This document shows, one piece after another, positions 1-64,000 of a DNA stretch of 64,000 nucleotides. The notes under the pieces are model-generated. The model did no database searches. It saw only the letters and a list, made by a program, of their open reading frames with translations, and was not told the origin of the DNA. The position numbers and the translations under genes were made by a program. Origin of the DNA: Thermoleophilia bacterium. GTDB taxonomy: Bacteria; Actinomycetota; Thermoleophilia; BMS3ABIN01. Each line of letters starts with the position of its first letter. The stretch's first letter is position 1. Location: positions 61,222 to 125,221 of the forward strand of contig JACWAD010000048.1 in the NCBI GenBank assembly GCA_014874175.1, given 5' to 3'.

Positions 1-998
1 GTCTTCTGTCCTATCAATGTGCCGCGGCCGTCGTCCTTGACAGCTCCGGCGACTATCTCCGAGGCGCTGGCGGTATAGCCGTTGACCAGCACAACCAGCG
101 GTATAGACCCGTTGGCGCCTCCGCTGGCCGTATACGTATGCCTGTTGGAATCACGGTCCACGACCGAGACAATAGTGCCGCCGGGGATGAAGTCGCTGGC
201 CACGTTTACCGCCTCGTCCAGCAGGCCGCCGCCGTTGTCCCTCAGATCCAGAATGATTCCCTGGGCGCCTTGCCCCACCAGCTTGTCAAGGGAGCCTTTC
301 ACTTTGGCCCCTGCCTCGGATGAGAACTGCTCCAGCCGGATGTAGCCAATTTTCTTTCCCTTGTGCTCAAGAATTTTATCGGTGACAATTGGAAGCTCGA
401 GCTGTTTGCGCACCACTGACTTGTCCATCTCCTGGCTGCCGCGCTTTATGTGCAGAACCACGGTTGTGCCCGCGTTGCCTTTTATCAAAGCGGTTGCTTC
501 TTCCGGGGTCTTGCCGGCAAGGGACCGGCCGTTTACAGAAACAATCAGGTCGCCGCTTCTGACATCGGCCCCCTGAGCCGGAGAGCCGGAAATGACGCCG
601 ATTACCAGCAGCTGCCCGTTTTTCGGCTCCAGCGTGACGCCAATTCCAATAAACGTCCCTTGTGAATGTTCTTCAAACTGCCGGTATGCAGCTGGGTTTA
701 GGTACTCTGAATAGGGGTCGTTAAGGCTTGCCACCATTCCATTGATGGCGCTGTTTTCGAGGCTGTTTTTGTCAACAGGCTTGTAGTAGCCCTCTTCGAG
801 TACTGATTCGATCTGGCTCTCCAGCTGAAGCAGGCTGTCTCCGGGGAAGAAAAAAAAGCGGACGCCTTGAGGGGCCAGGCTGACAAGCGGCGCCACCTGG
901 TAATAATGGCCGCCTATCCAGACGCCCAGCATGGTTCCAGACAGGAAAGCAATCCAGACGGCGAACGCAATCAGAAATACCCTCAAACCACGCGGCAT
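1..998 (-). CDS. ctpA: C-terminal processing (tail-specific) protease, peptidase S41 with PDZ domain; 3' end cut by window edge
   Basis: Reverse-strand translation gives MPRGLRVFLIAF... with GIILDLRDNGGGLLDEAV and GYTASASE S41 signatures; TM/signal N-terminus; ATG at 998. Confidence 0.85.
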   Translation of the reverse strand, partial: MPRGLRVFLIAFAVWIAFLSGTMLGVWIGGHYYQVAPLVSLAPQGVRFFFFPGDSLLQLESQIESVLEEGYYKPVDKNSLENSAINGMVASLNDPYSEYLNPAAYRQFEEHSQGTFIGIGVTLEPKNGQLLVIGVISGSPAQGADVRSGDLIVSVNGRSLAGKTPEEATALIKGNAGTTVVLHIKRGSQEMDKSVVRKQLELPIVTDKILEHKGKKIGYIRLEQFSSEAGAKVKGSLDKLVGQGAQGIILDLRDNGGGLLDEAVNVASDFIPGGTIVSVVDRDSNRHTYTASGGANGSIPLVVLVNGYTASASEIVAGAVKDDGRGTLIGQK

Positions 999-1348
999 AG
1001 AGCAAAGGGTAGCTGCTTTGGCAAGGGAGTGCAAACGGTGGCGCGCCTTGACAACTCTCGGCGGCCGGGTATTAAATATTAATGCTGTCTTAAGGGTATA
1101 AAGCGCGCTTTTCTGAAGGTTTGTGCTGGCGGGGCCGCGGGGCGTCAGTCGGGTCTGGTTTTTTGACCTTCACGCCTTCTTTTCTGTTAGCGGCAGCGGG
1201 AAACGCAGCAAGGCTAAAAGTGCGCGGACAGGGCATGGAGAAGAGGTACACTCCCCCAATTTATCTCTTTTTTAACGGGTAGGATGCCGGCATATCGCAC
1301 CGGCTTACCCGAAAGCCTGTTGGCTCTGACACTAAAGGAGGATGGGAT

Positions 1349-2836
1349 ATGGCAGACGCGACCGCGAGTTCCAGACACAAGATTTACGCTATCGGCGTGT
1401 TTGGTTTTGTAGCAATCCTTTCGATTTTGTACTACCTTTCGGCGCCGGTGTATATTTACATCATTGCCTACATGTGGTTTGGATTCATTTACGGCATCCT
1501 GCAGCAGTACGGCCGTTTTTGTTTTGCTTCTGCTTTCCGCGACCTGATCATGGTCAAGGTGCCGCGCATGTTTGTCGGCATCATCATCGGCCTGATAATG
1601 CTGAGCATTGTCAACTCGTACATCGTTTCAGTTTATCCTGACAAATACATCATTGAATCGATCGGGTTCCACGGCCTTCTGGGCGGCGCCATATTCGGGC
1701 TGGGCATGGTTTTTGCCGGAGGCTGCGCCACCGGGAGCCTTTACAAGACCGGCGAAGGCAACATGATCTCCTTTACGGTGCTGATGGCCCTCGCCTTTTC
1801 CCAGGCCATCTTCCAGGCGACGGCGTTTGACTGGTTCAAGTCGCATTTCATTGACGGGAAGACGCTCAATGATGTCGGCTTGACAAAGGTTCTGTTCGGC
1901 GGCATTGGCAACCACACCGCCAAGTACTCGTTTATCCAGCACCTGCTTGGCGACACTTTGATAAATGCGGTCCTGGTGGGCCTGCTGCTGCTCATCGGCG
2001 TTTATGTCTTCGTGGTGCGCAAGCCCTTCCTTAAGCGCCGGGCCCGGCAGATTGCAGCCACCGCCGGCGCCACGGCCGACGGCGGCACGGCCAAGCCCGG
2101 CTTTAAAGATGAGCTGGCCGGTTTCTGGTCGATGATCAGCGCCTCCCGCCGCACCTCGATTGCCGCCATCCTGATCGGCATCGTAGCCGGCGCGCAGATC
2201 TTCACCCTTGCCTGGCTTCAGAATCGTTATGATTTCACCAATTTTGGCCAGGTGCTGGCCGGCAAGCCGGCGGCAGGAGCGCCGCTGCCCAACGGCAGCA
2301 AAGTCTCCCCCACGCCGCCCTCGAGCTGGCCCCAGACGCACGCCACCTACCCGGCAGTATCCCATAATAATACGGTTTTTGACCCCGGTTACTGGTACAT
2401 CACCACCCAGGAAGCAATGTTCGGCGGCTGGGTGCTTCACCACATTGGATTTTCAGTTACGAACAACAGTTACTTTGGCCAGGACAACGGCATTCCCAAC
2501 CCCTGGCTTAGCCCCGCCCTGCTGCTTTCGATCGGGCTCATCCTGGGGGCTTCATTCAAGGGCCTGATGGCGCGGGAGTTTAAGTGGAAATTCCCGCACT
2601 CAAAGGCGCAATGGGCCTATGCCGTCGGCGGCGGCACCCTGATGGGCGTCGGCGCCCGCATCGGCCTGGGCTGCAACATCGGCGCTTTTTACGGCCCCGC
2701 GGCTTTTGGCAATCCCAGCGCCTGGGTTTTCTTCGTCGGCTTGTTTATAGGGGCCGCCTTGGCAGCAAGGTATATTAACTTCTTTGCCAACCGCAAGATG
2801 GCCTCGGACGAAATGGATTTTGATATCCAGCTGTAA
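1349..2836 (+). CDS. yeeE: YeeE/YedE family sulfur-compound (thiosulfate) transporter
   Basis: 495-aa polytopic membrane protein with GGCATGSLYK motif typical of YeeE/YedE; GGAGG RBS 8 nt upstream of ATG; followed by TusA-like gene. Confidence 0.8.
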   Translation: MADATASSRHKIYAIGVFGFVAILSILYYLSAPVYIYIIAYMWFGFIYGILQQYGRFCFASAFRDLIMVKVPRMFVGIIIGLIMLSIVNSYIVSVYPDKYIIESIGFHGLLGGAIFGLGMVFAGGCATGSLYKTGEGNMISFTVLMALAFSQAIFQATAFDWFKSHFIDGKTLNDVGLTKVLFGGIGNHTAKYSFIQHLLGDTLINAVLVGLLLLIGVYVFVVRKPFLKRRARQIAATAGATADGGTAKPGFKDELAGFWSMISASRRTSIAAILIGIVAGAQIFTLAWLQNRYDFTNFGQVLAGKPAAGAPLPNGSKVSPTPPSSWPQTHATYPAVSHNNTVFDPGYWYITTQEAMFGGWVLHHIGFSVTNNSYFGQDNGIPNPWLSPALLLSIGLILGASFKGLMAREFKWKFPHSKAQWAYAVGGGTLMGVGARIGLGCNIGAFYGPAAFGNPSAWVFFVGLFIGAALAARYINFFANRKMASDEMDFDIQL

Positions 2837-2890
2837 CTGAACATTCTGGAAAGCTGGAAAGCATTTGTGACAAACGGGAGGTGAAACGGT

Positions 2891-3136
2891 TTGAAATTTA
2901 ACAAGCTTGAAGAGGGCAAGTACGAGCTGGACGTAACCGGCTACGTCTGCCCGCATCCGCAGCTCTATACTCTCAAGTGCATGGAAAAGCTGGAAGACGG
3001 CATGGAGCTGGATGTCCTTATTGACAATCCATCTTCGGTGGAGTCCGTGACCCAGGCCTGCAACGGCAAGGGTTATGCAATCCTCGAAAAGACAAATCCA
3101 AAGGCCGGCGTGACGGCCCTCAAGATTCAGAAATAG
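2891..3136 (+). CDS. tusA: TusA-like sulfurtransferase (YeeD/SirA family)
   Basis: 81 aa with YVCPHP (CPxP) active-site motif; TTG start preceded by GGGAGGTGA. Confidence 0.85.
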   Translation: MKFNKLEEGKYELDVTGYVCPHPQLYTLKCMEKLEDGMELDVLIDNPSSVESVTQACNGKGYAILEKTNPKAGVTALKIQK

Positions 3137-3158
3137 GGATTAACAGTTTCCGGTTTGA

Positions 3159-3226
3159 GCCTTGCAAGGCGCGGGAACTACAGGAATTAAAATCCTGTGG
3201 TGCCGCGCCTTGTGATTTCTTGTGTT
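3159..3226 (+). terminator. Nested stem-loop (12-bp palindrome GCCTTGCAAGGC plus 10-bp stem CAAGGCGCGG/CCGCGCCTTG) followed by U-rich tract after tusA
   Basis: Inverted repeats read directly from sequence; located 25-90 nt after tusA stop. Confidence 0.4.
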
Positions 3227-3345
3227 ATGACTATGGCAATAATATAATCACGCTCCAGACTGTCCTCCGCAAAGGAGCCCATTGCCGGGCCAGAGGGCGG
3301 GCATATAAAACCAACACGATGGAGGTAGCAAATGGAGGTCGCGAC

Positions 3346-3633
3346 ATGAGCAAACTGGGAATTCTCGTAAGTACCGACAAATACCTCGAGGATGTCGTCG
3401 GGCTCGCCGGGGCAGCCAAGGCCGCCGGTCACGATGTCACCATTTTCGGGATGGACGACGGCACACTGCTAATGGCCGACATCTGCAAGGAACTGGGCGA
3501 CGCCGCTCAAGTCTCATATTGCGAACACAGCGCCTCGCCGCGCGGCGTTTCCGATGTAGAAGGCGCTACTGCAGGCAGCCAGTACCAGAACGCGGTCATG
3601 ATGCATGAAGCAGACAAGGTGGTGGTCTTTTAA
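3346..3633 (+). CDS. DsrE/DsrF-like sulfur relay protein
   Basis: MSKLGILVSTDKY... ~96 aa; GGAGG RBS; conserved Cys in SYCEHSA; stop overlaps next start (TAATG). Confidence 0.65.
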   Translation: MSKLGILVSTDKYLEDVVGLAGAAKAAGHDVTIFGMDDGTLLMADICKELGDAAQVSYCEHSASPRGVSDVEGATAGSQYQNAVMMHEADKVVVF

Positions 3634-3914
3634 TGGGAGACGAAGCCAAAAAAATTGCCGTTATAATCCGGGACAGGCAGGACGAAGCGCTGCGCATGGC
3701 GGTAGGGCTGACGCTTGAGGGCGACGAGGTTGCTGTTTTTAATCTCGGCGAGCCCATCGATCGTCACGGCGACAACGATCTTAACGTGGAGACCCTGGGA
3801 GATCTTGATTGCGGCCGCTTCTCGGTTAATGCCGCCGATGAAGGCTTCGAGCAGATGACAATGCAGAACATTCCCCAGAAGCTGCTTGAGTTCGATCACG
3901 TCGTTCCTTATTAA
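3633..3914 (+). CDS. DsrE/DsrF/DsrH-family small sulfur relay protein
   Basis: 93 aa, IAVIIRDRQDEALRMAVGLTLEGDEVAVF pattern of DsrE/F fold; translationally coupled to upstream dsrE-like. Confidence 0.55.
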   Translation: MGDEAKKIAVIIRDRQDEALRMAVGLTLEGDEVAVFNLGEPIDRHGDNDLNVETLGDLDCGRFSVNAADEGFEQMTMQNIPQKLLEFDHVVPY

Positions 3915-3962
3915 AGACAGGGGTTATGTAAAAGAGCATCGCCCCGGTACTGCGAGGTAACC

Positions 3963-4136
3963 ATGAAGATACTGCACATCATCAAGGAATTTACCGAAAC
4001 CGGAAACGTGGACACGATAATTGAAGACCAGGAAGCTCCCGATAACGAGGTAACGGTTTTCCGCCTAAAGGAAAGCAAGGACTACGCCAGGCTGGTTGAC
4101 CTAATCTTTTCCAGCGACCAGGTTTACACCTGGTAA
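3963..4136 (+). CDS. Short DsrH/TusB-like ORF (57 aa), not in supplied ORF track
   Basis: ATG at 3963 preceded by GAGGT; N-terminus MKILHIIKE resembles DsrH/TusB MxILHxV start; ends 4134-4136 TAA. Confidence 0.35.
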   Translation: MKILHIIKEFTETGNVDTIIEDQEAPDNEVTVFRLKESKDYARLVDLIFSSDQVYTW

Positions 4137-4184
4137 GGGCTCGCCGGCGGCGATGCCGCCTCTGGGCGGCCCGACAGAACCAAG

Positions 4185-4214
4185 AAAAAGGCCCTCATGC
4201 GAGGGCCTTTTATT
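4185..4214. terminator. Bidirectional rho-independent terminator between dsrH-like ORF and cspA
   Basis: AAAAAGGCCCTCatgcGAGGGCCTTTTATT: 8-bp GC stem flanked by A-run and T-run. Confidence 0.7.
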
Positions 4215-4232
4215 GCAGTGCCAATCGTGAAA

Positions 4233-4433
4233 TTAGAGAACCCGCACGTTGGTTGCCTGCGGACCCTTTGGCCCCTCCGTTGGCTCGAAGCTCACCTTCT
4301 GTCCCTCGGTGAGGGTCTTAAACCCGTCGCCCTGGATCTCAGAAAAGTGAACGAACAAATCGCTGCCGTTCTCCTGCTCGATGAAGCCATACCCTTTCTG
4401 ATCGGAGAACCATTTGACTGTTCCTTCTGGCAA
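4233..4433 (-). CDS. cspA: Cold-shock protein CspA family
   Basis: [15 protein letters not shown] ... cold-shock domain; likely TTG start at 4433 with GGGAGG RBS (supplied ORF extends to alternative GTG at 4466). Confidence 0.9.
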
Positions 4434-4585
4434 GGTCTTCCTCCCTTCGTTTCCGTGGCAGTGCACTCGAACCTTGCCAAAAGCTTCAGTCCAGTACCAC
4501 TTACCTTTTTCATGCCCGCCCCGCGGACCTAATAATAATAAGCCAGGACAGGTTTTTTAGCAAACCAAACGGCAAACATTTGGTA

Positions 4586-5005
4586 TCAAGTTTTCGCAAC
4601 TGCCCCGGCAGGATTTCCCCCGCCGGAAGCTTCCCGCCGGCGCCAGCGGATAATGAGGATGGCAATTGCAACAATGACGGCGCCGGCAAAGTCGATGAAG
4701 ACATCTGAGACCTCGGCGCCGCGGCCGGGAACAAAGCTCTGGTGGTATTCATCCGAGGCGGCGTAGGCCAGCGTCAGAAAGCCGCTTAAGACAATTGCAG
4801 CCCGGTTCCGGGCCCAGGAGCCGGTTGCCAGCCACAGCAGAAAGAAGAGAATGCCAAACGCCGCCATGTGTGCGGACTTGCGCAAAATAAAATCGAGGGT
4901 CCCGTGGTGGGTGATTGTCAGATTGGGTTGGGCAGACAGATAAAAAATTAGCCCCGCCCAGGCCAGCACAGCCAGCCATGATGTCAAGCGCCAGCGCGCC
5001 GTCAA
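4586..5005 (-). CDS. VanZ-like family membrane protein
   Basis: 139 aa, 4 TM, RKSAHMAAFGILFFLL...DEYHQSFVPGR VanZ signature; TTG start overlaps ftsX stop. Confidence 0.75.
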   Translation of the reverse strand: MTARWRLTSWLAVLAWAGLIFYLSAQPNLTITHHGTLDFILRKSAHMAAFGILFFLLWLATGSWARNRAAIVLSGFLTLAYAASDEYHQSFVPGRGAEVSDVFIDFAGAVIVAIAILIIRWRRREASGGGNPAGAVAKT

Positions 5006-6099
5006 ATTTTCAGGAACCGCCTCAGGGCCAGCCCGCTTCCTAATGAGCCCAGCAGGCAGCCGCCGCCGACTATGAACAAAAGCAGCCAGAAAGTGGGCAC
5101 CGTGTCAGCGCCCAGGAACGGCATCTGGGAAATAATCTTGTCGACAAAGTAGTTTTGCACCAGCAGAAACATGACCATGGCGCCGGTTGCTCCCACCACC
5201 CCGGTGAACACGCCCTCCATGATAAACGGCCAGCGGATGAACCAGTTGGTGGCGCCCACGAGCCTCATGATTTCAACCTCGCGGCGGCGGGCGAAGATCG
5301 ACAGGCGGATAGTGTTGGAGATAAGCAGGATGGAAGCCACCGCCAAAAGGACCACAAAGCCTGCCCCACCCATGAGAATGTAGTGCGTGACCTGGATGAC
5401 GCGGTCGGTGGTCTCGCCGCCGGTCCTGACGCCATCGGTGTAGTAAATTTCAGAATTGGCGCTGTGCGCGGCTGCGGCCGTTCCCGCCTGCGCGCGGACG
5501 ACGGAGACATTATTCCCGGATGGATCCTGAGCGACCTTCATTACCTCATTGCCCACAGTCAGGTACATGTTTGCCGAAAACTTGGCTCTGTCATCGGTGG
5601 AAACAGCCATCGTGGTTGCATCGGGGCTCATGTTGGTTCCCAGGCGGGAAGCGGTATCGTTGTCTACGATGGGATTGTTGTAAAAACGGCTGGCTACGCT
5701 GTCTATCTGGCTCGGGTCTTTCAGGTAGATCTCATAGGAGGGTGGCAGCGGGTTACCCGACAAGGCCGCCAGCACGTCCTCGTGCCCCTTCATGCTCTCC
5801 CGCAGCCGGTTCATCGCCTCTTCCTTGCTGACAAAATTGACATCCTTGACTTCAGGCATGGCCCGGATCTGGTCGCCCAGCTGGGAGATCTGGCCAGGTG
5901 AGGCAATGCTCCTGATGAACACTTCGATCTCCAGCTTGCCGCGCACGCCGCTGGTGGCGTTCTGGAGGTTGACAAAAATAAAGCAGCCAATTCCAAGAAC
6001 AAACATGGAAACGAGCACGGTAACGATTGCCGCCACGCTCATCACCCAGTTGCGGACGAGCGAGTCGATGGCTTCGCTTAAAAAGAACCTGAGCTTCAT
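5002..6099 (-). CDS. ftsX: Cell-division ABC transporter permease FtsX (extended extracytoplasmic domain)
   Basis: MKLRFFLSEAIDSLVRNW... 4 TM, C-terminal FtsX-like permease domain; immediately downstream of ftsE. Confidence 0.85.
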   Translation of the reverse strand: MKLRFFLSEAIDSLVRNWVMSVAAIVTVLVSMFVLGIGCFIFVNLQNATSGVRGKLEIEVFIRSIASPGQISQLGDQIRAMPEVKDVNFVSKEEAMNRLRESMKGHEDVLAALSGNPLPPSYEIYLKDPSQIDSVASRFYNNPIVDNDTASRLGTNMSPDATTMAVSTDDRAKFSANMYLTVGNEVMKVAQDPSGNNVSVVRAQAGTAAAAHSANSEIYYTDGVRTGGETTDRVIQVTHYILMGGAGFVVLLAVASILLISNTIRLSIFARRREVEIMRLVGATNWFIRWPFIMEGVFTGVVGATGAMVMFLLVQNYFVDKIISQMPFLGADTVPTFWLLLFIVGGGCLLGSLGSGLALRRFLKI

Positions 6100-6776
6100 T
6101 ACCGGTACAGCCCTTTATCCTCGTCCCGGATAACGCTTCCCTCTTCGAGGGCGATGACGCGCTTGCGCATTTTGTCAACCATCTCCCGGTCGTGGGTAGC
6201 CATGAGAACCGTTGTGCCGGCCCGGTTTATACGGTAGAGGAGCTGCATGATGCCAACGGACGTGTCCGGGTCAAGATTGCCGGTCGGCTCGTCGGCCACA
6301 AGCAGTGATGGATGATTTACAAAGGCTCGGGCGACGCTGACGCGCTGCTGTTCGCCGGCGGAAAGCTCGTCAGGCAGGCTGTTCATCTTCTCACCCAGCC
6401 CCACCAGCTGCAGGATCTCGGGCACCTTTCTGCGGATGGAGCGGGCCGGCTGCCCGGTCACCCTGAGCGCATAGGCCACGTTCTCGGCGACGGAGCGGTT
6501 GGAAAGCAGCTTGAAGTCCTGAAAAACACAGCCGATGCTGCGCCTGTGGTGGGGAACGGCGGAGCGCCGCATGCGGCCAAGATTGCGGCCGGCGACGGTG
6601 ATGCTGCCTCTCGTCGGCTCGAACTCCTTCAGCAGCAGGCGGATGAAGGTTGACTTGCCCGAGCCGCTGTGCCCTACCAGAAAAGCGAACTCGCCGCGCT
6701 CAATATGAACGTTGACATCCTTAAGCCCGACGATGTTCGGGTTGTAGGCTTTGCTTACATTTTCAAAGCGGATCAA
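6099..6776 (-). CDS. ftsE: Cell-division ATP-binding protein FtsE
   Basis: MIRFENVSKAY..., Walker A GHSGSGKST, ABC signature LSAGEQQRVSVARA, Walker B LLVADEPT. Confidence 0.93.
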   Translation of the reverse strand: MIRFENVSKAYNPNIVGLKDVNVHIERGEFAFLVGHSGSGKSTFIRLLLKEFEPTRGSITVAGRNLGRMRRSAVPHHRRSIGCVFQDFKLLSNRSVAENVAYALRVTGQPARSIRRKVPEILQLVGLGEKMNSLPDELSAGEQQRVSVARAFVNHPSLLVADEPTGNLDPDTSVGIMQLLYRINRAGTTVLMATHDREMVDKMRKRVIALEEGSVIRDEDKGLYR

Positions 6777-6971
6777 ACGCCAGCTCCCAAAGGTCCAGCT
6801 GTCGGCTGTTACTATTGACTGTTTTCATGGCCTGTTACCTGCGGCCGTGAAAGCGCCGCGCCAGGAGAGCTCTCGGTTAAGGGATTATCGAAGGCGGCGG
6901 CTTCCAGGCGGGTAACCTAACGGCGGCAGTTTCCTGACGGCCGGATTAATCTTCCTTTGTGCCTTACTACT

Positions 6972-7928
6972 TTAACAACCCTTGCTTTGCAATACCAAAC
7001 CGGCCAGTTCCACGATGTGCTTCGCGGTCAGGTGAAACTCTTCCAGCAACTGGTCCGGGTGCCCCGATTTGCCAAAAACGTCCCTGATCCCAAGCCGGCC
7101 GATTCTGACCGGGATATGCTCGGCGGCTACCCGCGAGACAGCGTCGCCAAGCCCGCCGATTATGCTGTGCTCTTCGGCTGTGACGGCGCACCCTGTCCTG
7201 GAGAGGCTGGCCAGGACCGTCTCCGCGTCAATGGGCTTTATAACACTTACATTTACAACTTCGGCGCTTATATCCCTTTTCCCCAGCTCATCCGCAGCCG
7301 TCAGCGCCTTTGCCGCCATTATACCGCAGGCAAATATGGAAATGTCAGACCCCGGCCTGAGGATATCGGCGCCGTTGCCAAGTCCAGACGGTACGCGTTT
7401 GTACAGGGGGGGCACCGCCAGCCGGCCGGTGCGGATATACATCGGCCCCGGCAGCCCGTAGCTTTCCATTACTGCGGCAAACGCCTGATTGTAATCGGCG
7501 GGCACCACCACGCGCATGTTTGGAAGCATCCGCATCAGCCCGATGTCTTCCACCGACTGGTGCGAACAGCCGTCTTCTCCTACCGTGACGCCGCCGTGGC
7601 TGGCGCAGATCCGCACCGGCAGCTTCGGCTGGGCAATGCTCTGCCGCACCTGGTCAAACGCCCTGCCGGCGGCAAAAACGGCGAACGTGGAAGCATAGGG
7701 AATCTTGCCGCCGATGGCAAGGCCCGCCGACATGTTCATCATGTTGGCCTCGGCTACGCCGACGTTAAAGAAACGGCCGGGGAAAGCGGCGCCAAACTTG
7801 CCGCTCTTGGTTGAGCCCGCCAGGTCGGCGTCCAGCGCAACGACGTCCTCGTGCTGCTCGCCCAATTTGAGCAGGGCATCGCCATAGGCGTCCCTGGTTG
7901 CCCTTGGCTTGTCCGGCTCAGCAGCCAA
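6972..7928 (-). CDS. tktB: Transketolase, C-terminal (pyrimidine-binding) subunit
   Basis: ATRDAYGDALLKLGE...; true start probably TTG at 7928 after AGGAGG, overlapping upstream subunit stop by 11 nt; supplied 400-aa ORF is N-terminally over-extended. Confidence 0.85.
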   Translation of the reverse strand: MAAEPDKPRATRDAYGDALLKLGEQHEDVVALDADLAGSTKSGKFGAAFPGRFFNVGVAEANMMNMSAGLAIGGKIPYASTFAVFAAGRAFDQVRQSIAQPKLPVRICASHGGVTVGEDGCSHQSVEDIGLMRMLPNMRVVVPADYNQAFAAVMESYGLPGPMYIRTGRLAVPPLYKRVPSGLGNGADILRPGSDISIFACGIMAAKALTAADELGKRDISAEVVNVSVIKPIDAETVLASLSRTGCAVTAEEHSIIGGLGDAVSRVAAEHIPVRIGRLGIRDVFGKSGHPDQLLEEFHLTAKHIVELAGLVLQSKGC

Positions 7929-8706
7929 CAGGCTCCTCCTCACCGGCAACCTTTTCGCCGCCCAACTCCGCAAGCGCCAGCGCCGCCTCTCCTTTTGTGG
8001 GAGCCTTGCCATGCCAGCCGGCATTGTTCTCCATAAAGGAGACGCCTTTGCCCTTGACCGTTTTTGCAATGACAGCGGTTGGACCGGGGCCGGTGCGGCC
8101 CCACTCCAGGGCGTTGATGATTTCTTCCATGTCATGGCCGTCGATGGCGCGGCTACGCCAGCCGAAAGCCGCATACTTGTCAGCCAGAGGCTCCACGTTC
8201 ATGACATCCTTGGTAAATCCGTCAATCTGAAGGCCATTCACATCTATGATGGCCGTCAGGTTTTGCAGCTTAAAATGCGAGGCCGCCATGGCGGCCTCCC
8301 AAACCTCTCCTTCCTGCGACTCACCGTCGCCCAGAAGGGTGAAGATGTGGCCGGGCAGCCCGTCCAGCCCCATGGCCAGGGCCAGGCCAATCGAGACTGA
8401 AAGTCCCTGTCCCAGGGAACCGGAAGAGATCTCCACCCCCGGAGTCTTATGCATGTCCGGGTGCCCCTGCAGGTGACAGTCGATCTTGCGCAGGTTAGCA
8501 AGATCGCTGACGGGGAAATAGCCGCTTCGCGCCAGCGCGGCGTAAAGAGCGGGGGCGCCGTGCCCCTTGCTGAGGATAAACCGGTCCCGGCCGTGCCACC
8601 CGGGATCGCCGGGCTTGTGCCTTAGCACCCGGAAATAAAGCGCCGCAATTATATCGGCCGCCGACAGCGAGCCGCCGGGATGGCCGGAGCCCGCGGCGGC
8701 AACCAT
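7918..8706 (-). CDS. tktA: Transketolase, N-terminal (TPP-binding) subunit
   Basis: AAAGSGHPGGSLSAADII..., GDGESQEGEVWEA TPP motif; conserved N-terminal extension LDIEELEKKANLLRRDIIR lies in frame upstream of the annotated ATG with no canonical start (see findings). Confidence 0.85.
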   Translation of the reverse strand: MVAAAGSGHPGGSLSAADIIAALYFRVLRHKPGDPGWHGRDRFILSKGHGAPALYAALARSGYFPVSDLANLRKIDCHLQGHPDMHKTPGVEISSGSLGQGLSVSIGLALAMGLDGLPGHIFTLLGDGESQEGEVWEAAMAASHFKLQNLTAIIDVNGLQIDGFTKDVMNVEPLADKYAAFGWRSRAIDGHDMEEIINALEWGRTGPGPTAVIAKTVKGKGVSFMENNAGWHGKAPTKGEAALALAELGGEKVAGEEEPVGC

Positions 8707-8984
8707 TCGGATGATGTCCCGGCGCAGCAGGTTTGCTTTTTTTTCAAGTTCCTCGATGTCCAGCAGGCAGAGCCTTTCGGAAAAAGACGAAGAGCGGTCT
8801 GGCTCGGTTTGGTGATCAAATTTGCCGGCGACAACGCTCCGGCAGCTGATTATCTAATGAAACGGGTCCGGGTGCAAGATCATGACTTCGGCAGTCCGGC
8901 CAGTTGCCATTACAAGGAAGCATCCCCGGGTTTTTTGCCCTCTTCTTGCTGGTGGAAGTCCTCCCAGGACTCCGGCGCCGGCTG

Positions 8985-9325
8985 TCAGCAGCCGGGCTCG
9001 CCCGGATGGCCGCAGCAGGCCTGGCGCCTTCTGATCTTGATCCAGGTGTTGCGGCCGGCCAGCTTCAGTTTTTGTGCGAACGGGAGGTTCGAATTGCGCC
9101 AGTTTGCCCGGGCGGCGACGGGGCTGCCATGATGATGCCCATCGCTGCCACCGTGCGCGTGGCCATGACTATGGTCGTGCGGGTGGTTATGTTCCAATCC
9201 GGTTCACCGCGAATTCGTTGAATGACTGTTCGGGAGGAAAACGTCGTCTGCGCCAGGGAATAACCGGCCGTTTTCATCTCCCCGGTTATTTGTTCCACGC
9301 TGGCGTGATGTTTTAACATTTGCAC
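8985..9325 (-). CDS. Two overlapping small ORFs (86 aa and 70 aa, different frames), possibly one frameshifted gene; His-rich HNHPHDHSHGHAHGGSDGHHHG segment and C-terminal CCGHPGEPGC
   Basis: Frame A 9065-9325 MLKHHASVEQITGEMK...; frame B 8985-9197 (TTG) MEHNHPHDHSHGHAHGG...; no better gene on + strand. Confidence 0.25.
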
Positions 9326-9588
9326 GGATGTTCCTTATCGAAGGTCGTACCGGCACCAGGGTAAATTCAAGCCACCGGCTGGCCGCTCGCGGTTCATATG
9401 CCGGTGCGTGGCGCCGGCTAGGGGTCCTGGAGGCTGAAGCCGGGGGCGGCCGGGGGCTTCCCTATTTGCGGGCCGCCAGATTGTTCCGGCGAAAATTTTC
9501 GAAGCAGCGGCCAATCTTTTAAATCTTATATTATGTCCACCGGCGGCGACAGGCGTGAAGCTACCGTTCTCACACGGGGAAGGATGCG

Positions 9589-10209
9589 GTGACGAGCATG
9601 GATGTCCAGACACATCTCTTGAGACTTTTCCTGGCAGTCACTATTTTTATGACCGTCTCATTTATGCTGGTGGCGCTAAAGTATCAGACAGGAGTCTATT
9701 TCCGCCTGCCGGCTGCGGCAAGGACCGTGGCCTCGCTTCTGCACGCGCCGATCGTTTTTACCAACATATTCCTTTATGGTCTGTTGTGCGAATCCGATTA
9801 CCGCAGTGTTGACCTGCCGCTGGCGCTGCGGGTAGCGGGAGCGGTGCTGGCGCTTCCTGCCATCGGCCTCATTCTTTCCGGTGGGGCGGCCCTGAAAGCA
9901 AAGCTCTTCTTCCCTGCGGGGGGAGACCGGTTGGCGAGCGGCGGCCTCTACCAGCTGGTGAGGCACCCCATGTACCTGGGCGGGATCGTGGGGGCGCTGG
10001 GAATTGCGCTGGCGGCGTCATCGCAATTTGCGCTTTACTACACGGTTATCTTTGCCATTGTCCTTTATATTGTATCCCGGCTGGAGGAACGCGATCTTGT
10101 GACGCGGTTCGGTCCGGAGTTCGAAGATTGCCGCCGCAAAGTGCCAGCCCTGATCCCGACTCCGGCTTCGATATCCGTTTTCATCAGGGATTTTCGCGGC
10201 AAGGGATGA
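9589..10209 (+). CDS. Isoprenylcysteine carboxyl methyltransferase (ICMT)/phospholipid methyltransferase family membrane protein
   Basis: GGLYQLVRHPMYLGG and EERDLVTRFGPEFEDCRRKVP motifs; 5 predicted TM. Confidence 0.8.
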   Translation: MTSMDVQTHLLRLFLAVTIFMTVSFMLVALKYQTGVYFRLPAAARTVASLLHAPIVFTNIFLYGLLCESDYRSVDLPLALRVAGAVLALPAIGLILSGGAALKAKLFFPAGGDRLASGGLYQLVRHPMYLGGIVGALGIALAASSQFALYYTVIFAIVLYIVSRLEERDLVTRFGPEFEDCRRKVPALIPTPASISVFIRDFRGKG

Positions 10210-10216
10210 TGCGTTT

Positions 10217-10477
10217 CTAGCGACGACGCCTCGCCGGCCGGCCGGCGATGGCGTTGAGCACCAGCAGCAGCAGCACAGCTCCCACCGTCGCGGTGCCGAC
10301 CCAGCCCAGGAAGCTGACCGGCACGATGCCGATGAGCGATAGGAGGTAGCTGCCGATAACGGCGCCGATGATGCCAACAACAATGTCCATCAGGCAGCCG
10401 AGCCCGCCGGCGCGAGTGATAACCCCAGCCAGCCAGCCGGCGATCAGGCCGACGACTATAAACGCGAGCCAGCTCAT
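10217..10477 (-). CDS. GlsB/YeaQ/YmgE family stress-response membrane protein
   Basis: MSWLAFIVVGLIAGWLAG... 86 aa Gly-rich TM protein typical of transglycosylase-associated family. Confidence 0.85.
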   Translation of the reverse strand: MSWLAFIVVGLIAGWLAGVITRAGGLGCLMDIVVGIIGAVIGSYLLSLIGIVPVSFLGWVGTATVGAVLLLLVLNAIAGRPARRRR

Positions 10478-10532
10478 CTAGGGTTGTTTCGCCGGCCGCA
10501 GCCAGCTTCCTCCAGGCGCCGCCGGCATTTCT

Positions 10533-11420
10533 TTAGCGCACGATCTTGGAGATGTTCTGCTCCAGGATGTCCTCGGCCCCTTTGGCCTTCAGCCGGGGAA
10601 TTATGACATTGACAGAGCTCTTGTCAACAACGGTTGAGATTTCGAAGTAGTCGGAGTTGTACAGCGGCGCCACAGTGGGCCGCTTCATCGCCGGCAGCAC
10701 GCCAACGACGCCGTCAAGCTGGTCCTTGTGCACGTTCATCGAAAGCAGCACCCGGCCGCGGGCGTCGATTACGCCCAGCAGGAGGGTGCGGATTTCCTCT
10801 ATCGCCCTGCGCCGGTCCGGGTCTTCCCACGAAGCCTTGTTGGCGATCAGCCTGGTGGTCGATTCGAGGATCACGTCAATGACGCGCAGGCTGTTGCGCC
10901 TCAGCGTCGAGCCCGTCTCCGTCAGGTCGACGATGACGTCCATGATCTCCGGCACTTTGGCCTCGGTGGCGCCGTAGGAATAAAAGACATCAACGGGGAC
11001 GCCCAGATTCTCAAAATACTTCCTGGTGATGTTCGGAAACTCCGTCGTCACCCGACTGCCGGGCCTGATGTCGGCAGCCTGCCGGATGTCCGAGTCTTCC
11101 GGCACGGCGATCACCATCTTCATCACGCCGGCGCCGGTCTTGGCATATGGCATGTCGGCCACCTCGACAACATCGGCGCCGGCCTCGGTGATGCAGTCCA
11201 GCCCGGAGATGCCCAGGTCGAAATAACCCTCTTCGACGTATTTCGGTATCTCCTGCGGCCGCAGCATCTTCACGGCGCTGACGCGTGCGTCGTCGATGGA
11301 GACGCTATACTCGCGCGCGCTGCGGTTGACGGGCAGGTCGGCTTCGGCAAACAGCCTAAGCGTCTGCTCCTGCAGGCTGCCTTTAGGTAACGCGATTTTT
11401 AGCACGGACGCCCCGATCAA
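10533..11420 (-). CDS. hisG: ATP phosphoribosyltransferase, long form
   Basis: LKIALPKGSL ... DLTETGSTLRRN ... C-terminal regulatory domain; 295 aa. Confidence 0.9.
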   Translation of the reverse strand: MIGASVLKIALPKGSLQEQTLRLFAEADLPVNRSAREYSVSIDDARVSAVKMLRPQEIPKYVEEGYFDLGISGLDCITEAGADVVEVADMPYAKTGAGVMKMVIAVPEDSDIRQAADIRPGSRVTTEFPNITRKYFENLGVPVDVFYSYGATEAKVPEIMDVIVDLTETGSTLRRNSLRVIDVILESTTRLIANKASWEDPDRRRAIEEIRTLLLGVIDARGRVLLSMNVHKDQLDGVVGVLPAMKRPTVAPLYNSDYFEISTVVDKSSVNVIIPRLKAKGAEDILEQNISKIVR

Positions 11421-11535
11421 TCAATGCCCGGAATATAGCGGGCTTAATGGGAGATTTCACTTTACAAGTCAAAAGTTTATGGTATAACAGTTGCTATTAT
11501 ACACATCCGAGCAGTTCTTTAGAAAGGTCAAAGAT

Positions 11536-12682
<1,147 letters not shown>

Positions 12683-12750
12683 TGGAATTCCTGGTCGCAA
12701 TGATTATGTTACAGCAATGTGAAAAAGACAAACGCCCCGCCCGGCGAGCT

Positions 12751-14445
12751 TCAGGATGAGAACTTTACCCGGCAGTAATTGTCGTACGTGGAAAGGTCGT
12801 ATACCCTGTCGCCGGCATCCGAAAACTTAAGCACAGCCTTCGGGATCGTGCCGCCATGCATAACAAGGTAGCGGAAACCGTCCGCGCAAAGGCTGTCGTA
12901 GTTCCCGGCGCGGTACTCTGCGAAAGTGGCGGCGTCTTTTTTAACAACGCTTAGCGGACGGCGGGATATATATCCCCCATACACGGGGCGGTCATATGTC
13001 ATTTGCTGATAAAGCATCATCAACCAGAGGGGCCTTTGGCCGCCTTCGTACGTGTCGTCAAACACGGCCCCCTTGCCGGGGATGGCCTTCAAGGCAAGAG
13101 CGTAGGCTGAAGTTCGCGGTTTAGTGGTTTGGAATTGCTGGGCCGGCAGGTATTCCAGGAAGATCAACAAAGCCAGGCATCCCAGGGCCGCCGCAGCCAG
13201 GCGCCTGTTTTTCACGCCCGCCAATATTCTGGCCAGCGCCAAGGCCGAGATAACCGCGGCCGCCAGCACCACGATGACAAACATCCTGTTCGGCATTGCG
13301 GCGACGGAGAGCAGGGGGACAAGTTTTTGCAGCAGCAGGTAAGGCATGGCTACGTGCAGGTTTTTGTTGCCGACATGCAGCCAGGGTCCGAGGCTAAGCA
13401 GCCAGAAGACGACAAATACAAGCAGCCATCCATCCAGGAAGCGATTCCTGAGGCTCTTCCACCAGGATATCGCAAACGCTATCAGCGCCAGCACCGTGAG
13501 ACCGAGAAAGCTTTCGCCCACTCCTTCTCCGATCGCAAGCCCCTGGCCATGCCAGTCCTTGAGAAAGCCCGGCATCAGCGGCCCCAGCAGCTCTGTTGAG
13601 AACTTGACCGGATCGTGATTATCCTGGAAGGGATCGGCCTGGTTTGTTTTTATGAATGCAATTACAAATGGGCCAGTTGTCAAAATCATGATCAGAAAGA
13701 AAACGGCCAGCGACCGCAAGCTGGCGCCGCCGGCAAAGCGGCGCAGGCCGGCTTTTGCCGCCAGCACGATCAGGAAGAGGAGGCCGGCAACAGCAGCGTA
13801 GAGGAAGTAATAAAGCTCGGTGTAGAAGGTTAGCGTCAGGAAAACGGCGGCGGCGGCGCCAAGGCGGATGCTGGGCCGCGTCAACAATTTGTGCCAGAAA
13901 AGCAGAAACAGGGGCAGCCACTCCAGGGAATTAAGGTTGATATGGCTGCCAATATGAAGCATCTGGTAGCCGGAAAAGGCGTAAATAAAACCGGCGATGA
14001 TGCTGGGCCAGTATGAGCTGCAGAAATAGAAGGCGAGCAGGAAAGCACTGAGGCCGGAGGCGACAAAGGCAAAGATCACCAGGGCGTCGTAGGACTGGAA
14101 AGGCGAGAAGAAACTTTCCAGCGCCGCGCCGGCAATGGCGTTGGTGGGGCTAAGAGTATGGCCCAGGAGGGTCGTGCCTTCCGGAAAATGGATCTCCGGG
14201 GCGAAATAGGGCCAGCGCAAATGTTCGATTGACTGGCGCATGTGCCAGATATTCCACAGGTTCTGGACGCCGTCGCCTTCATCGCCGTAAAAATGGCTGC
14301 CAAACTGCGTGATCGCGGGGAAAGTGAGCAGGCAAAAGCAGACAAAGTAGATCAGCAGAGGAATAATGCCGAACCTGACCAGCCGCGGGCCGGAGGTGGA
14401 ATTCACGCCCCGCAGCACTTTTTGAATTTCCTGCCGGAGCCGCAC
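12751..14445 (-). CDS. Large polytopic membrane protein, GT-C superfamily glycosyltransferase-like (PMT/ArnT/YfhO-like)
   Basis: 564 aa, >10 [20 protein letters not shown] acidic loop motif near N-terminus, soluble C-terminal domain; annotated start overlaps secA stop by 43 nt so start uncertain. Confidence 0.5.
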
Positions 14446-16985
14446 GGGCAGGGCTCGTTGCGCCCTACTTTTTGCGACTTCAGCTGGGAAATTGCCGTGG
14501 CAGCGGACGCCCCGGCGGCCCCTGCCGACGCTGCCGCAGGCGCGGCCCCGGCGGCCATCGGCGCCGGCGTATAGCCGTCGTTATAGGTGTAACTGAGATC
14601 TTCCTGGCGCCGCTCCGGCATCTGCTCGGCGGGAATACGCCTCATATGGAAGATCGTTCTTGTGAAATCCTCCTTGATCGACGCCAGCAGTTCCTGGAAC
14701 ATGTTGAAGCCTTCGGTCTTGTACTCGGCCAGGGGATCCCGTTGCGACAGGCCCCGCCAGTGGATTCCCTCCCTGAGATAATCCATGTCGTACAGGTGTT
14801 CCCGCCAGCGGTTGTCAATCACGCCCAGCAGCACGAGCCGCTCCAGCTGGCGCATATGCTCGGAGCTGAACTCCTCCTCCTTGGCGGCGTACTGGGAGCG
14901 GGCGTCTTCGACGGCGCGCTCGACCATCTCTTCGGGCGTGGCGTTTTCGATATCGACGTCATCCTTGCCGAAGGAGATGTCGTAAAACCCGCCAAGGGCG
15001 GCAAACAAGGCCTCCCAGTCCCAGTCCTCCGGATAGGAATCCTTATCGGCATATTCCAGCACCGTTGTGCCCAGGACGTCCTCGATGATGTCATGAGCGT
15101 CCGCGCTGATGTCGCCCCCCTCAAGGATTTTAGTACGCTGCTCGTAAATGACCTCGCGCTGCTTGTTCATTACGTCGTCGTATTCCAGCACATGTTTGCG
15201 CGTCTCGAAGTTTTGCTGCTCAACCTTTCTTTGCGCGTTCTCCACGGTCTTGCTAAGCATCTTGTGCTCGATGGGCGTGTCCTCGTCCGGCCCCAGACGG
15301 TCCAGGATGTTGTAGATGCGGTCGCCGGCAAACAGGCGGATGAGATCGTCCTCGGCGGAGAGGTAGAAGCGCGAGGCGCCGGGATCCCCCTGGCGGCCGC
15401 AGCGGCCGCGCAGCTGATTGTCGATACGGCGGCTCTCGTGGCGCTCGGTGCCCAGCACGTAAAGGCCGCCCCGCTCCTTTACTCCCTCACCCAGCTTGAT
15501 ATCAACGCCGCGCCCTGCCATGTTCGTGGCTATGGTCACGGCTCCCCGCTGGCCGGCGTCCTTGATTATCTCCGCTTCCTTTTCGTGGTGCTTTGCATTG
15601 AGGACGTTGTGCTTGATGCCCTTGCGGGTCAGCTTGCCGCTCAGCTCCTCGCTGGTCTCAATGGAAATCGTGCCCACCAGCACCGGCTGGCCCCGCTTGT
15701 TGCAGCCGGCGATGTCATCGACGACGGCGTCGAACTTCCCCTTTGTTGTCTTGTATATAAAGTCATTGCGGTCGTCCCGGATCATCGGCATGTTAGTGGG
15801 GATCGTGACGACCTCGAGTTTGTAAATGTGCATGAACTCGTCCGCTTCCGTCGCGGCCGTGCCGGTCATGCCAGCCAGTTTCTCGTACATGCGGAAGTAA
15901 TTCTGCAGCGTGATGGTGGCCAGTGTCTGGTTCTCTTCCCGGATAGGCACTTTTTCCTTGGCCTCGATTGCCTGGTGCAGGCCTTCCGAATAGCGGCGGC
16001 CCTCCATGATGCGGCCGGTGAACTCGTCAACGATCAGGACCTCGCCATCCTTGACAACGTAATCAACATCTTTCTGGAAAAGGGCGTGGGCGCGGAGAGC
16101 CTGCATCAGGTGGTTTACGAGTAGACCGTTTTTTGATTCGTAAAGGTTCTCAATGCCCAGTTGTTTCTCCACCTTTGCCACGCCGGACTCCGTCACCGAG
16201 ACCGTGCGGTGTTTCTCGTCAACCTCGTAATCGTCTTCATCGCGCAGCAGGGGCACGATGGCCGCGAACTTGTAGTAAGTGGCGGCCGCCTGCTCCGGAG
16301 CTCCGGAGATGATGAGCGGGGTGCGCGCCTCGTCAATAAGGATGCTGTCCACCTCGTCGACAATGGCGAAGGCATGACCGCGCTGGACCCGGTCATCAAT
16401 GTGAAGCGCCATATTGTCGCGCAGGTAGTCAAAACCAAATTCGGAATTGGTTCCGTAGATGATGTCGCTGCCGTAAGCGGCCAAGCGCTCATCCGGAGGC
16501 ATCATGTTTCTGAGGGTGCCCGCTCTCAGCCCGAGAAAATTGTAAATGGGACTCATCCATTCGGCGTCGCGCCTGGCCAGGTAATCGTTGACAGTGACCA
16601 CATGAACCTGGTTGCCGCCGAGGGCATTCAGGTAGACGGGCAGCGTCGCTACCAGCGTTTTTCCCTCGCCGGTTTTCATCTCGGCGATCTTGCCTTCGTG
16701 AAGAACGATGCCTCCCATTAACTGGACATCGAAATGGCGCATGTCAAGGGTGCGGCCGGCCACCTCGCGCACTACCGCGAACGCCTCCGGCATGATGTCG
16801 TCGAGCGGGGCGCCATTTTCCAGGCGCTCTTTAAGCTCCGGCGTCTTGGCCTTAAGGTCCTCATCGCTCAAGGAACGAATCTCATCCCCAAAGGCGTTTA
16901 CGGACTCGACCTGCTGGGAGAGTTTTTTTAGCTTCTTTCCTTCACCGGCGCGAAGGACTTTGTCGATGAATTTAGGCATGGCCAA
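14403..16985 (-). CDS. secA: Preprotein translocase ATPase SecA
   Basis: 860 aa; DEAD-like motor, [11 protein letters not shown]... N-terminus, C-terminal zinc-binding [14 protein letters not shown]. Confidence 0.97.
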
Positions 16986-17064
16986 TGATTATTTTAACAA
17001 AAGGGAACGCGCCGGGAGCGCCGGCGCCGGCCACAAGCGGTGGCCCGTGTGCGTAAAGAATTAA

Positions 17065-17132
17065 GGACCTATCCCGGTAGGCACATTCTGCTGCAGCCGG
17101 CCTCGCTACGAATAACCTACCGGGACAGGTCC
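17065..17132 (-). terminator. Long hairpin (17-bp arms GGACCTATCCCGGTAGG / CCTACCGGGACAGGTCC, 34-nt loop) followed by U-rich tract downstream of hpf
   Basis: Inverted repeat read from sequence; sits between hpf stop and secA start. Confidence 0.45.
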
Positions 17133-17149
17133 CAAGAGATAATCGGGGC

Positions 17150-17704
17150 TTATTTTGGCTCGATCAGGCCGTAATTGCCGTCCCGGCGGCGGTAGATGAC
17201 GTTTGTGTCATTGGATTCCGAATTGCGGAAGACGAAGAAATCATGGCCGATCATCTCGAGTTGCAGCGCCGCCTCTTCGGCAGACATTGGCTTAACCGTA
17301 AAGGATTTGGTTTTGACGATCGTGGGGCCCTGCGTTTCCTCGGGCTCGTTTTCCAGCCCGGTTGCCGCCGGCTCCGGCGGCAGGGAGCCGCGCACGTGCG
17401 TATTATGGCTGATCAGCTTGCTACGGTATTTCTTCACCTGCCTGCTGAGTTTGTCGGCGACAAGGTCAATGGAGGCGTACATATCCGTGGAAGCACCTTT
17501 GGCGCGGATCACCGGCCCCTTGGTGAAGATGGTCGCTTCTGCGACCTGGTTATCGGCAATGCTCGGGTTTTTCTCACAGAAAAGCTCGACTTCCATCGTG
17601 CTGGCGCTGTTTAAATGCTTTCCCAGCCTGGCCAGCTTGTCGCTGGCATACGCGCGCAGAGCTTCGGTAACTGTGATGTTCCTGCCTTTGACCTGAAAGT
17701 TCAT
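17150..17704 (-). CDS. hpf: Ribosome hibernation-promoting factor, long form (HPF/YvyD)
   Basis: MNFQVKGRNITVTEALRAYASDKLARL...; GGAGG RBS 5 nt upstream of ATG at 17704; supplied ORF over-extended. Confidence 0.9.
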   Translation of the reverse strand: MNFQVKGRNITVTEALRAYASDKLARLGKHLNSASTMEVELFCEKNPSIADNQVAEATIFTKGPVIRAKGASTDMYASIDLVADKLSRQVKKYRSKLISHNTHVRGSLPPEPAATGLENEPEETQGPTIVKTKSFTVKPMSAEEAALQLEMIGHDFFVFRNSESNDTNVIYRRRDGNYGLIEPK

Positions 17705-17762
17705 TTGTTCCTCCACTGCCTGTTTGAAAAATCCTAAAGCACCCGCGCCGGCGTCCCTTAAA

Positions 17763-18551
17763 CTACTCCTTAACCGTCCTGGCAAAGGTCCAGACGTCGA
17801 CCCCTGCGCCCATACCCTCCTTCAGGACCCGGGCGCACTCGGCTGCAGTTGATCCAGTGGTATAAACGTCATCTATAAGAAGGATTCTGCCGCGGGCTGC
17901 CCTGGCCCGTTTGCGAAGGACAAAACTGCCCGCCAGATTTTTTCGGCGCTGCTTGGAGTTGAGCCGGTTTTGAGGCGGGGTTGGAGTTTGTTTCTCAAGG
18001 AGACCCATAAAAGGCAGGCCCAGAAGCCGGGAAAGAGCCCTGGCGTAAAGCTCTGCCTGGTTGTAGCCGCGGGTGGCCAGCTTTGATCTGTGCAGAGGCA
18101 CATATGTTAGAGTAGCTTCTTTCTCCGGCACAGTCAAACGGGCGGCGTCACAGGAAATCGCGGCCATCAGAGCGGCCAGGCGCTTCTGGCCGCCAAACTT
18201 TAGGGCGTGGACAAGACTGCGCGCCGGCCCTTCGAAATGGAAGGCGGCGCGGGCAAAACCAAAGGGAAGGCTGCGTCCCTTGCATTCCGGGCAGCCCGGC
18301 ACCCGGTGTAGGCCGGGCCTGCCGCAGCGGCTGCAATTTGCTGGCCCGACCGGAGTCAGAGCCGCGGCGCAGTCCCGGCAAAGCCAGTTTCCCGAAGCGC
18401 CGCAATGCACGCATTTTAGCGGGAAAAAAAGCGAAAACAGATTGTCGAAAATCCCCGGTTCGGGTAGTTGAAATGTTAACTTGCCATCGTCCACGGCAAC
18501 CGCGGCCACTTCCACCCGGATTGGCGGCGAGAGGGAACCAGATTTTTTCAA
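17763..18551 (-). CDS. comFC: ComF family protein (ComFC-like phosphoribosyltransferase with N-terminal zinc-finger)
   Basis: CVHCGASGNWLCRDCAAAL ... CSRCGRP zinc ribbon; PRTase motif LLIDDVYTTGSTAAECARVL; start uncertain. Confidence 0.75.
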   Translation of the reverse strand: MKKSGSLSPPIRVEVAAVAVDDGKLTFQLPEPGIFDNLFSLFFPLKCVHCGASGNWLCRDCAAALTPVGPANCSRCGRPGLHRVPGCPECKGRSLPFGFARAAFHFEGPARSLVHALKFGGQKRLAALMAAISCDAARLTVPEKEATLTYVPLHRSKLATRGYNQAELYARALSRLLGLPFMGLLEKQTPTPPQNRLNSKQRRKNLAGSFVLRKRARAARGRILLIDDVYTTGSTAAECARVLKEGMGAGVDVWTFARTVKE

Positions 18552-18628
18552 ACGGGCCGCTCAAATGCAAGAGGAGCACCGTTTTATATCGTTATACTTT
18601 TAACCAGCAGACAGAATCCAGGATCCGT

Positions 18629-19744
18629 TTACTTCATATGGCTTTCTGCCTCAACTACTGTAAACGGCTCCAGCTTGACTTTGGCGTCGATGACGCTGCC
18701 GGCGCCGATGACGCAACGGTCGCCAACCACGGCGCCCAGGCCAATGCGGACATCGTCTCTGATGTAGGCTCCCTTGCCAATGATGCCGCCCATCACTTTG
18801 GCGCCGGCGCCGGTTTGGGCCGCTCCCCATTTTATGACGCCTTCCAGCGAGGCCCCCGCCTCGATAACGCTGTGGTCGCCGATTATCAGGGGACCTGTGA
18901 GGCTCACATTTTCACCGACGCGGCAGTAGTCACCCAGAAGCACCGGCGGCTTTATCTTGGCCGATCCTGAAATGCGGGTGGCTTTGCCAACGTAAACTCC
19001 CGGCCACCGCTCTTTTCCCGGTATCTTCACCTTCACCTTCCCTGTGAGCGAATCGAAATTACCAATGCGGTACTGCTCCAGGCTGCCCACGTCATTCCAG
19101 TAGCCTTCAGACTCAAAGCCAAAAAAGGGAATGCCTTTGGCGGCCAGATCTGGAAAAACCTGTTTGCCAAAGTCATAAAATGTGCCACTGGGAATGTAAT
19201 CAAATATTGCGGACTCGAACAGGTAGATGCCGCAGTTGCAAAGCCTGCTCAGCTCTTCTCCCGGTTTTGGTTTTTCCTGGAAGCCTAAAATTCGCCTCTC
19301 TTTATCATGAATAACAACCCCGAAATGGCTGGGATCATCCACCTGCTTTAAAGCCAGGGAGGCAATCCCGCCAGCTTTCTTGTGCTGATGAAGAAATTTG
19401 GTCAAATCCATATCAGTGAGGGCGTCGCCGCTGATGACAAGAAAAGTCCCCTTGCCAAAAAATTTTTGCACATTCTTGACACCCCCGGCAGTGCCTAGCA
19501 GTTCCGGCTCCAGCGAGTAGCGAAGCTCGACGCCAATCTTCTGCCCGCGGCCAAAATAGTTGGTGATGGCGTGGGGATGATAGTGGAGGTTGGCGACAGC
19601 TTCTTCAAACCCGTGTTTTTTGATCAAACGGAGAATATGATACATCACCGGCCGGTTGACAATGGGGGCCATCGGCTTGGAAATGGAGCCGGTAAGCGGC
19701 CTTAAGCGGGTGCCCAGGCCCGCAGCCAGTACCATTGCTTTCAA
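18629..19744 (-). CDS. Sugar-phosphate nucleotidyltransferase (mannose-1-P guanylyl/glucose-1-P thymidylyl-transferase-like) with C-terminal left-handed beta-helix
   Basis: MKAMVLAAGLGTRLRPLT (G-x-G-T-R) signature; hexapeptide repeats in C-terminus. Confidence 0.8.
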   Translation of the reverse strand: MKAMVLAAGLGTRLRPLTGSISKPMAPIVNRPVMYHILRLIKKHGFEEAVANLHYHPHAITNYFGRGQKIGVELRYSLEPELLGTAGGVKNVQKFFGKGTFLVISGDALTDMDLTKFLHQHKKAGGIASLALKQVDDPSHFGVVIHDKERRILGFQEKPKPGEELSRLCNCGIYLFESAIFDYIPSGTFYDFGKQVFPDLAAKGIPFFGFESEGYWNDVGSLEQYRIGNFDSLTGKVKVKIPGKERWPGVYVGKATRISGSAKIKPPVLLGDYCRVGENVSLTGPLIIGDHSVIEAGASLEGVIKWGAAQTGAGAKVMGGIIGKGAYIRDDVRIGLGAVVGDRCVIGAGSVIDAKVKLEPFTVVEAESHMK

Positions 19745-20797
19745 TTAACTTCCTTTCTTGGCGGCCGCAAGGGTTTCAGCGAAGGGCTCCCGGTGCACTC
19801 CGGCTTCCGTAATGATGGCGGTCACGTTTTCGTGAGGCGTAACATCAAAGGCAGGGTTGCAGACAGGCGTCCCCGGCGCCGCGCACTCGCAATCACGAAA
19901 GCGTGTAACCTCGGCCGGCTCCCGCTCTTCAATGGGGATGTGGCTTCCATCAGGAAGGCTCAGGTCCACAGTCGAAGTAGGAGCGGCCACATAGAACGGG
20001 ACGCCATGCGCTTTTGCCAGGACGGAAACGGTATAAGTGCCGATCTTGTTTGCCACGTCGCCGTTGGCGGCGATGCGGTCCGAACCGACCACGACTGCGT
20101 TGATCTCCCCCTTTTTAAAGAAATATCCGGACATATTGTCGGTGATCAGGCAATAAGGAATGCCTTCCTGCTCAAGCTCCCAGGCTGTCAGGCGGGCTCC
20201 CTGCAAGAAGGGCCGCGTCTCGTCGACGTATACCTTGATGTTCCTGTCACGTTTAAATACCGAGCGGATGACGCCAAGAGCGGTGCCATAGCCTCCCGTG
20301 GCCAGCGCGCCGGCGTTGCAGTGCGTGAGGATGCGTGCGCCATCCGGAAACAGGGGGGCGCCGTGCTCACCGATGGCCACGCACATGGAGATGTCTTCCT
20401 CCAGAATCTCCTGCGAGCGCTGCCTGAGCAGGCGGCGGATCCGGGCCGGTTCGGCTTCTTTTTCATAGATCCGGGCCTGCTGCTGAAGCGCCCAGCCAAG
20501 ATTATAGGCGGTAGGCCTGGTTTCAAACAGGCCTTTTGCGGCCAAATCAAGGTCTTTCTTCAGGCCGGCGTAGGTTTCCGCAGGCGATTGCTGCGCCGCC
20601 AGGGCCATGCCCATGGCTGCCGCCACTCCGATGGCGGGGGCGCCGCGGATAACCATCGTTTTGATTGAACTTGCCACCTCCTGCCAGGTTTGATGGCGAA
20701 TGTACTTTTCCTTGAGTGGCAGCAGCCGCTGGTCGATCATAACGACCTCGTCTCCCTGCCACTCGATTGTTTTGATATTGTAACCTGTTTTTGCCAT
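19745..20797 (-). CDS. mtnA: eIF-2B alpha/beta/delta-family isomerase: S-methyl-5-thioribose-1-phosphate isomerase (MtnA) or ribose-1,5-bisphosphate isomerase
   Basis: 350 aa, IRGAPAIGVAAAMG ... GSDRIAANGDVANKIGTY motifs of e2b2/MtnA family. Confidence 0.8.
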   Translation of the reverse strand: MAKTGYNIKTIEWQGDEVVMIDQRLLPLKEKYIRHQTWQEVASSIKTMVIRGAPAIGVAAAMGMALAAQQSPAETYAGLKKDLDLAAKGLFETRPTAYNLGWALQQQARIYEKEAEPARIRRLLRQRSQEILEEDISMCVAIGEHGAPLFPDGARILTHCNAGALATGGYGTALGVIRSVFKRDRNIKVYVDETRPFLQGARLTAWELEQEGIPYCLITDNMSGYFFKKGEINAVVVGSDRIAANGDVANKIGTYTVSVLAKAHGVPFYVAAPTSTVDLSLPDGSHIPIEEREPAEVTRFRDCECAAPGTPVCNPAFDVTPHENVTAIITEAGVHREPFAETLAAAKKGS

Positions 20798-20798
20798 A

Positions 20799-20835
20799 TC
20801 AGTTCCAGGTTCAAAGTTTTAAGTTCCAAGCTGCG
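20799..20835. repeat. Copy of intergenic repeat family AAGTTCCARGTTCAAAGTT (direct repeats AGTTCCA x2) immediately upstream of mtnA
   Basis: 15-mer AGTTCCAGGTTCAAA identical to 57996-58010; see findings. Confidence 0.5.
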
Positions 20836-20876
20836 GGAGCTTTTCACTCCAAACCCGGTGTTGGTTTTGGGTTAAT

Positions 20877-20904
20877 CCAGCATCCAGCATCCAGAATCCG
20901 GCAT
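20877..20904. repeat. Degenerate heptamer tandem repeat CCAGCAT CCAGCAT CCAGAAT CCGGCAT just downstream of ahcY
   Basis: Four tandem 7-mers read directly; preceded by hairpin CCAAACCCGG/TTGGTTTTGG. Confidence 0.5.
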
Positions 20905-20912
20905 CTGTTTTA

Positions 20913-22178
20913 CTACGTTCCCTCCTGCCAAGACGCCAGGTACTTCTCCTGTTCCGCCGTCAGCTTGTCGATCACGATGCCCATTGTTTCCAGCTTCAGG
21001 GCGGCGATTTTCTCATCAATGTCGAGCGGCACCGGATATACCCTGTGTTCGAGCGAGCCTGAGTTTTCCACGATAAATTCGGCGGCCAGCGCCTGGTTGG
21101 CGAAGCTCATGTCCATTACCTGGCCGGGGTGACCTTCCGCCGCCGAGAGGTTCACCAGTCGGCCTTCGGCCAGCAGGTAGATGATGCGTCCATCCTTGGT
21201 GGTGTACTCCTCCATGAAATCGCGAACGGTTCGATGGCCAGTTGACATGGCCTCAAGCGCCGGGATGTCTATTTCCACGTTAAAATGACCGGTGTTGCAG
21301 ATAATGGCGCCGTCTTTCATGGCCTCCATGTGCTCGGCGCGGATAACGTGTTTGTCTCCGGTTGCCGTCACAAACAGATCGCCGAACGCGGCCGCCCGGG
21401 CTACAGGCATGACCTCATAGCCGTCCATGACGGCCTCCAGGGCGCGCAGCGGGTCGACCTCCACAACAGTGACGCGGGCGCCCATTCCCTTGGCGCGCAT
21501 GGCGACGCCGCGGCCGCACCAGCCGTAGCCGCAGACGACTACCTGCGAGCCGGCCAGGAGGAAATTGGTGGCTCTCAGGATGCCGTCGATCGTTGACTGG
21601 CCGGTGCCGTAGCGGTTGTCAAAAAGATGCTTTGTGTTAGCTTCATTCACGGCGACGACAGGGAATTTAAGAGCGCCGTCAGCCTCCATCGCCCGCAGGC
21701 GGATGACGCCGGTGGTGGTCTCCTCGGTGCCGCCCAGGATTTCCACTGCCTGGTCGGGATGCTCGGCATGGACGACACTGATCACGTCGGCGCCGTCGTC
21801 CATGGTCACATGGGGGTGATGCGCAACCGCTGCCTTGATGTGTTGATAATATGTATCGTTGTCTTCACCCTTGATGGCGTAGACGCTGATGCCGTACTCG
21901 GCCACAAGCGCCGCCGCTGTATCATCCTGCGTGCTTAAGGGGTTGGAGGCGCACAGCACCACGTCGGCGCCGCCCGCCTTCAGGCATCGGACAAGATTGG
22001 CTGTCTCGGTTGTGACGTGGAGGCAAGCGGAAAGGCGCTTGCCTTCAAGGGGCTTGTCTCTCTCGAATCGCTCGCGGATCGAAGCCACCACCGGCATTCT
22101 TTTTTCAATCAGCTCAATTTTGAGCCTGCCTCTGGCAGCAAGGCCAAGGTCTCTTACGTCATGATCAATTTCGGGCAC
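20913..22178 (-). CDS. ahcY: Adenosylhomocysteinase (S-adenosyl-L-homocysteine hydrolase), short type
   Basis: 421 aa; NAD-binding [20 protein letters not shown], catalytic HFNVEID; GTG start. Confidence 0.93.
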
Positions 22179-22360
22179 TTATTTGCTCCTTTTCCGTTCC
22201 AAACTGCCGGTCGGCCGCCCCGCGGCAGCCTGATTTATTTTTATTCGCCTCCGGGGGATGCGGCCGGCAGTTTCCGCCTGCGCGACTATTTGAAAAAAAG
22301 CTGCGGCCAAGTGCTTCTGTCAAAGGTCTGGCAGGCAGAGGGACATTTGCGCGTTGAAGT

Positions 22361-22392
22361 ATACTAAAAGCCGCCGCATTAGTGTAGGCGGC
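22361..22392 (-). terminator. Rho-independent terminator after pgi/pmi operon (GGCGGC stem)
   Basis: GCCGCC-gcattagtgta-GGCGGC on + strand; on - strand followed by CUUUUAGUAU. Confidence 0.55.
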
Positions 22393-22420
22393 CCGGGACA
22401 ATACATTTTTCTTTGGCTGG

Positions 22421-23479
22421 TCAGGCGAGTTGGTTTTTTAGCTCCTCGATTCTGGCAACCGGGGACGGATCGAGCCCGTTCAGAAAAGCAAGGTAGAGGG
22501 AGACATAGTCACCCATGGAAATGCCGGAAAACAGGCGGGCCAGGCGGCTGCGTCCGGAAGTGTGCCACTGTAGCGTCTCGGTGACGAAATCCTTAAGAAG
22601 GTCCGCTGTTATCTCCATGCGTTTTTTGTTCTGGTCGTGCAGGTACTCGTCCTTCAAGTAAATCATGCGGAATTTTTCGATAAGCGCCGCCGGATGCTGC
22701 CAGCCTACAATCTCGTTATGGTCCAGCTCTGGGAACTCGTTTGCGAACGCCATCATTTTTGAATTTTCATTGATCTGCGTTTTCCAGCGCCTGGCGGCGA
22801 CTGCGGTCACCTCAGACCCGTAAATCACGGGTACCTTGTCAACCAGGTTTGCCGCCATCTGCTTGGCAGGGTTGCTGGCCAGCGGCGTTCCAGGGTCATA
22901 CAGCTCTGCCAGTAGTGAGAGCACGCCTGCGGTTTCCTCGACGTCGGCCTCCACATCTCCAGCCAGGCCCAGGCTTTCCAGGCAGGCAGCAATCGGGATG
23001 GACAGGTAACCGCAGGCCGCCCGCGGCTGCAGACCGGCGGGGATTCTGATCAGGGGCAGCTCTTCGCCGGCGGCGATGTCCGAGATCATGCCGCCCGAGC
23101 TGATGCAGACAATGCGGCAGCCTCGCTCCAGCGCTTCTTTCAGGCAACTGATGGTTTCTTCCGTGTTTCCGGAGTAACTGACGGCAAAAACCAGGCTGCG
23201 GCTGGTTATCCATCTTGGCAGGTGGTAGCCGCGGACTGTGACCATGGGGCTGGGTATGGAAGCCTCGTGGGCACTGGCGACAATATCGCCGCCGATGGCT
23301 GAGCCGCCCATGCCCGCAACGGCAATGCCCCCGACTTCGCAGCTGCCGTCTTCGATAACATCGCGGCCGGCGCCGTAGGCTTCACGCACCTGCTGCGCCA
23401 GGCCGGCGACCATGTCCAACTGGTTCTGGCTGTCCAGCTTCCTCATCTCTTCAAAATTGTCAAGCAAACCAAAAGTCAC
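22421..23479 (-). CDS. Bifunctional phosphoglucose/phosphomannose isomerase (archaeal-type PGI/PMI, SIS domains)
   Basis: 352 aa; tandem SIS domain GGSAIGGD ... SYSGNTEETI; family-conserved C-terminal region. Confidence 0.8.
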   Translation of the reverse strand: MTFGLLDNFEEMRKLDSQNQLDMVAGLAQQVREAYGAGRDVIEDGSCEVGGIAVAGMGGSAIGGDIVASAHEASIPSPMVTVRGYHLPRWITSRSLVFAVSYSGNTEETISCLKEALERGCRIVCISSGGMISDIAAGEELPLIRIPAGLQPRAACGYLSIPIAACLESLGLAGDVEADVEETAGVLSLLAELYDPGTPLASNPAKQMAANLVDKVPVIYGSEVTAVAARRWKTQINENSKMMAFANEFPELDHNEIVGWQHPAALIEKFRMIYLKDEYLHDQNKKRMEITADLLKDFVTETLQWHTSGRSRLARLFSGISMGDYVSLYLAFLNGLDPSPVARIEELKNQLA

Positions 23480-23499
23480 TTCACCCCTGTCTGCCGTTG

Positions 23500-25095
23500 T
23501 TACATATAACCCAGGTCTTTAAGCATCCGCCTCACCTCTAGCTCGTCCGGGAAATCGTCTTCATTTGGCTGCGGTTCCTCGCCGGCCTTGCGCTTGAAGA
23601 TTTTTTCCGTCCTGACCGCTTGGGAATTCATTTCCTTCATTTTTTCAACCATGGCCAGGTCTCCACCCGCCAGATCAGTTCTGGGATGTTCTTCCCCTGG
23701 ATCGCTGGAAAGATCATACCGGAATGGAACCCTGTTCTTGTACTGCTCCATCTCAGCAAAATGGGCCACCAGTTGCTCGCGTGACATGCTGCCGTCCTCC
23801 AATAGACCCAGGTATGGCTCAATCTCGGCGGATCCGGCGGGCCAGCCGAGCAGCTCGGCGAATACCGCACTGATGAATTCCTTGTTTGACAGGCCGCTGG
23901 AAGAATCAAGCAGGGCCGCCGCATCTCCCCGGTGCCAGACTGCCACTTTTGACTCCTCCGTCCTGAATGCCATTTGCGACAAGGCGCAGACCGGAAGTTC
24001 ATCAACCTCGGTCACAAGGGTGTGATCGTTAATCAGGTTTTTTTCAAGCTGGTCAATGGAGACCCAAGTCTCCGCGTAGCAGGAATCCCTTGTTTCTGAC
24101 AGGCAGTTAATACCATCAAACTCTGACGGGTGGATGTCCAGGCCGAGCAATGCCAGCGCCATGGGGGCAATGTCGGCAACGCTTGTCAGCCGGTCAGACA
24201 CCCCCGGTTTTAGGTCCGGGCAAGAGATCATCAGAGGCACCCTGATGACGTTGTCAAACAGGGCGCCGGCGTGGCCAAAATAGGCTTTATTGCTCTGGGC
24301 GCATTTGCCTTCCCCATGATCTGAGAAGATCAGTCGGAGACAGTCTTCAAGGAAGCCAATCTGGTCCAGGCCGTCCATGAAAACGGCAAAGCGCCCGGCG
24401 TCGAACTTGGAGACTCCCTTGACGTAGACAGGCAGCAGCTCATCGATGCGCCTGTCGCTGAGTGGACCTGTCCTTACCAACCGGTTCCATATCTGTGTCG
24501 GGTTGCCACCGGCGTCAAAATTCCCGGGCGCGCCATAGCTTTCAAAGAGCTTCTTCATTTCCTCAAGGTAGTCATCATTGCTGTCCTGCCGGTAATTGTT
24601 GGTGTTATGCATAAACGGCTCATGGACGTCGAACACATGCGCGAACAGGAAGACCTTTTCTTCCTGGAGGTCTTCGAGAAGCCCCAAAAGTCCTGCATCA
24701 TCGCTTGTTTCACAGAAGTCGAAGCCGCGGTCAAGGCCGATATACTTCTGGAACAGCCAGCGCGTATCGGTGTAGAGGATGGTGCGGTAGCCATTCTTTT
24801 TGAGAATCTCCGCCATTGTGGTCGCTTTTGGGTTGAGCGAGGTGTTGAAAAAGGCTCTGACGCCGTGCCGGGGAGGGTAAAGCCCGGTCAGCATGCTTGC
24901 ATGGGCAGCGGTCGTGTAAGTGTTGGTGCTGATGCATTGTGTAAAACACAGACTCTTTTCAGCAATTGCGTCAAGGGTCGGAGTTTTTAGAAGCTCAAGA
25001 GCGTCATACTCTTCCAGCTCGCGCTTGTCAGGTTGAAATCCGACGCAGTCAAAGCGAAGATTGTCGATTGAGAACATAAGGATATTTTTTGTCAT
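23500..25095 (-). CDS. Alkaline-phosphatase superfamily protein (sulfatase-like hydrolase/transferase)
   Basis: MFSIDNLRFD N-terminus, TNTYTTAAHASMLTGLYPPRHG resembles sulfatase C/S-x-P-x-R region; 531 aa. Confidence 0.55.
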   Translation of the reverse strand: MTKNILMFSIDNLRFDCVGFQPDKRELEEYDALELLKTPTLDAIAEKSLCFTQCISTNTYTTAAHASMLTGLYPPRHGVRAFFNTSLNPKATTMAEILKKNGYRTILYTDTRWLFQKYIGLDRGFDFCETSDDAGLLGLLEDLQEEKVFLFAHVFDVHEPFMHNTNNYRQDSNDDYLEEMKKLFESYGAPGNFDAGGNPTQIWNRLVRTGPLSDRRIDELLPVYVKGVSKFDAGRFAVFMDGLDQIGFLEDCLRLIFSDHGEGKCAQSNKAYFGHAGALFDNVIRVPLMISCPDLKPGVSDRLTSVADIAPMALALLGLDIHPSEFDGINCLSETRDSCYAETWVSIDQLEKNLINDHTLVTEVDELPVCALSQMAFRTEESKVAVWHRGDAAALLDSSSGLSNKEFISAVFAELLGWPAGSAEIEPYLGLLEDGSMSREQLVAHFAEMEQYKNRVPFRYDLSSDPGEEHPRTDLAGGDLAMVEKMKEMNSQAVRTEKIFKRKAGEEPQPNEDDFPDELEVRRMLKDLGYM

Positions 25096-25138
25096 GGATG
25101 CAGCCTTATTTTCAAGCGTTTGCGGCGAGCGCTGTTTC

Positions 25139-26518
25139 TCAGGATTCCAGGCCAGCTTCTACCGACGGGAACCGCTTAAGCTTTGACATGATAAGATCCC
25201 TGATCTCGTCGCGCCGCTCGGGCGTCCTGGCTTCGCAGCGGACGACAACCACCGGCGAGGTATTAGAGGCGCGCACCAGCCCCCAGCCGTCGGGGAAGAC
25301 CACCCGGGCGCCGTCGATATCTATCACTTCAAAGTCGCGGGAGAACTCCCTTTTTACTTGATCGACAATCCGCCACTTCTCTTCCTCGCTTGACGCGATC
25401 CGCAGTTCCGGGGTGGCGTAGTAGACCGGGATGCCAGCCAGTAACTGCGAGAGCTTTTGCCCGCTGCGGCTCAAGTACTCGACCAGGCGGCAGGCCGAGT
25501 AAATGGCGTCGTCATAGCCGAGGTAACGGTCGGCGAAATAGATGTGGCCGCTCATCTCCCCGGCCAGCAGCGCTTTTTCTTCGCGGATCTTGGCCTCGAT
25601 CAAGGAATGTCCTGTTTTCCACATCAGCGGACGGCCGCCGTGGGCCTTGATGTCGTCGACGAGCGCCTGCGAGCACTTTACCTCGAAGACGATGGTGCCG
25701 CCGGGGTGTCGCTCGAGGATGTCACGTGAGAAAATTATCAGCAGCTGATCCCCCCAGATAATGGCGCCGTCGTCGGCGATGGCGACGATGCGGTCGGCGT
25801 CGCCGTCAAAAGCAACGCCCAGGTCCGCGCCCGAGTCAGCCACCGCTGCCTGAAGATCCTTGAGATTGGCCGGGACGGTTGGATCGGGAAAGTGGTTGGG
25901 AAAATTGCCATCGGAATCGCAGTAGAGTTCAATTACCTCGCAGCCGAGCCTCCTGAGCAGCTCGGGCGCAACCTTGCCGCCAACTCCGTTTCCGGCATCG
26001 ATCACCACTTTAAGCGGCCGTTGGACCTTGACGCTTTTCCTGACGTATTCAAGGTAATCCGGGGCCGGATCAATTTGCGAAACGCTGCCTTTTCCTGACG
26101 GGAACCCGCCTGCGTCTATTATTTTTTTTACTTTTTGGATCTCCTCGCCATAGATGGTTCCATGGCCGCGGCAGAGCTTAAACCCGTTGTACTCGGGGGG
26201 ATTGTGGCTGCCGGTGATCATGACCCCGGCCTTCCTGCCGTACTGGTGAAGGGCGAAGTAAAAAACGGGAGTGGGCACTTCGCCGGCGTCAATGACGTTG
26301 CAGCCGGTGGAGGTCATCCCCGCGGCGATCGCGTCGCGGTATGGCTTTGAGCTGGGCCGGTTGTCGCGGGCGACGATGGCTTCACTAATGCCAAAAGAGC
26401 GGATATAGGCGCCGTAAGCCTTTCCTAACAGCTCGACCGCCTCCTCGCTTAAGTCCTGACCCACGATGCCGCGTACGTCATACTCGCGAAAAATGCGGGG
26501 GTTGATCTTGACTGTCAA
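25139..26518 (-). CDS. manB: Phosphomannomutase/phosphoglucomutase (alpha-D-phosphohexomutase)
   Basis: GVMITGSHNPPEYNGFKL active-site Ser loop, GEMSGHIYFA sugar-binding loop; TTG start with GGAGG RBS. Confidence 0.9.
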   Translation of the reverse strand: MTVKINPRIFREYDVRGIVGQDLSEEAVELLGKAYGAYIRSFGISEAIVARDNRPSSKPYRDAIAAGMTSTGCNVIDAGEVPTPVFYFALHQYGRKAGVMITGSHNPPEYNGFKLCRGHGTIYGEEIQKVKKIIDAGGFPSGKGSVSQIDPAPDYLEYVRKSVKVQRPLKVVIDAGNGVGGKVAPELLRRLGCEVIELYCDSDGNFPNHFPDPTVPANLKDLQAAVADSGADLGVAFDGDADRIVAIADDGAIIWGDQLLIIFSRDILERHPGGTIVFEVKCSQALVDDIKAHGGRPLMWKTGHSLIEAKIREEKALLAGEMSGHIYFADRYLGYDDAIYSACRLVEYLSRSGQKLSQLLAGIPVYYATPELRIASSEEEKWRIVDQVKREFSRDFEVIDIDGARVVFPDGWGLVRASNTSPVVVVRCEARTPERRDEIRDLIMSKLKRFPSVEAGLES

Positions 26519-26670
26519 ACACTCCTCCTGCTGGCTGAAAAAGACCTGCGTACAAGGAATCTGTCACAAAAAAGCTGCGCCGTACTATAGCCGAGATTGC
26601 CATCAAAAGACAATCGGCATCCAGAGTCCGCTTGCAAAATTTACAGATTTCTTAAGAGCTTGCGGCACGT

Positions 26671-27426
26671 TCAGTTGCCGGAGATTTTCCTTCTGATCAA
26701 GGCTCCGCTGCGGGCTGCCGCGATGCGGGCGCCGTTTGCCTTCAAGTGATAGCGAAGTCTGCTTAGATAGTAGAGAAAGCCCCGTCGTGGCTCCGGGGCC
26801 GGCATCTTCGCCTGGTTATAAACCGTGCCGCGGTCGCGGGCGAAACAGGGAGAAGAGCAAAACCGCTTCAGCGGCTTCAGCCCCGGGGCTGCGCTTGCCC
26901 GCCGGATCTGGTTCATGCCCGCCTGCGCCTGCGGCAAAATCACTACGTCGATCAGCCGCCTTAGCTCACCGTCGCTTTTCCGGGTATGAGAATTTATGCG
27001 CCCGAATTGATTTAACGCCGCAAGCCAGATTTTACGGGAGTTCTCATCCGAGCAGAAGAAAAAATCAGCCATTAGGGCAGACTCCATTGCGGCTCCGGGA
27101 AGCTCCCGTTGCCGGAGGGAGGCAGAAGCAGCTCCCAGATCGACCGCAACCGGCGCGCCCGTGTTTATGATGAAAGGATGAGCTTTAATAACATCAGGAT
27201 CACAAACAACTGCATCCGAATCGCGAGCGATCATGCCAATGTTGCGGCGATTGTAGAAAACAACGGCAAAACCCGCATGAGACAGGCCGGTAAGCTCTGG
27301 CACTGCCAGGATTATATCTGCCACCCGGCTCAGCAACTCGGCCAGGCGCCAGCTACGGTTTGCGAGGTCGCTTTCCGGGACTGCCGTGCCGCTGATTACA
27401 AGCACTCTGTTCCTCCCTTTTTTCAT
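26671..27426 (-). CDS. Hypothetical protein; weak resemblance to C-terminal half of GT-B (GT4) glycosyltransferases, lacks N-terminal half
   Basis: 251 aa ORF, no competing gene; KAHPFIINTGAPVAVDLGAASASL resembles E-x7-E region; low confidence. Confidence 0.35.
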   Translation of the reverse strand: MKKGRNRVLVISGTAVPESDLANRSWRLAELLSRVADIILAVPELTGLSHAGFAVVFYNRRNIGMIARDSDAVVCDPDVIKAHPFIINTGAPVAVDLGAASASLRQRELPGAAMESALMADFFFCSDENSRKIWLAALNQFGRINSHTRKSDGELRRLIDVVILPQAQAGMNQIRRASAAPGLKPLKRFCSSPCFARDRGTVYNQAKMPAPEPRRGFLYYLSRLRYHLKANGARIAAARSGALIRRKISGN

Positions 27427-27531
27427 GATTCTTAGAGTTTACGCCTCTGTGCCCCTGAAATCGAACAAAGACCCAAACTGTCAGTAAATTTGTCTGACTT
27501 CCGCCGTTTTCTTTTCTGACAATTCTTATCC

Positions 27532-27578
27532 TTGACGTAGACTAAAACTTCGTGTGATAATTAATACCCGTCCGGGTA
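27532..27578 (+). promoter_or_regulatory. csoR promoter (TTGACG -35, GATAAT -10) with CsoR-type operator TACCC-gtcc-GGGTA immediately downstream
   Basis: -35 27532-27537, -10 27556-27561, palindrome TACCCGTCCGGGTA 27565-27578, ~90 nt upstream of csoR. Confidence 0.5.
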
Positions 27579-27672
27579 AGATGTGCTGCCCATAGGGCCG
27601 CATTCCTGCCAAAGTATCGGGCAGTTTACGCGGCCACTCGGTGAGATGTTGCCCGGTTGCGCTTAGTTGCTT

Positions 27673-27954
27673 ATGGTTGCCAAAACAGATACGGAAAAAG
27701 TGATTAACAGGCTTCGCCGGGTTGAAGGCCAGGTTCGCGGGCTGCAAAGGATGATCTCCGAGAGCAAGCCGTGTGAAGACGTACTCACCCAGCTGGCTGC
27801 CACCAGGGCTGCGCTTGACCGGGTCGGGGTTTTTCTGATCAGCAACCGGATGAAAGAATGCCTGCGAAACAGCACTGAAGAGATGGGCCTGGACGATATT
27901 GCAGTCGAAGAGGCCTTCGAGGTTTTTATGAAATATATTCAGCATGTAAAGTAA
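27673..27954 (+). CDS. csoR: CsoR/RcnR/FrmR-family metal-sensing transcriptional repressor
   Basis: INRLRRVEGQVRGLQRMISESKPCEDVLTQLAATRAALDRV - DUF156 core; second ligand position is N not H (LISNRMKEC). Confidence 0.8.
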   Translation: MVAKTDTEKVINRLRRVEGQVRGLQRMISESKPCEDVLTQLAATRAALDRVGVFLISNRMKECLRNSTEEMGLDDIAVEEAFEVFMKYIQHVK

Positions 27955-27996
27955 CGCAAACAAATTACCAGGCCTGGCCGTACAAGCGCCTTTTTT

Positions 27997-28019
27997 GCCG
28001 CCGCGAGCGGCCTTTTTTT
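27997..28019 (+). terminator. Rho-independent terminator after csoR
   Basis: GCCGC-cgcga-GCGGC followed by CTTTTTTTG; a second weaker hairpin+T6 at 27971-27996. Confidence 0.7.
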
Positions 28020-28292
28020 GTCCTGGTTTTCAAGCAAGCCCGTTTTCGTAATTCGCCGTCCGGCGCCGCGCAACCGGCGGCAGAACATATGCAAACCCAG
28101 GCAAGCCTCATTCCTGAACGAGTTGGATGACCAGTTTTCAGAAAGAGCAGCGGTCCGCCGGCTCATAATCCAAGCAAAGAAAAGGCGAAGCAGGCTGCAA
28201 GACCAAGGGCAACTGTGCTATGATTCGTGACTGTCAAACTTGCATTTGCCCGCTGGCCCCGGCAGGCCTCCTAAAGGCAGCAAACCCTCCAG

Positions 28293-30299
28293 ATGCCACG
28301 TCGGCGAAAATACAAAAGGCGCAGAAAAAGACAATCTTTACGGACAATTGGGATTGCCGTTTTTGCTGCCGGGCTGTTGTTTGCTTCGCTGATTGGAATT
28401 CAAACGGTTAAGGCTGTCGTCCACGACCTGCCCAAGCTGGACCAGGAGAATTACCTTGACCTGGGACAGACCTCCATGATTTACGCCGCCGACGGCAGCC
28501 TGCTTGCCGAGATTCACGGCAATGAAAACCGCACTGTCGTCCCCCTGTCTTCCATTCCTGCTTACCTGAAAGAGGCAACCATTGCTATTGAAGACGAGCG
28601 TTTTTACCAGCACGGCGGAGTCGATTATGAGGCTATCCTGCGCGCCCTGGCGACGGATATCAAAGAAGGACGTCTGGCGGAAGGCGGTAGTACTATAACT
28701 CAACAACTTGTCAAACAAGTTTACATTTCTGATGAACATTCATTTACGCGCAAGATTGTGGAGGCTGTGCTGGCCACTGAACTGGAACAAATCACCACCA
28801 AGGACGCGATCCTGGAGCGGTACCTGAACACGGTTTATTACGGCGCCAACGCCTATGGCGTTGAAGCCGCTGCCAGAACTTATTTCGGCAAGAGCGTGAC
28901 CCAGCTGGACCTGTCCGAGTGCGCAACCCTGGCAGGCCTGCCACAGGCCCCCTCGGCTTTTTCGCCCAAGTATGATCTTAAGGCTGCGACCGCCCGCCGC
29001 AACGCCGTCCTGCAGAAGATGGCCGATCTGGGCAACATAAGGCAAACAGAAGCTCATTACGCGGCCTCCATCCCCATTGACGTCACCAGGTCCGGCACCA
29101 CGCCCACTGCCGATTCTTACTTTGTCGAGTATGTCAAACAACAGTTAATTGACAAGTACGGTGACAAGAAAGTCATGGAGGGCGGGCTGCGTGTGTATAC
29201 AACCATCGACCCCCGCCTGCAGAGCGCCGGCCAGGAGGCGATTAACAACACGCTCGGTGAAGATGGCGACCCGGCTGCCGCCCTCGTCTCGATTGACCCC
29301 GGCAATGGTTATATCAAGGCAATGGTTTCCAGTCAGGATTTTAAGAAGTCCCAGTTTAATCTTGCCGTGCAGGGACTGCGGCAGCCAGGCTCATGTTTTA
29401 AGCCATTTGTTCTTGCAGCCGCAGTGAAAGAAGGCGTCGACCCCAAAAAGACTTATTACATGTCAAAGGAAATTGACATTCCGCTTCCCGGCGGCGGCCC
29501 TCCCTGGCATGTAGCCACCTGGGATCACAAGTACTATGGCGTCTCCAACCTGGAAGATGCGATGATACGATCGGATAACACTGTTTATGCTCAGTTGATA
29601 ATGGATATTGGGCCCGACAAGGTTCGCGACACTGCCGAAAAGCTGGGGATAAAAAGCTATATTCCGTCGAATCCATCTATCGCGCTGGGCGGCCTCGATC
29701 AGGGCGTTTCGCCGCTGGACATGGCTTCCGCCTACGCGACACTGGCCGCAGACGGCTCGTATAATAAACCGATAGCCATCACCAAGGTAGAGTTGCCGGG
29801 CGGCACAGTTGACTACCAGGCCAGCCCGCAGCCGAAGCGGGTGATCAGTGACGCGGTCGCCTATACCGTGACCCAGGTAATGGCCGAGGACATCAAGCGC
29901 GGCACCTCTTCCAGAGCCAAGATCAACAGGCCTGCCGCCGGGAAGACGGGATCGACGGAAAATCTCCAGGATGCCTGGTTTGTTGGCTATACGCCTGATT
30001 TTTCCACGTCAGTTTGGATCGGTTATCCTGACAAGCAAATCCCGATGACGGACGTGCATGGAACCAGCGTCTGGGGAAGCGGATTCCCGGTTGACATCTG
30101 GAAGAGTTTTATGATTGCCGCCGAGCAGGGCCTGCCCATTAAGGATTTCCTCAAGCCAAAGGATCAGGTCGCATTTAAAAAACTGTCCGGCCAGTACGTG
30201 CTTTTTTCTGGAGGCGAGAATCCCAGCGCCCGGCAGGATGCATACGGTCCCTCAGGGCGGACGACGCCTGAGGCAGCCGCCCCCGGCCAGAATCGATGA
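28293..30299 (+). CDS. Class A penicillin-binding protein (PBP1A, transglycosylase + transpeptidase)
   Basis: 668 aa; GT51 motif IAIEDERFYQHGGVD, transpeptidase SxxK/SxN/KTG-like motifs, N-terminal TM. Confidence 0.9.
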   Translation: MPRRRKYKRRRKRQSLRTIGIAVFAAGLLFASLIGIQTVKAVVHDLPKLDQENYLDLGQTSMIYAADGSLLAEIHGNENRTVVPLSSIPAYLKEATIAIEDERFYQHGGVDYEAILRALATDIKEGRLAEGGSTITQQLVKQVYISDEHSFTRKIVEAVLATELEQITTKDAILERYLNTVYYGANAYGVEAAARTYFGKSVTQLDLSECATLAGLPQAPSAFSPKYDLKAATARRNAVLQKMADLGNIRQTEAHYAASIPIDVTRSGTTPTADSYFVEYVKQQLIDKYGDKKVMEGGLRVYTTIDPRLQSAGQEAINNTLGEDGDPAAALVSIDPGNGYIKAMVSSQDFKKSQFNLAVQGLRQPGSCFKPFVLAAAVKEGVDPKKTYYMSKEIDIPLPGGGPPWHVATWDHKYYGVSNLEDAMIRSDNTVYAQLIMDIGPDKVRDTAEKLGIKSYIPSNPSIALGGLDQGVSPLDMASAYATLAADGSYNKPIAITKVELPGGTVDYQASPQPKRVISDAVAYTVTQVMAEDIKRGTSSRAKINRPAAGKTGSTENLQDAWFVGYTPDFSTSVWIGYPDKQIPMTDVHGTSVWGSGFPVDIWKSFMIAAEQGLPIKDFLKPKDQVAFKKLSGQYVLFSGGENPSARQDAYGPSGRTTPEAAAPGQNR

Positions 30300-30339
30300 A
30301 AGGCAAATGTGGGTAAGGCCCGACAGCCGTGCAGCCGGC

Positions 30340-30660
30340 TTAACGGTTCAGTGACAGGATGGAACGGTTCCCCGCCAGGGCAAGAAAAACTTCCTGAGTT
30401 AGCGGGGCCAGGATCAACCCGTGACTGCCCGTCTCGAGTGAAAGAATCCGGGGCGGGCCGCCAAGCTCTGCAGCCAGGGCCCCCGTGGCGGCCAGGGCCG
30501 AGGCGGAGTGAGCGGCCAGGGCTTCCATGTCGATGCCGCTGCCTGCTGAAACCACCAGCAGGCCGTCCCACGATACCAGTGCCGCCGCAGTGACAGATTC
30601 AATGTCGAGGTAGGGAGTAATAATTTCCGCCAATGAACGTTGTTTTTCCATGCCTGCCAT
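30340..30660 (-). CDS. Roadblock/LC7 (MglB-like) domain protein, translationally coupled to parB
   Basis: 106 aa; VTAAALVSWDGLLVVSAG ... ILSLETGSHGLILAPL pattern of Roadblock/LC7 fold; ATG overlaps parB TAA (TAATG). Confidence 0.7.
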   Translation of the reverse strand: MAGMEKQRSLAEIITPYLDIESVTAAALVSWDGLLVVSAGSGIDMEALAAHSASALAATGALAAELGGPPRILSLETGSHGLILAPLTQEVFLALAGNRSILSLNR

Positions 30661-31552
30661 TAACGGTTGTCTTCAAGAGAATCGATTATGCGGCGCAGTT
30701 CTTCATTGTTTCTGAACTCCATCTCAATGCGGCCCCCTCTGGCGCTCCAGCGGACTTTGACTGGCAGGCGAAAAGCTGAATAGAGAGCATCGGTTGCCTC
30801 ATCCATCAGTTCCTGGCCGGCAGGTATCGGGCTCGCCTCCCTGGCAGACTTGCGCTGCGGGGCCTCGCGTTTTACCCGTGCTTCCAGCTGCCGCACGGAC
30901 ATGTTGGCGGCAGCGGCTTTCGCAGCCAGGCGGCGCTGCCGGAGGCGATCCGGCACTGAAAGGAGGGCGCGCCCGTGACCTTCAGACAATCTGCCATGCT
31001 CGATAAGGGTTTGCACATCGTCCGGGAGGTCAAGCAACCGCAGGGTATTGGCTACTGCTGAGCGGCTGCGGCCCAGCTTGGCGGCCAGCTCTTCCTGCGT
31101 GATGCCGAAATCTTCCTGCAGGTTTGCGTAAGCCCGCGCCGCATCAATCGGATTTAAATCTTCCCGGCTCAGGTTTTCAATCAGGGCCAATTCCACGGAT
31201 TCGGCGTCGCCTGCGTCCCTGATCACGGCCGGGACTGTTTTCAGGCCGGCCATGCGCGCGGCGCGCCAGCGCCTCTCGCCGGCGATAATCTCAAAACTGC
31301 CGCCGGCGCGGCGCACGACTACCGGCTGCACAATGCCTACAGCCTTGATTGACGCCGCTAGTTCGGCGAGAGCCTCATCGCCGAAAGTCCGGCGCGGCTG
31401 CCCCGGATTTGAAACTATTTTATCGACAGCGATTTCCTGATATTGACCTGCAAGTTGCAAGTTGCCATTGTGGTTATTCACTTGTTGATTTTTATTCTGA
31501 TTTGTGCCAATCAAGGCCTCAAGTCCCCGGCCCAATCCCTTGCTGCTATTCA
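30660..31552 (-). CDS. parB: Chromosome partitioning protein ParB (Spo0J)
   Basis: GLGRGLEALI, ParB box IIAGERRWRAA, HTH ITQEELAAKLGRSRSAVANTLRLL; GTG start at 31552 after GGAGGTG, overlapping parA stop. Confidence 0.9.
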
Positions 31553-32337
31553 CGCTCGACCACCTCCGTGGCGAGATCGAAGTAAGCATCCGAACCGGCA
31601 CAGGTGGGATCATACCGCGATATCGGCTTGCCGTGGCTCGGAGCTTCGCTTAACCTGACATTGCGGGGAATGACTGTCTTGTAAATTAACTGCGGAAAAT
31701 GGGAACGGACCTGACTTACCACCTGGCTGGACAGATTGGTGCGGGCATCAAACATGGTCATCAGCAGGCCGGCGATCCTGAGGTTCGGGTTAAAGTTGCT
31801 CTGAACTGCAGATACAGTGGAAAGCAACTGTCCCAGTCCTTCCAAGGCGTAATATTCGCATTGGACCGGGATAATGATTTTGTCGGCTGCCACAAGGCCA
31901 TTCAGCGTGAGCAGGCTGAGAGAAGGCGGACAATCGATAAAGAGGTAATCAAAATCAGAAGAAATGCCCATGAGCGCCTTTGCTACGACAAATTCACGGT
32001 CTTCGCGGAGGGGAAGCTCAACCTCGGCGCCGGCGAGATGAGGCGTTGACGGGACCAGGAACAAGTGGGGCACTTGGGTGCCAATGATTGCTGATTCCAC
32101 GGGGGCGCCGACAGAGATGACATCATAGACAGTACGTGCGGTGCTTTCATGTATGCCTAGGCCGTGTGTTGCATTGCACTGAGCGTCGAGGTCGATGAGC
32201 AAAACGGTCGCACCTGCCTCGGCAAGACAAACGGCGGTGTTAATACAGGTTGTTGTCTTGCCTACGCCGCCTTTTTGGTTGGCAACTGCGTAGGTTTTAC
32301 CTAGACCCGCCCTCTCCCGAAATGAATTCGCCTGCAC
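31546..32337 (-). CDS. parA: Chromosome partitioning ATPase ParA (Soj)
   Basis: Deviant Walker A ANQKGGVGKTTT; 263 aa. Confidence 0.92.
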   Translation of the reverse strand: MQANSFRERAGLGKTYAVANQKGGVGKTTTCINTAVCLAEAGATVLLIDLDAQCNATHGLGIHESTARTVYDVISVGAPVESAIIGTQVPHLFLVPSTPHLAGAEVELPLREDREFVVAKALMGISSDFDYLFIDCPPSLSLLTLNGLVAADKIIIPVQCEYYALEGLGQLLSTVSAVQSNFNPNLRIAGLLMTMFDARTNLSSQVVSQVRSHFPQLIYKTVIPRNVRLSEAPSHGKPISRYDPTCAGSDAYFDLATEVVERE

Positions 32338-32391
32338 GAAGCAAATTTTATCAGATGAGCAGGATAGTGACCAGACAGAATTAACCAGGGA

Positions 32392-33084
32392 TTATGCGAG
32401 CGGCCTTTTTTTAGCCATGCCAGGCTTGCGTGGGAAGCGCGCCGGAGTCGGCCCTTCCTTTTTTATTAGCCAGACGTGCATGTTTCTGGCCTGATCGTAT
32501 GGATTTACAAGGGCAATGCGCTCGACGGACCCGTTCAGAGCCTGCGCCGCCAGCTGCGCCTTTTCCTCATCGCCCGGCTCTCTCTTGCCTCTCATCAGCA
32601 GGGCAAACCCCCCTGGGCGCGCCAGCGGTAGTGAATACTCGGTCGAAGCCGCAAGCTGCGCCACTGCCCTCGCCATTGAAAGGTCAAAAGAATCTCGCAT
32701 GTAAGAAGAGGCGGCATCTTCAGCGCGCATCCAAAGAACAGTGGCATTCTTAAGACCGAGTTCCCGGATGGCCCTTAACATAAAACCGCATTTCTTCCTG
32801 CTGGAGTCGATTAAGGTAAGATCAAGGCTGGGCCTGGCAATGGCAAGAGGAATTCCGGGAATCCCGGCGCCGCTGCCGATATCAACGGCATTGCCTGCAT
32901 TCACGACTTCAGGAAGGTCGAGAAGGACAAGACTGCTGCAAAGGAGAACATCCACGATTTCTGATTTGTCTTTGATAGAAGTGACGTTGGCATCACCCGC
33001 CGAATGCAGAAGGGACAAATATCTTTCCAGAAGCAGAAGCTTTTCGTCATTGAGGCCAAACCTAAGGAAGAGACGCCGCCACAT
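32392..33084 (-). CDS. rsmG: 16S rRNA (guanine527-N7)-methyltransferase RsmG (GidB)
   Basis: SAM motif DIGSGAGIPGIPLAIARP; position between mnmG and parA. Confidence 0.9.
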   Translation of the reverse strand: MWRRLFLRFGLNDEKLLLLERYLSLLHSAGDANVTSIKDKSEIVDVLLCSSLVLLDLPEVVNAGNAVDIGSGAGIPGIPLAIARPSLDLTLIDSSRKKCGFMLRAIRELGLKNATVLWMRAEDAASSYMRDSFDLSMARAVAQLAASTEYSLPLARPGGFALLMRGKREPGDEEKAQLAAQALNGSVERIALVNPYDQARNMHVWLIKKEGPTPARFPRKPGMAKKRPLA

Positions 33085-33085
33085 T

Positions 33086-35005
33086 TTATCTTTCCGGTCT
33101 TAAATAAAGAGAAAGAACGGAAATATCTGCGGGGGAAACGCCGGCTATACGTGAAGCCTGGCCCAGGTTGGAAGGGCGGAAGCGGGCCAGTTTTTCCCGG
33201 GCTTCTATCGTAATGCCCTGGAGATGCTCGAATATCATGTTTGTCGGTATTGGTGTTTTTTCGAGGGCGTTTGTGCGCCCGATTTCTGCCAGCTGGCGGT
33301 TAATGTATCCAGAGTACTTAATTTCAATTTCGGCCCGCCTGAGAATCCGGCTGTGCTCTGTCAGGGGGTGGTCCAGCAAGGGCAGAATATCGGCCATGGA
33401 GATCTCGGGACGTTTCAGCAATTGAGCCGCCGGTTGGGGTTCTGATAATGGGGCCGAGCCAATGGCGGCAAGTCGACGGTTTACATATTCGTCGGCAGGG
33501 ACCACCGTTTCTGATAAATTCGAAATCAGTTTTTCAAGATGAGCCTGGTCATTTGAAATTAAGGAAAGATCCTTATCTGCCACAAGGCCGAGGCGGTGGC
33601 CAAGAGATCCAAGCCTCGCATGCGCATTGTCGTGTCTGAGCATGAGGCGGTATTCGGCCCGGGACGTAAAAATGCGGTAGGGCTCATCCACTTCCTTTGT
33701 AACAAGGTCATCAATCAGCACGCCTATGTAGGCCTGGCTGCGCTTGAGGGTAAATGGAGAGTTGCCTTTGACAAAAAGGGCTGCGTTGATGCCAGCTATC
33801 AACCCTTGGGCTGCGGCCTCTTCATACCCCGAAGTGCCATTAATCTGGCCGGCTAGGAAAAGACCCGCAATTTTCTTGTTTTCCAGGGATAATTTCATTT
33901 GATTCGGAAAAATGTAGTCATATTCGACCGCATACCCGGGGCGAGTCAGGCGGGCTTGCTCAAGGCCCGGCGTTGCCCGGACAATTTTTTCCTGGACCCA
34001 GACCGGAAGGCTCGTCGTAAGGCCCTGTAAATACATCTCTTTCGTGTGACGTCCTTCAGGTTCAACAAAGACCGGGTGCCGGCTCCTGTCTGGAAAATTC
34101 ATAACCTTGCGGTCAATGGATGGACAGTAACGGGGGCCTTTACCGCTGACGGAGCCGCTTTTAATCGGGGAAAGATGGAGGTACTTTCGCACGACCTCAT
34201 GTGTTTTCTCCGTCGTGTAGGTGAGGTAACAGGGCATCTGAGGATGCCGATTTGGTTTTGAGAAGGGAGAAAATGTTGCGGGATTCTTGTCCCCGGGATC
34301 GATCTGCATTCTATCGGTCCGCAAGGACCGGGCATCAACGCGGGGAGGCGTTGCCGACTGGAACCTGCCGAGCTCAAGTCCTGCTTCAATCAGGCTTGAA
34401 GATAGCCCGCCCGCTGGCGGCTCCCCCATTCTGCCGGCCGGGAAAGAAAGAGCGCCGATCACAATTTTCCCCCGGAGAAAGGTGCCACAAGCGAGAATTA
34501 CAGTTTTTGCAGGGATAATACTGCCATCTATTAATTTGATGCCGTTAATTGTTTCACGTGAAACAATTATTTCCGTGGCGGTTGACTCCAGGATTTGCAG
34601 TAAGGGCTCCGAGATGAGAGCCCTTCTCATGTTGTCTTCATAAAGCTTTTTGTCTGTTTGCGCCCTCAGGGCCTGCACCGCGGGTCCCTTTCCCGTGTTC
34701 AGCATCTTCATCTGAATAAACGAACTGTCGGCATTCTTGCCCTGCTGGCCGCCGAGCGCGTCAATCTCGCGGGTTAGCTGGCCTTTTCCAATTCCACCCA
34801 CGGCTGGGTTGCAGGGCATAAGGGCGATCTTGTCAAGGTTAAGGGTAAGAAGAAGGGTCGGGCAGCCCATACGGGCGGCAGCCAGTGCTGCTTCACAGCC
34901 GGCGTGCCCGCCGCCCACAACCGCCACGTCAAACCGGGGTAACGCATTTGATTTGGTTTTACTGCTCATCCATTCACGTTCAGGAATCTGAACTCGGGCT
35001 TGCAT
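33086..35005 (-). CDS. mnmG: tRNA uridine 5-carboxymethylaminomethyl modification enzyme MnmG (GidA)
   Basis: FDVAVVGGGHAGCEAALAAARMG, CNPAVGGIGKG, GPRYCPSID, LTRPGYAVEYD, C-terminal MnmE-binding domain; start could be internal ATG at 34969. Confidence 0.95.
   Translation of the reverse strand: MQARVQIPEREWMSSKTKSNALPRFDVAVVGGGHAGCEAALAAARMGCPTLLLTLNLDKIALMPCNPAVGGIGKGQLTREIDALGGQQGKNADSSFIQMKMLNTGKGPAVQALRAQTDKKLYEDNMRRALISEPLLQILESTATEIIVSRETINGIKLIDGSIIPAKTVILACGTFLRGKIVIGALSFPAGRMGEPPAGGLSSSLIEAGLELGRFQSATPPRVDARSLRTDRMQIDPGDKNPATFSPFSKPNRHPQMPCYLTYTTEKTHEVVRKYLHLSPIKSGSVSGKGPRYCPSIDRKVMNFPDRSRHPVFVEPEGRHTKEMYLQGLTTSLPVWVQEKIVRATPGLEQARLTRPGYAVEYDYIFPNQMKLSLENKKIAGLFLAGQINGTSGYEEAAAQGLIAGINAALFVKGNSPFTLKRSQAYIGVLIDDLVTKEVDEPYRIFTSRAEYRLMLRHDNAHARLGSLGHRLGLVADKDLSLISNDQAHLEKLISNLSETVVPADEYVNRRLAAIGSAPLSEPQPAAQLLKRPEISMADILPLLDHPLTEHSRILRRAEIEIKYSGYINRQLAEIGRTNALEKTPIPTNMIFEHLQGITIEAREKLARFRPSNLGQASRIAGVSPADISVLSLYLRPER
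34547..34568. promoter_or_regulatory. parS centromere site (perfect 22-bp palindrome AATTGTTTCACGTGAAACAATT; core TGTTTCACGTGAAACA) inside mnmG
   Basis: Exact match to the Firmicutes/actinobacterial parS consensus tGTTtCAcGTGAAACa. Confidence 0.8.
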
Positions 35006-35079
35006 GCTTCTTGCCCCGTTTCGGCTTCCCGAAGGCCAGATCTCGACAAGCCCCTAGCAGTATTAACATTTCTGCTGAC

Positions 35080-35099
35080 CATCCTGGGTGAATCGGATG
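35080..35099. promoter_or_regulatory. 20-bp palindromic site CATCC-N10-GGATG (copy 1) upstream of mnmG
   Basis: CATCCTGGGTGAATCGGATG; second copy exactly 200 bp away. Confidence 0.35.
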
Positions 35100-35279
35100 A
35101 TCGCCGGTATTTTAACTGGCCGTCCAATTCTCAGTTTTATATATGTCATCCCGTTCGCTCCGCTCAGGGCAAGCTCTGAGGCGAAGCCGAATGATCCCGG
35201 TTAAAAAACCCGGATTCTTCGTCGCCGGAGCTTGCCTGGGTGAAGCTGAAGGGGCGGCTCAGAATGACAAATCATTGCT

Positions 35280-35299
35280 CATCCTGAGTAAATTGGATG
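35280..35299. promoter_or_regulatory. 20-bp palindromic site CATCC-N10-GGATG (copy 2), followed by 35-nt AT-rich tract
   Basis: CATCCTGAGTAAATTGGATG; flanking ~33 nt also ~80% identical to copy 1. Confidence 0.35.
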
Positions 35300-35333
35300 A
35301 TCAGTGTATTTTATCATTGTTTTTATTTTGGTA

Positions 35334-36398
35334 TTAAAATTTGGTTGTACAGGCAATGGTCACCGGCCTTGTTTTTCCGCAGGCAACGGCACGGCACAGC
35401 CTGGCGGCAATACTGTCAGGCTCAACCCTTGTGGCCGTCCTTGACTTGCCGGCCCGTAGTGAGGCATTCTTCCCTGCTATGGCTCCCAGGACGGCTGCTT
35501 CCGCAAAATAGCTGCAGCCGGCAGCCCTGCCGGCAAAAAAGAGCCCCGGGAGGCGCCCGGCTTCAAGGCTGGCGCCGACCTGCTTGACGGACAGGATCTG
35601 ATGATGGACGGCGTAGCCAGGCCGCGTCAACCATGGCTGCGGAAATTCGGAGCTGAGATTGCTCAGGGCAGACGCCCGGTTTCCGGCGAGCCTCGTACTT
35701 GTACCGTAAAGCTCACCCGGCACGACTTCAGGCAGCCATCGATCAGCGCCGGGGCCGCTTTTTGCTAAGCTTCTGGAGTCGAGATGAGGAGAGGAAACCG
35801 CCCGTACCCTCTCGGTGTTCACGCCAAGACCATCCAGGCAGCGGGCCAGGGCCTTGGCGGGAATCTCACTCCGGCGCCCGCCTGGGGAAAAAGAACCGCC
35901 TTCTTCTACGATCCCGCGCAAGAAGGTGCCAGCGGCTAGAACGATAGATGTTGCCATGAAGCTTTCGCCAAGGTTGGTGCCAGCAGTCCAGAATTTACCT
36001 GCCGGCTTGAGAGATGTGACAAGCGCCTGCCTGATTTCAACGTCTTCGGATTGCAGCGCCTCCTGATAGGCAAGACTGAGCTGGCGCCGGTCGGCTACCA
36101 GGGCCCCGGCGAAAGATCCGGGCGGGCATAATTCTTTTGTGCGAAGGATCCTGGGCAGCATGCCACCCATTTTGCCCAACTCTTCGATAAGCAGGTAACG
36201 AGGGTCGTCTTCACCCTCGGCCAGGACCGGGCTGCCCGGGTTAAGTCCGACGGTGTCGATGTTGATGCTTATACATAAGGATGAAGCGCCTGACCGCGCG
36301 GCTGCTGCCGACGCTTCACACCCCGCAGGTCCGCCACCGATGACCAGGACGTCGTAAACATTGTCACAATCGTTCTTATTTGCCAACACAGAATTCAC
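35334..36398 (-). CDS. Truncated MnmG/GidA-like FAD-binding protein (354 aa) lacking the insertion/catalytic-Cys region and C-terminal MnmE-binding domain
   Basis: YDVLVIGGGPAGCEASAAAARSG, AAGTFLRG, LTRPGYAVHHQ, LFFAGRAAGCSYFAEAAVLGAIAG align to MnmG motifs; CNPAIGG and RYCPS motifs absent; start overlaps mnmE stop. Confidence 0.7.
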   Translation of the reverse strand: MNSVLANKNDCDNVYDVLVIGGGPAGCEASAAAARSGASSLCISINIDTVGLNPGSPVLAEGEDDPRYLLIEELGKMGGMLPRILRTKELCPPGSFAGALVADRRQLSLAYQEALQSEDVEIRQALVTSLKPAGKFWTAGTNLGESFMATSIVLAAGTFLRGIVEEGGSFSPGGRRSEIPAKALARCLDGLGVNTERVRAVSSPHLDSRSLAKSGPGADRWLPEVVPGELYGTSTRLAGNRASALSNLSSEFPQPWLTRPGYAVHHQILSVKQVGASLEAGRLPGLFFAGRAAGCSYFAEAAVLGAIAGKNASLRAGKSRTATRVEPDSIAARLCRAVACGKTRPVTIACTTKF

Positions 36399-37752
36399 GG
36401 AAAATTTCGTCCAGCAGGTCTTCCATCATTTCCTCGCCCGTGATCTCACCCAGCGCCGTCAGCGCCGCGCGCAGCTCCTCTGAAATAATTTCTTCTCCCA
36501 GCCCCACCCGCAGGCCTTGCTGCGCCTTGAGGAGGCGCTCCGAAGCAGAGGCGAGCAGACGCTGATGGCGTTCCAGGGTTACCACGGGGCTTAAAGTGTG
36601 AGAGAAGGCTTCTCCTAAAACGAGGCGGGATATTTTTTCCTTCAGCTCGTTAAGTCCTTGACGCGTCAGGGCGGAAATTAGGACCGGCTGCGCCGGAAGC
36701 AGTCCCCGGTTAAATGATGGCGCGCGGCCGCGAAACAGGTCACATTTGTTAATTATGTAAATGGTCTTTTCCGGCAGGACCGAGGTAAGCAGGGCGCGGT
36801 CATGATCATCTTCCCGCCTGCTGCCGTCAAAAAGGCAGAGGATCAGATCTGCTTCCTTCAGCGCTTTGCGGCTGCGCTCAACGCCTATCTGTTCAACAAT
36901 GTCATCCGCAGGCGCCATGCCGGCTGTGTCAGTCAGTTGCAGGGGCACGCCGCCGACGTTGATGATCTCCTCAATGGTGTCGCGGGTAGTGCCAGGAATT
37001 TCCGTCACAATTGCCCTTTCACGCATCAGCATCGCATTGAGCAGGCTTGATTTGCCCACGTTCGGTTTGCCTACAATGGCGGTGCGGACACCCTGGCTCA
37101 GTATGCGGCCGGCAAAGGCAGACTCCGCCAGTTCCTCCAGGCACTTCTTGATCTGGGACAGGCGGGTTTCGGCTTCTTCCCGGTTGAGTTCTTCAATATC
37201 TTCATCGGAAAAATCCAGGCCAGCTTCCAGGGCGCCAAGCACAGACAGGACGCCGCGGCGAAGCGATTTTATCTCGGCAGAAAGAGACCCCTCCAGCTGT
37301 GACATTGCCAGCTTAAGCGCTGCCTCTGTCTTGGCGGATACAATCTGGGCGACGCTCTCGGCCTGGGCCAGGTCGATTCTGCCGTTTAAAAAAGCCCTGC
37401 GCGTGAATTCTCCCGGCGGCGCCAGTTCAGCGCCATGGTCCAAAAGCAGCGCCAGAATTTTTTTCTGGGCCACAGGTCCACCATGGCAGTTAACTTCCAC
37501 CATGTCTTCCCGCGTATATGTCCCGGGAGCCTTCATGACTGAAACCAGGACTTCGTCAATCACCTCCCCCGCCTCTGGGCTTACAATTCTGCCGTAGTGA
37601 AGGGTATGGGAGCCGGCTTGCTCAAGCCCGCACTTTCCCTGGAAAACGCCGCCACAAATAGTAATCGCCTCCTGGCCGGTCATGCGAACGATGCCAATGG
37701 CGCCGGCTCCCAGAGGTGTGGAGATTGCCGCTATTGTCGGGTAGTTCCGCAT
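36376..37752 (-). CDS. mnmE: tRNA modification GTPase MnmE (TrmE)
   Basis: MRNYPTIAAISTPLGAGAIGIVRMTG, G1 GKPNVGKSSLLN, G2 TTRD, C-terminal CVGK; supplied 741-aa ORF has spurious 283-aa N-terminal extension. Confidence 0.93.
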   Translation of the reverse strand: MRNYPTIAAISTPLGAGAIGIVRMTGQEAITICGGVFQGKCGLEQAGSHTLHYGRIVSPEAGEVIDEVLVSVMKAPGTYTREDMVEVNCHGGPVAQKKILALLLDHGAELAPPGEFTRRAFLNGRIDLAQAESVAQIVSAKTEAALKLAMSQLEGSLSAEIKSLRRGVLSVLGALEAGLDFSDEDIEELNREEAETRLSQIKKCLEELAESAFAGRILSQGVRTAIVGKPNVGKSSLLNAMLMRERAIVTEIPGTTRDTIEEIINVGGVPLQLTDTAGMAPADDIVEQIGVERSRKALKEADLILCLFDGSRREDDHDRALLTSVLPEKTIYIINKCDLFRGRAPSFNRGLLPAQPVLISALTRQGLNELKEKISRLVLGEAFSHTLSPVVTLERHQRLLASASERLLKAQQGLRVGLGEEIISEELRAALTALGEITGEEMMEDLLDEIFREFCVGK

Positions 37753-37774
37753 GGTGTGTATTATAACAACGGAT

Positions 37775-37802
37775 TTTGGACATTGGGCTTTGGATATTGG
37801 GC
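37775..37802. repeat. Tandem 14-nt direct repeat TTTGGAYATTGGGC x2 in mnmE/yyaL divergent promoter region
   Basis: Read directly: TTTGGACATTGGGC TTTGGATATTGGGC. Confidence 0.4.
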
Positions 37803-38061
37803 AAAAACCAAACCCATTTTTACTGAACATATAGTTATTCGGGAGAGGCTTGCCCTGAGTTTGCCTGTTTCCCCTTTCAAACAGGATGGTCAGCCTGGAT
37901 GTCGTTTGGCGCCTGGATTGTTTAAAATGTCCGGGTTGCGGCAAGCGAATGCTGGAGATCCGGCGATTATGAAAAAAGCGATGCTCTGCTTCAGCCTCCG
38001 GCGGCCGGATCTCGACAGCCCTTCGAGTTACTATATTTCTCAGGCTTCCCGGGAGAGTTGG

Positions 38062-39909
38062 ATGACTGGTAAAGGAAAGGAAAAGTTTATTTTCTCGCCC
38101 CGCCCAAACCAGGCGGCGCAAATCAGGTGGCGAGGGTGGAGCAGCCAGGCGCTGCGGCTGTCTCGCGAGCAGGGAAAACCAATCTTGCTGGTGATATCGG
38201 CCTCGTGGTGCCACTGGTGCCATGTTATGGACGAAACCTGTTTTTCTGACCCGGAGGTGATACAGTTGATCAACAGCAGATTCATACCCGTGCGTGTTGA
38301 CAGCGGTAGGAGGCCTGATATTAACAGCCGCTACAATCAGAGCGGCTGGCCAACGCTGGCATTTCTTACCCATGAAGGCGAGGTAGTTGCGAGCACCACG
38401 TATATTCCAACTGAGCAATTGAAGCGGCTGTTGACTGATATTGCCGATCTTTGCGGATCCAGCGCCAACAAGGTTAAGGAGGCCGTCCGGGAGATCCAGC
38501 GCCTGCGCCAGGAGCGCCCGCAGGCGCGGCCGGAGGAGCCGGGCCCGCAAGTCATATCCGACGTGCTCGAGGTTATGCGGCCGGAGGAGCCGGGCCCGCA
38601 AGTCATATCCGACGTGCTCGAGGTTATCGGGGAAAGTTATGACCGGGAATATGGCGGATTTGGCTGGGAGTCAAAATTCCCGTACGCCGACGCACTTGCC
38701 TTCCTGCTGACGACGCTTGCGGACGGCTATTTAGAGGCTGTTGACAATATGTTAAGAACAACGCTTGACGCCATGTCTGCCGGCGGCATGTACGACCGCG
38801 TGGAAGGGGGCTTTTTCCGGTATTCAACTGCAAGGGACTGGTCAGTTCCTCATTATGAAAAAATGCTGGCAGACAACGCCGCCTTGATGGCTGTTTACGC
38901 TAACGCATTTCTTTTAACCGGTGAGGAGGGCTACAAAAGTGTGGCCAAGGACGTCTGCTCTTATTTGCGCGCGGTGCTGCTTGACCGGCAAACGGGCGCT
39001 TTTGCCGGCAGCCAGGATGCGGATGAGCATGAGCATTATTATTCACTTGGCGCCGCAAAGCGGGCGAATAACAAAGCGCCGCGGCTGGACCGCGCGGTTT
39101 ATACGGATCAGAATGCGGCGGCCGCTTCGGCCCTGCTTCGGATGTTCCAGATATTTGACGATCCGGAGTATCGCAGTATGGCCGCAGCAGCGCTTGATTT
39201 TGTCTGGTGGCGGCTCTGGGACAGCGAATCGGGACCAAGCCATTATTATGAAGACGCAAAACCACGCTTAAGCGGGCAACTGGCCGATGCTTCCTCCCTC
39301 CTGTCGGCCTGCATGGATTCTTTCTTATGAGAGCGGCGCCGGCGAACTCTGGCTGGACAGGGCCATCCAGGCCGCGAAATGGCTGCTGGCAAGCCTTGAG
39401 GACAAGGAGAGCGGCGGCTTTTTTGATTGCTATAAGCCATTGGGCAATACCGGACTTCTGTCCGAGCGGGACAAACCAATAACAGAAAACAGCAATGCGG
39501 CCTCTGCCCTTATCCGCCTGGCCCAGTCAACCAGCATGCCAGTTTTTGGCGAGGCAGCGCGCCGGGCGCTGGCTTTTTTTGGCTCTACTTACAAGGGAAA
39601 GGCATAATAGCCGCCGGATATGCGGCTGCTGTACAACGCCTTCTGGAGCCGCCAGTGCGGGTGACGATTGTTGGTCCGGAAAGTTCCAAATCAACCAGGA
39701 TGATGATCGGCGCGGCGCACCGGGCCCGCATCCCCTTCCGTTCAGTGGAAGTGCTTGATCCGCGAACGCATGCCGAGGACCTGGAAGCTTCAGGTTTCGG
39801 ATATGCCGGCGAACCGGTGGCTTACATCTGTATCGGAACAAGCTGCCAGGCACCGGTAACCGACCCTGTTGTTCTCCCGGAACGGCTGGAAGGGAGCCGG
39901 CACCGGTAG
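38062..39909 (+). pseudogene. yyaL: Thioredoxin-domain protein YyaL/DUF255 (SPATA20-like) interrupted by two frameshifts (near 39320 and 39595)
   Basis: Three consecutive ORFs in different frames (38062-39330, 39287-39607, 39655-39909) all matching one family: ASWCHWCHVMDETCF thioredoxin motif, GGFFD..., C-terminal ICIGTSCQAPVTDP. Confidence 0.65.
38527..38628 (+). repeat. Perfect in-frame 51-bp tandem duplication (RPEEPGPQVISDVLEVM/I x2) inside yyaL-like gene
   Basis: Two adjacent 51-nt copies differing at 1 nt. Confidence 0.85.
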
Positions 39910-40121
39910 CCGGTGTTCTTTCTACTACCATAAGGCTCAACTTTAGGCTTATCCTCCTTACGGGCGAATTTTTGCAATTTGCGCAATAAACTTTATTCTC
40001 TGGCTCTTTACCGGTCAGCACCATAGTTATAGCATTCAGAAATGCAGGAAAAAAGTCAAAAGACACGAAATGTTGTATATTCAAATTTATTAAGCCCAAT
40101 ATCTTGTTGACAGCAGGCTAT

Positions 40122-40568
40122 CTTGTGAAGTGCCCATTTTGTGAGTCTCAAGAAACGAAAGTAGTGGATTCCCGCGACAACGAAGTTCGGGATGCTATAC
40201 GGCGGCGGCGGGAGTGCCTTAATTGCGGGCGCCGCTTTACCACATACGAGCGGGTTGAAGAAATCCCCCTGTCTGTAATCAAGCGGGGAGGCGAGCGGGA
40301 AGTATTTTCCCGCTCCAAGCTTCTGGAAGGGTTGATGAGGGCCTGCGAAAAACGCCCCGTTGAGGCCGGCATGCTGGAGAAATTCGTTGACGCAATTGAA
40401 GCTGACTTGCGCAATGAATTCAAGACCGAAGTGCCTTCCGCAGAGATTGGAGAAAGAACTTTGGCGAAATTAAAAAATCAGGACAAGGTCGCATATGTGC
40501 GTTTTGCATCGGTATACCGGCATTTTGAGAACGTGGAAGAGTTTCAGAAGGAGCTCTTGGAATTGTGA
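40122..40568 (+). CDS. nrdR: Transcriptional repressor NrdR
   Basis: GTG start MKCPFCESQETKVVDSRD... zinc ribbon + ATP-cone; supplied ORF starts 18 nt earlier at TTG. Confidence 0.9.
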   Translation, partial: LVKCPFCESQETKVVDSRDNEVRDAIRRRRECLNCGRRFTTYERVEEIPLSVIKRGGEREVFSRSKLLEGLMRACEKRPVEAGMLEKFVDAIEADLRNEFKTEVPSAEIGERTLAKLKNQDKVAYVRFASVYRHFENVEEFQKELLEL

Positions 40569-40676
40569 CATAATCATGATTCCGTGGTGGGGACCCATGG
40601 AAGCAGCCGCGCCGCGCCTTCCGTCCGGCGGGCGGCATATAATATTTCACCGGCGGTAGCTGAAAGGGGAAGAAAA

Positions 40677-42962
40677 ATGTTAGTCAACCAGCGTCAAGGA
40701 GTTGCCGGCAAGGGTCCCCGCGTCTCTGCCCTGCCACTTCAGCCCCAGCTTTCTCCAAACGCGGTAAAAGTACTGGAAAAACGGTATTTGAAGAAGGATG
40801 AGGAAGGCAGGCCCATTGAGACTCCGGCGGAGATGTTCCGGCGCGTGGCGCGCACCATCGCCGGGGCCGATCTGCTTCACAATCCGGATGCTGACGTGGA
40901 GGCCGCCGAGGAGGAATTTTACCGCATGATGACCAGGCTGGAATTTCTTCCCAACTCGCCCACCCTGATGAACGCCGGCCGGGAGCTGGGCCAGCTGTCC
41001 GCCTGTTTTGTACTGCCTGTTGGCGATTCCATGGAAAGCATTTTCACTGCTATCAAGCATACCGCCCTGATTCACAAAAGCGGCGGCGGCACCGGCTTCT
41101 CGTTTTCCCGCATCCGGCCCAGCAAAGATGTGGTGCTGTCAACTAAAGGAGTCTCTAGCGGACCAATCTCTTTTATGACGGTCTTCGATGCCGCCACAGA
41201 GACCATCAAGCAGGGCGGCACCCGCCGCGGCGCCAACATGGGCATTCTGCGTGTGGATCATCCTGACATCCTCGGTTTCATCACGGCCAAGCAAAGCAAT
41301 GACCGTCTTAACAATTTCAATATCTCAGTGGCCCTGACCGAGAATTTTATGGAGGCGGTGGAGCTTGACAGCGAGTATGACCTCATCAACCCGCGCACAG
41401 GCGAGAAAGCAAATACGCTCAAGGCGCGGCGGGTCTTTGAAATGATCGTAAATATGGCCTGGAAAAATGGCGACCCGGGCATCATTTTCATTGACCGGGT
41501 AAACCGCGACAATCCTACACCCCACATAGGTGAGATTGAGAGCACCAATCCCTGCGGCGAGCAGCCTCTGCTGCCTTATGAATCTTGCAATCTGGGCTCG
41601 ATTAACCTCGCCCGGGTAGTTGATTCATCAGGTGAGGTTGACTACGGACATCTGGGCCGTCTCGTGGATAGCGCTGTGCATTTCCTGGACAATGTCATTG
41701 ATGTCAACAAATATCCGCTCGCTGAGATCGAGAAGATGACCAGGGGAAACCGCAAGATCGGCCTGGGACTAATGGGGTTTGCCGACATGCTCATTGAACT
41801 CGGCATTCCCTACAGCTCGGACCAGGCAGTGGAGGTGGCGGAGGAGGTCATGGCTTTTATCCAGGAGGAGGCGCGCAAGAGCTCGGAGCGCCTGGCGCGC
41901 GAACGGGGAGCTTTCCCTAACTTCAGCGGCAGCGTTTTTAGTTCCAATGGCAGGCCCGAAGTGCGCAACGCCACCACTACCACAATTGCTCCCACGGGCA
42001 CGCTCAGCATTATCGCGGGCTGCTCAAGCGGCATTGAGCCCCTGTTTGCCGTTTCCTATATCAGGAACGTGCTTGATAACACGGAAATGGTTGAGGTGCA
42101 TCGCGCTTTTGAACAGGCGGCAAAGGACGGCGGTTTTTACAATGAAGAATTAATGAAAGAGATCGCAAGGAAAGGCAGCATCCAGGATTTGCCTGAGGTT
42201 CCGGACGAAATCAAGTCATTATTTGTGACTGCTCATGACGTTACCCCCGAATGGCACGTTCGCATGCAGGCGGCTTTTCAGAAGTACACTGACAATGCTG
42301 TTTCAAAAACGGTGAATTTTGCCCACGGCGCCACAACTGCAGACGTTGAACAGGTTTACAAACTTGCCTACAGGACCGGTTGCAAGGGGGTCACCATCTA
42401 CAGGGACGGCAGCCGCGAGGTGCAGGTGCTAAATATCGGCGGAGTTAAGGGGAAAGAGGCGGTGGCTGTGCCAGGGCAGGTTAAGCCGCGGCCCCGCCCC
42501 GGTTTTATAACGGGCGGTACCCATAAACTCGCTTCCGGTTGTGGCAACATCTACGTAACCATCAACCAAGATGAGCACGGCTTGTTTGAGGTCTTCTCTT
42601 CCATGGGGCTGGCCGGCGGCTGCAAGGGGGCCCAGTCGGAGGCGATCGCCAGGCTGATATCTCTGGCTCTCAGATCAGGAGTTGCCGTTGATGCGGTGAT
42701 AAAGTCCGTCAAGGGAATTCGCTGTCCGACACCTGGGTTCGGCGAGGGGGTCAAGGTAAATTCTTGCCCGGACGCGATCGCGCAGGCCCTGCTGGCGCAT
42801 TTGAAAAAAATGCCGCATCTGGCAGACGGCGCAGTGGCGGGATTGCCATCATCAGCCGAGTTGGCCCACTGCCCTGAGTGCCCCGAATGCGGCAGCACAG
42901 GCCTCGAGTTTGGTGAAGGGTGTGTTTTTTGCCGTTCCTGTGGATTTTCACGCTGCGGCTAG
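40677..42962 (+). CDS. nrdJ: Adenosylcobalamin-dependent ribonucleoside-diphosphate reductase (class II, NrdJ) with C-terminal zinc ribbon
   Basis: [37 protein letters not shown] active-site region, C-terminal CPECPECGS...CVFCRSCG; ATG at 40677 after AAAGGGGA. Confidence 0.9.
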
Positions 42963-42973
42963 AACAAGCCCGG

Positions 42974-43016
42974 TTTAACCAGGAGTTTAACCAGGAGTTT
43001 AGCTATGATTATAGCT
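42974..43016. repeat. 12-nt tandem repeat TTTAACCAGGAG x2.3 followed by 16-bp palindrome AGCTATGATTATAGCT downstream of nrdJ
   Basis: Read directly from sequence. Confidence 0.5.
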
Positions 43017-43131
43017 GGGATTTAGCCGGGCTTTGGCTCTAAAATTGCAGACGGCCCTTACCGCTCTCGAAGGAAAAGGGTTCAGAAGAGAGTAATAAGA
43101 AGTTGTTTAGCTGAACAGGTTTTTTGCTCGA

Positions 43132-44139
43132 ATGGCCAGTGGGGACGAAATGCGCTCAACAGATCACCGGCGCCTGGCAGCAAAAGCTGCTGGTGCGGGT
43201 TGCCGGCGGCTAAACGCGAAAAGAAGCCGCTCCTCAAGAAACCCTTTCAAGAGACAGCCGGCCACAGGCAGGTTGAAATCCCTTGCCCACCACGCCGGGA
43301 TCGGCGGCAGTCCCAAAGTCCGCCGCATAAAGGTACTGCTCGTCATCAGCGCTGCATTTTTCTTTCTCTGGGTCGGGCTTAAGGCAATGGACCAGGCAGA
43401 CCTCTGGCCCCTTCTGGCTGCGCCGATTTTGTTGTCGGCCTGGTTTTTCTATGAGGCGGGCGTGCTGGTGGCGGTGGTTTTAGCCGCGCTCCTCCTCGTG
43501 CAGACGTCTTTTGAAAAAAGCCCCGCGCTGATCATCGCCCTGGCAACCTTTACCGCCACCGGCATAGGACTGGGATGGGGCCAGCGGCAGCAAAAGCTTG
43601 CGCACCGGCACACTCTTCGCTCATCAATAACAGATTCCCTTACCGGCCTTTACAATTACGGGCATTTTATGCAGTGCCTTGACCGCGAGATTCACCGGGC
43701 AGGAAGGTATGGCGGCGCTGTTACGCTTGTCATGTTTGATGTTGATCATTTCAAGCAGTTTAACGATCGTTTCGGACACCAGGCCGGCAATGATGCTTTA
43801 AGGGCCGTCGCCGACATTCTGAGGAGCGAGAAGCGGGAATCTGATATTGCCGCCCGGTTTGGCGGGGAAGAGTTCGTGCTGCTGATTCCGGGCGACGAGT
43901 CGGCGGGCATCGAGACAGCCGGGCGTCTGCGCCGGGCAATATCCCAGACAATAGTGCCTGTTGGCGGCGGGGCTTCCAGCGGGATTACCGTCAGCGCCGG
44001 CGTGGCCAGCTATCCCCTGGGAGCGTCATCCCGTGAAGAGCTGCTTGACAGGGTTGACCAGCTTCTCTACGTTTCAAAAAATGCCGGCCGCAACAGGGTA
44101 AGCATAGCCCATAACAGGCAGCGCCTTGCGGTTTCCTGA
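43132..44139 (+). CDS. Membrane-anchored GGDEF-domain diguanylate cyclase
   Basis: LTGLYNYGHF ... RFGGEEFVLL active site (GGEEF), N-terminal TM helices; start codon uncertain (43132/43150). Confidence 0.85.
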   Translation: MASGDEMRSTDHRRLAAKAAGAGCRRLNAKRSRSSRNPFKRQPATGRLKSLAHHAGIGGSPKVRRIKVLLVISAAFFFLWVGLKAMDQADLWPLLAAPILLSAWFFYEAGVLVAVVLAALLLVQTSFEKSPALIIALATFTATGIGLGWGQRQQKLAHRHTLRSSITDSLTGLYNYGHFMQCLDREIHRAGRYGGAVTLVMFDVDHFKQFNDRFGHQAGNDALRAVADILRSEKRESDIAARFGGEEFVLLIPGDESAGIETAGRLRRAISQTIVPVGGGASSGITVSAGVASYPLGASSREELLDRVDQLLYVSKNAGRNRVSIAHNRQRLAVS

Positions 44140-44195
44140 AGTGCCGGCCTCAGCTTCCCTGCCGGCGTTTGAGAGCTAATGCTTTTTGTTAGGTA

Positions 44196-44453
44196 ATGGT
44201 CAAATTAAAAACAGAGAGCATCAAGGCAAGAATTGAAACTGACCGCCACGTCATCGTCGGCACGGTGCATCCGCCTTCAATAGCCTACCGCAGCCGCCTC
44301 TCCGATCTGATCAATCAAAAGGACATCTCTTTTCTTTCGGTTACCGGAGCCGATATTTACGGGGCCGGCCAGCTCGAAGCGCCGATCATTTCCGCCGCTT
44401 TTCTGGCTGTGAACTTGAGAAAGGTCGAAATGATTACACCGGTTGAAGAATAA
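44196..44453 (+). CDS. Small hypothetical protein (85 aa) directly downstream of diguanylate cyclase
   Basis: ORF with no competing frame, 56 nt after DGC stop; no family recognised. Confidence 0.35.
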   Translation: MVKLKTESIKARIETDRHVIVGTVHPPSIAYRSRLSDLINQKDISFLSVTGADIYGAGQLEAPIISAAFLAVNLRKVEMITPVEE

Positions 44454-44553
44454 TAATGCACACCGCGGGGTTATTCGAAAAAATGATTATCCTGTTTGGT
44501 CAGGACAAGCGGGGAAATAAATAGTCGCGAGGCTGTCAATCAGTTTTGGAAAT

Positions 44554-45120
44554 TTAGAAAATGAAGATGCTGATTGACGGGAGAGGCCGCTGGGCCAGAG
44601 CCTGCGGATGCAAAAGCAGGAATGCCACGTAGGCCAGGAAGGCAATCTCGACGGCAGTCAGCGCGGCCGTCAGCCAGATGAGGAAACGGGCGGCGCCGGT
44701 CCTGGTTGACCCGCGTGAAAGCCTCTTTTTTTCCAGGCGGCTTGCAGCCAGGTAGCCGATATGAATTACCCCAAATGCGAATCCTCCGTAGAATAATTGC
44801 CAGCCGGGCCCGCCAAAACCCAGCAGCAGATAGTAGTAAAAGATCTCGGTAAGCAGAAGGAAAAAATTGACACGGTAGCCTGCCTCTACCATGGCCTCAA
44901 ATGTGACCGCTGGCGCTTCTTGCCGCAGGCGCTGGCGCTCCTGCCCCAGGTCTTTTAAGGCGCGTGGGGCCAGTCCCAGCGTCAGGGCGCTGATTGCCAG
45001 CATGTAAAACGTGTAGATAAACAAGAAAATTCGCAATTTTTTTGGCTGTATCTTTCCCAGTGCCGAAGCCAGGGCCAGTTCATCAGGCTGCGCCGTGTTT
45101 ACGCGAGTGGCATCTGTCAA
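44554..45120 (-). CDS. Hypothetical integral membrane protein (4-5 TM), downstream partner of 45117-45761
   Basis: 188 aa hydrophobic ORF, start overlaps upstream gene stop (ATGA). Confidence 0.45.
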   Translation of the reverse strand: MTDATRVNTAQPDELALASALGKIQPKKLRIFLFIYTFYMLAISALTLGLAPRALKDLGQERQRLRQEAPAVTFEAMVEAGYRVNFFLLLTEIFYYYLLLGFGGPGWQLFYGGFAFGVIHIGYLAASRLEKKRLSRGSTRTGAARFLIWLTAALTAVEIAFLAYVAFLLLHPQALAQRPLPSISIFIF

Positions 45121-45761
45121 TGCGTTTTTCTATCTGCATTTTTCTCTGTCATGAACCGTTGATAAAGCAAGTCTGCATTTGCCAGGATGAAAGACACAGA
45201 AAGCAGCGGCAGCGCGGGCACACCTTTGCCTAAAGCTACACCCGCGATCATGGTGCCGACGAATGAAGCCGCCATTGTCAGCACAGTAATAGTACGGCGC
45301 AGCCTGTACGTCAAGGCGGCGGCAGTGAAGAGGGAAAAAAAGATCATGTCACTAATGCCCAGCCTCGAGACGGCCGGCTCGCCGAACACGGGCAGATTGA
45401 TGGTCAGGTAATTTATCCAGTTACTGCTACTCTCAACAAGCTTTTTTGTCGGCCCCAGAAAAACGCTGTAAAAATCAACAATTATAATCAGCCCGCTGAT
45501 CAGCAGGACCTGGCTGATAGAAGTTAGCATTAGCCCGATCCACAAACCGGTGCAGACGGCAAAAACGAGCTTGGCAAGCATTTCAGCCGTCCCCCAGCCG
45601 GCGGCAGTCGCTCCCGCAGAAGCAAGGCCGGCCAGGAGGGCCAAAAGCAGCAGCCGGTGTCCCAGGCTTGCCAGGAAGGACAGGCTGGAGGACAAGCCGC
45701 ATGCAATCAGCAAACCCAGCGCAAAGACGAGCACCAGGCCGGTGTCGCCATCGGCCGCCAC
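45117..45761 (-). CDS. Polytopic membrane protein; candidate presenilin/signal-peptide-peptidase-like (A22) intramembrane aspartyl protease
   Basis: 214 aa, ~7 TM; ordered motifs D (IIIVDFYSVF), G-x-x-D (RLGISDMIFF) and PAL (GKGVPALPLL) with presenilin-like spacing. Confidence 0.45.
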   Translation of the reverse strand: MAADGDTGLVLVFALGLLIACGLSSSLSFLASLGHRLLLLALLAGLASAGATAAGWGTAEMLAKLVFAVCTGLWIGLMLTSISQVLLISGLIIIVDFYSVFLGPTKKLVESSSNWINYLTINLPVFGEPAVSRLGISDMIFFSLFTAAALTYRLRRTITVLTMAASFVGTMIAGVALGKGVPALPLLSVSFILANADLLYQRFMTEKNADRKTH

Positions 45762-45911
45762 CGTTCCCGTCCTCGTCAGGATAAGGTCGGCGGCTGCAGA
45801 TAGAATAATTAGGCAGACGAACAGGAGTGCAGTGGCCAGCTCCTTTTTTAAATCGAGGTTTGCCTTTCGGATCGTGCTTCCTTCCGGATTGGCCTGGGGG
45901 CGGGAATTCGC

Positions 45912-46517
45912 CTAATACGGCGGGAGCGATTCGTACCACTCGCCGAGAACCTTGAAGGCCTTCCAAAAGCTTGTTTTCTGGCGCTGGCCGCTTAAGGAGG
46001 AGTCAATTTCCGGAGTGACCAGAACTTCAGAAGTCGGAGTAAGCGGCTGAATTTTGCCCGGACTGAATTCAATTTCCTGCGCCAATGGAAAATTCAACCG
46101 GTTGAACGCCGCTACCGCCTTCTCACCCATGACCACCACCAGCTTTGGCTGGACGATCATCAATTCCCTGACCAGGTAAAGCGGGCAATGCGCAAGCGCC
46201 TTTTCTTCCGGCACGCCGGCGCATTTGATGATGTCGGTGCCGTAAAGAATCAGTGAGTCGATGCCAAGTTTCTGGCAGCTTTTCATTATCGCTTCGCCAG
46301 AGCGGCCGAAAAAAGCCACCCCTTCGGATGTTTCACTTGGTATGGGGCGGTACTTAACGAGGAAAATATCCGCAAGAGGATGGCCGGACCCAATCACCGG
46401 CACCTCCGGGCCATGAGCGCATTTCTGGCAATGAGTCAGCTCGCGGCAAAGTTCATTGATTTCGGAGATGGCGCGGGAAAGCTGCTTGTCATACAAATTG
46501 TCTTCTGGTCTTGACAA
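45912..46517 (-). CDS. Uracil-DNA glycosylase, family 4 (Fe-S type)
   Basis: CQKCAHGPEVPV ... GEAIMKSCQKLGID...; 201 aa. Confidence 0.75.
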   Translation of the reverse strand: MSRPEDNLYDKQLSRAISEINELCRELTHCQKCAHGPEVPVIGSGHPLADIFLVKYRPIPSETSEGVAFFGRSGEAIMKSCQKLGIDSLILYGTDIIKCAGVPEEKALAHCPLYLVRELMIVQPKLVVVMGEKAVAAFNRLNFPLAQEIEFSPGKIQPLTPTSEVLVTPEIDSSLSGQRQKTSFWKAFKVLGEWYESLPPY

Positions 46518-46714
46518 ACCGAACCTCGATTAAAGTCTGGGGAACACTCCCACAAGGCTTAATCGCCCCAGGAATTGTGCGCAGGGCTTTCTGCCCCCAA
46601 CATGTCGGTGTGCGCAAAGCTGAAACAAGGCTTGCGGCGCCATGCCCCGGCAAGGTAGTTATTTGCCGCTTGCAGGGGGAATCCTTCCATTTCTCCTTCT
46701 TTACGCCGCGCAAT

Positions 46715-48079
46715 TCATGATCTGTCAAATCTGGCGACCGCCTCAATGTGTGGCGTGTTCGGAAACATGTCAACGGCGCCCACGCGCGCCAGCCTGTAGC
46801 CGCCTTCGGCAAGCCGGGCGGCGCCCGCTGCCATGGTGGCAGCGTTGCATGAGACGTAGATAATCCTCGCTGCCCCCAGTTTTATTATGCGATCAATCTC
46901 TTTTTTGCTGGCGCCCGCCCGGGGAGGATCAAGCACAATCAGATCCGGCGGGTCTTCCCCTATTAGCCCGTTTTCAAGTATTTGCCTGAGAACGCGCCTT
47001 GCCTTGCCAGCCTCAAAAGAAGCATTGCCCATTCCGTTCAGCCGGGCATTTTCCACGGCCTCCAGGCTGGCCTGCTCATTAATCTCTATGCCATAGGCGC
47101 GGCGGCAGCGTCCGGCCAGCAGAAGGGTAATTGAGCCGATACCTGAGTAAAGATCAAAGGCTAGCTCATCAGCCGCGGGATTTGCATAATCGAGCACCTT
47201 CCTGTAGAGGCGCTCGGCCATTTTCGTATTTGTTTGCATAAATGACGGCGGCGAAACTTTCAACTTCAGGCCGCACATTTCCTCGTAGATGTGGCCGCGC
47301 CCGGCCAGGATTTTGAATGGAAGGCCTGTAGCAACCTGGGCGCTAGTGGCGTTGAAGCTTAAGGCCAGCGACTTCACTTGTGGGAAAGCGCCCAGAAGCC
47401 CGGCTGTGAACTTCTCCTCATCAGGAAACTGGCCCGGTGCGGTCACCACATTTACCATTATCTCTCCGGTGTTTATTGCCTCGCGCAAGACGAGGTGGCG
47501 CCAAAACCCGGCGCCGCTTTCCTGGTCATAAGCCCGCGCGCCGCGTGAGCGGGCAAAATCGCGAATGTAGTTGCGGATCCTGTTGGTTAGCGGCGAATGG
47601 AGGAGGCAGTCCTCGACATTGAAGACGCGGCGCCACTGCCCCGGCAGGTGAAATCCCAGAATGGTTCCATTACCATCATCGGCAAAAGAGAATTCCACCT
47701 TGTTGCGGTAACGCCAAAGCCCGGCAGCGGCGACGGGCTCGTCATTCCTTACAGCAGGCAGCCCGCCAATATGCGACAGGCACTCGGCGACCTGGCGCTG
47801 CTTGAACTCAAGCTGCGCTTTGTATGTGAGGGTTTGCCAGGCGCATCCGCCACATGCATCGGCGTGCCGGCAAGCGGGAGGGATTCTGGAGTTTGAAGAA
47901 TCAAGCAGCTCAACAATTCTGGCTTCGGCAAATGAGCGCCTGGTCCTGGTCACTCTGGCGCGAACCAGATCTCCCGGCAGGGCGCCATCAACAAAGATGA
48001 CAAATCCGTCCAGGCGGGCTACGCCCTTGCCGCCGAAGGCGAGGTTATCGATTTTTAAAACCAGCTCGTCTGCAGGCAT
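46715..48079 (-). CDS. rlmD: 23S rRNA (uracil-5-)-methyltransferase RlmD/RumA (TRAM + SAM MTase, 4Fe-4S)
   Basis: TRAM domain N-terminus, Cys cluster CRHADACGGCAWQ, SAM motif LDLYSGIGSITL, DPPRAG, catalytic CN. Confidence 0.88.
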   Translation of the reverse strand: MPADELVLKIDNLAFGGKGVARLDGFVIFVDGALPGDLVRARVTRTRRSFAEARIVELLDSSNSRIPPACRHADACGGCAWQTLTYKAQLEFKQRQVAECLSHIGGLPAVRNDEPVAAAGLWRYRNKVEFSFADDGNGTILGFHLPGQWRRVFNVEDCLLHSPLTNRIRNYIRDFARSRGARAYDQESGAGFWRHLVLREAINTGEIMVNVVTAPGQFPDEEKFTAGLLGAFPQVKSLALSFNATSAQVATGLPFKILAGRGHIYEEMCGLKLKVSPPSFMQTNTKMAERLYRKVLDYANPAADELAFDLYSGIGSITLLLAGRCRRAYGIEINEQASLEAVENARLNGMGNASFEAGKARRVLRQILENGLIGEDPPDLIVLDPPRAGASKKEIDRIIKLGAARIIYVSCNAATMAAGAARLAEGGYRLARVGAVDMFPNTPHIEAVARFDRS

Positions 48080-48151
48080 CTTTTTTGTTCTCCCTTTTTA
48101 TAATTTACTATATTTGCAGGGAAAAGGTTTGCCGGTGAAGTGGACTTAAAA

Positions 48152-48180
48152 TTGACATGCCTGTAATGCTGATCTAGAAT
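48152..48180 (+). promoter_or_regulatory. Sigma-70-type promoter for tatC: TTGACA-17 nt-TAGAAT
   Basis: Consensus -35 and near-consensus -10 with 17-nt spacer, ~90 nt upstream of tatC. Confidence 0.5.
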
Positions 48181-48272
48181 GACTCTAGGCTGTCGCAAAG
48201 ATTACTCGTTGTAGCCGGCCTTCTGTTTGGACTTTCGCTCACGCCCCTCAAGCGGCCTAACGGTTTCAGCCA

Positions 48273-49037
48273 TTGTCAGATTACCGAAATTTCCGGATGA
48301 CCATTGTGGAACATCTGGAAGAGTTGCGCAAAAGAATAGTGATCTCGATGGTGGCCCTCGCTGTGGGCGCAGCCGCCTGCTTCATTTTCAAGGGCTATCT
48401 GCTTGCGTTTCTGGTCACGCCGCTTAAAGGCAAAAAGCTGATTACCCTTTCGCCGGCAGAGTCTTTCATGACGGCTTTCAAAGTCTCGATCTACGTCGGC
48501 ATTTTGCTGTCCTCGCCGGTAATTATCTATCAGATCTGGGCTTTCGTTGCCCCCGGGCTGAAAACGAAGGAAAAGCGCGTCGTCCTTTACGCAACAATTT
48601 TTACATCGCTGCTGTTCTTGGGGGGGGTCGCGTTTGCCTGGTGGCTGGTTTTGCCCCGCGGCCTCAATTTTCTCCTAAGCTATGAAAACAGCTATTTCCA
48701 TGCGCAGATACAGGCTTCCCGCTATTTTTCTTTTGTGGCCATGTTTATGCTGGGTTTCGGCATTGTTTTTGAACTGCCGGCTCTGATTCTGACGCTGGCG
48801 CGGCTGGGGCTGGTTAACTCGAAACAGCTGGCTCACAACCGCCGCTATGCAATTCTGGCCGGAGCTATCATCAGCGCGGCCCTGACGCCTTCTCAGGACG
48901 CTGTCTCCATGATTGCCATGGCAGTTCCCTTTGTGCTTTTGTACGAGATCAGCGTTCAGCTGAGCCGCGTAATCCAAAAGCCAAGACGAAAAGGGGCGGT
49001 TGCCTCTGACGGCACCGAAGGGGAAGCAGCAGGCTGA
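48273..49037 (+). CDS. tatC: Sec-independent protein translocase TatC
   Basis: LEELRKRIVISMVAL..., 6 TM, typical TatC length; no tatA adjacent. Confidence 0.9.
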   Translation: MSDYRNFRMTIVEHLEELRKRIVISMVALAVGAAACFIFKGYLLAFLVTPLKGKKLITLSPAESFMTAFKVSIYVGILLSSPVIIYQIWAFVAPGLKTKEKRVVLYATIFTSLLFLGGVAFAWWLVLPRGLNFLLSYENSYFHAQIQASRYFSFVAMFMLGFGIVFELPALILTLARLGLVNSKQLAHNRRYAILAGAIISAALTPSQDAVSMIAMAVPFVLLYEISVQLSRVIQKPRRKGAVASDGTEGEAAG

Positions 49038-49106
49038 TCATAAAGGTTTACAAAAAACAGAAAAGCCGAATGACCCTAAAACAGCAGTCTGAAACTGCTT
49101 TTCATG

Positions 49107-50033
49107 TCACGAAGACCGCAGTATATCCTTGAATCCTTCCAGGCCGGTGCTGTTTCTGATTCTGTAGCGCGAGAGCTCCAGGGGGGCGCTGCTGCTTTGC
49201 CGGTCGCCCCATTTTTCCGTTGTTGCAAGCAGGTAACCGTCTGCTTTCTCGGCCTGAAGAACCCTGGCGTTGAACTTGCCGGAGGGGTAGCAAAACCAGT
49301 AGACAGGATGGCCGAGATGGGCGCTTAAGGCGCCGGCCGAATCAACCAGTTCATGTTCCAGATCAGCCGTTGAGACAATGGACAGGTCTTCGTGGTTGAC
49401 AGTATGAGAGCCTATATCCATGCCGTCTATTGCCATTACTCCAATCTGTTCCCAATTTAAATAACCCGGCTGTCCAACCTTGCCGGTAATGATGTAAAAA
49501 GTGGCGGGGAAATCGTATTTGACAAGAACCGGCAGCGCCTGCGTGAAATTGTCAAGATAGCCATCGTCAAAAGTAATCAGCACCGGCCTGCCAGGCAGCG
49601 CCCTTCCCATAAAAAGGGCATCAGACAGCTGAGTCTGGGTTATGGGGTGCCAACCGGCAGATTGCAGGTAGTTTAGTTGCCCGTCCAGATCGGCTGCAGA
49701 AACCGTCAGGTCACGCCGAATGGCATCGGCGCCGGCAGGCGCTTCGCCGACGTGATGAAACATAAATATAGGCACCGTCACCGTTCTGGGAGGTTGCGGA
49801 GCGGTCAGTGGAATTACAAACGCCTGGAAATGATTGACAGGCGTCCTGGGGGGAATGGGGGCCACCGGCAGCAAATATGGATTCATTAGAAAACCGCCCG
49901 TAGCAGTTATGTCTGACAGCTTGTTTTGTTTTTGTGCCCCGGAAAGGGAGGCTGTCAGGAATAGCAGCAAAAAAGCCAGGCCCAGCTTTAGTGCCGGACG
50001 CCTCAATTTTGTCATCGCTGGCAATTGCGGCAT
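49107..50033 (-). CDS. Polysaccharide deacetylase (NodB/CE4 family), secreted/lipoprotein
   Basis: Signal peptide; ITFDDGY, HTVNHEDL CE4 motifs. Confidence 0.85.
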   Translation of the reverse strand: MPQLPAMTKLRRPALKLGLAFLLLFLTASLSGAQKQNKLSDITATGGFLMNPYLLPVAPIPPRTPVNHFQAFVIPLTAPQPPRTVTVPIFMFHHVGEAPAGADAIRRDLTVSAADLDGQLNYLQSAGWHPITQTQLSDALFMGRALPGRPVLITFDDGYLDNFTQALPVLVKYDFPATFYIITGKVGQPGYLNWEQIGVMAIDGMDIGSHTVNHEDLSIVSTADLEHELVDSAGALSAHLGHPVYWFCYPSGKFNARVLQAEKADGYLLATTEKWGDRQSSSAPLELSRYRIRNSTGLEGFKDILRSS

Positions 50034-50041
50034 GGTTTCCT

Positions 50042-50932
50042 TTATTGCCGGGGCGCCGGCTGCCTTGCGTTTTTAAGTATTGGAATCAGCATGTCCGCAG
50101 TTGGCTTGATGCCATAAGTTCCGTGCTCGCCTGCGAGCGCATATACCACAGAAATCTCTCCGATAAAGCTGTCGAGATTGTCAACCGAGGATATCTCCGA
50201 GCTCTGGAAGAGCGGGATTTCAGAGACTGGCGCGTCGGCAGGCTCGCAGCCAACTGCCGTTACGCCCATCGACTTCAGATTGAGCGCAATCTGCTTTTCC
50301 AGTTCTGAGTATGAGGCAGTTTGCTGGTCATCAGCCCTGGAAATGATAACAACGCCTTGCACAGGCATGTTGAAGCTGCCGCTGGTTGAATCTGCGAGCG
50401 TGCCCTCCAGCGAGGAAAGCAAAACCGTACTTCCCCCCTTGCTTATTTCCCGGCTTAATTCCTGAGCGATTGGCGCGATCAGTGCGTTATCATTGGCTGC
50501 GGCAAACGCTGGATTGTTTTTCATGTCGGCTCTTGCCTTTACCGCTGCGGCGTGCAGGTCAAACCTGGAGTTCAGGATGGTCGTGCTCGCCACTTCTGCT
50601 CCAGCCGCATGAAGCGCCGTTTCAAGTTTTCGCTGAATATCTCCTCCCGTGGCCGCTGCTGCTATTATTGCGATCTTCTTGCCCTGCAGCTGGGCTCCCA
50701 CAATAAAAGGGAAAGAGTCTTCCTGAAAACTCACATTCGTTGCATTCTCCTTGCTAAGCTGGTTGTTTTGACTGCGCAAACTGTTTAGATCGTGCTGAAG
50801 GCTTCCCACCAGGTCCTTCCGGCTGGTGTCAACAGCGCCGCTGTCTGTCAATCCGACTCCTATTAGCACCCCAAGGGACAGCGCCAGGAAGACGGCGGCC
50901 AGGCTGAGCAGGTGGTATCGCCAGGTTAACAT
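50042..50932 (-). CDS. MctB-like (copper transport/channel-forming protein family) membrane-anchored protein
   Basis: N-terminus MLTWRYHLLSLAAVFLALSLGVLIGVG closely parallels MctB N-terminus; coiled-coil then Ala-rich domain; 296 aa. Confidence 0.6.
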   Translation of the reverse strand: MLTWRYHLLSLAAVFLALSLGVLIGVGLTDSGAVDTSRKDLVGSLQHDLNSLRSQNNQLSKENATNVSFQEDSFPFIVGAQLQGKKIAIIAAAATGGDIQRKLETALHAAGAEVASTTILNSRFDLHAAAVKARADMKNNPAFAAANDNALIAPIAQELSREISKGGSTVLLSSLEGTLADSTSGSFNMPVQGVVIISRADDQQTASYSELEKQIALNLKSMGVTAVGCEPADAPVSEIPLFQSSEISSVDNLDSFIGEISVVYALAGEHGTYGIKPTADMLIPILKNARQPAPRQ

Positions 50933-50933
50933 G

Positions 50934-52649
50934 TCAGAAATTTATCAGCGACTGAAATTTAAGGCCGACCAGCGTAACCAGCTCTCTTAAGTGTGGAGAA
51001 TAGGAAACAACAATGGCCAACGGCGCCAGCGCCGCGACAAACAAGGCGGTCAGTTCTAGCGATAGCCTTCCAAAGCCGGGATCACCGGCTCGCTTGACTT
51101 CTCTTCCGGTTCTGCTATTTTCCAGGGACCAGTTAATCAGGCGCTTCCAGACTTTAGGCAGAATCTCGTTTCCCTTGCTCCAGACCAGCAGGGCAACGGG
51201 AGGTCCAAACACGACCAGCACCCGCAGCGTTTCCTGCACGTCCATGGACAGCGGGGAATGCCACCAGAAGCTGTCAAAAAACATAACTGTGAACGAAAAC
51301 AGCAGCGCGCACTTATAGATAAGACGCCAGGGCCTGAGAGCGATCAGACCCAGCGCCATCGTCAGATACCATGGCTGGAACCACAGCAGGGCCAGCGGCA
51401 TTAAAAAGGCTATGCCGGCGGACGCCGAAACAAGAGCGGCCCTGTTCTTGACGCCAAGGGCATGCCAGGTCAAATAAACAACCAGCGCTGCCGCTAGCGC
51501 CAGCTGGACTACTGTGATTGATAGCGGCAGTTGCAACTGTCCCACGGAAACGTCATGAATCAGCTGAGGGATGGTGAAATTGACTTTTTCGCCCACAGCA
51601 GTCAAATAGCTGAAAGTTCCGCGGCCCTCCCACAGGGGGGCGTAACTGGCCAGAATTGTTGCAACAGCAACTGCAAGAGACCCCGCCCCCGTCAACAGAC
51701 GCCATTTCAGCTTGGCCTGCTTGCGAATTGACAGAGCGATGTAAACCAGCAGGATCGGCAGAGCAATGAACTTGACCAGAACCGCCAGCGTAATAAAAAA
51801 AGCACCCAGGATCAGGCGCCGGTTGAGATAGCACAAGATGCCGGCCAGCACAAAAACAAGCATGAAGATGTCATTGTGGGCGCTCGCCACCACCAGAGCC
51901 AGGATGAATGGGTTCCAGCCATAAAAAAGCATTGCCTTTTTCTCCAGCCCGGGGCGCAGGCGGGCGGCAATGCTTCCGATGAGGATCACGTTGGCAAGAT
52001 CAAGGCAGACGAAGAAGCTTTTGAAGACAAGGAAATTTGCTCCAATGCCGTTGCCGGCGATTACCGCCAGGAACCCGGCGGCGTAAACGTGGAGCGGCCC
52101 GTAAACAGAGCCGGTTCCCACCCAGCCGCCCATGTTAAAGAAAGGATCGTGAGGAAAATATGTGGCCGGCACGACCAGCGGGTTCTCGCCGTAGATGGCG
52201 AATATGCGTCCGTGGCGAATGTAGTCAAAAAGATCGGTTGACAAAAGGAACGGCGTTAACAGCATCACCAGGTGGAAGAGAACCGTCATGCCGAAGATAT
52301 AGTTTGTCATGCTGTCGCGCCGCCAGGGATGGAGAGGCGCCGGCGCCGACGGCAGGACAGCTCCCGAACGGAGATTGCTTACCGCTCTTAGGGCAATGAA
52401 ATACAAGCCAAACAGGAGCAGGGCATTGATGCAAATTAATATGTATAACAGGTAATAGTCTGTTAACCCTAAACCGCCATCCGGCAGGGCCAGATAGGGA
52501 GGAAAGTGGCTGAAGTCAGCCCGGGGGATAAACAGGGGCAGGATGGCAAACAGCAAATATGAAAACAGGCAGGCGCCCCCCGCCGTCATGATCATGACCC
52601 GGGGGCTGGCCAGTTTTCCGTTGTTGATTTTATCGAGCCTTTGCCACAT
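50934..52649 (-). CDS. GT-C superfamily membrane glycosyltransferase (DUF2029/GT87-like mannosyltransferase candidate)
   Basis: 571 aa, >11 TM, DLFDYIRHGRIFAIYGENPLVVP loop motif near N-terminus; operon with MctB-like and deacetylase. Confidence 0.5.
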   Translation of the reverse strand: MWQRLDKINNGKLASPRVMIMTAGGACLFSYLLFAILPLFIPRADFSHFPPYLALPDGGLGLTDYYLLYILICINALLLFGLYFIALRAVSNLRSGAVLPSAPAPLHPWRRDSMTNYIFGMTVLFHLVMLLTPFLLSTDLFDYIRHGRIFAIYGENPLVVPATYFPHDPFFNMGGWVGTGSVYGPLHVYAAGFLAVIAGNGIGANFLVFKSFFVCLDLANVILIGSIAARLRPGLEKKAMLFYGWNPFILALVVASAHNDIFMLVFVLAGILCYLNRRLILGAFFITLAVLVKFIALPILLVYIALSIRKQAKLKWRLLTGAGSLAVAVATILASYAPLWEGRGTFSYLTAVGEKVNFTIPQLIHDVSVGQLQLPLSITVVQLALAAALVVYLTWHALGVKNRAALVSASAGIAFLMPLALLWFQPWYLTMALGLIALRPWRLIYKCALLFSFTVMFFDSFWWHSPLSMDVQETLRVLVVFGPPVALLVWSKGNEILPKVWKRLINWSLENSRTGREVKRAGDPGFGRLSLELTALFVAALAPLAIVVSYSPHLRELVTLVGLKFQSLINF

Positions 52650-52870
52650 TGGCCGAATATGTCATCGAAAAGGGGTTATTGGCCGGGAGGCCGGGCTCAT
52701 CAAGCTCCCGGGAAGGAAATTCCTTTGGACCGCAATATCCTATAGAAAGATGCAATAATGCTCAAGGAACCATGCTGGCGCCCGCCGGCCACGACCACCG
52801 GTTGGCGGTTAATATATGCTATCCGCTTTGAAAACAGGAAAGGCCAGGGCGGACTTGATGGAGGGACTTT

Positions 52871-54247
52871 ATGATTGATAGCGGACAAAGGGATGCAGGC
52901 ACGACTATTTACCGCGCCGAATGGGTGCTGCCGGTTTCATCAGATCCTGTGCGCGACGGAGCCGTGGCAGTCTCGGGGGGCAGCATAAAAGCGGCCGGCC
53001 CTGCGCCCGATATCATAAAATCTTTCCCCGCGGCGACACTGGTTGACTTCCATCACGCCATTATTTTACCGGGGTTTGTCAATTGTCACAGCCATTTTGA
53101 ATACTCGGTTTTCCGGGGTTTTCTCGACAACCTCAATTTTGGCCGCTGGCTTCTGGAGTTTATTGATTTCCGGTCGCGGCTGTCGGCAGAAGATTATGCC
53201 ATCAGTTCCAGGCTGGGCGCGTCTGAAAGCGTTGCGGCCGGCATTACAACTGTTGCGGAATCCATGTACAGCGGCCAGAGCGTTTACGCCCTCAAGGAGG
53301 CCGGCCTCAGGGCGGTTGCTTTCCAGGAAACTTTTGGCATGGATGACAGCCGGTTAAGTGAGACAATCGCGGCGCTTGAAGTGCGCCTGGATGAGCTTGA
53401 TGAACAGCAGGACCAGCTTCTTGAAATAGGAATTTTCCCCCATGCGACCTATACGGTTAGCGCCGCCATGTACAGGGCTGTTGCCGAAATGGCGCGGCGG
53501 AGAAAAAAAAAGCTGGCGACACATCTTGCCGAGAGCAAGGCGGAGTCGGCCTACATCCGCTCCGGCTCAGGCGTGCTGGCGATGGATCTACGGGAAAAAG
53601 TGGGCTGGGAAAATCTCATGCGCGAGCCATTTGGCGTCACGCCGGTAAAATACCTGCAACAATGGGATGTATATGGACCGGATTTTCTTGCCGTCCACTG
53701 CGTGCAGGTCGGCAGCCCGGATGTTGAGGTGCTGGCTAAGGGCGGCGTTGCCATCGCCCACTGCCCCAAAAGCAACGCCAAGCTTGGTTGCGGCATTGCC
53801 CCATTGCATTCATTCCTGGAGGCGGGAATCAGGGTCGGCCTGGGTACCGACAGCCCCGCCAGCAGCAATGTCATGGACATGTTCGGTGAAATGAGGACCG
53901 CGATTTTTCTGCACCGGGGGGCGCAGCGCGATGCAGCCGTCCTGGACGCTGCCGAATGCGTCCAGATTGCCACGCTTGGCGGCGCCAGGGCCCTGGGAAT
54001 GGATGACAGAATTGGATCCCTGGAGCCCGGCAAACAGGCGGATCTCATTGCAGTTGACATGGAGCACAGCCATTTCACTCCCATTTACAACCCTTATTCG
54101 GCGCTGGTTTACGGCGCCAGCCAGGAGGATGTTTTCTTTGTCATGGTTGCCGGCCGGCCCCTGTATGAAAAGAAGGTTCTGCTGATGATGGACGAGGAGA
54201 AAATTTCAGACCAGGCAAAGGCGGTTAAAGAAAAGCTGTGGGGGTAG
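52871..54247 (+). CDS. Metal-dependent amidohydrolase (MtaD/SsnA/guanine-deaminase-like chlorohydrolase family)
   Basis: PGFVNCHSHFEYS HxH motif, HATYTVS, HLAESK, HCPKSNAKLG, GTDSPASSN motifs. Confidence 0.75.
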   Translation: MIDSGQRDAGTTIYRAEWVLPVSSDPVRDGAVAVSGGSIKAAGPAPDIIKSFPAATLVDFHHAIILPGFVNCHSHFEYSVFRGFLDNLNFGRWLLEFIDFRSRLSAEDYAISSRLGASESVAAGITTVAESMYSGQSVYALKEAGLRAVAFQETFGMDDSRLSETIAALEVRLDELDEQQDQLLEIGIFPHATYTVSAAMYRAVAEMARRRKKKLATHLAESKAESAYIRSGSGVLAMDLREKVGWENLMREPFGVTPVKYLQQWDVYGPDFLAVHCVQVGSPDVEVLAKGGVAIAHCPKSNAKLGCGIAPLHSFLEAGIRVGLGTDSPASSNVMDMFGEMRTAIFLHRGAQRDAAVLDAAECVQIATLGGARALGMDDRIGSLEPGKQADLIAVDMEHSHFTPIYNPYSALVYGASQEDVFFVMVAGRPLYEKKVLLMMDEEKISDQAKAVKEKLWG

Positions 54248-54396
54248 AGGGCCTATGGGATTTAAGCCGGGCTCGGGCCTTCCTGGGCAAGGCCTACTGA
54301 CGGTCAGAGCGTGGCACCCGGCCTGGGTTTGACATGTTACCGCTTCCGCTTTCAGCTATAATATTTCAGGTTCTGTTACTTGTTATTTTTTAAATT

Positions 54397-55029
54397 ATGC
54401 TGCTTAACCGCAAAAAAATTAATCGCATCGCCAAATGGTTCGCCATCATGCTGGCTCTTATTTTTGCACTCAGTGGCGTCGTGCTGGGGGTCGGGTCCAA
54501 GACCGGGAACGTGTTTGCCGGCTGTGCCCAGAGTTCTTCCAGCGTGTCGGCGTCCGGCGCCGTCAAGGACCGGGAGAGTTTTCTGCTTGGTCAGATAAAG
54601 AAAAATCCCAAGGATGCGGATTCCATCATGCAACTGGCCACCTTGTACGCCGGCGAAGACGTCAAGCGTTACCAGGACGCCATTAGCTGGTTTAATAAAT
54701 ATCTGGCGCTTGTTCCCAAGGATATAAATGTGCGCCTTGAGATGGGCAGCATATATCTGAACGATCTCAACGATCCAGCCTCGGCTGCCAAGATCCTGAC
54801 GCAGGCAACCACGATTGATCCTACCAACGCCAATGCCTTCCTGCAGTTGGGCTTGGCCGAGAAGGACGCGCTGCAAAACCAGGCAGCGATTCAGGCCTGG
54901 ACCAGGTACCTGCAGCTCGCTCCGGGAAGCAGCTATGCTTCCCAGATCAGGGATCAGATCAACCAGCTGGCTCACCCGGCGCAGACCGCACCGCCAACGA
55001 CCCCCGCCGCCCCGGCGCCTTCTCACTAG
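54397..55029 (+). CDS. Secreted/membrane-anchored tetratricopeptide-repeat protein with Pro/Thr/Ala-rich tail
   Basis: N-terminal TM/signal, three TPR-like repeats, C-terminal PAQTAPPTTPAAPAPSH. Confidence 0.7.
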   Translation: MLLNRKKINRIAKWFAIMLALIFALSGVVLGVGSKTGNVFAGCAQSSSSVSASGAVKDRESFLLGQIKKNPKDADSIMQLATLYAGEDVKRYQDAISWFNKYLALVPKDINVRLEMGSIYLNDLNDPASAAKILTQATTIDPTNANAFLQLGLAEKDALQNQAAIQAWTRYLQLAPGSSYASQIRDQINQLAHPAQTAPPTTPAAPAPSH

Positions 55030-55270
55030 CAAGGGAGCCGGGATATTTATGCCCCCCGGCTGCGGCTGCCAATTTTCCCCTGCCCCGGTTTTTGTGCTAT
55101 AAAGCCTATTTGCACCAAGGTTTTATCCAATATCTGATGTCCAGCGTCTAAATCAGGTTATTAAGCTTTTTCTGACCGTGTCGAAAAAAGCCATGTTTAG
55201 GAAATCGAAAAAAGCAGTCATTAATGAAAACTAAGATGGCATTTTGTTTAGTATTGGGAATCAGTAAGCC

Positions 55271-57337
55271 ATGAAATTAATTGTCACCGAAAAAAATACT
55301 GCCGCAAAAAAAATTGCCGAAATACTCGGAGCCGGCAAGGTGAAGGCGGAATCCTACTACAAGATCCCCTTTTATGTATTCGCGAACGGCGGCGGGGAAG
55401 AGTTTGTCTCGATTGGACTGAAGGGACATATTCTGCAGCTTGAATATCCGCCTGAGTACTCCGACTGGCGCAAGGTGGAGCCGCGCGAGCTTATCGATGC
55501 CGACCTGGTCAAGTCACCTTCAGCCAAGTCGGTGGTAAATGCCCTTCAGAAGGCCGCCCGGCAGGCCAGCCGCATCATCATCGCCACCGACTATGACCGT
55601 GAGGGTGAGCTCATCGGGCTGGAAGCCCTGGAGCTGGCGCTTCAGGCCAACCCCAAGCTGGCCGAGCACGTGAAGCGGGCCCGCTACTCGGCGCTTACGG
55701 CAGAGGAAATCCGCAACGCATTTACCAATACAGTTGAGCTCTCGGTGCCGCTGGCGCAAGCCGGTGAGGCCCGGCAGGACATAGATTTAATCTGGGGAGC
55801 TACTCTGACCCGCTACATTTCGCTTGCGACTTCACGGCTGGGAAGCCAATTCCTTTCCGTTGGCAGGGTGCAGAGTCCTACGTTAAAGCTGATTGTGGAA
55901 CGGGAGCTGGAAAGAAGGGCGTTTGTGCCGGTTCCCTACTGGCAAATTTTCGCTGACCTGGCGGCGGAGCCGGGACCGTTTACCGCCCGGCACAAGACCG
56001 AGCGGTTTCAGGACAAGGGCGCCGCAGAGACGGCCCTGGGCAGGGCCAGGGCCGCGGAGACCGGGCTTGTCACGGGAGTAAAGACGACGCAGAAGCAGCT
56101 TCCGCCTCCGCCTCCCTTCAACACGACTTCCTATACAAAAGCGGCCACGGCGCTGGGCTTTTCGGCCGCCCGTGCCGTGCGGCTGGCGGAGGATCTTTAC
56201 CTGGCCGGTTACATCAGCTATCCTCGCACCGATAATACCGTTTATCCGGAGTCTCTTGGCCTCAAAGAAATTCTCGGGCAACTCAGCCATAGCAGGGAGC
56301 TGAAAAGCCATGCTGATGAGCTGCTTGAGCGGGGGGAGTTAAAACCATCGCGGGGCAAGAAGCAAACGACGGATCACCCCCCGATTTATCCCGTCGATGT
56401 GCCCAAGGTGGGTGATATCGATGAGGCCCAGTGGAAGATATGGCACCTGGTGGCGCGGCGCTTCCTGGCTACGCTCGGAGATAGCGCCGTTTCGGAGACG
56501 GGCCGCATCGACCTGGAGATTGGTGGCGAGCCGTTCATGCTGTCGGGCTCGCGCATTCTGGAAGAAGGCTGGCTGGCGTACTATCCCTACGGGCGCAGCA
56601 AGGACGACGAGATGCCAAAACTAAAGCAGGGGGAGCAGGTACAGGTAGTCAAGGTCTCCCTGGAATCGAAAGAGACCCAGCCGCCGGGCCGCTATGGCCA
56701 GGGGCGGCTGATTGAGCTGATGGAACAGAACGGACTTGGAACCAAGGCGACGCGCCACAGCATCCTGCAGACGCTTTACGACCGGGGATACATCCGCAAC
56801 ACTCCCGTAGAGCCAACTGAGACAGGCATATCCATGATCAGGGCACTCGATACCTACGCCAACCTGATCACCAGGCCCGAGATGACAGCCCGGCTGGAAA
56901 CAGAAATGAGCGACATTGCCGAGTCCAAGATCACCAGGGAAGAAGTGGTGCAAAGGTCGCGGGCGCTGCTGCACGATGCCTACAAAATGATGGAGAACAA
57001 CAAGGAGGCATTGGCCGGAGAGATCGTCAAGGGAATCCAGGAGGACAAGCTGGTGGGCGCCTGCCCCAACTGTGGCAAGCAGCTCAGGGTTATCCGCTCA
57101 AAAAGGACAAAGAAGCGATTCGTCGGCTGCGAGGGCTACCCGGAGTGTTCAACAACCTATCCTCTGCCCCAGCGGGGCAGCATAATGCCCACCTATAAAA
57201 CATGCCCCGAATGCGGTTCTCCCAAGATCAAGGTGCTTAACAAGGGCCGCCGCCCCTGGGAGCTCTGCATCGATCCCGACTGCCCGACCAAGGAGGAGTA
57301 CAAGCTAAAGAGAGCCCAAAAAGAGGGAGCTTCCTAG
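55271..57337 (+). CDS. topA: Type IA DNA topoisomerase (topoisomerase I, archaeal/topo III-like N-terminus) with two C-terminal zinc ribbons
   Basis: Toprim MKLIVTEKNTAAKKIAEIL / TDYDREGE, active-site GYISYPRTDN, CPNCG...CEGYPEC and CPECGS...CIDPDCP. Confidence 0.9.
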   Translation: MKLIVTEKNTAAKKIAEILGAGKVKAESYYKIPFYVFANGGGEEFVSIGLKGHILQLEYPPEYSDWRKVEPRELIDADLVKSPSAKSVVNALQKAARQASRIIIATDYDREGELIGLEALELALQANPKLAEHVKRARYSALTAEEIRNAFTNTVELSVPLAQAGEARQDIDLIWGATLTRYISLATSRLGSQFLSVGRVQSPTLKLIVERELERRAFVPVPYWQIFADLAAEPGPFTARHKTERFQDKGAAETALGRARAAETGLVTGVKTTQKQLPPPPPFNTTSYTKAATALGFSAARAVRLAEDLYLAGYISYPRTDNTVYPESLGLKEILGQLSHSRELKSHADELLERGELKPSRGKKQTTDHPPIYPVDVPKVGDIDEAQWKIWHLVARRFLATLGDSAVSETGRIDLEIGGEPFMLSGSRILEEGWLAYYPYGRSKDDEMPKLKQGEQVQVVKVSLESKETQPPGRYGQGRLIELMEQNGLGTKATRHSILQTLYDRGYIRNTPVEPTETGISMIRALDTYANLITRPEMTARLETEMSDIAESKITREEVVQRSRALLHDAYKMMENNKEALAGEIVKGIQEDKLVGACPNCGKQLRVIRSKRTKKRFVGCEGYPECSTTYPLPQRGSIMPTYKTCPECGSPKIKVLNKGRRPWELCIDPDCPTKEEYKLKRAQKEGAS

Positions 57338-57342
57338 GGTCA

Positions 57343-57969
57343 ATGTTTTTCATCACGTTTGAGGGAATCGACCAAAGCGGCAAATCCACCCAGCTCGATC
57401 TTCTTGCCCGCGCCCTTCAGTCGGCCGGGCTTTCTGTTTTAAGCGTGCGCGAACCGGGCGGCACAGCGCTGGGCGAGGCGATCAGAAAGCTTCTGCTGGG
57501 GCCGGAGCATGCCGGCATGGGCCCTTGGGCCGAGACTCTCCTTTACGCGGCGGCGCGGGCCCAACTGGTCAAGGAGGTAATCAGGCCGGCGCTGGCCGGT
57601 GGCAAGCTTGTACTGTCGGACCGTTACATTGATTCCTCGCTTGTTTATCAGGGGATAGCCCGGGAGCTGGGAGTTGAGCCGGTGCTGGACCTTAATATGG
57701 GGGCAACCGGCGGTTTGATGCCGGATCTTACCCTTGTTTTTCATCTTGATGTTTATTCGTCGCGGCGGCGGCTGGCCGGGCGCAGAGACGGGCGCGACCG
57801 TATCGAGGGCGAGCCGCTTGAGTTTCATCGCCGGGTTGAAGCCGGTTACAGGCAGCTGGAGGATTTGTATTCCGGGCGGGTAGTCGGCATTGACGCCAGC
57901 TTGGCGGTTAGCGAGGTGCATGCGCGCGTGCTGGCCGAGTGCCGCCAGCGGCTCGGCCTTAAAGTTTAG
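57343..57969 (+). CDS. tmk: Thymidylate kinase
   Basis: MFFITFEGIDQSGKSTQ P-loop, DRY motif region SDRYIDSSLVYQG. Confidence 0.92.
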   Translation: MFFITFEGIDQSGKSTQLDLLARALQSAGLSVLSVREPGGTALGEAIRKLLLGPEHAGMGPWAETLLYAAARAQLVKEVIRPALAGGKLVLSDRYIDSSLVYQGIARELGVEPVLDLNMGATGGLMPDLTLVFHLDVYSSRRRLAGRRDGRDRIEGEPLEFHRRVEAGYRQLEDLYSGRVVGIDASLAVSEVHARVLAECRQRLGLKV

Positions 57970-57990
57970 TTCGGAGTTTAAAGCGCTAGG

Positions 57991-58086
57991 CTCAAAGTTC
58001 CAGGTTCAAACTGGTTAGAAAGCTTGGCTTTCTGGTGCTAAAGTTAGGCAGTTGTTTTTCAACTTTGAACTTGGAACTTGGAACTT
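57991..58086. repeat. Imperfect inverted repeat built from AAGTTCCARGTTCAAAGTT family units (forward 57993-58010, reverse 58060-58085) flanking a central palindrome AGAAAGCTTGGCTTTCT
   Basis: Arms CAAAGTTCCAGGTTCAAA vs TTTGAACTTGGAACTTGGAACTTTG; between tmk and holB. Confidence 0.5.
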
Positions 58087-59174
58087 TGTTTGATGATTTA
58101 ATCGGCCAGCCCCATGCCGCCCGTCTGCTGACGGCAGCCATCCATAACAAGCAGCCCAGCCACGCCTATTTATTCGCCGGGCCGCAGGGCAGCGGCAAGA
58201 GAATGGCGGCGCTCAAGTTTGCCGCTGCCATCTGCTGTGGGCAGGGTGGTTGCGGCTCATGCTCCACCTGTCAGAAGGCGGCCAAGGAAATCCATCCCGA
58301 CGTCATTACGATCAAACCGGACGGCTCAATAATCAAAGTTGAGCAGATTCGCGAGGTGAACCGCTCGCTCAGGCTGAGTCCGCATGAATCGCAGGCGCGG
58401 GTGTTCATCATCGGTGACGCAGCGGCGTTTAATGATGAGAGCGCCAACGCTTTCCTCAAGTCTCTCGAGGAGCCGCCTGCCTTTGTTTTTTTTCTGCTGC
58501 TGGCGTCAAGGCTGCAGGCGGTTCTGCCTACAATTGCCTCCCGCTGCCAGATCGTCCGCTTCAGCCAGGTGCCTGCAGCCGATATTGAGTCTTATCTTTC
58601 TGCCAGGTTCCAGATCACTGCTTTAAAAAGGGAGGCATTTGCCAGGGTTTGCGGCGGCAACCTCAGGCTGGCGGAGGCTTTGTGCGTTGACGCCGGACTT
58701 GCCGGACGGCGGGAATTGTATCTTGACGTCGCGGCCAGGCTGGCTCAGGACGGGAACGAAAATGCCGCCGGCATGGCGGCCGAAATTGAGACAGCCATTC
58801 TTGATGTGCCTGCGCCGGCAGGCGGCGACGAAGAACTGCCGGAAGGGTTTAAGGCCAGCCAGAAACAGAGGCAGCAGGACGCCCGCCGCCGCGAAAGAGC
58901 GGCCCGGAAACGGGAGCTGTCCCTGGCGCTGGATTTGCTTGCATCCTGGTACCGTGATATGACGGCAGTCGCGGCCGGGGCCAGGGACGTAATCGTAAAC
59001 AGGGACTATGAGCTGGAGCTGGAGGACCAGGCGCTGCCCTCCCGGCTTGATAATTATCTGAGGGCTGTTGGCGTCATCGAGAATACGCGCAAAAAACTAG
59101 GCTATAATATTGACTTGGGACTTGCTCTTACGGCCATGTTTTACGAACTTACGGAGGTTTTGCAGGTTGCCTGA
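58086..59174 (+). CDS. holB: DNA polymerase III delta-prime subunit (HolB)
   Basis: FDDLIGQPHAARLL, GPQGSGKRMAALKFAAAICC, zinc-module CGSCSTCQ, SRC motif; TTG at 58086 preferred over upstream GTG 58035 that would translate the repeat element. Confidence 0.8.
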   Translation: MFDDLIGQPHAARLLTAAIHNKQPSHAYLFAGPQGSGKRMAALKFAAAICCGQGGCGSCSTCQKAAKEIHPDVITIKPDGSIIKVEQIREVNRSLRLSPHESQARVFIIGDAAAFNDESANAFLKSLEEPPAFVFFLLLASRLQAVLPTIASRCQIVRFSQVPAADIESYLSARFQITALKREAFARVCGGNLRLAEALCVDAGLAGRRELYLDVAARLAQDGNENAAGMAAEIETAILDVPAPAGGDEELPEGFKASQKQRQQDARRRERAARKRELSLALDLLASWYRDMTAVAAGARDVIVNRDYELELEDQALPSRLDNYLRAVGVIENTRKKLGYNIDLGLALTAMFYELTEVLQVA

Positions 59175-60027
59175 GCTGGCTGAAATCGTGTTTAGTTGCG
59201 GTGGCAGGGTTTATTCTTTTGATCCTGCCGGGTTAAGCTTGGACGTCGGCGACCAGGTGATTGTCCGCACTAGCCGGGGCATTGAGCTGGGAAAGGTGGT
59301 CGCCGCCAGCCACGAAGTCCCCGAGAGTGAAATTGTTGCGCCTTTGGAGAAAGTTATCCGCATTGCCAGCCCCGGCGATCTTGACGCGGCCGAACGCAAT
59401 CAGAAGCTGGCGGGCCGGGCGGCGCAGGTTTGCGAGGAAAAGATCCGGGAATATGGCCTGGATATGAGGCTGATCAGCGCCGAGGTTGTTTTCGACGGCA
59501 GCAAGATTATCCTCTCGTTTTTATCTGAGGAACGGGTCGATTTCCGCCAACTGGTTGAGGACCTGGCCAAGAAATTTCGCACCAGGGTTGAGTTCCGGCA
59601 GGTGGGCGTGCGCGACGAGGCAAGGCTTATCGGCGGCTACGGTCCCTGTGGCCGCAAGATGTGCTGCACCATGTTTGCCGGCGACCAGCAGCCCGTTTCT
59701 ATCAAAATGGCAAAGGATCAGAACCTGCCGCTAAATCCGATGAAGATTTCAGGCATCTGCGGCCGCCTGATGTGCTGCCTTAAATATGAGCATCAGTGCT
59801 ACCGGGATTTCAAAGAGAGGGCTCCCCGCAAAGGAGCTCCGGTCAGGACCGCCCAGGGCGAGGGCACCGTCGCTGACTATTGCGTCCCCCGGGAAACGGT
59901 GAGGATAGATGTTGGCGAGGGCAGGCAGATCGAGGCTTCTTTGGACCAGATATTGCCTCCACAGCAGGAGCAGGAGAAGGACGGAGCCGGCAGCCGCCGC
60001 GGCCGTGAGCGCCGGCCGAGGCGGTAG
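59168..60027 (+). CDS. ricT: PSP1-domain protein RicT (YaaT)
   Basis: PSP1 C-terminal domain with CGRKMCC ... CGRLMCCLKYEHQCY; TTG start overlapping holB stop; conserved tmk-holB-yaaT order. Confidence 0.85.
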
Positions 60028-60030
60028 GGT

Positions 60031-60855
60031 TTGGACCCGCGGCCAATTGGCATGTTCGACTCCGGCGTCGGCGGCCTGACGGTGCTGCATGAGTGCCTTG
60101 TGACGTTGCCGGAAGAGGACTTCATCTACCTTGGCGACAACGGCCGCTTCCCCTACGGGTCAAGAACTGCAGGCGAAATCAGGGATTTTGCCGGCCAGAT
60201 TGCCTCTCATCTCTTGGCCCTGGACGTCAAGCTGCTGGTAGTGGCGTGCAATTCAGCCACGGCGGCGGCGCTGCCCTGGCTGCAGGAGCGGCTGGACGCC
60301 GCCATTGTCGGGGCTGTTTTCCCTGAGTCCGAGGCGGCCGTGCAGATTACCAGGAACCGGCGCGTGGGCGTGATGGCCACCGAGGCGACCATTGCCAGCG
60401 GCAGCTACAGGCGGGCGCTGACGGATCTGGACGCAGGTCTTGACGTATTCTCGCAGCCGTGTCCGCGTCTGGCCTCCATGATCCAGAACGGCGACGTCTC
60501 TTCGCCGGCAATGATAGAAATTGTCAAAGGATACGCGGCGCCGCTGAAGGCGGCCGGGGTGGACACGGTCATCCTCGGCTGCACCCATTATCCTCTGGTG
60601 ACGCCGATGCTGAAGCGGATTCTGGGCAGGGACGTGACACTGGTCAGTCCGGCACAGGAGATTGCCCGGCTGGTTGCCGCGACACTGCGGCGCAAGGGCG
60701 CTCAAAACCGGACCGGGCGCGAGGGAAGATATTCGTTCCTTTGCACCGGCGATGTGGAATCGTTCGTAGAGGTGGGGGCGCGCTTTTTGCAGATGCCCTT
60801 TGAGAACGTCAGCAAGGTTGAGATTTCCGGACTGGAAAGGATGGGTGTGGCGTGA
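60031..60855 (+). CDS. murI: Glutamate racemase
   Basis: IGMFDSGVGGLTV, VVACNSATA, GCTHYPLV active-site motifs. Confidence 0.92.
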   Translation: MDPRPIGMFDSGVGGLTVLHECLVTLPEEDFIYLGDNGRFPYGSRTAGEIRDFAGQIASHLLALDVKLLVVACNSATAAALPWLQERLDAAIVGAVFPESEAAVQITRNRRVGVMATEATIASGSYRRALTDLDAGLDVFSQPCPRLASMIQNGDVSSPAMIEIVKGYAAPLKAAGVDTVILGCTHYPLVTPMLKRILGRDVTLVSPAQEIARLVAATLRRKGAQNRTGREGRYSFLCTGDVESFVEVGARFLQMPFENVSKVEISGLERMGVA

Positions 60856-60880
60856 ACTTTTCCCCCGGGAGGCAATCATA

Positions 60881-61612
60881 ATGGCCCTTAAAAGGCCGGA
60901 CGGCCGCCCCGCCGACGGCATCAGGCCGCTCAGGTTTACCCCCGGCTTTATTGAGTGGGCCGACGGCTCGGTGCTGATTGAAGCAGGCAAGACAAAGGTG
61001 ATTTGCGCCGCAACCATTCAGGACGGCGTCCCTCCCTGGCTGAGAGGACACGGCAGCGGCTGGGTTACGGCTGAGTACAGCATGCTGCCGGCGGCCACGC
61101 CGGGGCGCAAGATCCGCGAAGCCGTCAGGGGAAAACAGGAAGGGCGCACGGTTGAGATCCAGCGGCTGGTCGGGCGCAGCCTGCGCGCCGTTGTGGATAT
61201 GCGCGCCCTGGGCGACCGCACCGCCTGGATCGACTGCGACGTCATCCAGGCCGACGGCGGCACCCGCTGCGCCTCGGTCTCCGGCGCTTACGTGGCTCTT
61301 TACCTGGCGCTGGCGGGACTTGTGGACAGGGATTTCATCAAGGAGCTGCCGCTTAAGGATTCCATTGCCGCCGTCAGCGTCGGCGTGCGGGGGGGCGAGC
61401 CGGTGCTGGACCTTGATTACGTGGAGGACAGCAGCGCCGAAGTTGACATGAACGTCATCATGACCGGCTCCGGCAGGCTGGTGGAAGTTCAGGCAACTGC
61501 GGAGAAAGAGGCCTTCTCCCGCGAACTCCTTGCCCGCCTGCTTGACCTCGCCGCAGAGGGGATCCGGCAGATCGGGGCAGAGCAGTTGAAAGTGACGGCA
61601 AACAGATCCTAG
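60881..61612 (+). CDS. rph: Ribonuclease PH
   Basis: MALKRPDGRPADGIRPLRF..., GSGWVTAEYSMLP, DCDVIQADGGTR; ATG at 60881 after GGGAGG; supplied ORF over-extended upstream. Confidence 0.92.
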   Translation: MALKRPDGRPADGIRPLRFTPGFIEWADGSVLIEAGKTKVICAATIQDGVPPWLRGHGSGWVTAEYSMLPAATPGRKIREAVRGKQEGRTVEIQRLVGRSLRAVVDMRALGDRTAWIDCDVIQADGGTRCASVSGAYVALYLALAGLVDRDFIKELPLKDSIAAVSVGVRGGEPVLDLDYVEDSSAEVDMNVIMTGSGRLVEVQATAEKEAFSRELLARLLDLAAEGIRQIGAEQLKVTANRS

Positions 61613-61675
61613 GAGAATCCGGGCAGGCGCCGCCGCTTTCTTTTACTGCCCGGTTTGCCTCGTCTGACCGCGGTT

Positions 61676-64000
61676 CTAAAGCCCCGGCACGGTCCCCTGC
61701 ACTTCGTTGAAATACCCGCTCCAGAGCACCCGCTGCGAGGCCAGAATGTTTTGCGGAGTGCCGCCGCCTGGCGAGTGGGCCCGCACTTCGACCAGGCCTC
61801 CCATAACGCCCGGGAAGCGGGGATACGCCATCGAGCCGGGCATCCCCTTTGGCGCCAGGGTGTATGAGCTTCTGAATGCCCCTCCGATATAGACATCTGC
61901 GGTGACGTACTGGTTTTCCGTATTGGCGAGCAGGACCCAGTTCAGTGAGCCTGGGGACAGGTTGTCGTACCAGGTCCAGTCGTACGAGGACGACAGCGCC
62001 GTAGCGCGGTAGCCCGGCACTTCCTCGAACGAAGGGCCCCATATGCTCCTCTGGGAAGCGATCACGCTGGCCGGCTGGCTGCCGCCAACCGCGTCCGACC
62101 AGGCCTGAACTTCCACCGGCCCGCCCATGACGCCCGGGAAAGTGGGAGTCGCTTCCCGGCCGCCGGCAAGCACGCCGGCCGCGCAGCGGCGGGCGTCGCC
62201 ATTCTGGCAGCCGCCGGCGATGCTGATCTGGTAATAGACTGCCGAGGCGCCGGGATTGGCCACCAGCACCCAGTTTTTGGCGCCGGCGGACTGCATGTCG
62301 TACCAGGTCCAGTAATACTGGCTGGAAAGCTCCGAATAGCTCCCGGCCGGGATCCCGCCGACTTCATTGAAGGCGGTGCCGCCGCCGGTCGTCACGCGCT
62401 GGGAAGCGATCACATGCTCCGGGGTTCCGGGGGAGCCCTGTTTCCATGCGTTTACCAGAACGGGACCGCCCATCCGGCCGGGAAAGTCAGGCGTAACCCT
62501 CTGGCCAGGGGCCAGGTTATACGTTCCGGTGATCTGTGTTTTTGACACTACGTCAAAGAAAGATACCTGGGTTGTAACGGCGTCCGTCGTGCTGGGGTTG
62601 CCCACCAGCACCCAGTTTTTAAAGCCGGGACTGAATTCATCGTACCAGGTCCAGTAGTACTGGCTGGAAAGCTTGCTTTCGTCAATCGCCGGCGTCTCCT
62701 CGAGCGAGTTGCCGAAGAGCACCCGCTGGGAGATCACCGCCGGCAGCCCCGACAGCTTGTTGACGGTCAGCGGGCCGCCCATCCTGCCCGGCCAGGTCGT
62801 AAAGGCAGACTTGCCGTGCCTGGAGTCCAGGTAGGCCGCAGCCAGGGGCGGATTGCCCAGCTGGGCCCAGAAGTGGGCCTCGCCGCCGAATTCGCTGGGG
62901 TCGGCGGCCAGCAGCCAGTCCTTCATCCCCGGGCTCTGCTGGTCGTACCAGGTGAAGAAGGAGCGGGTGCCGAAGGTGAGCGTCCAGTCAAGCAGCATAG
63001 GACTTTTCCGGCAGGGATAACATAGCGACCTGAATGCCGCCATCAGCTGCAGCTGGGGATACTTGTTCGGGTCCAGGCCGGAAAGGACGATGGAATTGCC
63101 GCGGAAGCCCCGGGAGTTCCCGGGCAGATCCGAGTCCGGCACCAGGCCGACGCCCGGCTGGAACACCTGCACGTAAAGGTCTTGGCCGTTTAAGGCCGCG
63201 GTTGTCAGCACCTCGCCCCACTTGATGCCGGGATATTTGCCGGTGTAATTTGTGATGTCAATCACCGGCGACAGCGTGTAGCCGGATTGGTCGAAGTCCA
63301 TCCTAATAAACTGGTCTGTTGAAAGCTGCAGGTAATCACACTGGTTATATGTGCCGCAGTTCTGGCCAAACGCAGGGTCTGCATTAACATTCCAGAGTAC
63401 GGGCTGGTCCATCAGGTTGACATGGGTGGTGTTGCTGAACAGGTTGTAGTAGCCGTTTACCTTTACTGTCTTAAAATCGGTCAGTACCCCATAGGGAGTG
63501 TCGTTGGGCGTATTCCAGGCATTTGGATCGTTTAGCTCAACCGAGAGCAGAAAGATGTCGGGGTTCGAGTCCAGGGGGAGGGTGCTGTTGGTCCAGAGCA
63601 GGTTTCCGTTTACCCAGTACTGGGTGTTTCCCTGGCCGTCGTATACCAGCCGCAGATCGTAAAAAACGGGATTTCCCTGGCTGTCCTTCTCTGGCAGATT
63701 TTGATTTGTAAAGCCGCCAACGGACGGAAGCGTCTTCGACTGGTCATGGGCGGGTCCGCCGGCGTCCCACATAGCAACCGCCCTGAGGCCGCCGCCGTTG
63801 CCGTCATCCTGCAGGGCTATCTCCTCGTAACCGCTCTCGCCGTCGTAGATGGTGACGCCGCCAAAGCACGTGGTGGTTTGCGGCCGACTCGGATCAGGCC
63901 GGGTGTTGACCTGGGTTTCGACGTCGATCGGTGTGTCCTTATTGAAGGCCTGCTTTGACTCGATCCCCCAGCTGACGCCCTGCATCTGCAGGTACTCGTC
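61676..64000 (-). CDS. Large secreted-type protein with four C-terminal ~110-aa tandem repeats (WTWYD ... NWVLVANP ... FPGVMGGPVEV ... VIASQRV ... FNEV); N-terminus beyond window
   Basis: 769+ aa ORF, no stop upstream to window edge; internal repeats evident in translation; Asn/Gly/Trp/Tyr-rich. Confidence 0.6.
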   Translation of the reverse strand, partial: DEYLQMQGVSWGIESKQAFNKDTPIDVETQVNTRPDPSRPQTTTCFGGVTIYDGESGYEEIALQDDGNGGGLRAVAMWDAGGPAHDQSKTLPSVGGFTNQNLPEKDSQGNPVFYDLRLVYDGQGNTQYWVNGNLLWTNSTLPLDSNPDIFLLSVELNDPNAWNTPNDTPYGVLTDFKTVKVNGYYNLFSNTTHVNLMDQPVLWNVNADPAFGQNCGTYNQCDYLQLSTDQFIRMDFDQSGYTLSPVIDITNYTGKYPGIKWGEVLTTAALNGQDLYVQVFQPGVGLVPDSDLPGNSRGFRGNSIVLSGLDPNKYPQLQLMAAFRSLCYPCRKSPMLLDWTLTFGTRSFFTWYDQQSPGMKDWLLAADPSEFGGEAHFWAQLGNPPLAAAYLDSRHGKSAFTTWPGRMGGPLTVNKLSGLPAVISQRVLFGNSLEETPAIDESKLSSQYYWTWYDEFSPGFKNWVLVGNPSTTDAVTTQVSFFDVVSKTQITGTYNLAPGQRVTPDFPGRMGGPVLVNAWKQGSPGTPEHVIASQRVTTGGGTAFNEVGGIPAGSYSELSSQYYWTWYDMQSAGAKNWVLVANPGASAVYYQISIAGGCQNGDARRCAAGVLAGGREATPTFPGVMGGPVEVQAWSDAVGGSQPASVIASQRSIWGPSFEEVPGYRATALSSSYDWTWYDNLSPGSLNWVLLANTENQYVTADVYIGGAFRSSYTLAPKGMPGSMAYPRFPGVMGGLVEVRAHSPGGGTPQNILASQRVLWSGYFNEVQGTVPGL

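What the first reader, a model, noticed from the sequence alone, without database searches (positions are those of the whole stretch)
1349..4136. Compact sulfur-trafficking module: yeeE - tusA - two DsrE/F-like - a 57-aa DsrH-like ORF
A YeeE/YedE transporter (GGCATGSLYK) and a CPxP TusA are followed by two small DsrE/DsrF-fold genes. These two are translationally coupled (TAATG) and unusually short (96 and 93 aa). An unannotated 57-aa ORF (3963-4136, MKILHIIKE...) has a DsrH/TusB-like N-terminus. Together this resembles a miniaturised TusBCD/DsrEFH relay attached to a thiosulfate importer. The downstream fate of the sulfur (thiolation, Hdr-like oxidation) is not encoded nearby.
Basis: partly seen in the sequence, partly recalled or inferred. 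Interest (0 to 1): 0.55.

Follow-up and report, generated by a model that had tools for sequence, protein, structure and literature searches.

The report
yeeE–tusA–dsrEFH type II sulfur relay
This is a real five-gene sulfur import and hand-over module, but it belongs to a kind already described (the "YTD" cluster, renamed DsrEFH type II in 2026), so it is a correct catch and not a new system.

Summary
Five plus-strand genes, each with a Shine-Dalgarno site, occupy 1349-4136:
- a 495-aa YeeE (PF04143)
- an 81-aa CPHP TusA (PF01206)
- a 95-aa DsrE-like protein
- a 93-aa protein coupled to it through a TAATG overlap
- a 57-aa ORF

- ORF3 has an invariant Cys59 that aligns with the active-site Cys78 of A. 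vinosum DsrE.
- The ORF5 profile finds 139 representative clusters. Most are 55-59 aa. Two 87-88-aa members pass Pfam DsrH, so ORF5 is a DsrH lacking about 31 central residues.

All five genes are syntenic in 15 Actinomycetota MAGs. Relatives occur in Nitrospirota and Pseudomonadota.

This matches the yeeE-tusA-dsrEFH type II (former YTD) cluster of Plum-Jensen et al., ISME J 2026. Their DsrH is 6.8 kDa, and their subtype 1 spans the same three phyla. The novelty call is therefore "already known".

No dsrAB, dsrC, sHdr, apr, sat or sox gene lies in the 64 kb. A close relative, the MAG named ACT_11, is reported to carry a full Dsr pathway.

One side finding: a conserved terminator-like hairpin and a promoter-like motif separate tusA from dsrE.

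The parts
1349..2836 (+). yeeE: YeeE/YedE-family membrane sulfur transporter, long form of 495 aa. It has a hydrophilic loop of about 90 aa at residues 293-384.
   Evidence: PF04143 E=5.6e-40 in two stretches. It contains exactly three Cys (58, 126, 442), in the motifs FCFASAF, GGCATGS and GLGCNIG. I equate these by motif with the three conserved YeeE cysteines described in PMC11073785. The NCBIfam TsuA and YedE equivalog cutoffs are not reached. An AAGGAGG Shine-Dalgarno site lies 8 nt upstream.
2891..3136 (+). tusA: TusA-family sulfur carrier, 81 aa, TTG start, active-site Cys20 within CPHP.
   Evidence: PF01206 E=1.8e-16. A GGAGGTG Shine-Dalgarno site precedes the TTG. Amino-acid identity is 74-96% in 16 Actinomycetota loci.
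3162..3227 (+). GC-rich nested hairpin (3162-3215) followed by a T-rich tail. It is a likely intrinsic terminator or attenuator for yeeE-tusA.
   Evidence: In the RNA fold of the tusA-ORF3 spacer, a strong hairpin lies close after the tusA stop, with a 13-bp outer stem and a 9-bp inner stem. A hairpin was found at the same place in all 16 Actinomycetota loci. Several have canonical U-tails, for example L003, L014 and L015. The simple terminator scan did not report it, probably because its loop limit is 8.
3220..3248 (+). Promoter-like site for dsrEFH: -35 TTGTGT (3220-3225), 17-nt spacer, -10 TATAAT (3243-3248).
   Evidence: TTGxxT-N17-TATAAT with exactly 17-nt spacing occurs in 15 of 16 Actinomycetota loci, 73-97 nt before ORF3 in 14 of them. 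The function is inferred from conservation and was not tested.
3319..3349 (+). Tandem ATGGAGGT motifs (3319-3326 and 3332-3339), and a 5-codon micro-ORF (3332-3349, MEVAT*) whose TGA overlaps the ORF3 ATG.
   Evidence: Read directly from the sequence. In the sequences printed, a GGAGGT ... ATGGAGGT pair immediately before the ORF3 start can be read by eye in the loci I checked (L001-L003, L006-L010, L015). It was not scored across all 16. The role is unknown.
3346..3633 (+). dsrE (type II): 95-aa sulfur-accepting subunit with invariant Cys59.
   Evidence: PF02635 26.7 bits against a cutoff of 22.7. Cys59 is invariant in 28 homologues, in the motif YC[ED]HSAxPRG. hhalign against A. vinosum DsrE (sequence verified as 2hy5_A) aligns Cys59 with Cys78, at 28% identity over 69 columns and pairwise E=0.0013. 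JGI names relatives 'TusD component (DsrE family)'.
3633..3914 (+). dsrF (type II): 93-aa DsrE/F-fold subunit without a conserved cysteine, translationally coupled to dsrE through TAATG.
3963..4136 (+). dsrH (type II): 57-aa, 6.7-kDa minimal DsrH/TusB-like subunit with no cysteine.
4186..4211 (.). Terminator-like hairpin in the gap where dsrH converges with the minus-strand cold-shock gene (4233-4466).
   Evidence: The scan listed it on the minus strand only: 11-bp stem, 6 GC pairs. On the plus strand the same hairpin is followed by TATTGCAG, which is not a T-run. Calling it bidirectional is my inference from the symmetric stem and A/T-rich flanks. The neighbour is a CSD protein, PF00313 E=7e-30.

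Best explanation
The locus is a yeeE-tusA-dsrEFH type II cluster, formerly called the YTD cluster, in an uncultured Thermoleophilia/Gaiellales-like actinomycete.

Proposed mechanism:
1. YeeE brings a reduced sulfur species across the membrane along its three-cysteine path. The species is probably sulfane sulfur or polysulfide rather than thiosulfate.
2. TusA Cys20 accepts the sulfur as a persulfide.
3. TusA passes it to Cys59 of the small DsrE subunit. DsrE sits in a DsrE-DsrF-DsrH heterotrimer in which DsrF and the 57-aa DsrH are cysteine-free scaffolds.
4. The trimer hands the sulfur to DsrC, encoded elsewhere in the genome, for oxidation by DsrAB.

What is shown here: the gene identities, the active-site cysteine, the folds and homologies, the synteny and the purifying selection.

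What is taken from published biochemistry on the cable-bacterium orthologue: trimer formation, and the TusA to DsrE-Cys to DsrC transfer.

What is inferred: the substrate, the acceptor in this organism, and the direction of flux.

In this lineage yeeE-tusA and dsrEFH appear to be two adjacent transcription units, separated by a conserved hairpin and a promoter-like site.
For: - Domain and motif evidence.
- ORF4 fold.
- ORF5 as a truncated DsrH.
- Five-gene synteny in 15 Actinomycetota loci, and linked homologues in Pseudomonadota sulfur oxidisers.
- ORF4 homologues named in Thermodesulfovibrionales/Nitrospirota.
- PMC13293266 describes three small genes beside yeeE and tusA. They form a 1:1:1 complex and have a 6.8-kDa DsrH. 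Sulfur transfer from TusA depends on the DsrE cysteine, and transfer to DsrC is unidirectional. Subtype 1 is found in Nitrospirota (57%), Pseudomonadota (21%) and Actinomycetota (8%).
- L013 shares 85-90% amino-acid identity with the five window proteins. Its record names it 'B_ACT_11'. PMC9326234 reports the Thermoleophilia MAGs ACT_02 and ACT_11 as carrying reductive and oxidative dsrAB and dsrEFH, with dsrD, dsrTMK and qmoABC expressed.
Against: - No dsrC, dsrAB, dsrMK, sqr, apr or sat gene lies in the 64-kb window, so the acceptor is not shown.
- The authors' type II HMMs were not available, so subtype placement rests on the architecture and on which phyla carry homologues.
- Only one of the five ORF5 models was confident.
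- Heteromer formation was not modelled.
- The physiological role of the cluster, oxidation or disproportionation, is still debated in the literature.
Confidence: 0.8

Rival explanations
1. The cluster serves sulfur disproportionation, which was the original proposal for the YTD cluster, rather than Dsr-based sulfur oxidation.
For: [quoted passage not shown]
Against: PMC13293266 reports that only 25 of 63 cultured disproportionators carry the genes, and that many non-disproportionating sulfate reducers have them. Nothing in the window bears on this question.
Confidence: 0.12
2. It is an assimilatory thiosulfate uptake system like E. coli TsuA/TsuB (YeeE/YeeD), with the three small proteins routing sulfur to biosynthesis.
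For: The YeeE and TusA-family pair with the three-cysteine path matches the architecture of the thiosulfate importer.
Against: The NCBIfam TsuA models score 102.8 and 75.9 bits against cutoffs of 400 and 645. TsuB/YeeD scores 22.5 against 147.5. [quoted passage not shown] No cysteine-synthesis genes are adjacent.
Confidence: 0.05
3. It is a TusBCD-type relay feeding tRNA 2-thiouridine synthesis (TusA to TusBCD to TusE to MnmA).
For: The fold and gene order parallel tusD-tusC-tusB. mnmE and mnmG lie in the same window at 33-38.6 kb.
Against: mnmE and mnmG are about 30 kb away, beside parB and rsmG, which I read as ordinary origin-region housekeeping. No tusE or mnmA is nearby. The conserved partner across phyla is a membrane transporter, not a tRNA enzyme. 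The characterised homologue donates to DsrC.
Confidence: 0.02
4. It is a selenium-handling YedE/YedF-type module.
For: The best NCBIfam hits are selen_YedE_FdhT for YeeE and YedF for TusA.
Against: Both are far below cutoff: 131 against 350 bits, and 50.4 against 79 bits. No selD, selA or selB turned up among the window ORFs scanned.
Confidence: 0.01

Closest known systems
yeeE-tusA-dsrEFH type II cluster (former YTD cluster), characterised in Electronema aureum GS (Plum-Jensen et al., ISME J 2026, PMC13293266)
   Same: Both have three small genes beside tusA and yeeE. DsrE has one essential cysteine. The DsrF and DsrH equivalents are not recognised by sequence annotation. DsrH is tiny: 6814 Da there, 6705 Da here. 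Identity to type I is below 30%. Homologues occur in Actinomycetota, Nitrospirota and Pseudomonadota, as in their subtype 1.
   Different: The subunits here are shorter: 95 and 93 aa (9.9 and 10.4 kDa), against 13.3 kDa (Strep-tagged) and 12.7 kDa. In E. aureum, tusA and dsrEFH are transcribed as one operon. Here a conserved hairpin and a promoter-like site lie between tusA and dsrE. The host is an actinomycete from a lineage reported to carry both dsrAB types, not a Desulfobulbaceae with reductive dsrAB only.
Canonical DsrEFH (type I) of Allochromatium vinosum (PDB 2HY5) and TusBCD of E. coli (PDB 2D1P)
   Same: The E-F-H gene order is the same. The fold is the same. The active-site Cys sits in the same C-x6-RG context. 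TusA is the upstream donor.
   Different: The canonical subunits are 130, 132 and 101-102 aa (PDB chain lengths), against 95, 93 and 57 aa here. ORF4 and ORF5 fail the Pfam models. The genes are not next to dsrAB or dsrC. They are linked to a membrane transporter instead.
YeeE/YeeD (TsuA/TsuB) thiosulfate uptake system and SoxT-type YeeE-like sulfane-sulfur importers
   Same: The Sulf_transp fold has three conserved cysteines, and a CPxP TusA-family partner is encoded immediately downstream.
   Different: This YeeE is 495 aa with a hydrophilic loop of about 90 aa. It falls far below the TsuA equivalog cutoffs. Its substrate is unknown.

Membership tests
DsrEFH type II / YTD cluster | Three small syntenic genes adjacent to tusA and a yeeE/yedE-like gene | tested here: met
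   The order is yeeE, tusA, ORF3, ORF4, ORF5 within 1349-4136. The same order occurs in 15 Actinomycetota loci.
DsrEFH type II / YTD cluster | DsrE subunit with a conserved cysteine equivalent to DsrE type I Cys78 | tested here: met
   Cys59 is invariant in 28 sequences. It aligns with Cys78 of 2hy5_A.
DsrEFH type II / YTD cluster | Second subunit with the DsrF/TusC fold, not detected by sequence models | tested here: met
DsrEFH type II / YTD cluster | Very small DsrH-like third subunit (about 6.8 kDa in the characterised complex) | tested here: met
   57 aa, 6705 Da, against 6814 Da. The profile reaches PF04077-positive proteins.
DsrEFH type II / YTD cluster | Below 30% identity to type I subunits | tested here: met
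DsrEFH type II / YTD cluster | Hit to the authors' type II HMMs and placement in a subtype | not testable with these tools
   The HMMs are not available here. The phyla carrying homologues (Actinomycetota, Nitrospirota, Pseudomonadota) match subtype 1 as described.
DsrEFH type II / YTD cluster | Stable 1:1:1 heterotrimer, with sulfur transfer from TusA to the DsrE cysteine and on to DsrC | not testable with these tools
   This needs biochemistry or multimer modelling. It has been shown only for E. aureum proteins.
DsrEFH type II / YTD cluster | Co-occurrence with dsrAB and dsrC in the genome (typical of the family, not defining) | tested here: inconclusive
   None in the 64-kb window. The relative 'B_ACT_11' (L013) matches, by name, a MAG reported with dsrAB and other dsr genes.
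Canonical DsrEFH type I / TusBCD | All three subunits recognised by PF02635 (E and F) and PF04077 (H) | tested here: not met
   Only ORF3 passes, at 26.7 bits. ORF4 and ORF5 have no hit. None of 23 ORF5-family members hits PF04077 at E<=10.
Canonical DsrEFH type I / TusBCD | Subunit sizes of about 130, 132 and 101 aa, with location in a dsr operon or with tusE/mnmA function | tested here: not met
   Sizes here are 95, 93 and 57 aa. The neighbours are a peptidase, csp, vanZ, ftsEX and transketolase.
TsuA/TsuB (YeeE/YeeD) thiosulfate importer | NCBIfam equivalog scores for TsuA and TsuB | tested here: not met
   102.8 against 400 and 75.9 against 645 for TsuA. 22.5 against 147.5 for TsuB.
YeeE/YedE superfamily (PF04143) | Sulf_transp domain, and three central cysteines | tested here: met
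   E=5.6e-40. Cys58, 126 and 442 are the only cysteines. I equate them by motif with the three conserved YeeE cysteines.
TusA family (PF01206) | TusA domain with a CPxP active-site motif | tested here: met
   E=1.8e-16. CPHP lies at residues 20-23.

The most novel reading that the evidence does not exclude
Relatives in this Thermoleophilia-like lineage are reported to carry both reductive and oxidative dsrAB plus a canonical dsrEFH. In such a genome the type II set may be a separately regulated second relay. The conserved terminator-like hairpin, the TTGxxT-17-TATAAT promoter and the tandem Shine-Dalgarno/micro-ORF leader between tusA and dsrE would let the cell uncouple sulfur import (yeeE-tusA) from delivery to DsrC. 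That would make this junction a control point for the direction of the Dsr pathway.
Probability: 0.12. Interest if true: 0.45.

Novelty: already known. Interest (0 to 1): 0.2.

Why it matters
DsrEFH type II has been proposed as a marker that organisms with a 'sulfate-reducer' gene set can also oxidise sulfur. Recognising it correctly changes how a genome's role in the sulfur cycle is read.

This locus adds nothing categorically new. It does document three things:
- An actinomycete example with the smallest subunits I saw (95, 93 and 57 aa).
- A graded length series (55, 66, 74-76 and 87-88 aa) that ties the orphan 57-aa protein to Pfam DsrH by sequence.
- A conserved terminator-like hairpin and promoter-like site between tusA and dsrE, which differs from the single tusA-dsrEFH operon reported in cable bacteria.

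It also shows that standard Pfam and NCBIfam annotation still misses two of the three subunits.

Tried and rejected
- Pfam and NCBIfam gave nothing for ORF4 and ORF5.
- A Pfam scan of 23 ORF5-family members at E<=10 gave no DsrH hit, only scattered noise.
- hhalign of the ORF4 profile against the ORF3 profile gave probability 2%. ORF5 against ORF4 gave 1.6%. The three subunits cannot be linked to each other by sequence.
- PDB profile searches:
  - ORF4 found nothing relevant.
  - The narrow ORF5 alignment gave 0 hits.
  - The broader ORF5 alignment put DsrH second, but only at E=1.4.
  - ORF3 found DsrE only at E=0.6.
- The afdb50 fold library was unavailable.
- An Rfam gathering-threshold scan of the whole window gave 0 hits, so no riboswitch or leader family lies upstream.
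- ARAGORN on 1-1400 found nothing.
- The apparently ORF-free first 1.3 kb is a minus-strand S41 peptidase gene that runs off the window edge.
- Longer ORF3 starts were considered and rejected: TTG 3220 (137 aa) and ATG 3319 (104 aa). Homologues start at MSKLG/MKLG with their own Shine-Dalgarno site, and the upstream stretch is not conserved as protein.
- The selenium (YedE/YedF) and tRNA-thiolation readings were considered and rejected, as set out under the rival explanations.
Full report
**1. What is in the sequence**

Five plus-strand ORFs fill 1349-4136, and each is preceded by a good Shine-Dalgarno sequence.
- YeeE, 1349-2836, 495 aa.
- TusA, 2891-3136, TTG start, 81 aa.
- ORF3, 3346-3633, 95 aa.
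- ORF4, 3633-3914, 93 aa. The ORF3 stop codon and the ORF4 ATG overlap in TAATG.
- ORF5, 3963-4136, 57 aa.

A terminator-like hairpin at 4186-4211 separates the block from a convergent cold-shock gene. On the left, a minus-strand S41 peptidase gene runs off the window edge. No Rfam family is present anywhere in the window.

**2. Identities of the five proteins**

YeeE matches PF04143 at E=5.6e-40, and TusA matches PF01206 at E=1.8e-16.

YeeE has exactly three cysteines, at positions 58, 126 and 442. I equate them by motif with the three conserved central cysteines of YeeE transporters described in PMC11073785. It falls far below the NCBIfam equivalog cutoffs for the thiosulfate importer TsuA and for selenium-linked YedE.

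ORF3 passes the Pfam DsrE model only narrowly, at 26.7 bits against 22.7. Its Cys59 is invariant in 28 homologues, within YC[ED]HSAxPRG. A profile comparison with A. vinosum DsrE aligns Cys59 with the active-site Cys78, with the same C-x6-RG spacing.

ORF5 was the doubtful part, and three lines of evidence bear on it.

First, it is a real gene. It is present at 62-93% amino-acid identity in 15 syntenic Actinomycetota loci. Nucleotide differences fall 90/69/261 on codon positions 1/2/3. A similar 56-58-aa ORF follows the DsrE-like gene in many Pseudomonadota loci.

Second, it is homologous to DsrH. A profile search of 1.84 billion representative proteins found 139 clusters at E<=0.001.
- Most of these are 55-59 aa.
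- The set also contains forms of 66, 74-76 and 87-88 aa.
- Two of the 87-88-aa proteins, P0279 (E=6e-5) and P0315 (E=4e-4), pass the Pfam DsrH gathering score.
- Sources name a third, P0255, and the P0315 cluster TusB/DsrH.
- The alignment shows conserved MKILH at the N-terminus and DY..L[IV]DLIF..D.V..W at the C-terminus, with a clean 31-residue gap in ORF5.
- A. vinosum DsrH itself matches the family profile at both of its termini. That match is not significant on its own, at E=1.4.

**3. Distribution**

The window comes from an uncultured Actinomycetota lineage. The closest loci are MAGs labelled Actinomycetes, Thermoleophilia or Gaiellales. The long-form YeeE, of about 460-555 aa, also occurs at 35-39% identity in Pseudomonadota. 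These include Thiobacillus, Ectothiorhodospira, Acidiferrobacteraceae and Sulfuricaulis.

In those genomes the three small genes are again linked to yeeE-tusA, in one of two arrangements.
- They lie directly after tusA, as in L023 and L032.
- They lie upstream in the order F-E-H, as in L055. In L055 a PAS-LuxR regulator precedes them, and a 609-aa PMT_2-like membrane protein sits between them and yeeE.

ORF4 homologues of 89 aa are common in metagenomes. The named ones come from Thermodesulfovibrionales/Nitrospirota.

**4. Comparison with the literature**

Their experimental findings:
- The three proteins co-purify 1:1:1.
- TusA persulfidates DsrE at Cys67.
- A Cys67Ser variant does not accept the sulfur.
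- The complex donates sulfur to DsrC unidirectionally.
- Thiosulfate does not persulfidate any of the proteins.
- Their DsrH has a calculated mass of 6814 Da. ORF5 is 6705 Da.

[quoted passage not shown] They find it in 985 genomes of 20 phyla. Their subtype 1 occurs in Nitrospirota (57%), Pseudomonadota (21%) and Actinomycetota (8%). These are the same three phyla in which I found homologues.

The locus is therefore an instance of a known, recently characterised kind.

**5. Downstream partners**

I scanned most of the larger ORFs of the window with Pfam. Only housekeeping genes appear. They include:
- ftsEX, split transketolase, hisG, a release factor, secA, hpf and AdoHcy hydrolase;
- pgi, pgm and a PBP;
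- parB, rsmG, mnmG and mnmE;
- ribonucleotide reductase, tatC, topA, tmk and holB.

There is indirect evidence for an acceptor elsewhere in the genome. Locus L013 shares 85-90% amino-acid identity with the five window proteins, and its record names it 'Thermoleophilia bacterium isolate B_ACT_11'. PMC9326234 describes Thermoleophilia MAGs ACT_02 and ACT_11 from an acidic pit lake. Both carry a reductive and an oxidative dsrAB copy and a canonical dsrEFH, and both expressed dsrD, dsrTMK and qmoABC. I made this link by isolate name only and did not check the accessions.

A review of dsrAB-carrying genomes also lists Thermoleophilia with full Dsr pathways.

**6. Mechanism and confidence**

I am about 90% confident that this is a yeeE-tusA-dsrEFH type II cluster.

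I put roughly 55% on the physiological reading: import of sulfane sulfur by YeeE, then TusA Cys20, then DsrE Cys59, then DsrC, then DsrAB-based oxidation. It is carried over from another phylum, the acceptor is not in the window, and the oxidation-versus-disproportionation debate is open.

The assimilatory thiosulfate, tRNA-thiolation and selenium readings are each unlikely, for the reasons given under the rival explanations.

**7. A difference worth recording**

In cable bacteria, tusA and dsrEFH are one operon. Here the 209-nt tusA-dsrE spacer contains three elements.
- A strong nested hairpin with a T-rich tail, at 3162-3227.
- A TTGTGT-17-TATAAT site, at 3220-3248.
- Just before ORF3, two tandem ATGGAGGT motifs and a 5-codon micro-ORF whose stop codon overlaps the ORF3 start, at 3319-3349.

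The hairpin is present in all 16 Actinomycetota loci, and the exactly spaced promoter-like site in 15 of 16. The tandem motifs can be read by eye in the loci I checked but were not scored across all 16. This suggests two adjacent transcription units in this lineage. That is an inference from conservation only.

**8. Verdict**

The feature is real, it was correctly interpreted, and it is already known. Interest is low. The residual novelty lies in the regulatory junction and in the length series that links the 57-aa protein to DsrH by sequence.

Noticed in passing
window 3162-3248: A strong nested hairpin with a T-rich tail lies close after tusA. It is followed by TTGTGT-17 nt-TATAAT. The hairpin is present in all 16 Actinomycetota loci and the exactly spaced promoter-like motif in 15 of 16. 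This implies that yeeE-tusA and dsrEFH are separate transcription units here, unlike the single tusA-dsrEFH operon reported in cable bacteria.
   Followed up: partly
window 3319-3349: Two tandem ATGGAGGT motifs lie 13 nt apart just upstream of ORF3. The second contains the ATG of a 5-codon micro-ORF (MEVAT) whose TGA overlaps the ORF3 ATG (ATGA). A GGAGGT ... ATGGAGGT pair can be read by eye in the related loci I checked, but it was not scored across all 16. The role is unknown.
   Followed up: partly
window 2225-2500 (YeeE residues about 293-384): This YeeE carries a hydrophilic, Pro/Ser-rich loop of about 90 aa between two hydrophobic segments, which makes it 495 aa. Relatives of similar length (about 460-555 aa) align over nearly the full length in Pseudomonadota sulfur oxidisers. 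Loop conservation was not checked specifically, and its function is unknown.
   Followed up: no
L055 4417-9691 (Acidiferrobacteraceae); the F-E-H order also in L046, L052, L067: In these Pseudomonadota the small genes lie upstream of yeeE in the order dsrF-like, dsrE-like, dsrH-like. In L055 a PAS-LuxR regulator precedes them, and a 609-aa PMT_2-like membrane protein is inserted between dsrH and yeeE. The regulator and the PMT_2 protein were checked in L055 only.
   Followed up: partly
proteins P0202, P0201, P0271, P0240, P0279, P0315: The DsrH-like family shows a graded length series of 55-59, 66, 74-76 and 87-88 aa with conserved termini. Only the longest forms keep the central 'HDAV...KDD..ARG' segment and pass Pfam DsrH. 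This looks like stepwise loss of the central segment.
   Followed up: partly
proteins P0223 (547 aa), P0259 (743 aa), P0300 (1711 aa), P0319 (362 aa): These large proteins match the middle of the ORF5 profile (positions about 22-52) in 4-6 separate stretches each. They may be repeat proteins or low-complexity artefacts.
   Followed up: no
L023 10295-10483 and L032 10283-10474: In the Gammaproteobacteria MAG L023 and the Thiobacillus MAG L032 (both with the order yeeE-tusA-dsrE-like-dsrF-like), the third small ORF is 62-63 aa. It lacks the MKILH and DY..LVDLIF..W motifs. It may be a divergent DsrH or an unrelated ORF.
   Followed up: no
window 33086-38601 (- strand): mnmG (639 aa), a second shorter GIDA-like ORF (354 aa) and mnmE lie beside rsmG and parB, which I read as an origin-proximal region. 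The longest mnmE ORF is 741 aa, with TrmE_N starting only at residue 289. Either the start is over-called or there is an N-terminal extension.
   Followed up: no
window 12751-14445, 50934-52649, 61676-63985 (all - strand): Three large ORFs (564, 571 and 769 aa) have no Pfam hit at E<=1e-5.
   Followed up: no
window 1-1170 (- strand): The apparently ORF-free left end is a stop-free reading frame of 389 codons that runs off the window. It corresponds to the S41 C-terminal-processing peptidase found upstream of yeeE in L002, and it shows nucleotide similarity to most of the Actinomycetota loci.
   Followed up: yes

What the first reader, a model, noticed from the sequence alone, without database searches (positions are those of the whole stretch)
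20799..20904. Small intergenic repeat family AAGTTCCARGTTCAAAGTT present at two loci
The 15-mer AGTTCCAGGTTCAAA occurs identically at 20802-20816 (mtnA leader) and 57996-58010 (tmk-holB spacer). A third, inverted and expanded copy (AAGTTCCAAGTTCCAAGTTCAAAGTT) lies at 58060-58085, so the tmk-holB spacer can fold into a long imperfect hairpin around a central palindrome AGAAAGCTTGGCTTTCT. The mtnA-proximal copy is accompanied by a heptamer tandem array (CCAGCAT)x4 and a short hairpin. This looks like a REP/MITE-like extragenic element family or a shared regulator-binding motif.
Basis: seen in the sequence. Interest (0 to 1): 0.5.

Follow-up and report, generated by a model that had tools for sequence, protein, structure and literature searches.

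The report
Tandem heptamer repeats flanking start codons
The shared motif is a short tandem 7-base repeat (unit RGTTCMA) lying directly in front of two unrelated genes; it belongs to an already described, poorly understood kind of bacterial intergenic heptamer repeat, not to a mobile element or a regulator's binding site.

Summary
AGTTCCAGGTTCAAA occurs at 20801-20815 and 57996-58010, and an inverted array lies at 58061-58086 (5 hits against 0.19 expected). The motif is a tandem heptanucleotide repeat, unit RGTTCMA (complement TKGAACY).

On both mRNAs the TKGAACY array ends 0-3 nt before the start codon (mtnA ATG; holB TTG 58086). In the tmk-holB spacer an opposite-sense array begins inside the tmk stop codon, so the whole 116-nt spacer folds stop-to-start.

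Relatives with 70% HolB identity keep a heptamer array as the holB leader, just after a sigma-70-like promoter. They do not keep the hairpin. More distant relatives have neither.

The same unit forms arrays, often convergent inverted pairs, in many phyla and in phage contigs, with strict polarity (68:4). Other heptamer units follow the same rule (CAGTAGT 42:0).

This kind is already described (GGGAATC in Xanthomonas, TAACTGA in Beggiatoaceae), with unknown function. REP/MITE and regulator-site readings are not supported.

Verdict: a new member of a known kind. The RNA-level leader and hairpin role is inferred, not shown.

The parts
20801..20835 (-). Heptamer array in front of mtnA. On the mRNA strand it reads (GCAGCTT, degenerate) TGGAACT TAAAACT TTGAACC TGGAACT, then GAT, then the ATG at 20797-20795.
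   Evidence: Sequence. Motif hits. An orthologous array GGAACTT TGAACTT TAAGTTA sits before the GTG start in relative L133.
20846..20858 (-). 5' arm (CCGGGUUUGGAGU) that pairs with the mtnA-proximal array at 20805-20817. The stem has 13 bp, of which 4 are G-U pairs.
   Evidence: Fold, pairs listed. The fold is weak (z = -1.4) and is not conserved in relatives.
20875..20905 (-). Second heptamer family, (ATCCAGC)x4.4. On the mRNA strand it reads (GCTGGAT)n and begins 8 nt after the ahcY stop codon (stop ends at 20913; first array base on the mRNA strand is 20905).
   Evidence: TRF. GGATGGT-type arrays occupy the same position in L131 and L133. The same unit lies 12 nt upstream of topA in L129.
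57968..58009 (+). Six in-phase RGTTCMA-type units: AGTTCGG AGTTTAA AGCGCTA GGCTCAA AGTTCCA GGTTCAA. The first unit overlaps the tmk TAG stop codon (57967-57969).
   Evidence: Sequence. The geometry matches the class, in which the array starts -2 to +16 nt from the upstream stop codon in 25 of 32 cases.
57995..58010 (+). 5' arm of the main 16-bp stem. It pairs with 58064-58079. An outer 5-bp stem pairs 57968-57972 with 58081-58085.
58015..58050 (+). Central palindrome hairpin (58015-58035). It overlaps a terminator-like hairpin at 58022-58049 that is followed by AGTTGTTTTT.
58061..58085 (+). Inverted array AACTTTG AACTTGG AACTTGG AACT. It forms the 3' arm of the hairpin and ends on the base before the holB TTG start codon (58086).
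   Evidence: TRF. Gene call. Alignment with the relatives' leader arrays.
58086..59174 (+). holB (DNA polymerase III delta', PF13177), starting at TTG 58086 and not at GTG 58035.

Best explanation
The motif is a heptanucleotide simple-sequence repeat with unit RGTTCMA (complement TKGAACY). It is one member of the known kind of genome-wide intergenic heptamer repeat families.

Shown:
- The arrays are head-to-tail 7-mers.
- They lie in the untranslated spacers directly before the mtnA and holB start codons, with TKGAACY on the mRNA strand.
- In the tmk-holB spacer a convergent partner array starts inside the tmk stop codon, so the spacer closes into a stop-to-start hairpin.
- Close relatives keep an array at the same place, with different unit numbers and unit sequences.

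Inferred:
- The arrays arise and change size by replication slippage.
- They are transcribed. The conserved, working part is the pyrimidine-strand array, which acts as a weakly structured mRNA leader without a Shine-Dalgarno sequence, abutting the start codon.
- Where a convergent partner is co-transcribed, as in read-through from tmk, the hairpin masks that leader. This would insulate holB translation from, or couple it to, the upstream cistron.

My estimates: identity as a heptamer SSR family about 0.85; a role as a translation leader about 0.35; hairpin gating about 0.3.
For: - Period-7 arrays are found by TRF, and the motif is enriched over chance.
- The arrays end 3 nt (mtnA) and 0 nt (holB) before the start codons.
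- The hairpin pairs the first unit, at the stop codon, with the last unit, at the start codon.
- Relatives at 70% HolB identity carry (GGAACTC)x6.6 or GAAACCC-type heptamers between a sigma-70-like promoter and the holB start. The promoters are TTGACA-18-TAAATT and TTGATA-16-TATAAT, and the array begins 4-6 nt after the -10 box.
- mtnA in L133 keeps GGAACTT TGAACTT before its GTG start. Relatives without an array have GGAGGGAG or GAAGGAAAA there instead.
- Unit number varies among Segatella copri loci, 4 units against 5.
Nearly all hits have flanking heptamer arrays.
- Only 19 of 140 arrays are coding.
- In 32 co-directional gene contexts the pair starts -2 to +16 nt from the stop codon in 25 cases and ends near the next start codon.
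- The arms co-vary unit by unit.
- The arms are about 100% identical between two verrucomicrobial genera, while the loop is about 50% identical.
- Published analogues: TAACTGA repeats end about 1 nt before start codons that lack a Shine-Dalgarno sequence (PMC4679880). GGGAATC repeats have mostly 4 units, form convergent pairs, are intergenic, positionally conserved and transcribed (PMC4692102).
Against: - The hairpin is not conserved. The relatives' leaders fold no better than shuffles (z = 0 to +0.8).
- In 32 class hairpins, stem mismatches show no bias toward sense-strand wobble pairs (G-U 32 against A-C 28), so there is no signature of selection on one RNA strand.
- Solo arrays show no orientation preference relative to transcription (22 against 18).
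- Lack of a Shine-Dalgarno sequence is not unusual in this window: only about 14 of 41 crude gene starts show one.
- Relatives at 61% HolB identity have no arrays.
- No sigma-70-like promoter was found in the window's own spacer.
- No expression data exist.
Confidence: 0.55

Rival explanations
1. The arrays are neutral by-products of replication slippage, tolerated only where DNA is non-coding. They have no function, and the hairpin in this window is incidental.
For: - Arbitrary composition-matched control heptamers also form exact x3 arrays in viral contigs (15 and 7 stretches, against 43 for AGTTCAA).
- There is no wobble asymmetry in the stems.
- The hairpin is not conserved in relatives.
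- Arrays are lost at 61% HolB identity.
- Unit number is polymorphic.
Against: - Inverted pairs have a strict polarity: 68:4, 42:0 and 17:2.
- The stop-to-start geometry is tight.
- The arms are far better conserved than the loop between two genera.
- The array position is kept across 70%-identity relatives while the unit sequence changes.
Confidence: 0.3
2. The convergent array pairs are transcription terminators, pause sites or RNA-stabilising hairpins, like REP in function. They mark the 3' end of the upstream gene.
For: - The 5' arm starts at or just after the upstream stop codon.
- Pairs lean toward convergent over divergent gene contexts, 11:5 against a background of 119:111. Xanthomonas repeats show 16% against 7-8%.
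- The window spacer holds a terminator-like hairpin with a T-run at 58022-58049.
Against: - The context bias is not significant (p = 0.21).
- Most pairs have no U-tract after them.
- The 3' arm abuts the next start codon, so termination there would silence holB.
- Two thirds of pairs lie between co-directional genes.
Confidence: 0.15
3. The heptamers are direct-repeat binding sites on DNA for a transcription factor, or -35 elements (GGAACTT) for an ECF sigma factor, which would place mtnA and holB in one regulon.
For: - GGAACTT resembles the ECF-type -35 consensus (from my own knowledge, not tested against a model).
- The motif is shared by two leaders.
Against: - No -10 partner lies at 16-17 nt, and the arrays run into the start codon.
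- In relatives the array lies downstream of the -10 box.
- Contiguous 7-bp units fall on different faces of the helix (established knowledge).
- The same unit precedes or follows unrelated genes in many phyla and in phages.
Confidence: 0.07
4. The elements are REP- or MITE-like mobile elements spread by a transposase.
For: - They are intergenic, palindromic and multi-copy.
- Fixed polarity is what terminal inverted repeats would give.
Against: - There is no conserved internal sequence. Loops run from 3 to 185 nt and are unrelated.
- No target-site duplication is visible in the flanks.
- Arrays also occur singly.
- Length changes go by whole units.
- Dozens of different unit sequences behave the same way.
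Confidence: 0.05

Closest known systems
GGGAATC / GGGGAYT heptameric intergenic repeats of Xanthomonas and Nostoc (Rehm et al. 2015, PMC4692102)
   Same: - Tandem 7-mers, mostly about 4 units, intergenic and dispersed.
- Many occur as pairs in convergent orientation that can form stem-loops.
- They lie nearer the end of the upstream ORF.
- Positions are conserved between related species, with length differences.
- They are transcribed, and their function is unknown.
   Different: - The unit here is A/T-rich (RGTTCMA) and cannot form a G-quadruplex.
- It is found in many phyla rather than one genus.
- In this window the 3' arm abuts a start codon.
TAACTGA direct repeats of marine Beggiatoaceae, cyanobacteria and some Bacteroidetes (MacGregor 2015, PMC4679880)
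   Same: - Tandem heptamers of 2-6 units, in forward orientation, ending 0 to a few nt before start codons that lack a Shine-Dalgarno sequence.
- The downstream genes are unrelated.
- The ACT-containing strand is the mRNA strand, as with AACTTKG here.
   Different: - The unit sequence differs.
- TAACTGA is almost never inverted in that genome (169 direct sets, 1 inverted). In the loci fetched for RGTTCMA, roughly 40% of arrays had a convergent partner.
Long simple sequence repeats of prokaryotes and cyanobacterial STRR heptamers (Mrazek et al. 2007; Mazel et al. 1990; both as cited)
   Same: Heptanucleotide units are the commonest long SSR class. They are intergenic and lineage-sporadic, and are attributed to polymerase slippage.
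   Different: Those surveys, as far as I could read them second-hand, do not describe this unit or the stop-to-start hairpin. I could not read the primary papers.
REP/BIME elements of enterobacteria
   Same: Extragenic palindromes between co-transcribed genes. A similar role as an RNA hairpin is possible.
   Different: REPs have a conserved 20-40-nt sequence and a dedicated RAYT transposase. Here only a 7-nt unit is shared and the copy number of units varies.

Membership tests
Heptanucleotide simple-sequence-repeat families (LSSR kind; the TAACTGA and GGGAATC type) | Head-to-tail repeats of a 7-nt unit, at least 2-3 copies | tested here: met
   TRF finds period 7, 3.7 copies at 94% match, at 58061-58086. 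There are four in-phase units at 20801-20828.
Heptanucleotide simple-sequence-repeat families (LSSR kind; the TAACTGA and GGGAATC type) | The same unit at several dispersed, mostly intergenic loci of one genome | tested here: inconclusive
   There are two intergenic loci in 64 kb and two in 21 kb of relative L126. The rest of the source genome could not be reached, so no genome-wide count was possible. At class level, 121 of 140 arrays are non-coding.
Heptanucleotide simple-sequence-repeat families (LSSR kind; the TAACTGA and GGGAATC type) | Length changes by whole units between relatives (slippage) | tested here: met
   The holB leader has 3.7 units in the window and 6.6 in L126. Segatella copri loci have 4 and 5 units.
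Heptanucleotide simple-sequence-repeat families (LSSR kind; the TAACTGA and GGGAATC type) | Inverted pairs occur in convergent orientation (G-containing strand as the 5' arm) | tested here: met
   The window pair has the AGT strand 5' and the ACT strand 3'. For the class the count is 68:4. Other units give 42:0, 4:0 and 17:2. The literature on Xanthomonas repeats says the same.
TAACTGA repeat family proper | The unit is TAACTGA | tested here: not met
   The unit here is TKGAACY / AACTTKG. Only the AACT core and the position before start codons are shared.
REP / BIME | Conserved 20-40-nt imperfect palindrome sequence shared by all copies | tested here: not met
   The two loci share only 15-18 nt, made of heptamer units. 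Loops and flanks are unrelated.
REP / BIME | Associated RAYT (Y1 transposase) gene in the genome | not tested
   The window's ORFs were not scanned for PF01797, and the rest of the genome was not available.
MITE | Terminal inverted repeats around a conserved body, flanked by a target-site duplication | tested here: not met
   There is no conserved body. Loops run from 3 to 185 nt. No duplication is visible in 32 flanks. Arrays also occur singly.
Intrinsic (Rho-independent) terminator | G+C-rich stem followed directly by a U-tract | tested here: inconclusive
   The scan finds one weak site inside the loop, at 58022-58049 plus AGTTGTTTTT (2 sites found against 0.7 expected). The main heptamer stem is A/U-rich and is followed by the holB start codon. 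No site was found in the mtnA spacer.
Curated RNA families (Rfam 15) | Match to a covariance model at the gathering score | tested here: not met
   No hit in the window at the gathering threshold. Nothing relevant at E <= 1 in either spacer. No family covers the arrays in 15 class loci.
ECF-sigma promoter | -35 GGAAC followed at 16-17 nt by a -10 element, upstream of a transcribed leader | tested here: not met
   This was read directly from the sequence. No -10 partner is present, and the array runs into the start codon. In relatives the array lies after a sigma-70-like -10 box.

The most novel reading that the evidence does not exclude
Heptamer-array palindromes may be a pan-bacterial and phage class of element whose fixed polarity reflects a conserved machinery rather than slippage alone. 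The polarity is that the G/AGT-containing strand always runs 5'->3' toward the centre, across more than 25 unit sequences. Two candidate machineries:
- Phased binding of 7-nt-footprint OB-fold proteins (cold-shock-domain or S1-type) to the pyrimidine arm, which would open a stop-to-start hairpin and gate translation of the downstream gene. The CspB optimum GTCTTTG/T compares with AACTTTG here.
- Repeat addition to 3' ends at DNA breaks, giving head-to-head arrays.

The tmk-holB spacer would then be a working example of such a gate.
Probability: 0.12. Interest if true: 0.8.

Novelty: new member of a known kind. Interest (0 to 1): 0.4.

Why it matters
For this window, the result corrects the holB start codon. 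It also shows that the 'shared motif' does not link mtnA and holB in a regulon or mark a mobile element.

More broadly, heptamer repeat families are common in bacterial and phage intergenic DNA, and their function is still unknown. This case adds four things:
- a unit that recurs across many phyla;
- a stop-to-start hairpin geometry;
- a promoter-to-start-codon leader made only of heptamers in relatives;
- evidence that the convergent polarity reported for one Xanthomonas family holds for dozens of unrelated units.

That polarity is a concrete, testable constraint on any model of how these repeats arise or act.

Tried and rejected
- **Rfam.** At gathering and E-value thresholds, on the window and on 15 class loci, nothing covers the arrays.
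- **Selection on the sense RNA.** The four G-U pairs of the mtnA hairpin suggested it, but across 32 class hairpins G-U (32) and A-C (28) mismatches are equal. The signal is not general, and with n = 4 it may be chance.
- **Hairpin conservation.** The relatives' leaders are unstructured, so I moved the emphasis from the hairpin to the array.
- **Promoter in the window's tmk-holB spacer.** The scan finds none. I read a possible extended -10 (TGcTAAAGT, 58036-58044) by eye and do not rely on it.
- **Shine-Dalgarno depletion.** The crude baseline is only 14 of 41, so the absence of one at two genes is not informative.
- **Terminator reading.** The gene-context bias is not significant and there are no U-tracts.
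- **Is AGTTCAA uniquely common?** No. CAGTAGT (29), AATGATG (48) and TAACTGA (107) are comparable in viral contigs.
- **Genome-wide count in the source genome.** This was not possible.
- **Literature.** String searches for the unit found no bacterial paper. Mrazek et al. 2007 could not be read.

Full report
**Observation**

The 15-mer AGTTCCAGGTTCAAA is present at 20801-20815 and at 57996-58010. An inverted, expanded copy lies at 58061-58086.

With up to two mismatches the pattern hits five times in the window, against 0.19 expected. The central palindrome, the long hairpin (-45.3 kcal/mol, z = -2.6) and the neighbouring (ATCCAGC)x4.4 array are all there. Both spacers are identical in contigs assembled from separate sequencing runs.

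**Anatomy**

The motif is a tandem heptamer. On the + strand at 20801-20828 it reads AGTTCCA GGTTCAA AGTTTTA AGTTCCA. At 58061-58085 it reads AACTTTG AACTTGG AACTTGG AACT (TRF period 7).

Both downstream genes see the same strand. mtnA is on the minus strand, and its leader reads TGGAACT TAAAACT TTGAACC TGGAACT-GAT-ATG. The holB leader reads ...GAACTTGGAACTTGGAACT-TTG.

The holB start is TTG 58086. An independent gene call gives 362 aa from that codon, and the N-terminus MFDDLIGQ aligns with the start codons of relatives.

In the tmk-holB spacer, six in-phase units of the opposite sense run from 57968 to 58009. The first unit, AGTTCGG, overlaps the tmk TAG stop codon. The predicted fold pairs 57968-57972 with 58081-58085 and 57995-58010 with 58064-58079. 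The 116-nt spacer therefore closes from the stop codon to the start codon.

The mtnA array pairs with CCGGGUUUGGAGU (20858-20846) through four G-U pairs, but that fold is weak (z = -1.4).

**Source and relatives**

Named homologues of HolB and MtnA come from uncultured Thermoleophilia-like Actinobacteria.

Two lineages at 70% HolB identity keep a heptamer array directly before the holB start codon:
- L126 has (GGAACTC)x6.6.
- L129 has GAAACCC GTAACTC CAAACCC GAAACCG.

In both, a sigma-70-like promoter ends 4-6 nt before the array (TTGACA-18-TAAATT and TTGATA-16-TATAAT). The array is therefore essentially the whole 5' leader. These leaders have no complementary arm and fold no better than shuffles.

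Relatives at 61% identity have no arrays.

At mtnA the picture is similar:
- L133 keeps GGAACTT TGAACTT before a GTG start codon.
- L131 has lost the array and shows GAAGGAAAA there.
- L135 shows GGAGGGAG there.

The (GCTGGAT)n array after the ahcY stop codon is also kept in L131 and L133. The same unit precedes topA in L129.

So the array and its position are conserved. The hairpin is not.

**The wider class**

My own estimate of the chance expectation is about 35 for the whole collection.

Almost every hit sits in a longer array of AGTTCAA, AGTTCCA and GGTTCAA units. The hits come from Acidobacteriota, Bacteroidota, Verrucomicrobiota, Planctomycetota, Desulfobacterota, Chloroflexota and others. 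None of these loci is the source genome.

Features of the class:
- Period 7 dominates the tandem repeats of these loci, and more than half of the period-7 arrays have other units.
- Only 19 of 140 arrays lie in coding sequence.
- Adjacent inverted arrays are almost always arranged 5'-(RGTTCMA)n...(TKGAACY)n-3', 68 cases against 4. This arrangement reads the same on both strands, so the count is not an orientation artefact.
- Between co-directional genes, the pair starts -2 to +16 nt from the upstream stop codon in 25 of 32 cases and ends close to the next start codon. The window's tmk-holB spacer fits this exactly.
- The hairpins are 59-202 nt long, and the arms co-vary unit by unit.
- Between two verrucomicrobial genera the arms are essentially identical while the loop is about half identical.
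- Segatella copri loci differ by whole units.
- The same structures occur in viral contigs, 34 sites against 14. Most of the 14 are redundant hits or are not arrays.

**Tests that limit the claim**

- In the 32 hairpins between co-directional genes, stem mismatches are G-U in 32 cases and A-C in 28 on the sense strand. There is no sign of selection on one RNA strand.
- Solo arrays show no orientation preference relative to transcription, 22 against 18.
- The lean toward convergent over divergent gene contexts (11:5) is not significant.
- Exact three-unit arrays in viral contigs number 43 for AGTTCAA, 29 for CAGTAGT, 48 for AATGATG and 107 for TAACTGA. Two composition-matched controls give 15 and 7. 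AGTTCAA is therefore one of several common heptamer families, not a special sequence.
- No Rfam family covers the arrays.

**Polarity is general**

In the loci already held, inverted pairs of 25 other unit families have the G-richer strand as the 5' arm in 31 of 37 cases. AGT outnumbers ACT in the 5' arm in 24 cases against 1.

I then fetched loci chosen only for a direct (CAGTAGT)x3 or (AATGATG)x3 array. Inverted pairs there gave 42:0, 4:0 and, for other units, 17:2.

I have no explanation that I can test here. My ideas are in the notebook: hiding the C-rich arm from Rho, hybrid stability, a polar mechanism of origin, or a protein that binds the pyrimidine arm.

**What is known**

Rehm et al. 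2015 describe GGGAATC repeats in Xanthomonas (PMC4692102):
- mostly four units, and intergenic;
- 70-75 pairs per genome 'with convergent orientation';
- closer to the upstream ORF;
- twice as frequent between convergent as between divergent genes;
- 83% positionally conserved between species, with length differences;
- mostly transcribed.

MacGregor 2015 describes TAACTGA repeats that end about 1 nt before start codons lacking a Shine-Dalgarno sequence, and proposes S1, Csp or CsrA as binders (PMC4679880).

Heptanucleotides are reported as the commonest long SSR class in prokaryotes (Mrazek 2007, as cited). I could not read that paper.

String searches found no bacterial paper that mentions the RGTTCMA unit.

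**Verdict**

The finding is real. It is best filed as a new member (unit RGTTCMA) of the known kind 'intergenic heptanucleotide repeat families, often in convergent pairs'. It is not a REP, a MITE or a regulator's operator.

The most likely working picture has three steps:
- slippage generates the arrays;
- the arrays are transcribed as a leader without a Shine-Dalgarno sequence, abutting the start codon;
- in this lineage a convergent partner turns the tmk-holB spacer into a stop-to-start hairpin that could gate holB translation in read-through transcripts.

Only the anatomy and the conservation are shown. The function is inferred, and a neutral origin remains a serious rival.

Noticed in passing
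Loci L004-L548 (class level). Examples: L106 7219-7300, L084 4621-4693, L368 11294-11418.: Inverted pairs of tandem heptamer arrays of many unrelated units always have the G/AGT-containing strand as the 5' arm: 68:4 for RGTTCMA, 42:0 for CAGTAGT, 17:2 and 31:6 for other units. The literature states this only for GGGAATC in Xanthomonas. It is unexplained.
   Followed up: partly
window 38526-38627: A perfect 51-bp tandem duplication (2.0 copies, 100% match, TRF score 204). It spans the annotated TTG start (38601) of the long minus-strand ORF 36376-38601.
   Followed up: no
window 42973-43034: Two adjacent short tandem arrays, (GTTTAACCAGGA)x2.4 and (GATTTAGCCGG)x2.5, in the spacer between ORFs 40584-42962 and 43132-44139. 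They could be iteron-like or operator-like repeats.
   Followed up: no
window 31449-31465: (TGCAAGT)x2.4, that is AAGTTGC AAGTTGC, a variant of the same heptamer family. It lies inside the N-terminal linker of a ParB-like ORF (coding for ...NGNLQLAG...). It is probably coding chance or a short in-frame slip.
   Followed up: partly
window 30660-33084: A ParA-like ORF (KGGVGKTT motif), a ParB-like ORF and a methyltransferase-like ORF (probably rsmG/gidB) lie in a row on the minus strand. This is the usual origin-proximal cluster. I judged this from the translations only, not from a family search.
   Followed up: no
L126 1096-1125: An (AATGTCG)x3.6 array supplies the last codons and the stop codon of a glycosyltransferase ORF. 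A (GAACTCG)x2.7 array sits 45 nt further on, before the end of the convergent gene.
   Followed up: no
window 20836-20874; L131 2425-2445; L133 2383-2400; L129 3880-3907: A third heptamer-like series, RAAACCC / AAAACCA, recurs in the middle of the ahcY-mtnA spacer of the window and its relatives, and in the holB leader of L129. These spacers look like patchworks of several heptamer families.
   Followed up: no
L023, L037, L075, L117 (Segatella copri loci): Just upstream of the AAGTTCM array, the same spacer carries another heptamer array, (AGTTWAT)n. The AGTT core is shared by several families, including TAACTGA read on its other strand (AGTTATC).
   Followed up: no

What the first reader, a model, noticed from the sequence alone, without database searches (positions are those of the whole stretch)
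34547..34568. Perfect 22-bp parS palindrome inside mnmG
AATTGTTTCACGTGAAACAATT (core TGTTTCACGTGAAACA) is an exact match to the canonical parS consensus. It lies within the mnmG coding sequence, about 3 kb from parB. This placement is typical of origin-proximal parS sites and supports this window being near oriC. I found only one copy in the window.
Basis: partly seen in the sequence, partly recalled or inferred. Interest (0 to 1): 0.5.

Follow-up and report, generated by a model that had tools for sequence, protein, structure and literature searches.

The report
Conserved parS centromere site inside mnmG
The palindrome is a genuine chromosome-partitioning (parS) site embedded in the coding sequence of the tRNA-modification gene mnmG, kept letter-for-letter in all related genomes examined; it is a well-known kind of element, so it is solid but ordinary.

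Summary
AATTGTTTCACGTGAAACAATT lies at 34547-34568. The perfect palindrome is in fact 24 bp (34546-34569) and is the longest in the window. Its core is an exact match to the parS consensus TGTTNCACGTGAAACA and is the only match with 3 or fewer mismatches in 64 kb.

The site lies in mnmG (33086-35005, minus strand), covering codons I147 to T152. It is 2.9 kb upstream of parB, in an mnmG-rsmG-parA-parB gene string.

Eighteen related actinobacterial MAGs (Thermoleophilia/Gaiellales-like, MnmG 59-81% identical) all carry the site at the same codons: 17 perfect, 1 with a synonymous change. The 16 nt are the longest conserved nucleotide run in the gene (16, next best 5). Their synonymous positions are frozen even where these codons are rare. 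MnmG of other phyla has no VSRET motif there. So selection acts on the DNA.

The adjacent ParB has the GERRWRAA CTP motif and parS-type specificity residues (R, T, D, G).

Proximity to oriC is not shown for this genome. There is no dnaA and no DnaA-box cluster in the window, and GC skew is ambiguous. Three more distant relatives do have dnaA and a DnaA-box cluster about 6-9 kb away.

Verdict: a real parS and a new member of a known kind, of low to moderate interest.

The parts
34550..34565 (.). parS core, TGTTTCACGTGAAACA, proposed ParB nucleation (loading) site
   Evidence: It is an exact match to the consensus and the only match with 3 or fewer mismatches in the window. It is identical in 17 of 18 relatives at the same mnmG codons, and it is the longest conserved nucleotide run in the gene.
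34546..34569 (.). Full 24-bp perfect palindrome TAATTGTTTCACGTGAAACAATTA (core plus 4-bp symmetric flanks)
   Evidence: The flanks vary among relatives but are palindromic at positions +1 to +4 in 10-12 of 19 sequences.
33086..35005 (-). mnmG (gidA), the host gene; parS covers the third base of codon I147 plus V148-S149-R150-E151-T152
   Evidence: TIGR00136 at 789 bits, reading frame, alignment with relatives.
32392..33084 (-). rsmG (gidB), lying between mnmG and parA and probably in the same transcription unit
   Evidence: TIGR00138 at 120.7 bits, above its cutoff. It abuts the mnmG stop codon. The order is conserved in relatives.
31546..32337 (-). parA (soj), the ParA-family partition ATPase
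   Evidence: ParA/MinD-family hits. It is 55-93% identical and syntenic in relatives.
30660..31613 (-). parB (spo0J), the CTP-dependent clamp proposed to bind this parS (the longest ORF; the true start may lie a little downstream)
   Evidence: - TIGR00180 at 191.6 bits (cutoff 58); the Noc model scores below its cutoff.
- Best PDB relatives are the ParB/Spo0J proteins of Myxococcus, Bacillus, Caulobacter and Thermus.
- It carries GERRWRAA and ENLSREDL.
- R184, T190, D195 and G212 align with Caulobacter R173, T179, A184 and G201.

Best explanation
The palindrome is a chromosomal parS centromere site. Dimers of the ParB encoded 2.9 kb downstream recognise the 16-bp core through their helix-turn-helix domains. 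On binding CTP they close into clamps, leave parS and slide over the neighbouring kilobases (mnmE to parB). The resulting partition complex is moved by the ParA ATPase and typically also loads SMC condensin.

Because the site lies inside mnmG, the DNA requirement dictates both the codons and the peptide (I/x)-V-S-R-E-T at a normally variable turn of the MnmG FAD domain.

Shown here:
- the sequence identity of the site;
- clade-wide conservation beyond what coding requires;
- the presence of a parS-type ParB and a ParA.

Inferred from established ParABS biology:
- actual ParB binding;
- CTP-dependent spreading;
- the segregation and SMC-loading role.
For: 1. The site is an exact match to TGTTNCACGTGAAACA. 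This is the consensus listed for actinobacterial and other chromosomal parS sites in the review PMC7022226. It is unique in the window.

2. All 18 actinobacterial relatives found with MnmG carry one parS at the identical codon position. MnmG identity is 59-81% and mnmG nucleotide identity 58-75%. Seventeen sites are perfect and one has a synonymous TCA>TCG change.

3. In the codon alignment, the 16 nt form the longest run of columns that are at least 94% conserved (16, next best 5). At 232 invariant amino-acid columns the mean major-codon share is 0.56, and only 10 columns reach 0.94. Five of those ten are the consecutive parS codons.

4. The codons GTT, TCA, CGT, GAA and ACA are kept even in relatives with GC-rich mnmG, where they make up only 2-16% of their synonymous families. 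GAA is the exception at 28-46%.

5. The peptide VSRET is not a MnmG requirement. E. coli has VENDR and Firmicutes/Bacteroidota have V/I-E/K-D/N-N/G-K at that position. The residues on both sides vary freely within the clade.

6. The synteny mnmG(parS)-rsmG-parA-parB is conserved in all relatives whose contigs are long enough.

7. The ParB has the CTP-binding GERRWRAA motif and the HTH. It has R, T, D, G at the four positions shown to set parS versus NBS specificity. Position 173 must be R, position 201 is G or another small residue, position 179 can be anything except P, D or E, and position 184 can be anything.

8. Firmicute loci retrieved in the same scan carry the same 16-mer next to their parAB/noc genes, but at other positions. 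This shows the motif tracks parAB and not mnmG.
Against: - There is no direct binding evidence.
- Origin proximity, a usual property of parS, is not demonstrated for this genome: no dnaA and no DnaA-box cluster within 29-34 kb, and GC skew is ambiguous.
- Only one site is visible. Many bacteria have several, and whether this genome has more cannot be seen from 64 kb.
- The relatives are not independent samples, so the naive probabilities overstate significance.
Confidence: 0.9

Rival explanations
1. It is a chance palindrome, or one preserved only because MnmG needs the peptide IVSRETI, with no function as DNA.
For: The site lies in a coding region, and the five amino acids are invariant in the clade.
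Against: - Synonymous positions are frozen across 19 sequences whose genes are only 58-75% identical, while other invariant residues use mixed codons (mean major-codon share 0.56).
- The codons are rare ones in the GC-rich relatives.
- MnmG from other phyla has different residues there.
- The exact 16-mer is the known parS and is expected about 1e-5 times per window (my arithmetic from the composition).
- No 24-bp palindrome appeared in 30 shuffles.
Confidence: 0.01
2. It is an RNA hairpin in the mnmG mRNA (10-12 bp stem) that acts on translation, mRNA stability or processing rather than as a DNA site.
For: - The transcript folds into the expected hairpin. The 80-nt context has an MFE of -18.5 kcal/mol and a z-score of -2.5.
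- In some relatives the flanking positions co-vary so as to extend the palindrome.
- The single variant (A>G in L026) would keep a G-U pair.
Against: - Any palindrome gives such a hairpin.
- The 16-nt core shows sequence invariance with no compensatory changes at all, over a divergence at which structured RNAs normally co-vary.
- The invariant sequence is exactly the ParB recognition sequence, and a parS-type ParB is encoded next to it.
- The same 16-mer occurs in intergenic DNA beside parAB in Firmicute loci.
- No Rfam family matches.
Confidence: 0.03
3. It is a genuine ParB-binding site, but its main role is regulatory. ParB loaded inside the operon that encodes it would feed back on transcription of mnmG-rsmG-parA-parB, with segregation served by other parS sites elsewhere.
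For: - The site lies 2.2-2.9 kb upstream of parA and parB within what looks like one transcription unit: adjacent or overlapping ORFs and no terminator signal above chance.
- The linkage is conserved in the whole clade.
- ParB spreading is reported to repress nearby genes in other bacteria (abstract of PMC4010829).
Against: - There is no evidence here for any transcriptional effect.
- Chromosomal parS sites close to parAB are the rule in bacteria, where they serve segregation (PMC7022226).
- The two roles are not exclusive.
Confidence: 0.08
4. It is the target of a different DNA-binding protein, such as a Noc-like ParB paralogue or a transcription factor that recognises CACGTG.
For: The ParB also scores on the Noc model (237.7 bits).
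Against: - That score is below the Noc cutoff of 315, while the ParB model is far above its own cutoff.
- The specificity residues are R and G (parS type), not Q and R (NBS type).
- According to PMC7383237, noc arose only in Firmicutes.
- The whole 16 bp is conserved, not only CACGTG.
Confidence: 0.02

Closest known systems
Chromosomal parS sites of Bacillus subtilis (Spo0J/ParB sites; consensus TGTTNCACGTGAAACA), one of which lies inside the spo0J coding sequence (Lin and Grossman 1998, from my own knowledge)
   Same: The same 16-bp palindrome, an intragenic location, and closeness to the parAB genes. The ParB here aligns with Spo0J (PDB 6sdk, E = 4e-53) and shares GERRxRAA and the HTH.
   Different: Here the host gene is mnmG, not parB. 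Only one site is seen in 64 kb, whereas B. subtilis has about ten. The organism is an uncultured deep-branching actinobacterium.
Actinobacterial parS clusters (Corynebacterium glutamicum with 10 sites, Streptomyces coelicolor, Mycobacterium), as tabulated in PMC7022226
   Same: The same consensus, TGTTNCACGTGAAACA, the same phylum, and a ParAB-dependent segregation system.
   Different: Those genomes have clusters of several sites next to oriC and dnaA. Here a single site is seen, inside mnmG, with no dnaA within 29-34 kb. From my own knowledge, most of those model actinobacteria lack mnmG altogether.
Caulobacter crescentus ParB-parS (co-crystal 6S6H/6T1F; CTP-gated clamp, PMC7383237 and PMC8367383)
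   Same: The DNA-binding domain aligns without gaps at 57% identity. The key residues R173 and G201 are conserved as R184 and G212.
   Different: Position 184 is D instead of A, which is tolerated according to the deep mutational scan. Nothing has been tested biochemically here.
Pseudomonas aeruginosa gidAB-parAB operon with parS1-4 (PMC13438810)
   Same: The same gene string, gidA(mnmG)-gidB(rsmG)-parA-parB.
   Different: In P. aeruginosa the essential parS sites lie about 10-20 kb away from parAB, not inside gidA, and an origin-like region overlaps gidA. Here the parS is inside mnmG and there are no DnaA boxes nearby.
Noc-NBS nucleoid occlusion system of Firmicutes
   Same: A homologous protein fold and a related palindromic site.
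   Different: The NBS sequence is different. The specificity residues here are of parS type, and the Noc model scores below its cutoff. This site is not a member of that family.

Membership tests
chromosomal parS (ParB centromere site) | 16-bp inverted repeat matching TGTTNCACGTGAAACA | tested here: met
   Exact match at 34550-34565 with 0 mismatches. Consensus as listed in PMC7022226.
chromosomal parS (ParB centromere site) | A cognate ParB with a parS-type DNA-binding domain is encoded in the same genome | tested here: met
   parB at 30660-31613. TIGR00180 at 191.6 bits. The HTH aligns with Caulobacter ParB, with R, T, D, G at the four specificity positions.
chromosomal parS (ParB centromere site) | A partner ParA ATPase is present | tested here: met
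   parA at 31546-32337, with ParA/MinD-family hits, syntenic in relatives.
chromosomal parS (ParB centromere site) | Conservation as DNA, beyond any overlapping coding constraint | tested here: met
   - Same position in 18 of 18 relatives.
- Longest conserved nucleotide run in the gene, with frozen synonymous sites.
- Rare codons retained in GC-rich relatives.
chromosomal parS (ParB centromere site) | Location in the origin-proximal domain of the chromosome | tested here: inconclusive
   - No dnaA and no DnaA-box cluster in the window.
- The in-window cumulative GC-skew minimum is at 31,567, but there is no side effect at third codon positions.
- Relatives L012, L013 and L015 have dnaA and a DnaA-box cluster 6-9 kb from their site.
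chromosomal parS (ParB centromere site) | Specific binding by ParB and nucleation of a spreading complex | not testable with these tools
   Needs ChIP-seq, EMSA/BLI or CTP-dependent clamp-loading assays.
ParB/Spo0J CTPase clamp (the protein partner) | N-terminal CTP-binding arginine patch GERRxRA and the ENLxR box | tested here: met
   GERRWRAA and ENLSREDL are aligned with the same motifs in Myxococcus ParB (7bnk) and B. subtilis Spo0J (6sdk).
Noc-NBS (considered and rejected) | Q and R at the positions equivalent to ParB 173 and 201, K at 179 and 184, and the NBS palindrome | tested here: not met
   The residues here are R184 and G212, with T190 and D195. TIGR04285 scores 237.7 against a cutoff of 315. 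The site is parS, not NBS.

The most novel reading that the evidence does not exclude
In this uncultured Thermoleophilia-like clade the mnmG-embedded site may be the sole chromosomal centromere. It would be an ancient, self-contained parS-parAB cassette that stayed intact when the block was separated from dnaA/oriC. It has forced a fixed VSRET peptide onto MnmG. It would also act as an autoregulatory ParB loading point inside the operon that encodes ParA and ParB.
Probability: 0.12. Interest if true: 0.4.

Novelty: new member of a known kind. Interest (0 to 1): 0.2.

Why it matters
The site marks the chromosome-segregation centromere of an uncultured deep-branching actinobacterial lineage. It also gives a clean example of a DNA-binding site overriding protein-coding freedom: five codons of a housekeeping enzyme are frozen, including rare codons, across genomes whose MnmG is only about 60% identical.

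In practice it is a useful landmark for annotating these MAGs, and for ordering their contigs if the site proves origin-proximal. It shows that the parS-parAB module is inherited as a unit even where it is no longer next to dnaA. It does not change what is known about ParABS systems.

Tried and rejected
- **Source contig:** An exact look-up with MnmG and with the 769-aa ORF at the right end found nothing. The sulfur-transport ORF at the left end found only 4-5 kb Logan contigs, which add RNase R and a CtpB-like protease but no dnaA.
- **oriC in the window:**
  - DnaA-box scans with TTATCCACA, TTGTCCACA, TTWTNCACA and TTNTCCACA gave no cluster; the maximum was 3 boxes per 600 bp, against 6-7 in L012, L013 and L015.
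  - The 867-bp gap at 27426-28293 has no boxes in those scans and by eye holds a small ORF (my reading).
  - GC skew was regressed on gene strand and side. The side effect was +0.04 (t about 2.2-2.7) for all positions, but -0.01 (t about -0.2 to -0.3) at third codon positions. This is inconclusive.
- **Extra or degenerate parS:** There are none with 3 or fewer mismatches. The half-sites GTTTCAC and GTTCCAC are not enriched.
- **RNA explanations:** No tRNA or tmRNA and no Rfam family at gathering thresholds. The hairpin fold is the trivial consequence of a palindrome.
- **Promoter and terminator scans:** Counts over 30.0-40.2 kb were at chance level.
- **Literature:**
  - Livny et al. 2007 is not held.
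  - Full-text searches for parS with gidA/mnmG, and for parS with Thermoleophilia, listed no title or abstract describing a parS inside mnmG or parS sites in this clade. Only PMC13438810 was opened from these searches.

Full report
**Observation**

The sequence AATTGTTTCACGTGAAACAATT is at 34547-34568 as reported. The perfect palindrome is one base longer on each side: TAATTGTTTCACGTGAAACAATTA, 34546-34569, 24 bp. It is the longest perfect palindrome in the window. The next are 20, 18 and 16 bp, and 30 shuffles produced none of 24 bp or more.

The 16-bp core TGTTTCACGTGAAACA (34550-34565) is the only match in 64 kb even when 3 mismatches are allowed. The next best sites have 4 mismatches. An exact match is expected about 1e-5 times in a window of this composition (my arithmetic from the GC content).

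**Context**

The site lies in ORF 33086-35005 (-), which is MnmG (TIGR00136, 789 bits). Downstream on the same strand are rsmG (32392-33084), parA (31546-32337) and parB (30660-31613). Upstream are a 354-aa paralogue with only the N-terminal GidA domain (35334-36398) and mnmE.

On the coding strand the palindrome reads ATA ATT GTT TCA CGT GAA ACA ATT AAC, which encodes I146 I147 V148 S149 R150 E151 T152 I153 N154. The centre of the site is 2.94 kb from the parB start.

The window carries housekeeping genes (secA, a class I peptide chain release factor (PCRF/RF-1 domains), hisG, ahcY, nrdJ, topA, tmk, holB), so it is chromosomal. No tRNA or Rfam family was found.

**Relatives**

One scan of species-representative genomes with MnmG returned 27 loci. 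Eighteen are actinobacterial MAGs labelled Thermoleophilia, Gaiellales or 'Actinomycetes', with MnmG 59-81% identical. Nine are Firmicutes or Bacteroidota, at 45-50%.

Every one of the 18 actinobacterial loci has exactly one parS-like site in the DNA held, up to 22 kb per locus. It always lies at the same mnmG codons. Seventeen are perfect, and L026 has TCA>TCG, which is synonymous. None of the nine other loci has a site inside mnmG. Where they have the 16-mer, it lies beside rsmG/parA/parB. The order mnmE-(GidA-like)-mnmG-rsmG-parA-parB is conserved throughout the clade.

**Selection acts on the DNA, not the protein**

- The mnmG genes of the 19 sequences are only 58-75% identical in nucleotides to the window. 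Yet CDS nucleotides 441-456, exactly the parS core, form the longest run of columns that are at least 94% conserved: 16, with the next best 5.
- At 232 columns with an invariant amino acid other than M or W, the commonest codon accounts on average for 56% of sequences. Only 10 columns reach 94% or more, and five of them are the consecutive codons V148-T152: GTT 19/19, TCA 18/19, CGT 19/19, GAA 19/19, ACA 19/19.
- In the relatives with GC-rich mnmG (0.60-0.64 GC) these A/T-ending codons are rare elsewhere in the gene: GTT 3-16%, TCA 3-13%, ACA 2-10%. They are nevertheless retained.
- The residues flanking VSRET vary freely within the clade.
- MnmG from E. coli has VENDR at this position, and Firmicutes/Bacteroidota have V/I-E/K-D/N-N/G-K.

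The peptide is therefore dictated by the DNA motif and not the reverse. The relatives share ancestry, so naive probabilities overstate the case, but the contrast with the rest of the same gene is internal and robust.

**The binding protein**

The ParB ORF passes the ParB model (191.6 bits, cutoff 58) and fails the Noc model (237.7 bits, cutoff 315). Its closest solved relatives are the ParB/Spo0J proteins of Myxococcus, Bacillus, Caulobacter and Thermus (E = 1e-53 to 4e-48). It shares with them GERRWRAA, the CTP-binding arginine patch, and ENLSREDL.

Jalal et al. 2020 (PMC7383237) showed that four residues set parS versus NBS specificity. In Caulobacter ParB these are R173, T179, A184 and G201. 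R at 173 is invariable for parS binders, G or another small residue is preferred at 201, anything but P, D or E is allowed at 179, and anything at 184. I confirmed the Caulobacter segment against PDB chains 6S6H and 6T1F and aligned it without gaps to the window ParB. The equivalents are R184, T190, D195 and G212, which is a parS-type signature.

**Mechanism**

The steps below are inferred from established ParABS biology and were not tested here. ParB dimers nucleate on the 16-bp core. CTP binding closes them into clamps that escape parS and slide over neighbouring DNA. The resulting complex is segregated by ParA and usually recruits SMC (PMC7022226, PMC8367383, PMC13438810).

Because the site sits in what looks like a single mnmG-rsmG-parA-parB transcription unit, ParB loading might also influence expression of its own operon. 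The ORFs abut or overlap, and terminator-like signals are at chance level. This is speculation.

**Origin proximity**

- No dnaA is present in the window, either by family scans of all large ORFs or by a DnaA signature search in six frames.
- No DnaA-box cluster exists. The maximum is 3 relaxed boxes per 600 bp.
- The cumulative G-C minimum within the window is at 31,567, close to the site, but the left arm is almost flat.
- When gene strand is controlled for, the left/right difference (+0.04, t about 2.2-2.7) vanishes at third codon positions (t about -0.2 to -0.3).
- Gene orientation changes from mostly minus to the left of about 38 kb to mostly plus (10-11 of 18-19 genes) to the right. This is compatible with an origin but does not prove one.
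- In the three most distant relatives (L012, L013, L015), dnaA lies about 8-9 kb upstream of the mnmG parS, and a cluster of 6-7 DnaA-box-like motifs lies about 6 kb from it. The arrangement in those relatives is therefore origin-proximal.
- In the window's own sub-clade, the classical block upstream of mnmE has been replaced by a thioredoxin-like gene and nrdR-nrdJ.

**Rivals**

- Chance, or purely protein-driven conservation, is excluded by the codon analysis.
- An mRNA hairpin is a trivial property of any palindrome. It does not explain sequence invariance without covariation, nor identity with the ParB recognition sequence.
- A Noc-like or other binding protein is contradicted by the specificity residues and the model scores.
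- A mainly regulatory role for ParB at this site is possible, is not exclusive of segregation, and is untested.

**Novelty**

parS sites, including intragenic ones close to parAB, are textbook. The full-text searches listed no title or abstract describing a parS inside mnmG or parS sites in Thermoleophilia-like bacteria, and only one of the listed papers was opened. I therefore file this as a new member of a known kind. The clade-wide freezing of five MnmG codons is a tidy illustration of dual constraint but is not surprising to a specialist. Interest 0.2.

Noticed in passing
window 35334-36398 (-): A 354-aa protein consisting essentially of the N-terminal FAD-binding part of GidA/MnmG (Pfam GIDA positions 1-203 of 391) sits between mnmE and the full-length mnmG. 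It overlaps the end of mnmE. It is conserved at that position in the closer relatives (36-61% identity) but absent from L012, L013 and L015. Its function is unknown. PDB 2cul ('GidA-related protein, probable oxidoreductase', Thermus) may be a relative.
   Followed up: partly
window 30340-30660 (-): A Roadblock/LC7-domain protein (106 aa) lies immediately downstream of parB, sharing its stop/start boundary. It is conserved there in about half of the relatives, at 48-77% identity.
   Followed up: partly
window 37600-42962, and loci L001-L011, L014, L024, L026: The classical origin-region block (dnaA, expected alongside rpmH-rnpA-yidC-jag) is not upstream of mnmE. Instead there is a divergently oriented thioredoxin-like DUF255 gene and nrdR-nrdJ. 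This synteny is conserved across the sub-clade. Only L012, L013 and L015 keep dnaA and a DnaA-box cluster upstream.
   Followed up: partly
window 34546-34569; L004 near 4499; L005 near 9654; L008 near 10900; L010 near 409: The flanks of the parS core vary between lineages but often stay symmetric, giving 24-28 bp perfect palindromes. The flanking amino-acid pairs then co-vary: I..I (ATT/ATT), D..S (GAT/TCT), N..L (AAT/TTG). Flank positions +1 to +4 are palindromic in 10-12 of 19 sequences, against about 25% expected. Intergenic Firmicute sites (L018, L025) also have AGA...TCT flanks. This may reflect extended ParB contacts or shared ancestry.
   Followed up: partly
window 55271-57337 (+): The topoisomerase I gene scores above the curated cutoff of the archaeal-type topA model (TIGR01057, 490 bits against 458; NF005555, 928 bits) and below that of the bacterial topA model. 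The phosphoglucosamine mutase and PGI/PMI genes also score well on archaeal-named models (TIGR03990 407 bits, below its 439-bit cutoff; TIGR02128 275.5 bits, above its cutoff).
   Followed up: no
window 36376-38601 (-) and 37597-39330 (+): The longest mnmE ORF is 741 aa from a TTG start, but the MnmE model covers only residues 289-741. The extension overlaps a long plus-strand ORF whose thioredoxin-like domain starts only at residue about 172. Both long ORFs are probably over-extended, and the true genes probably diverge from a shared intergenic region around 37.7-38.1 kb.
   Followed up: no
window 8279-8298 and 10231-10248: Two further GC-rich perfect palindromes: 20 bp GAGGCCGCCATGGCGGCCTC and 18 bp TCGCCGGCCGGCCGGCGA. 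The 20-bp one lies inside the ORF with the transketolase N-terminal domain. The 18-bp one lies just after the ORF ending at 10209 and could be a terminator stem.
   Followed up: no
window 12751-14445 (-), 61676-63985 (-), 44554-45761 (-): Large ORFs of 564, 769, 188 and 214 aa have no Pfam match at E<=1e-5.
   Followed up: no
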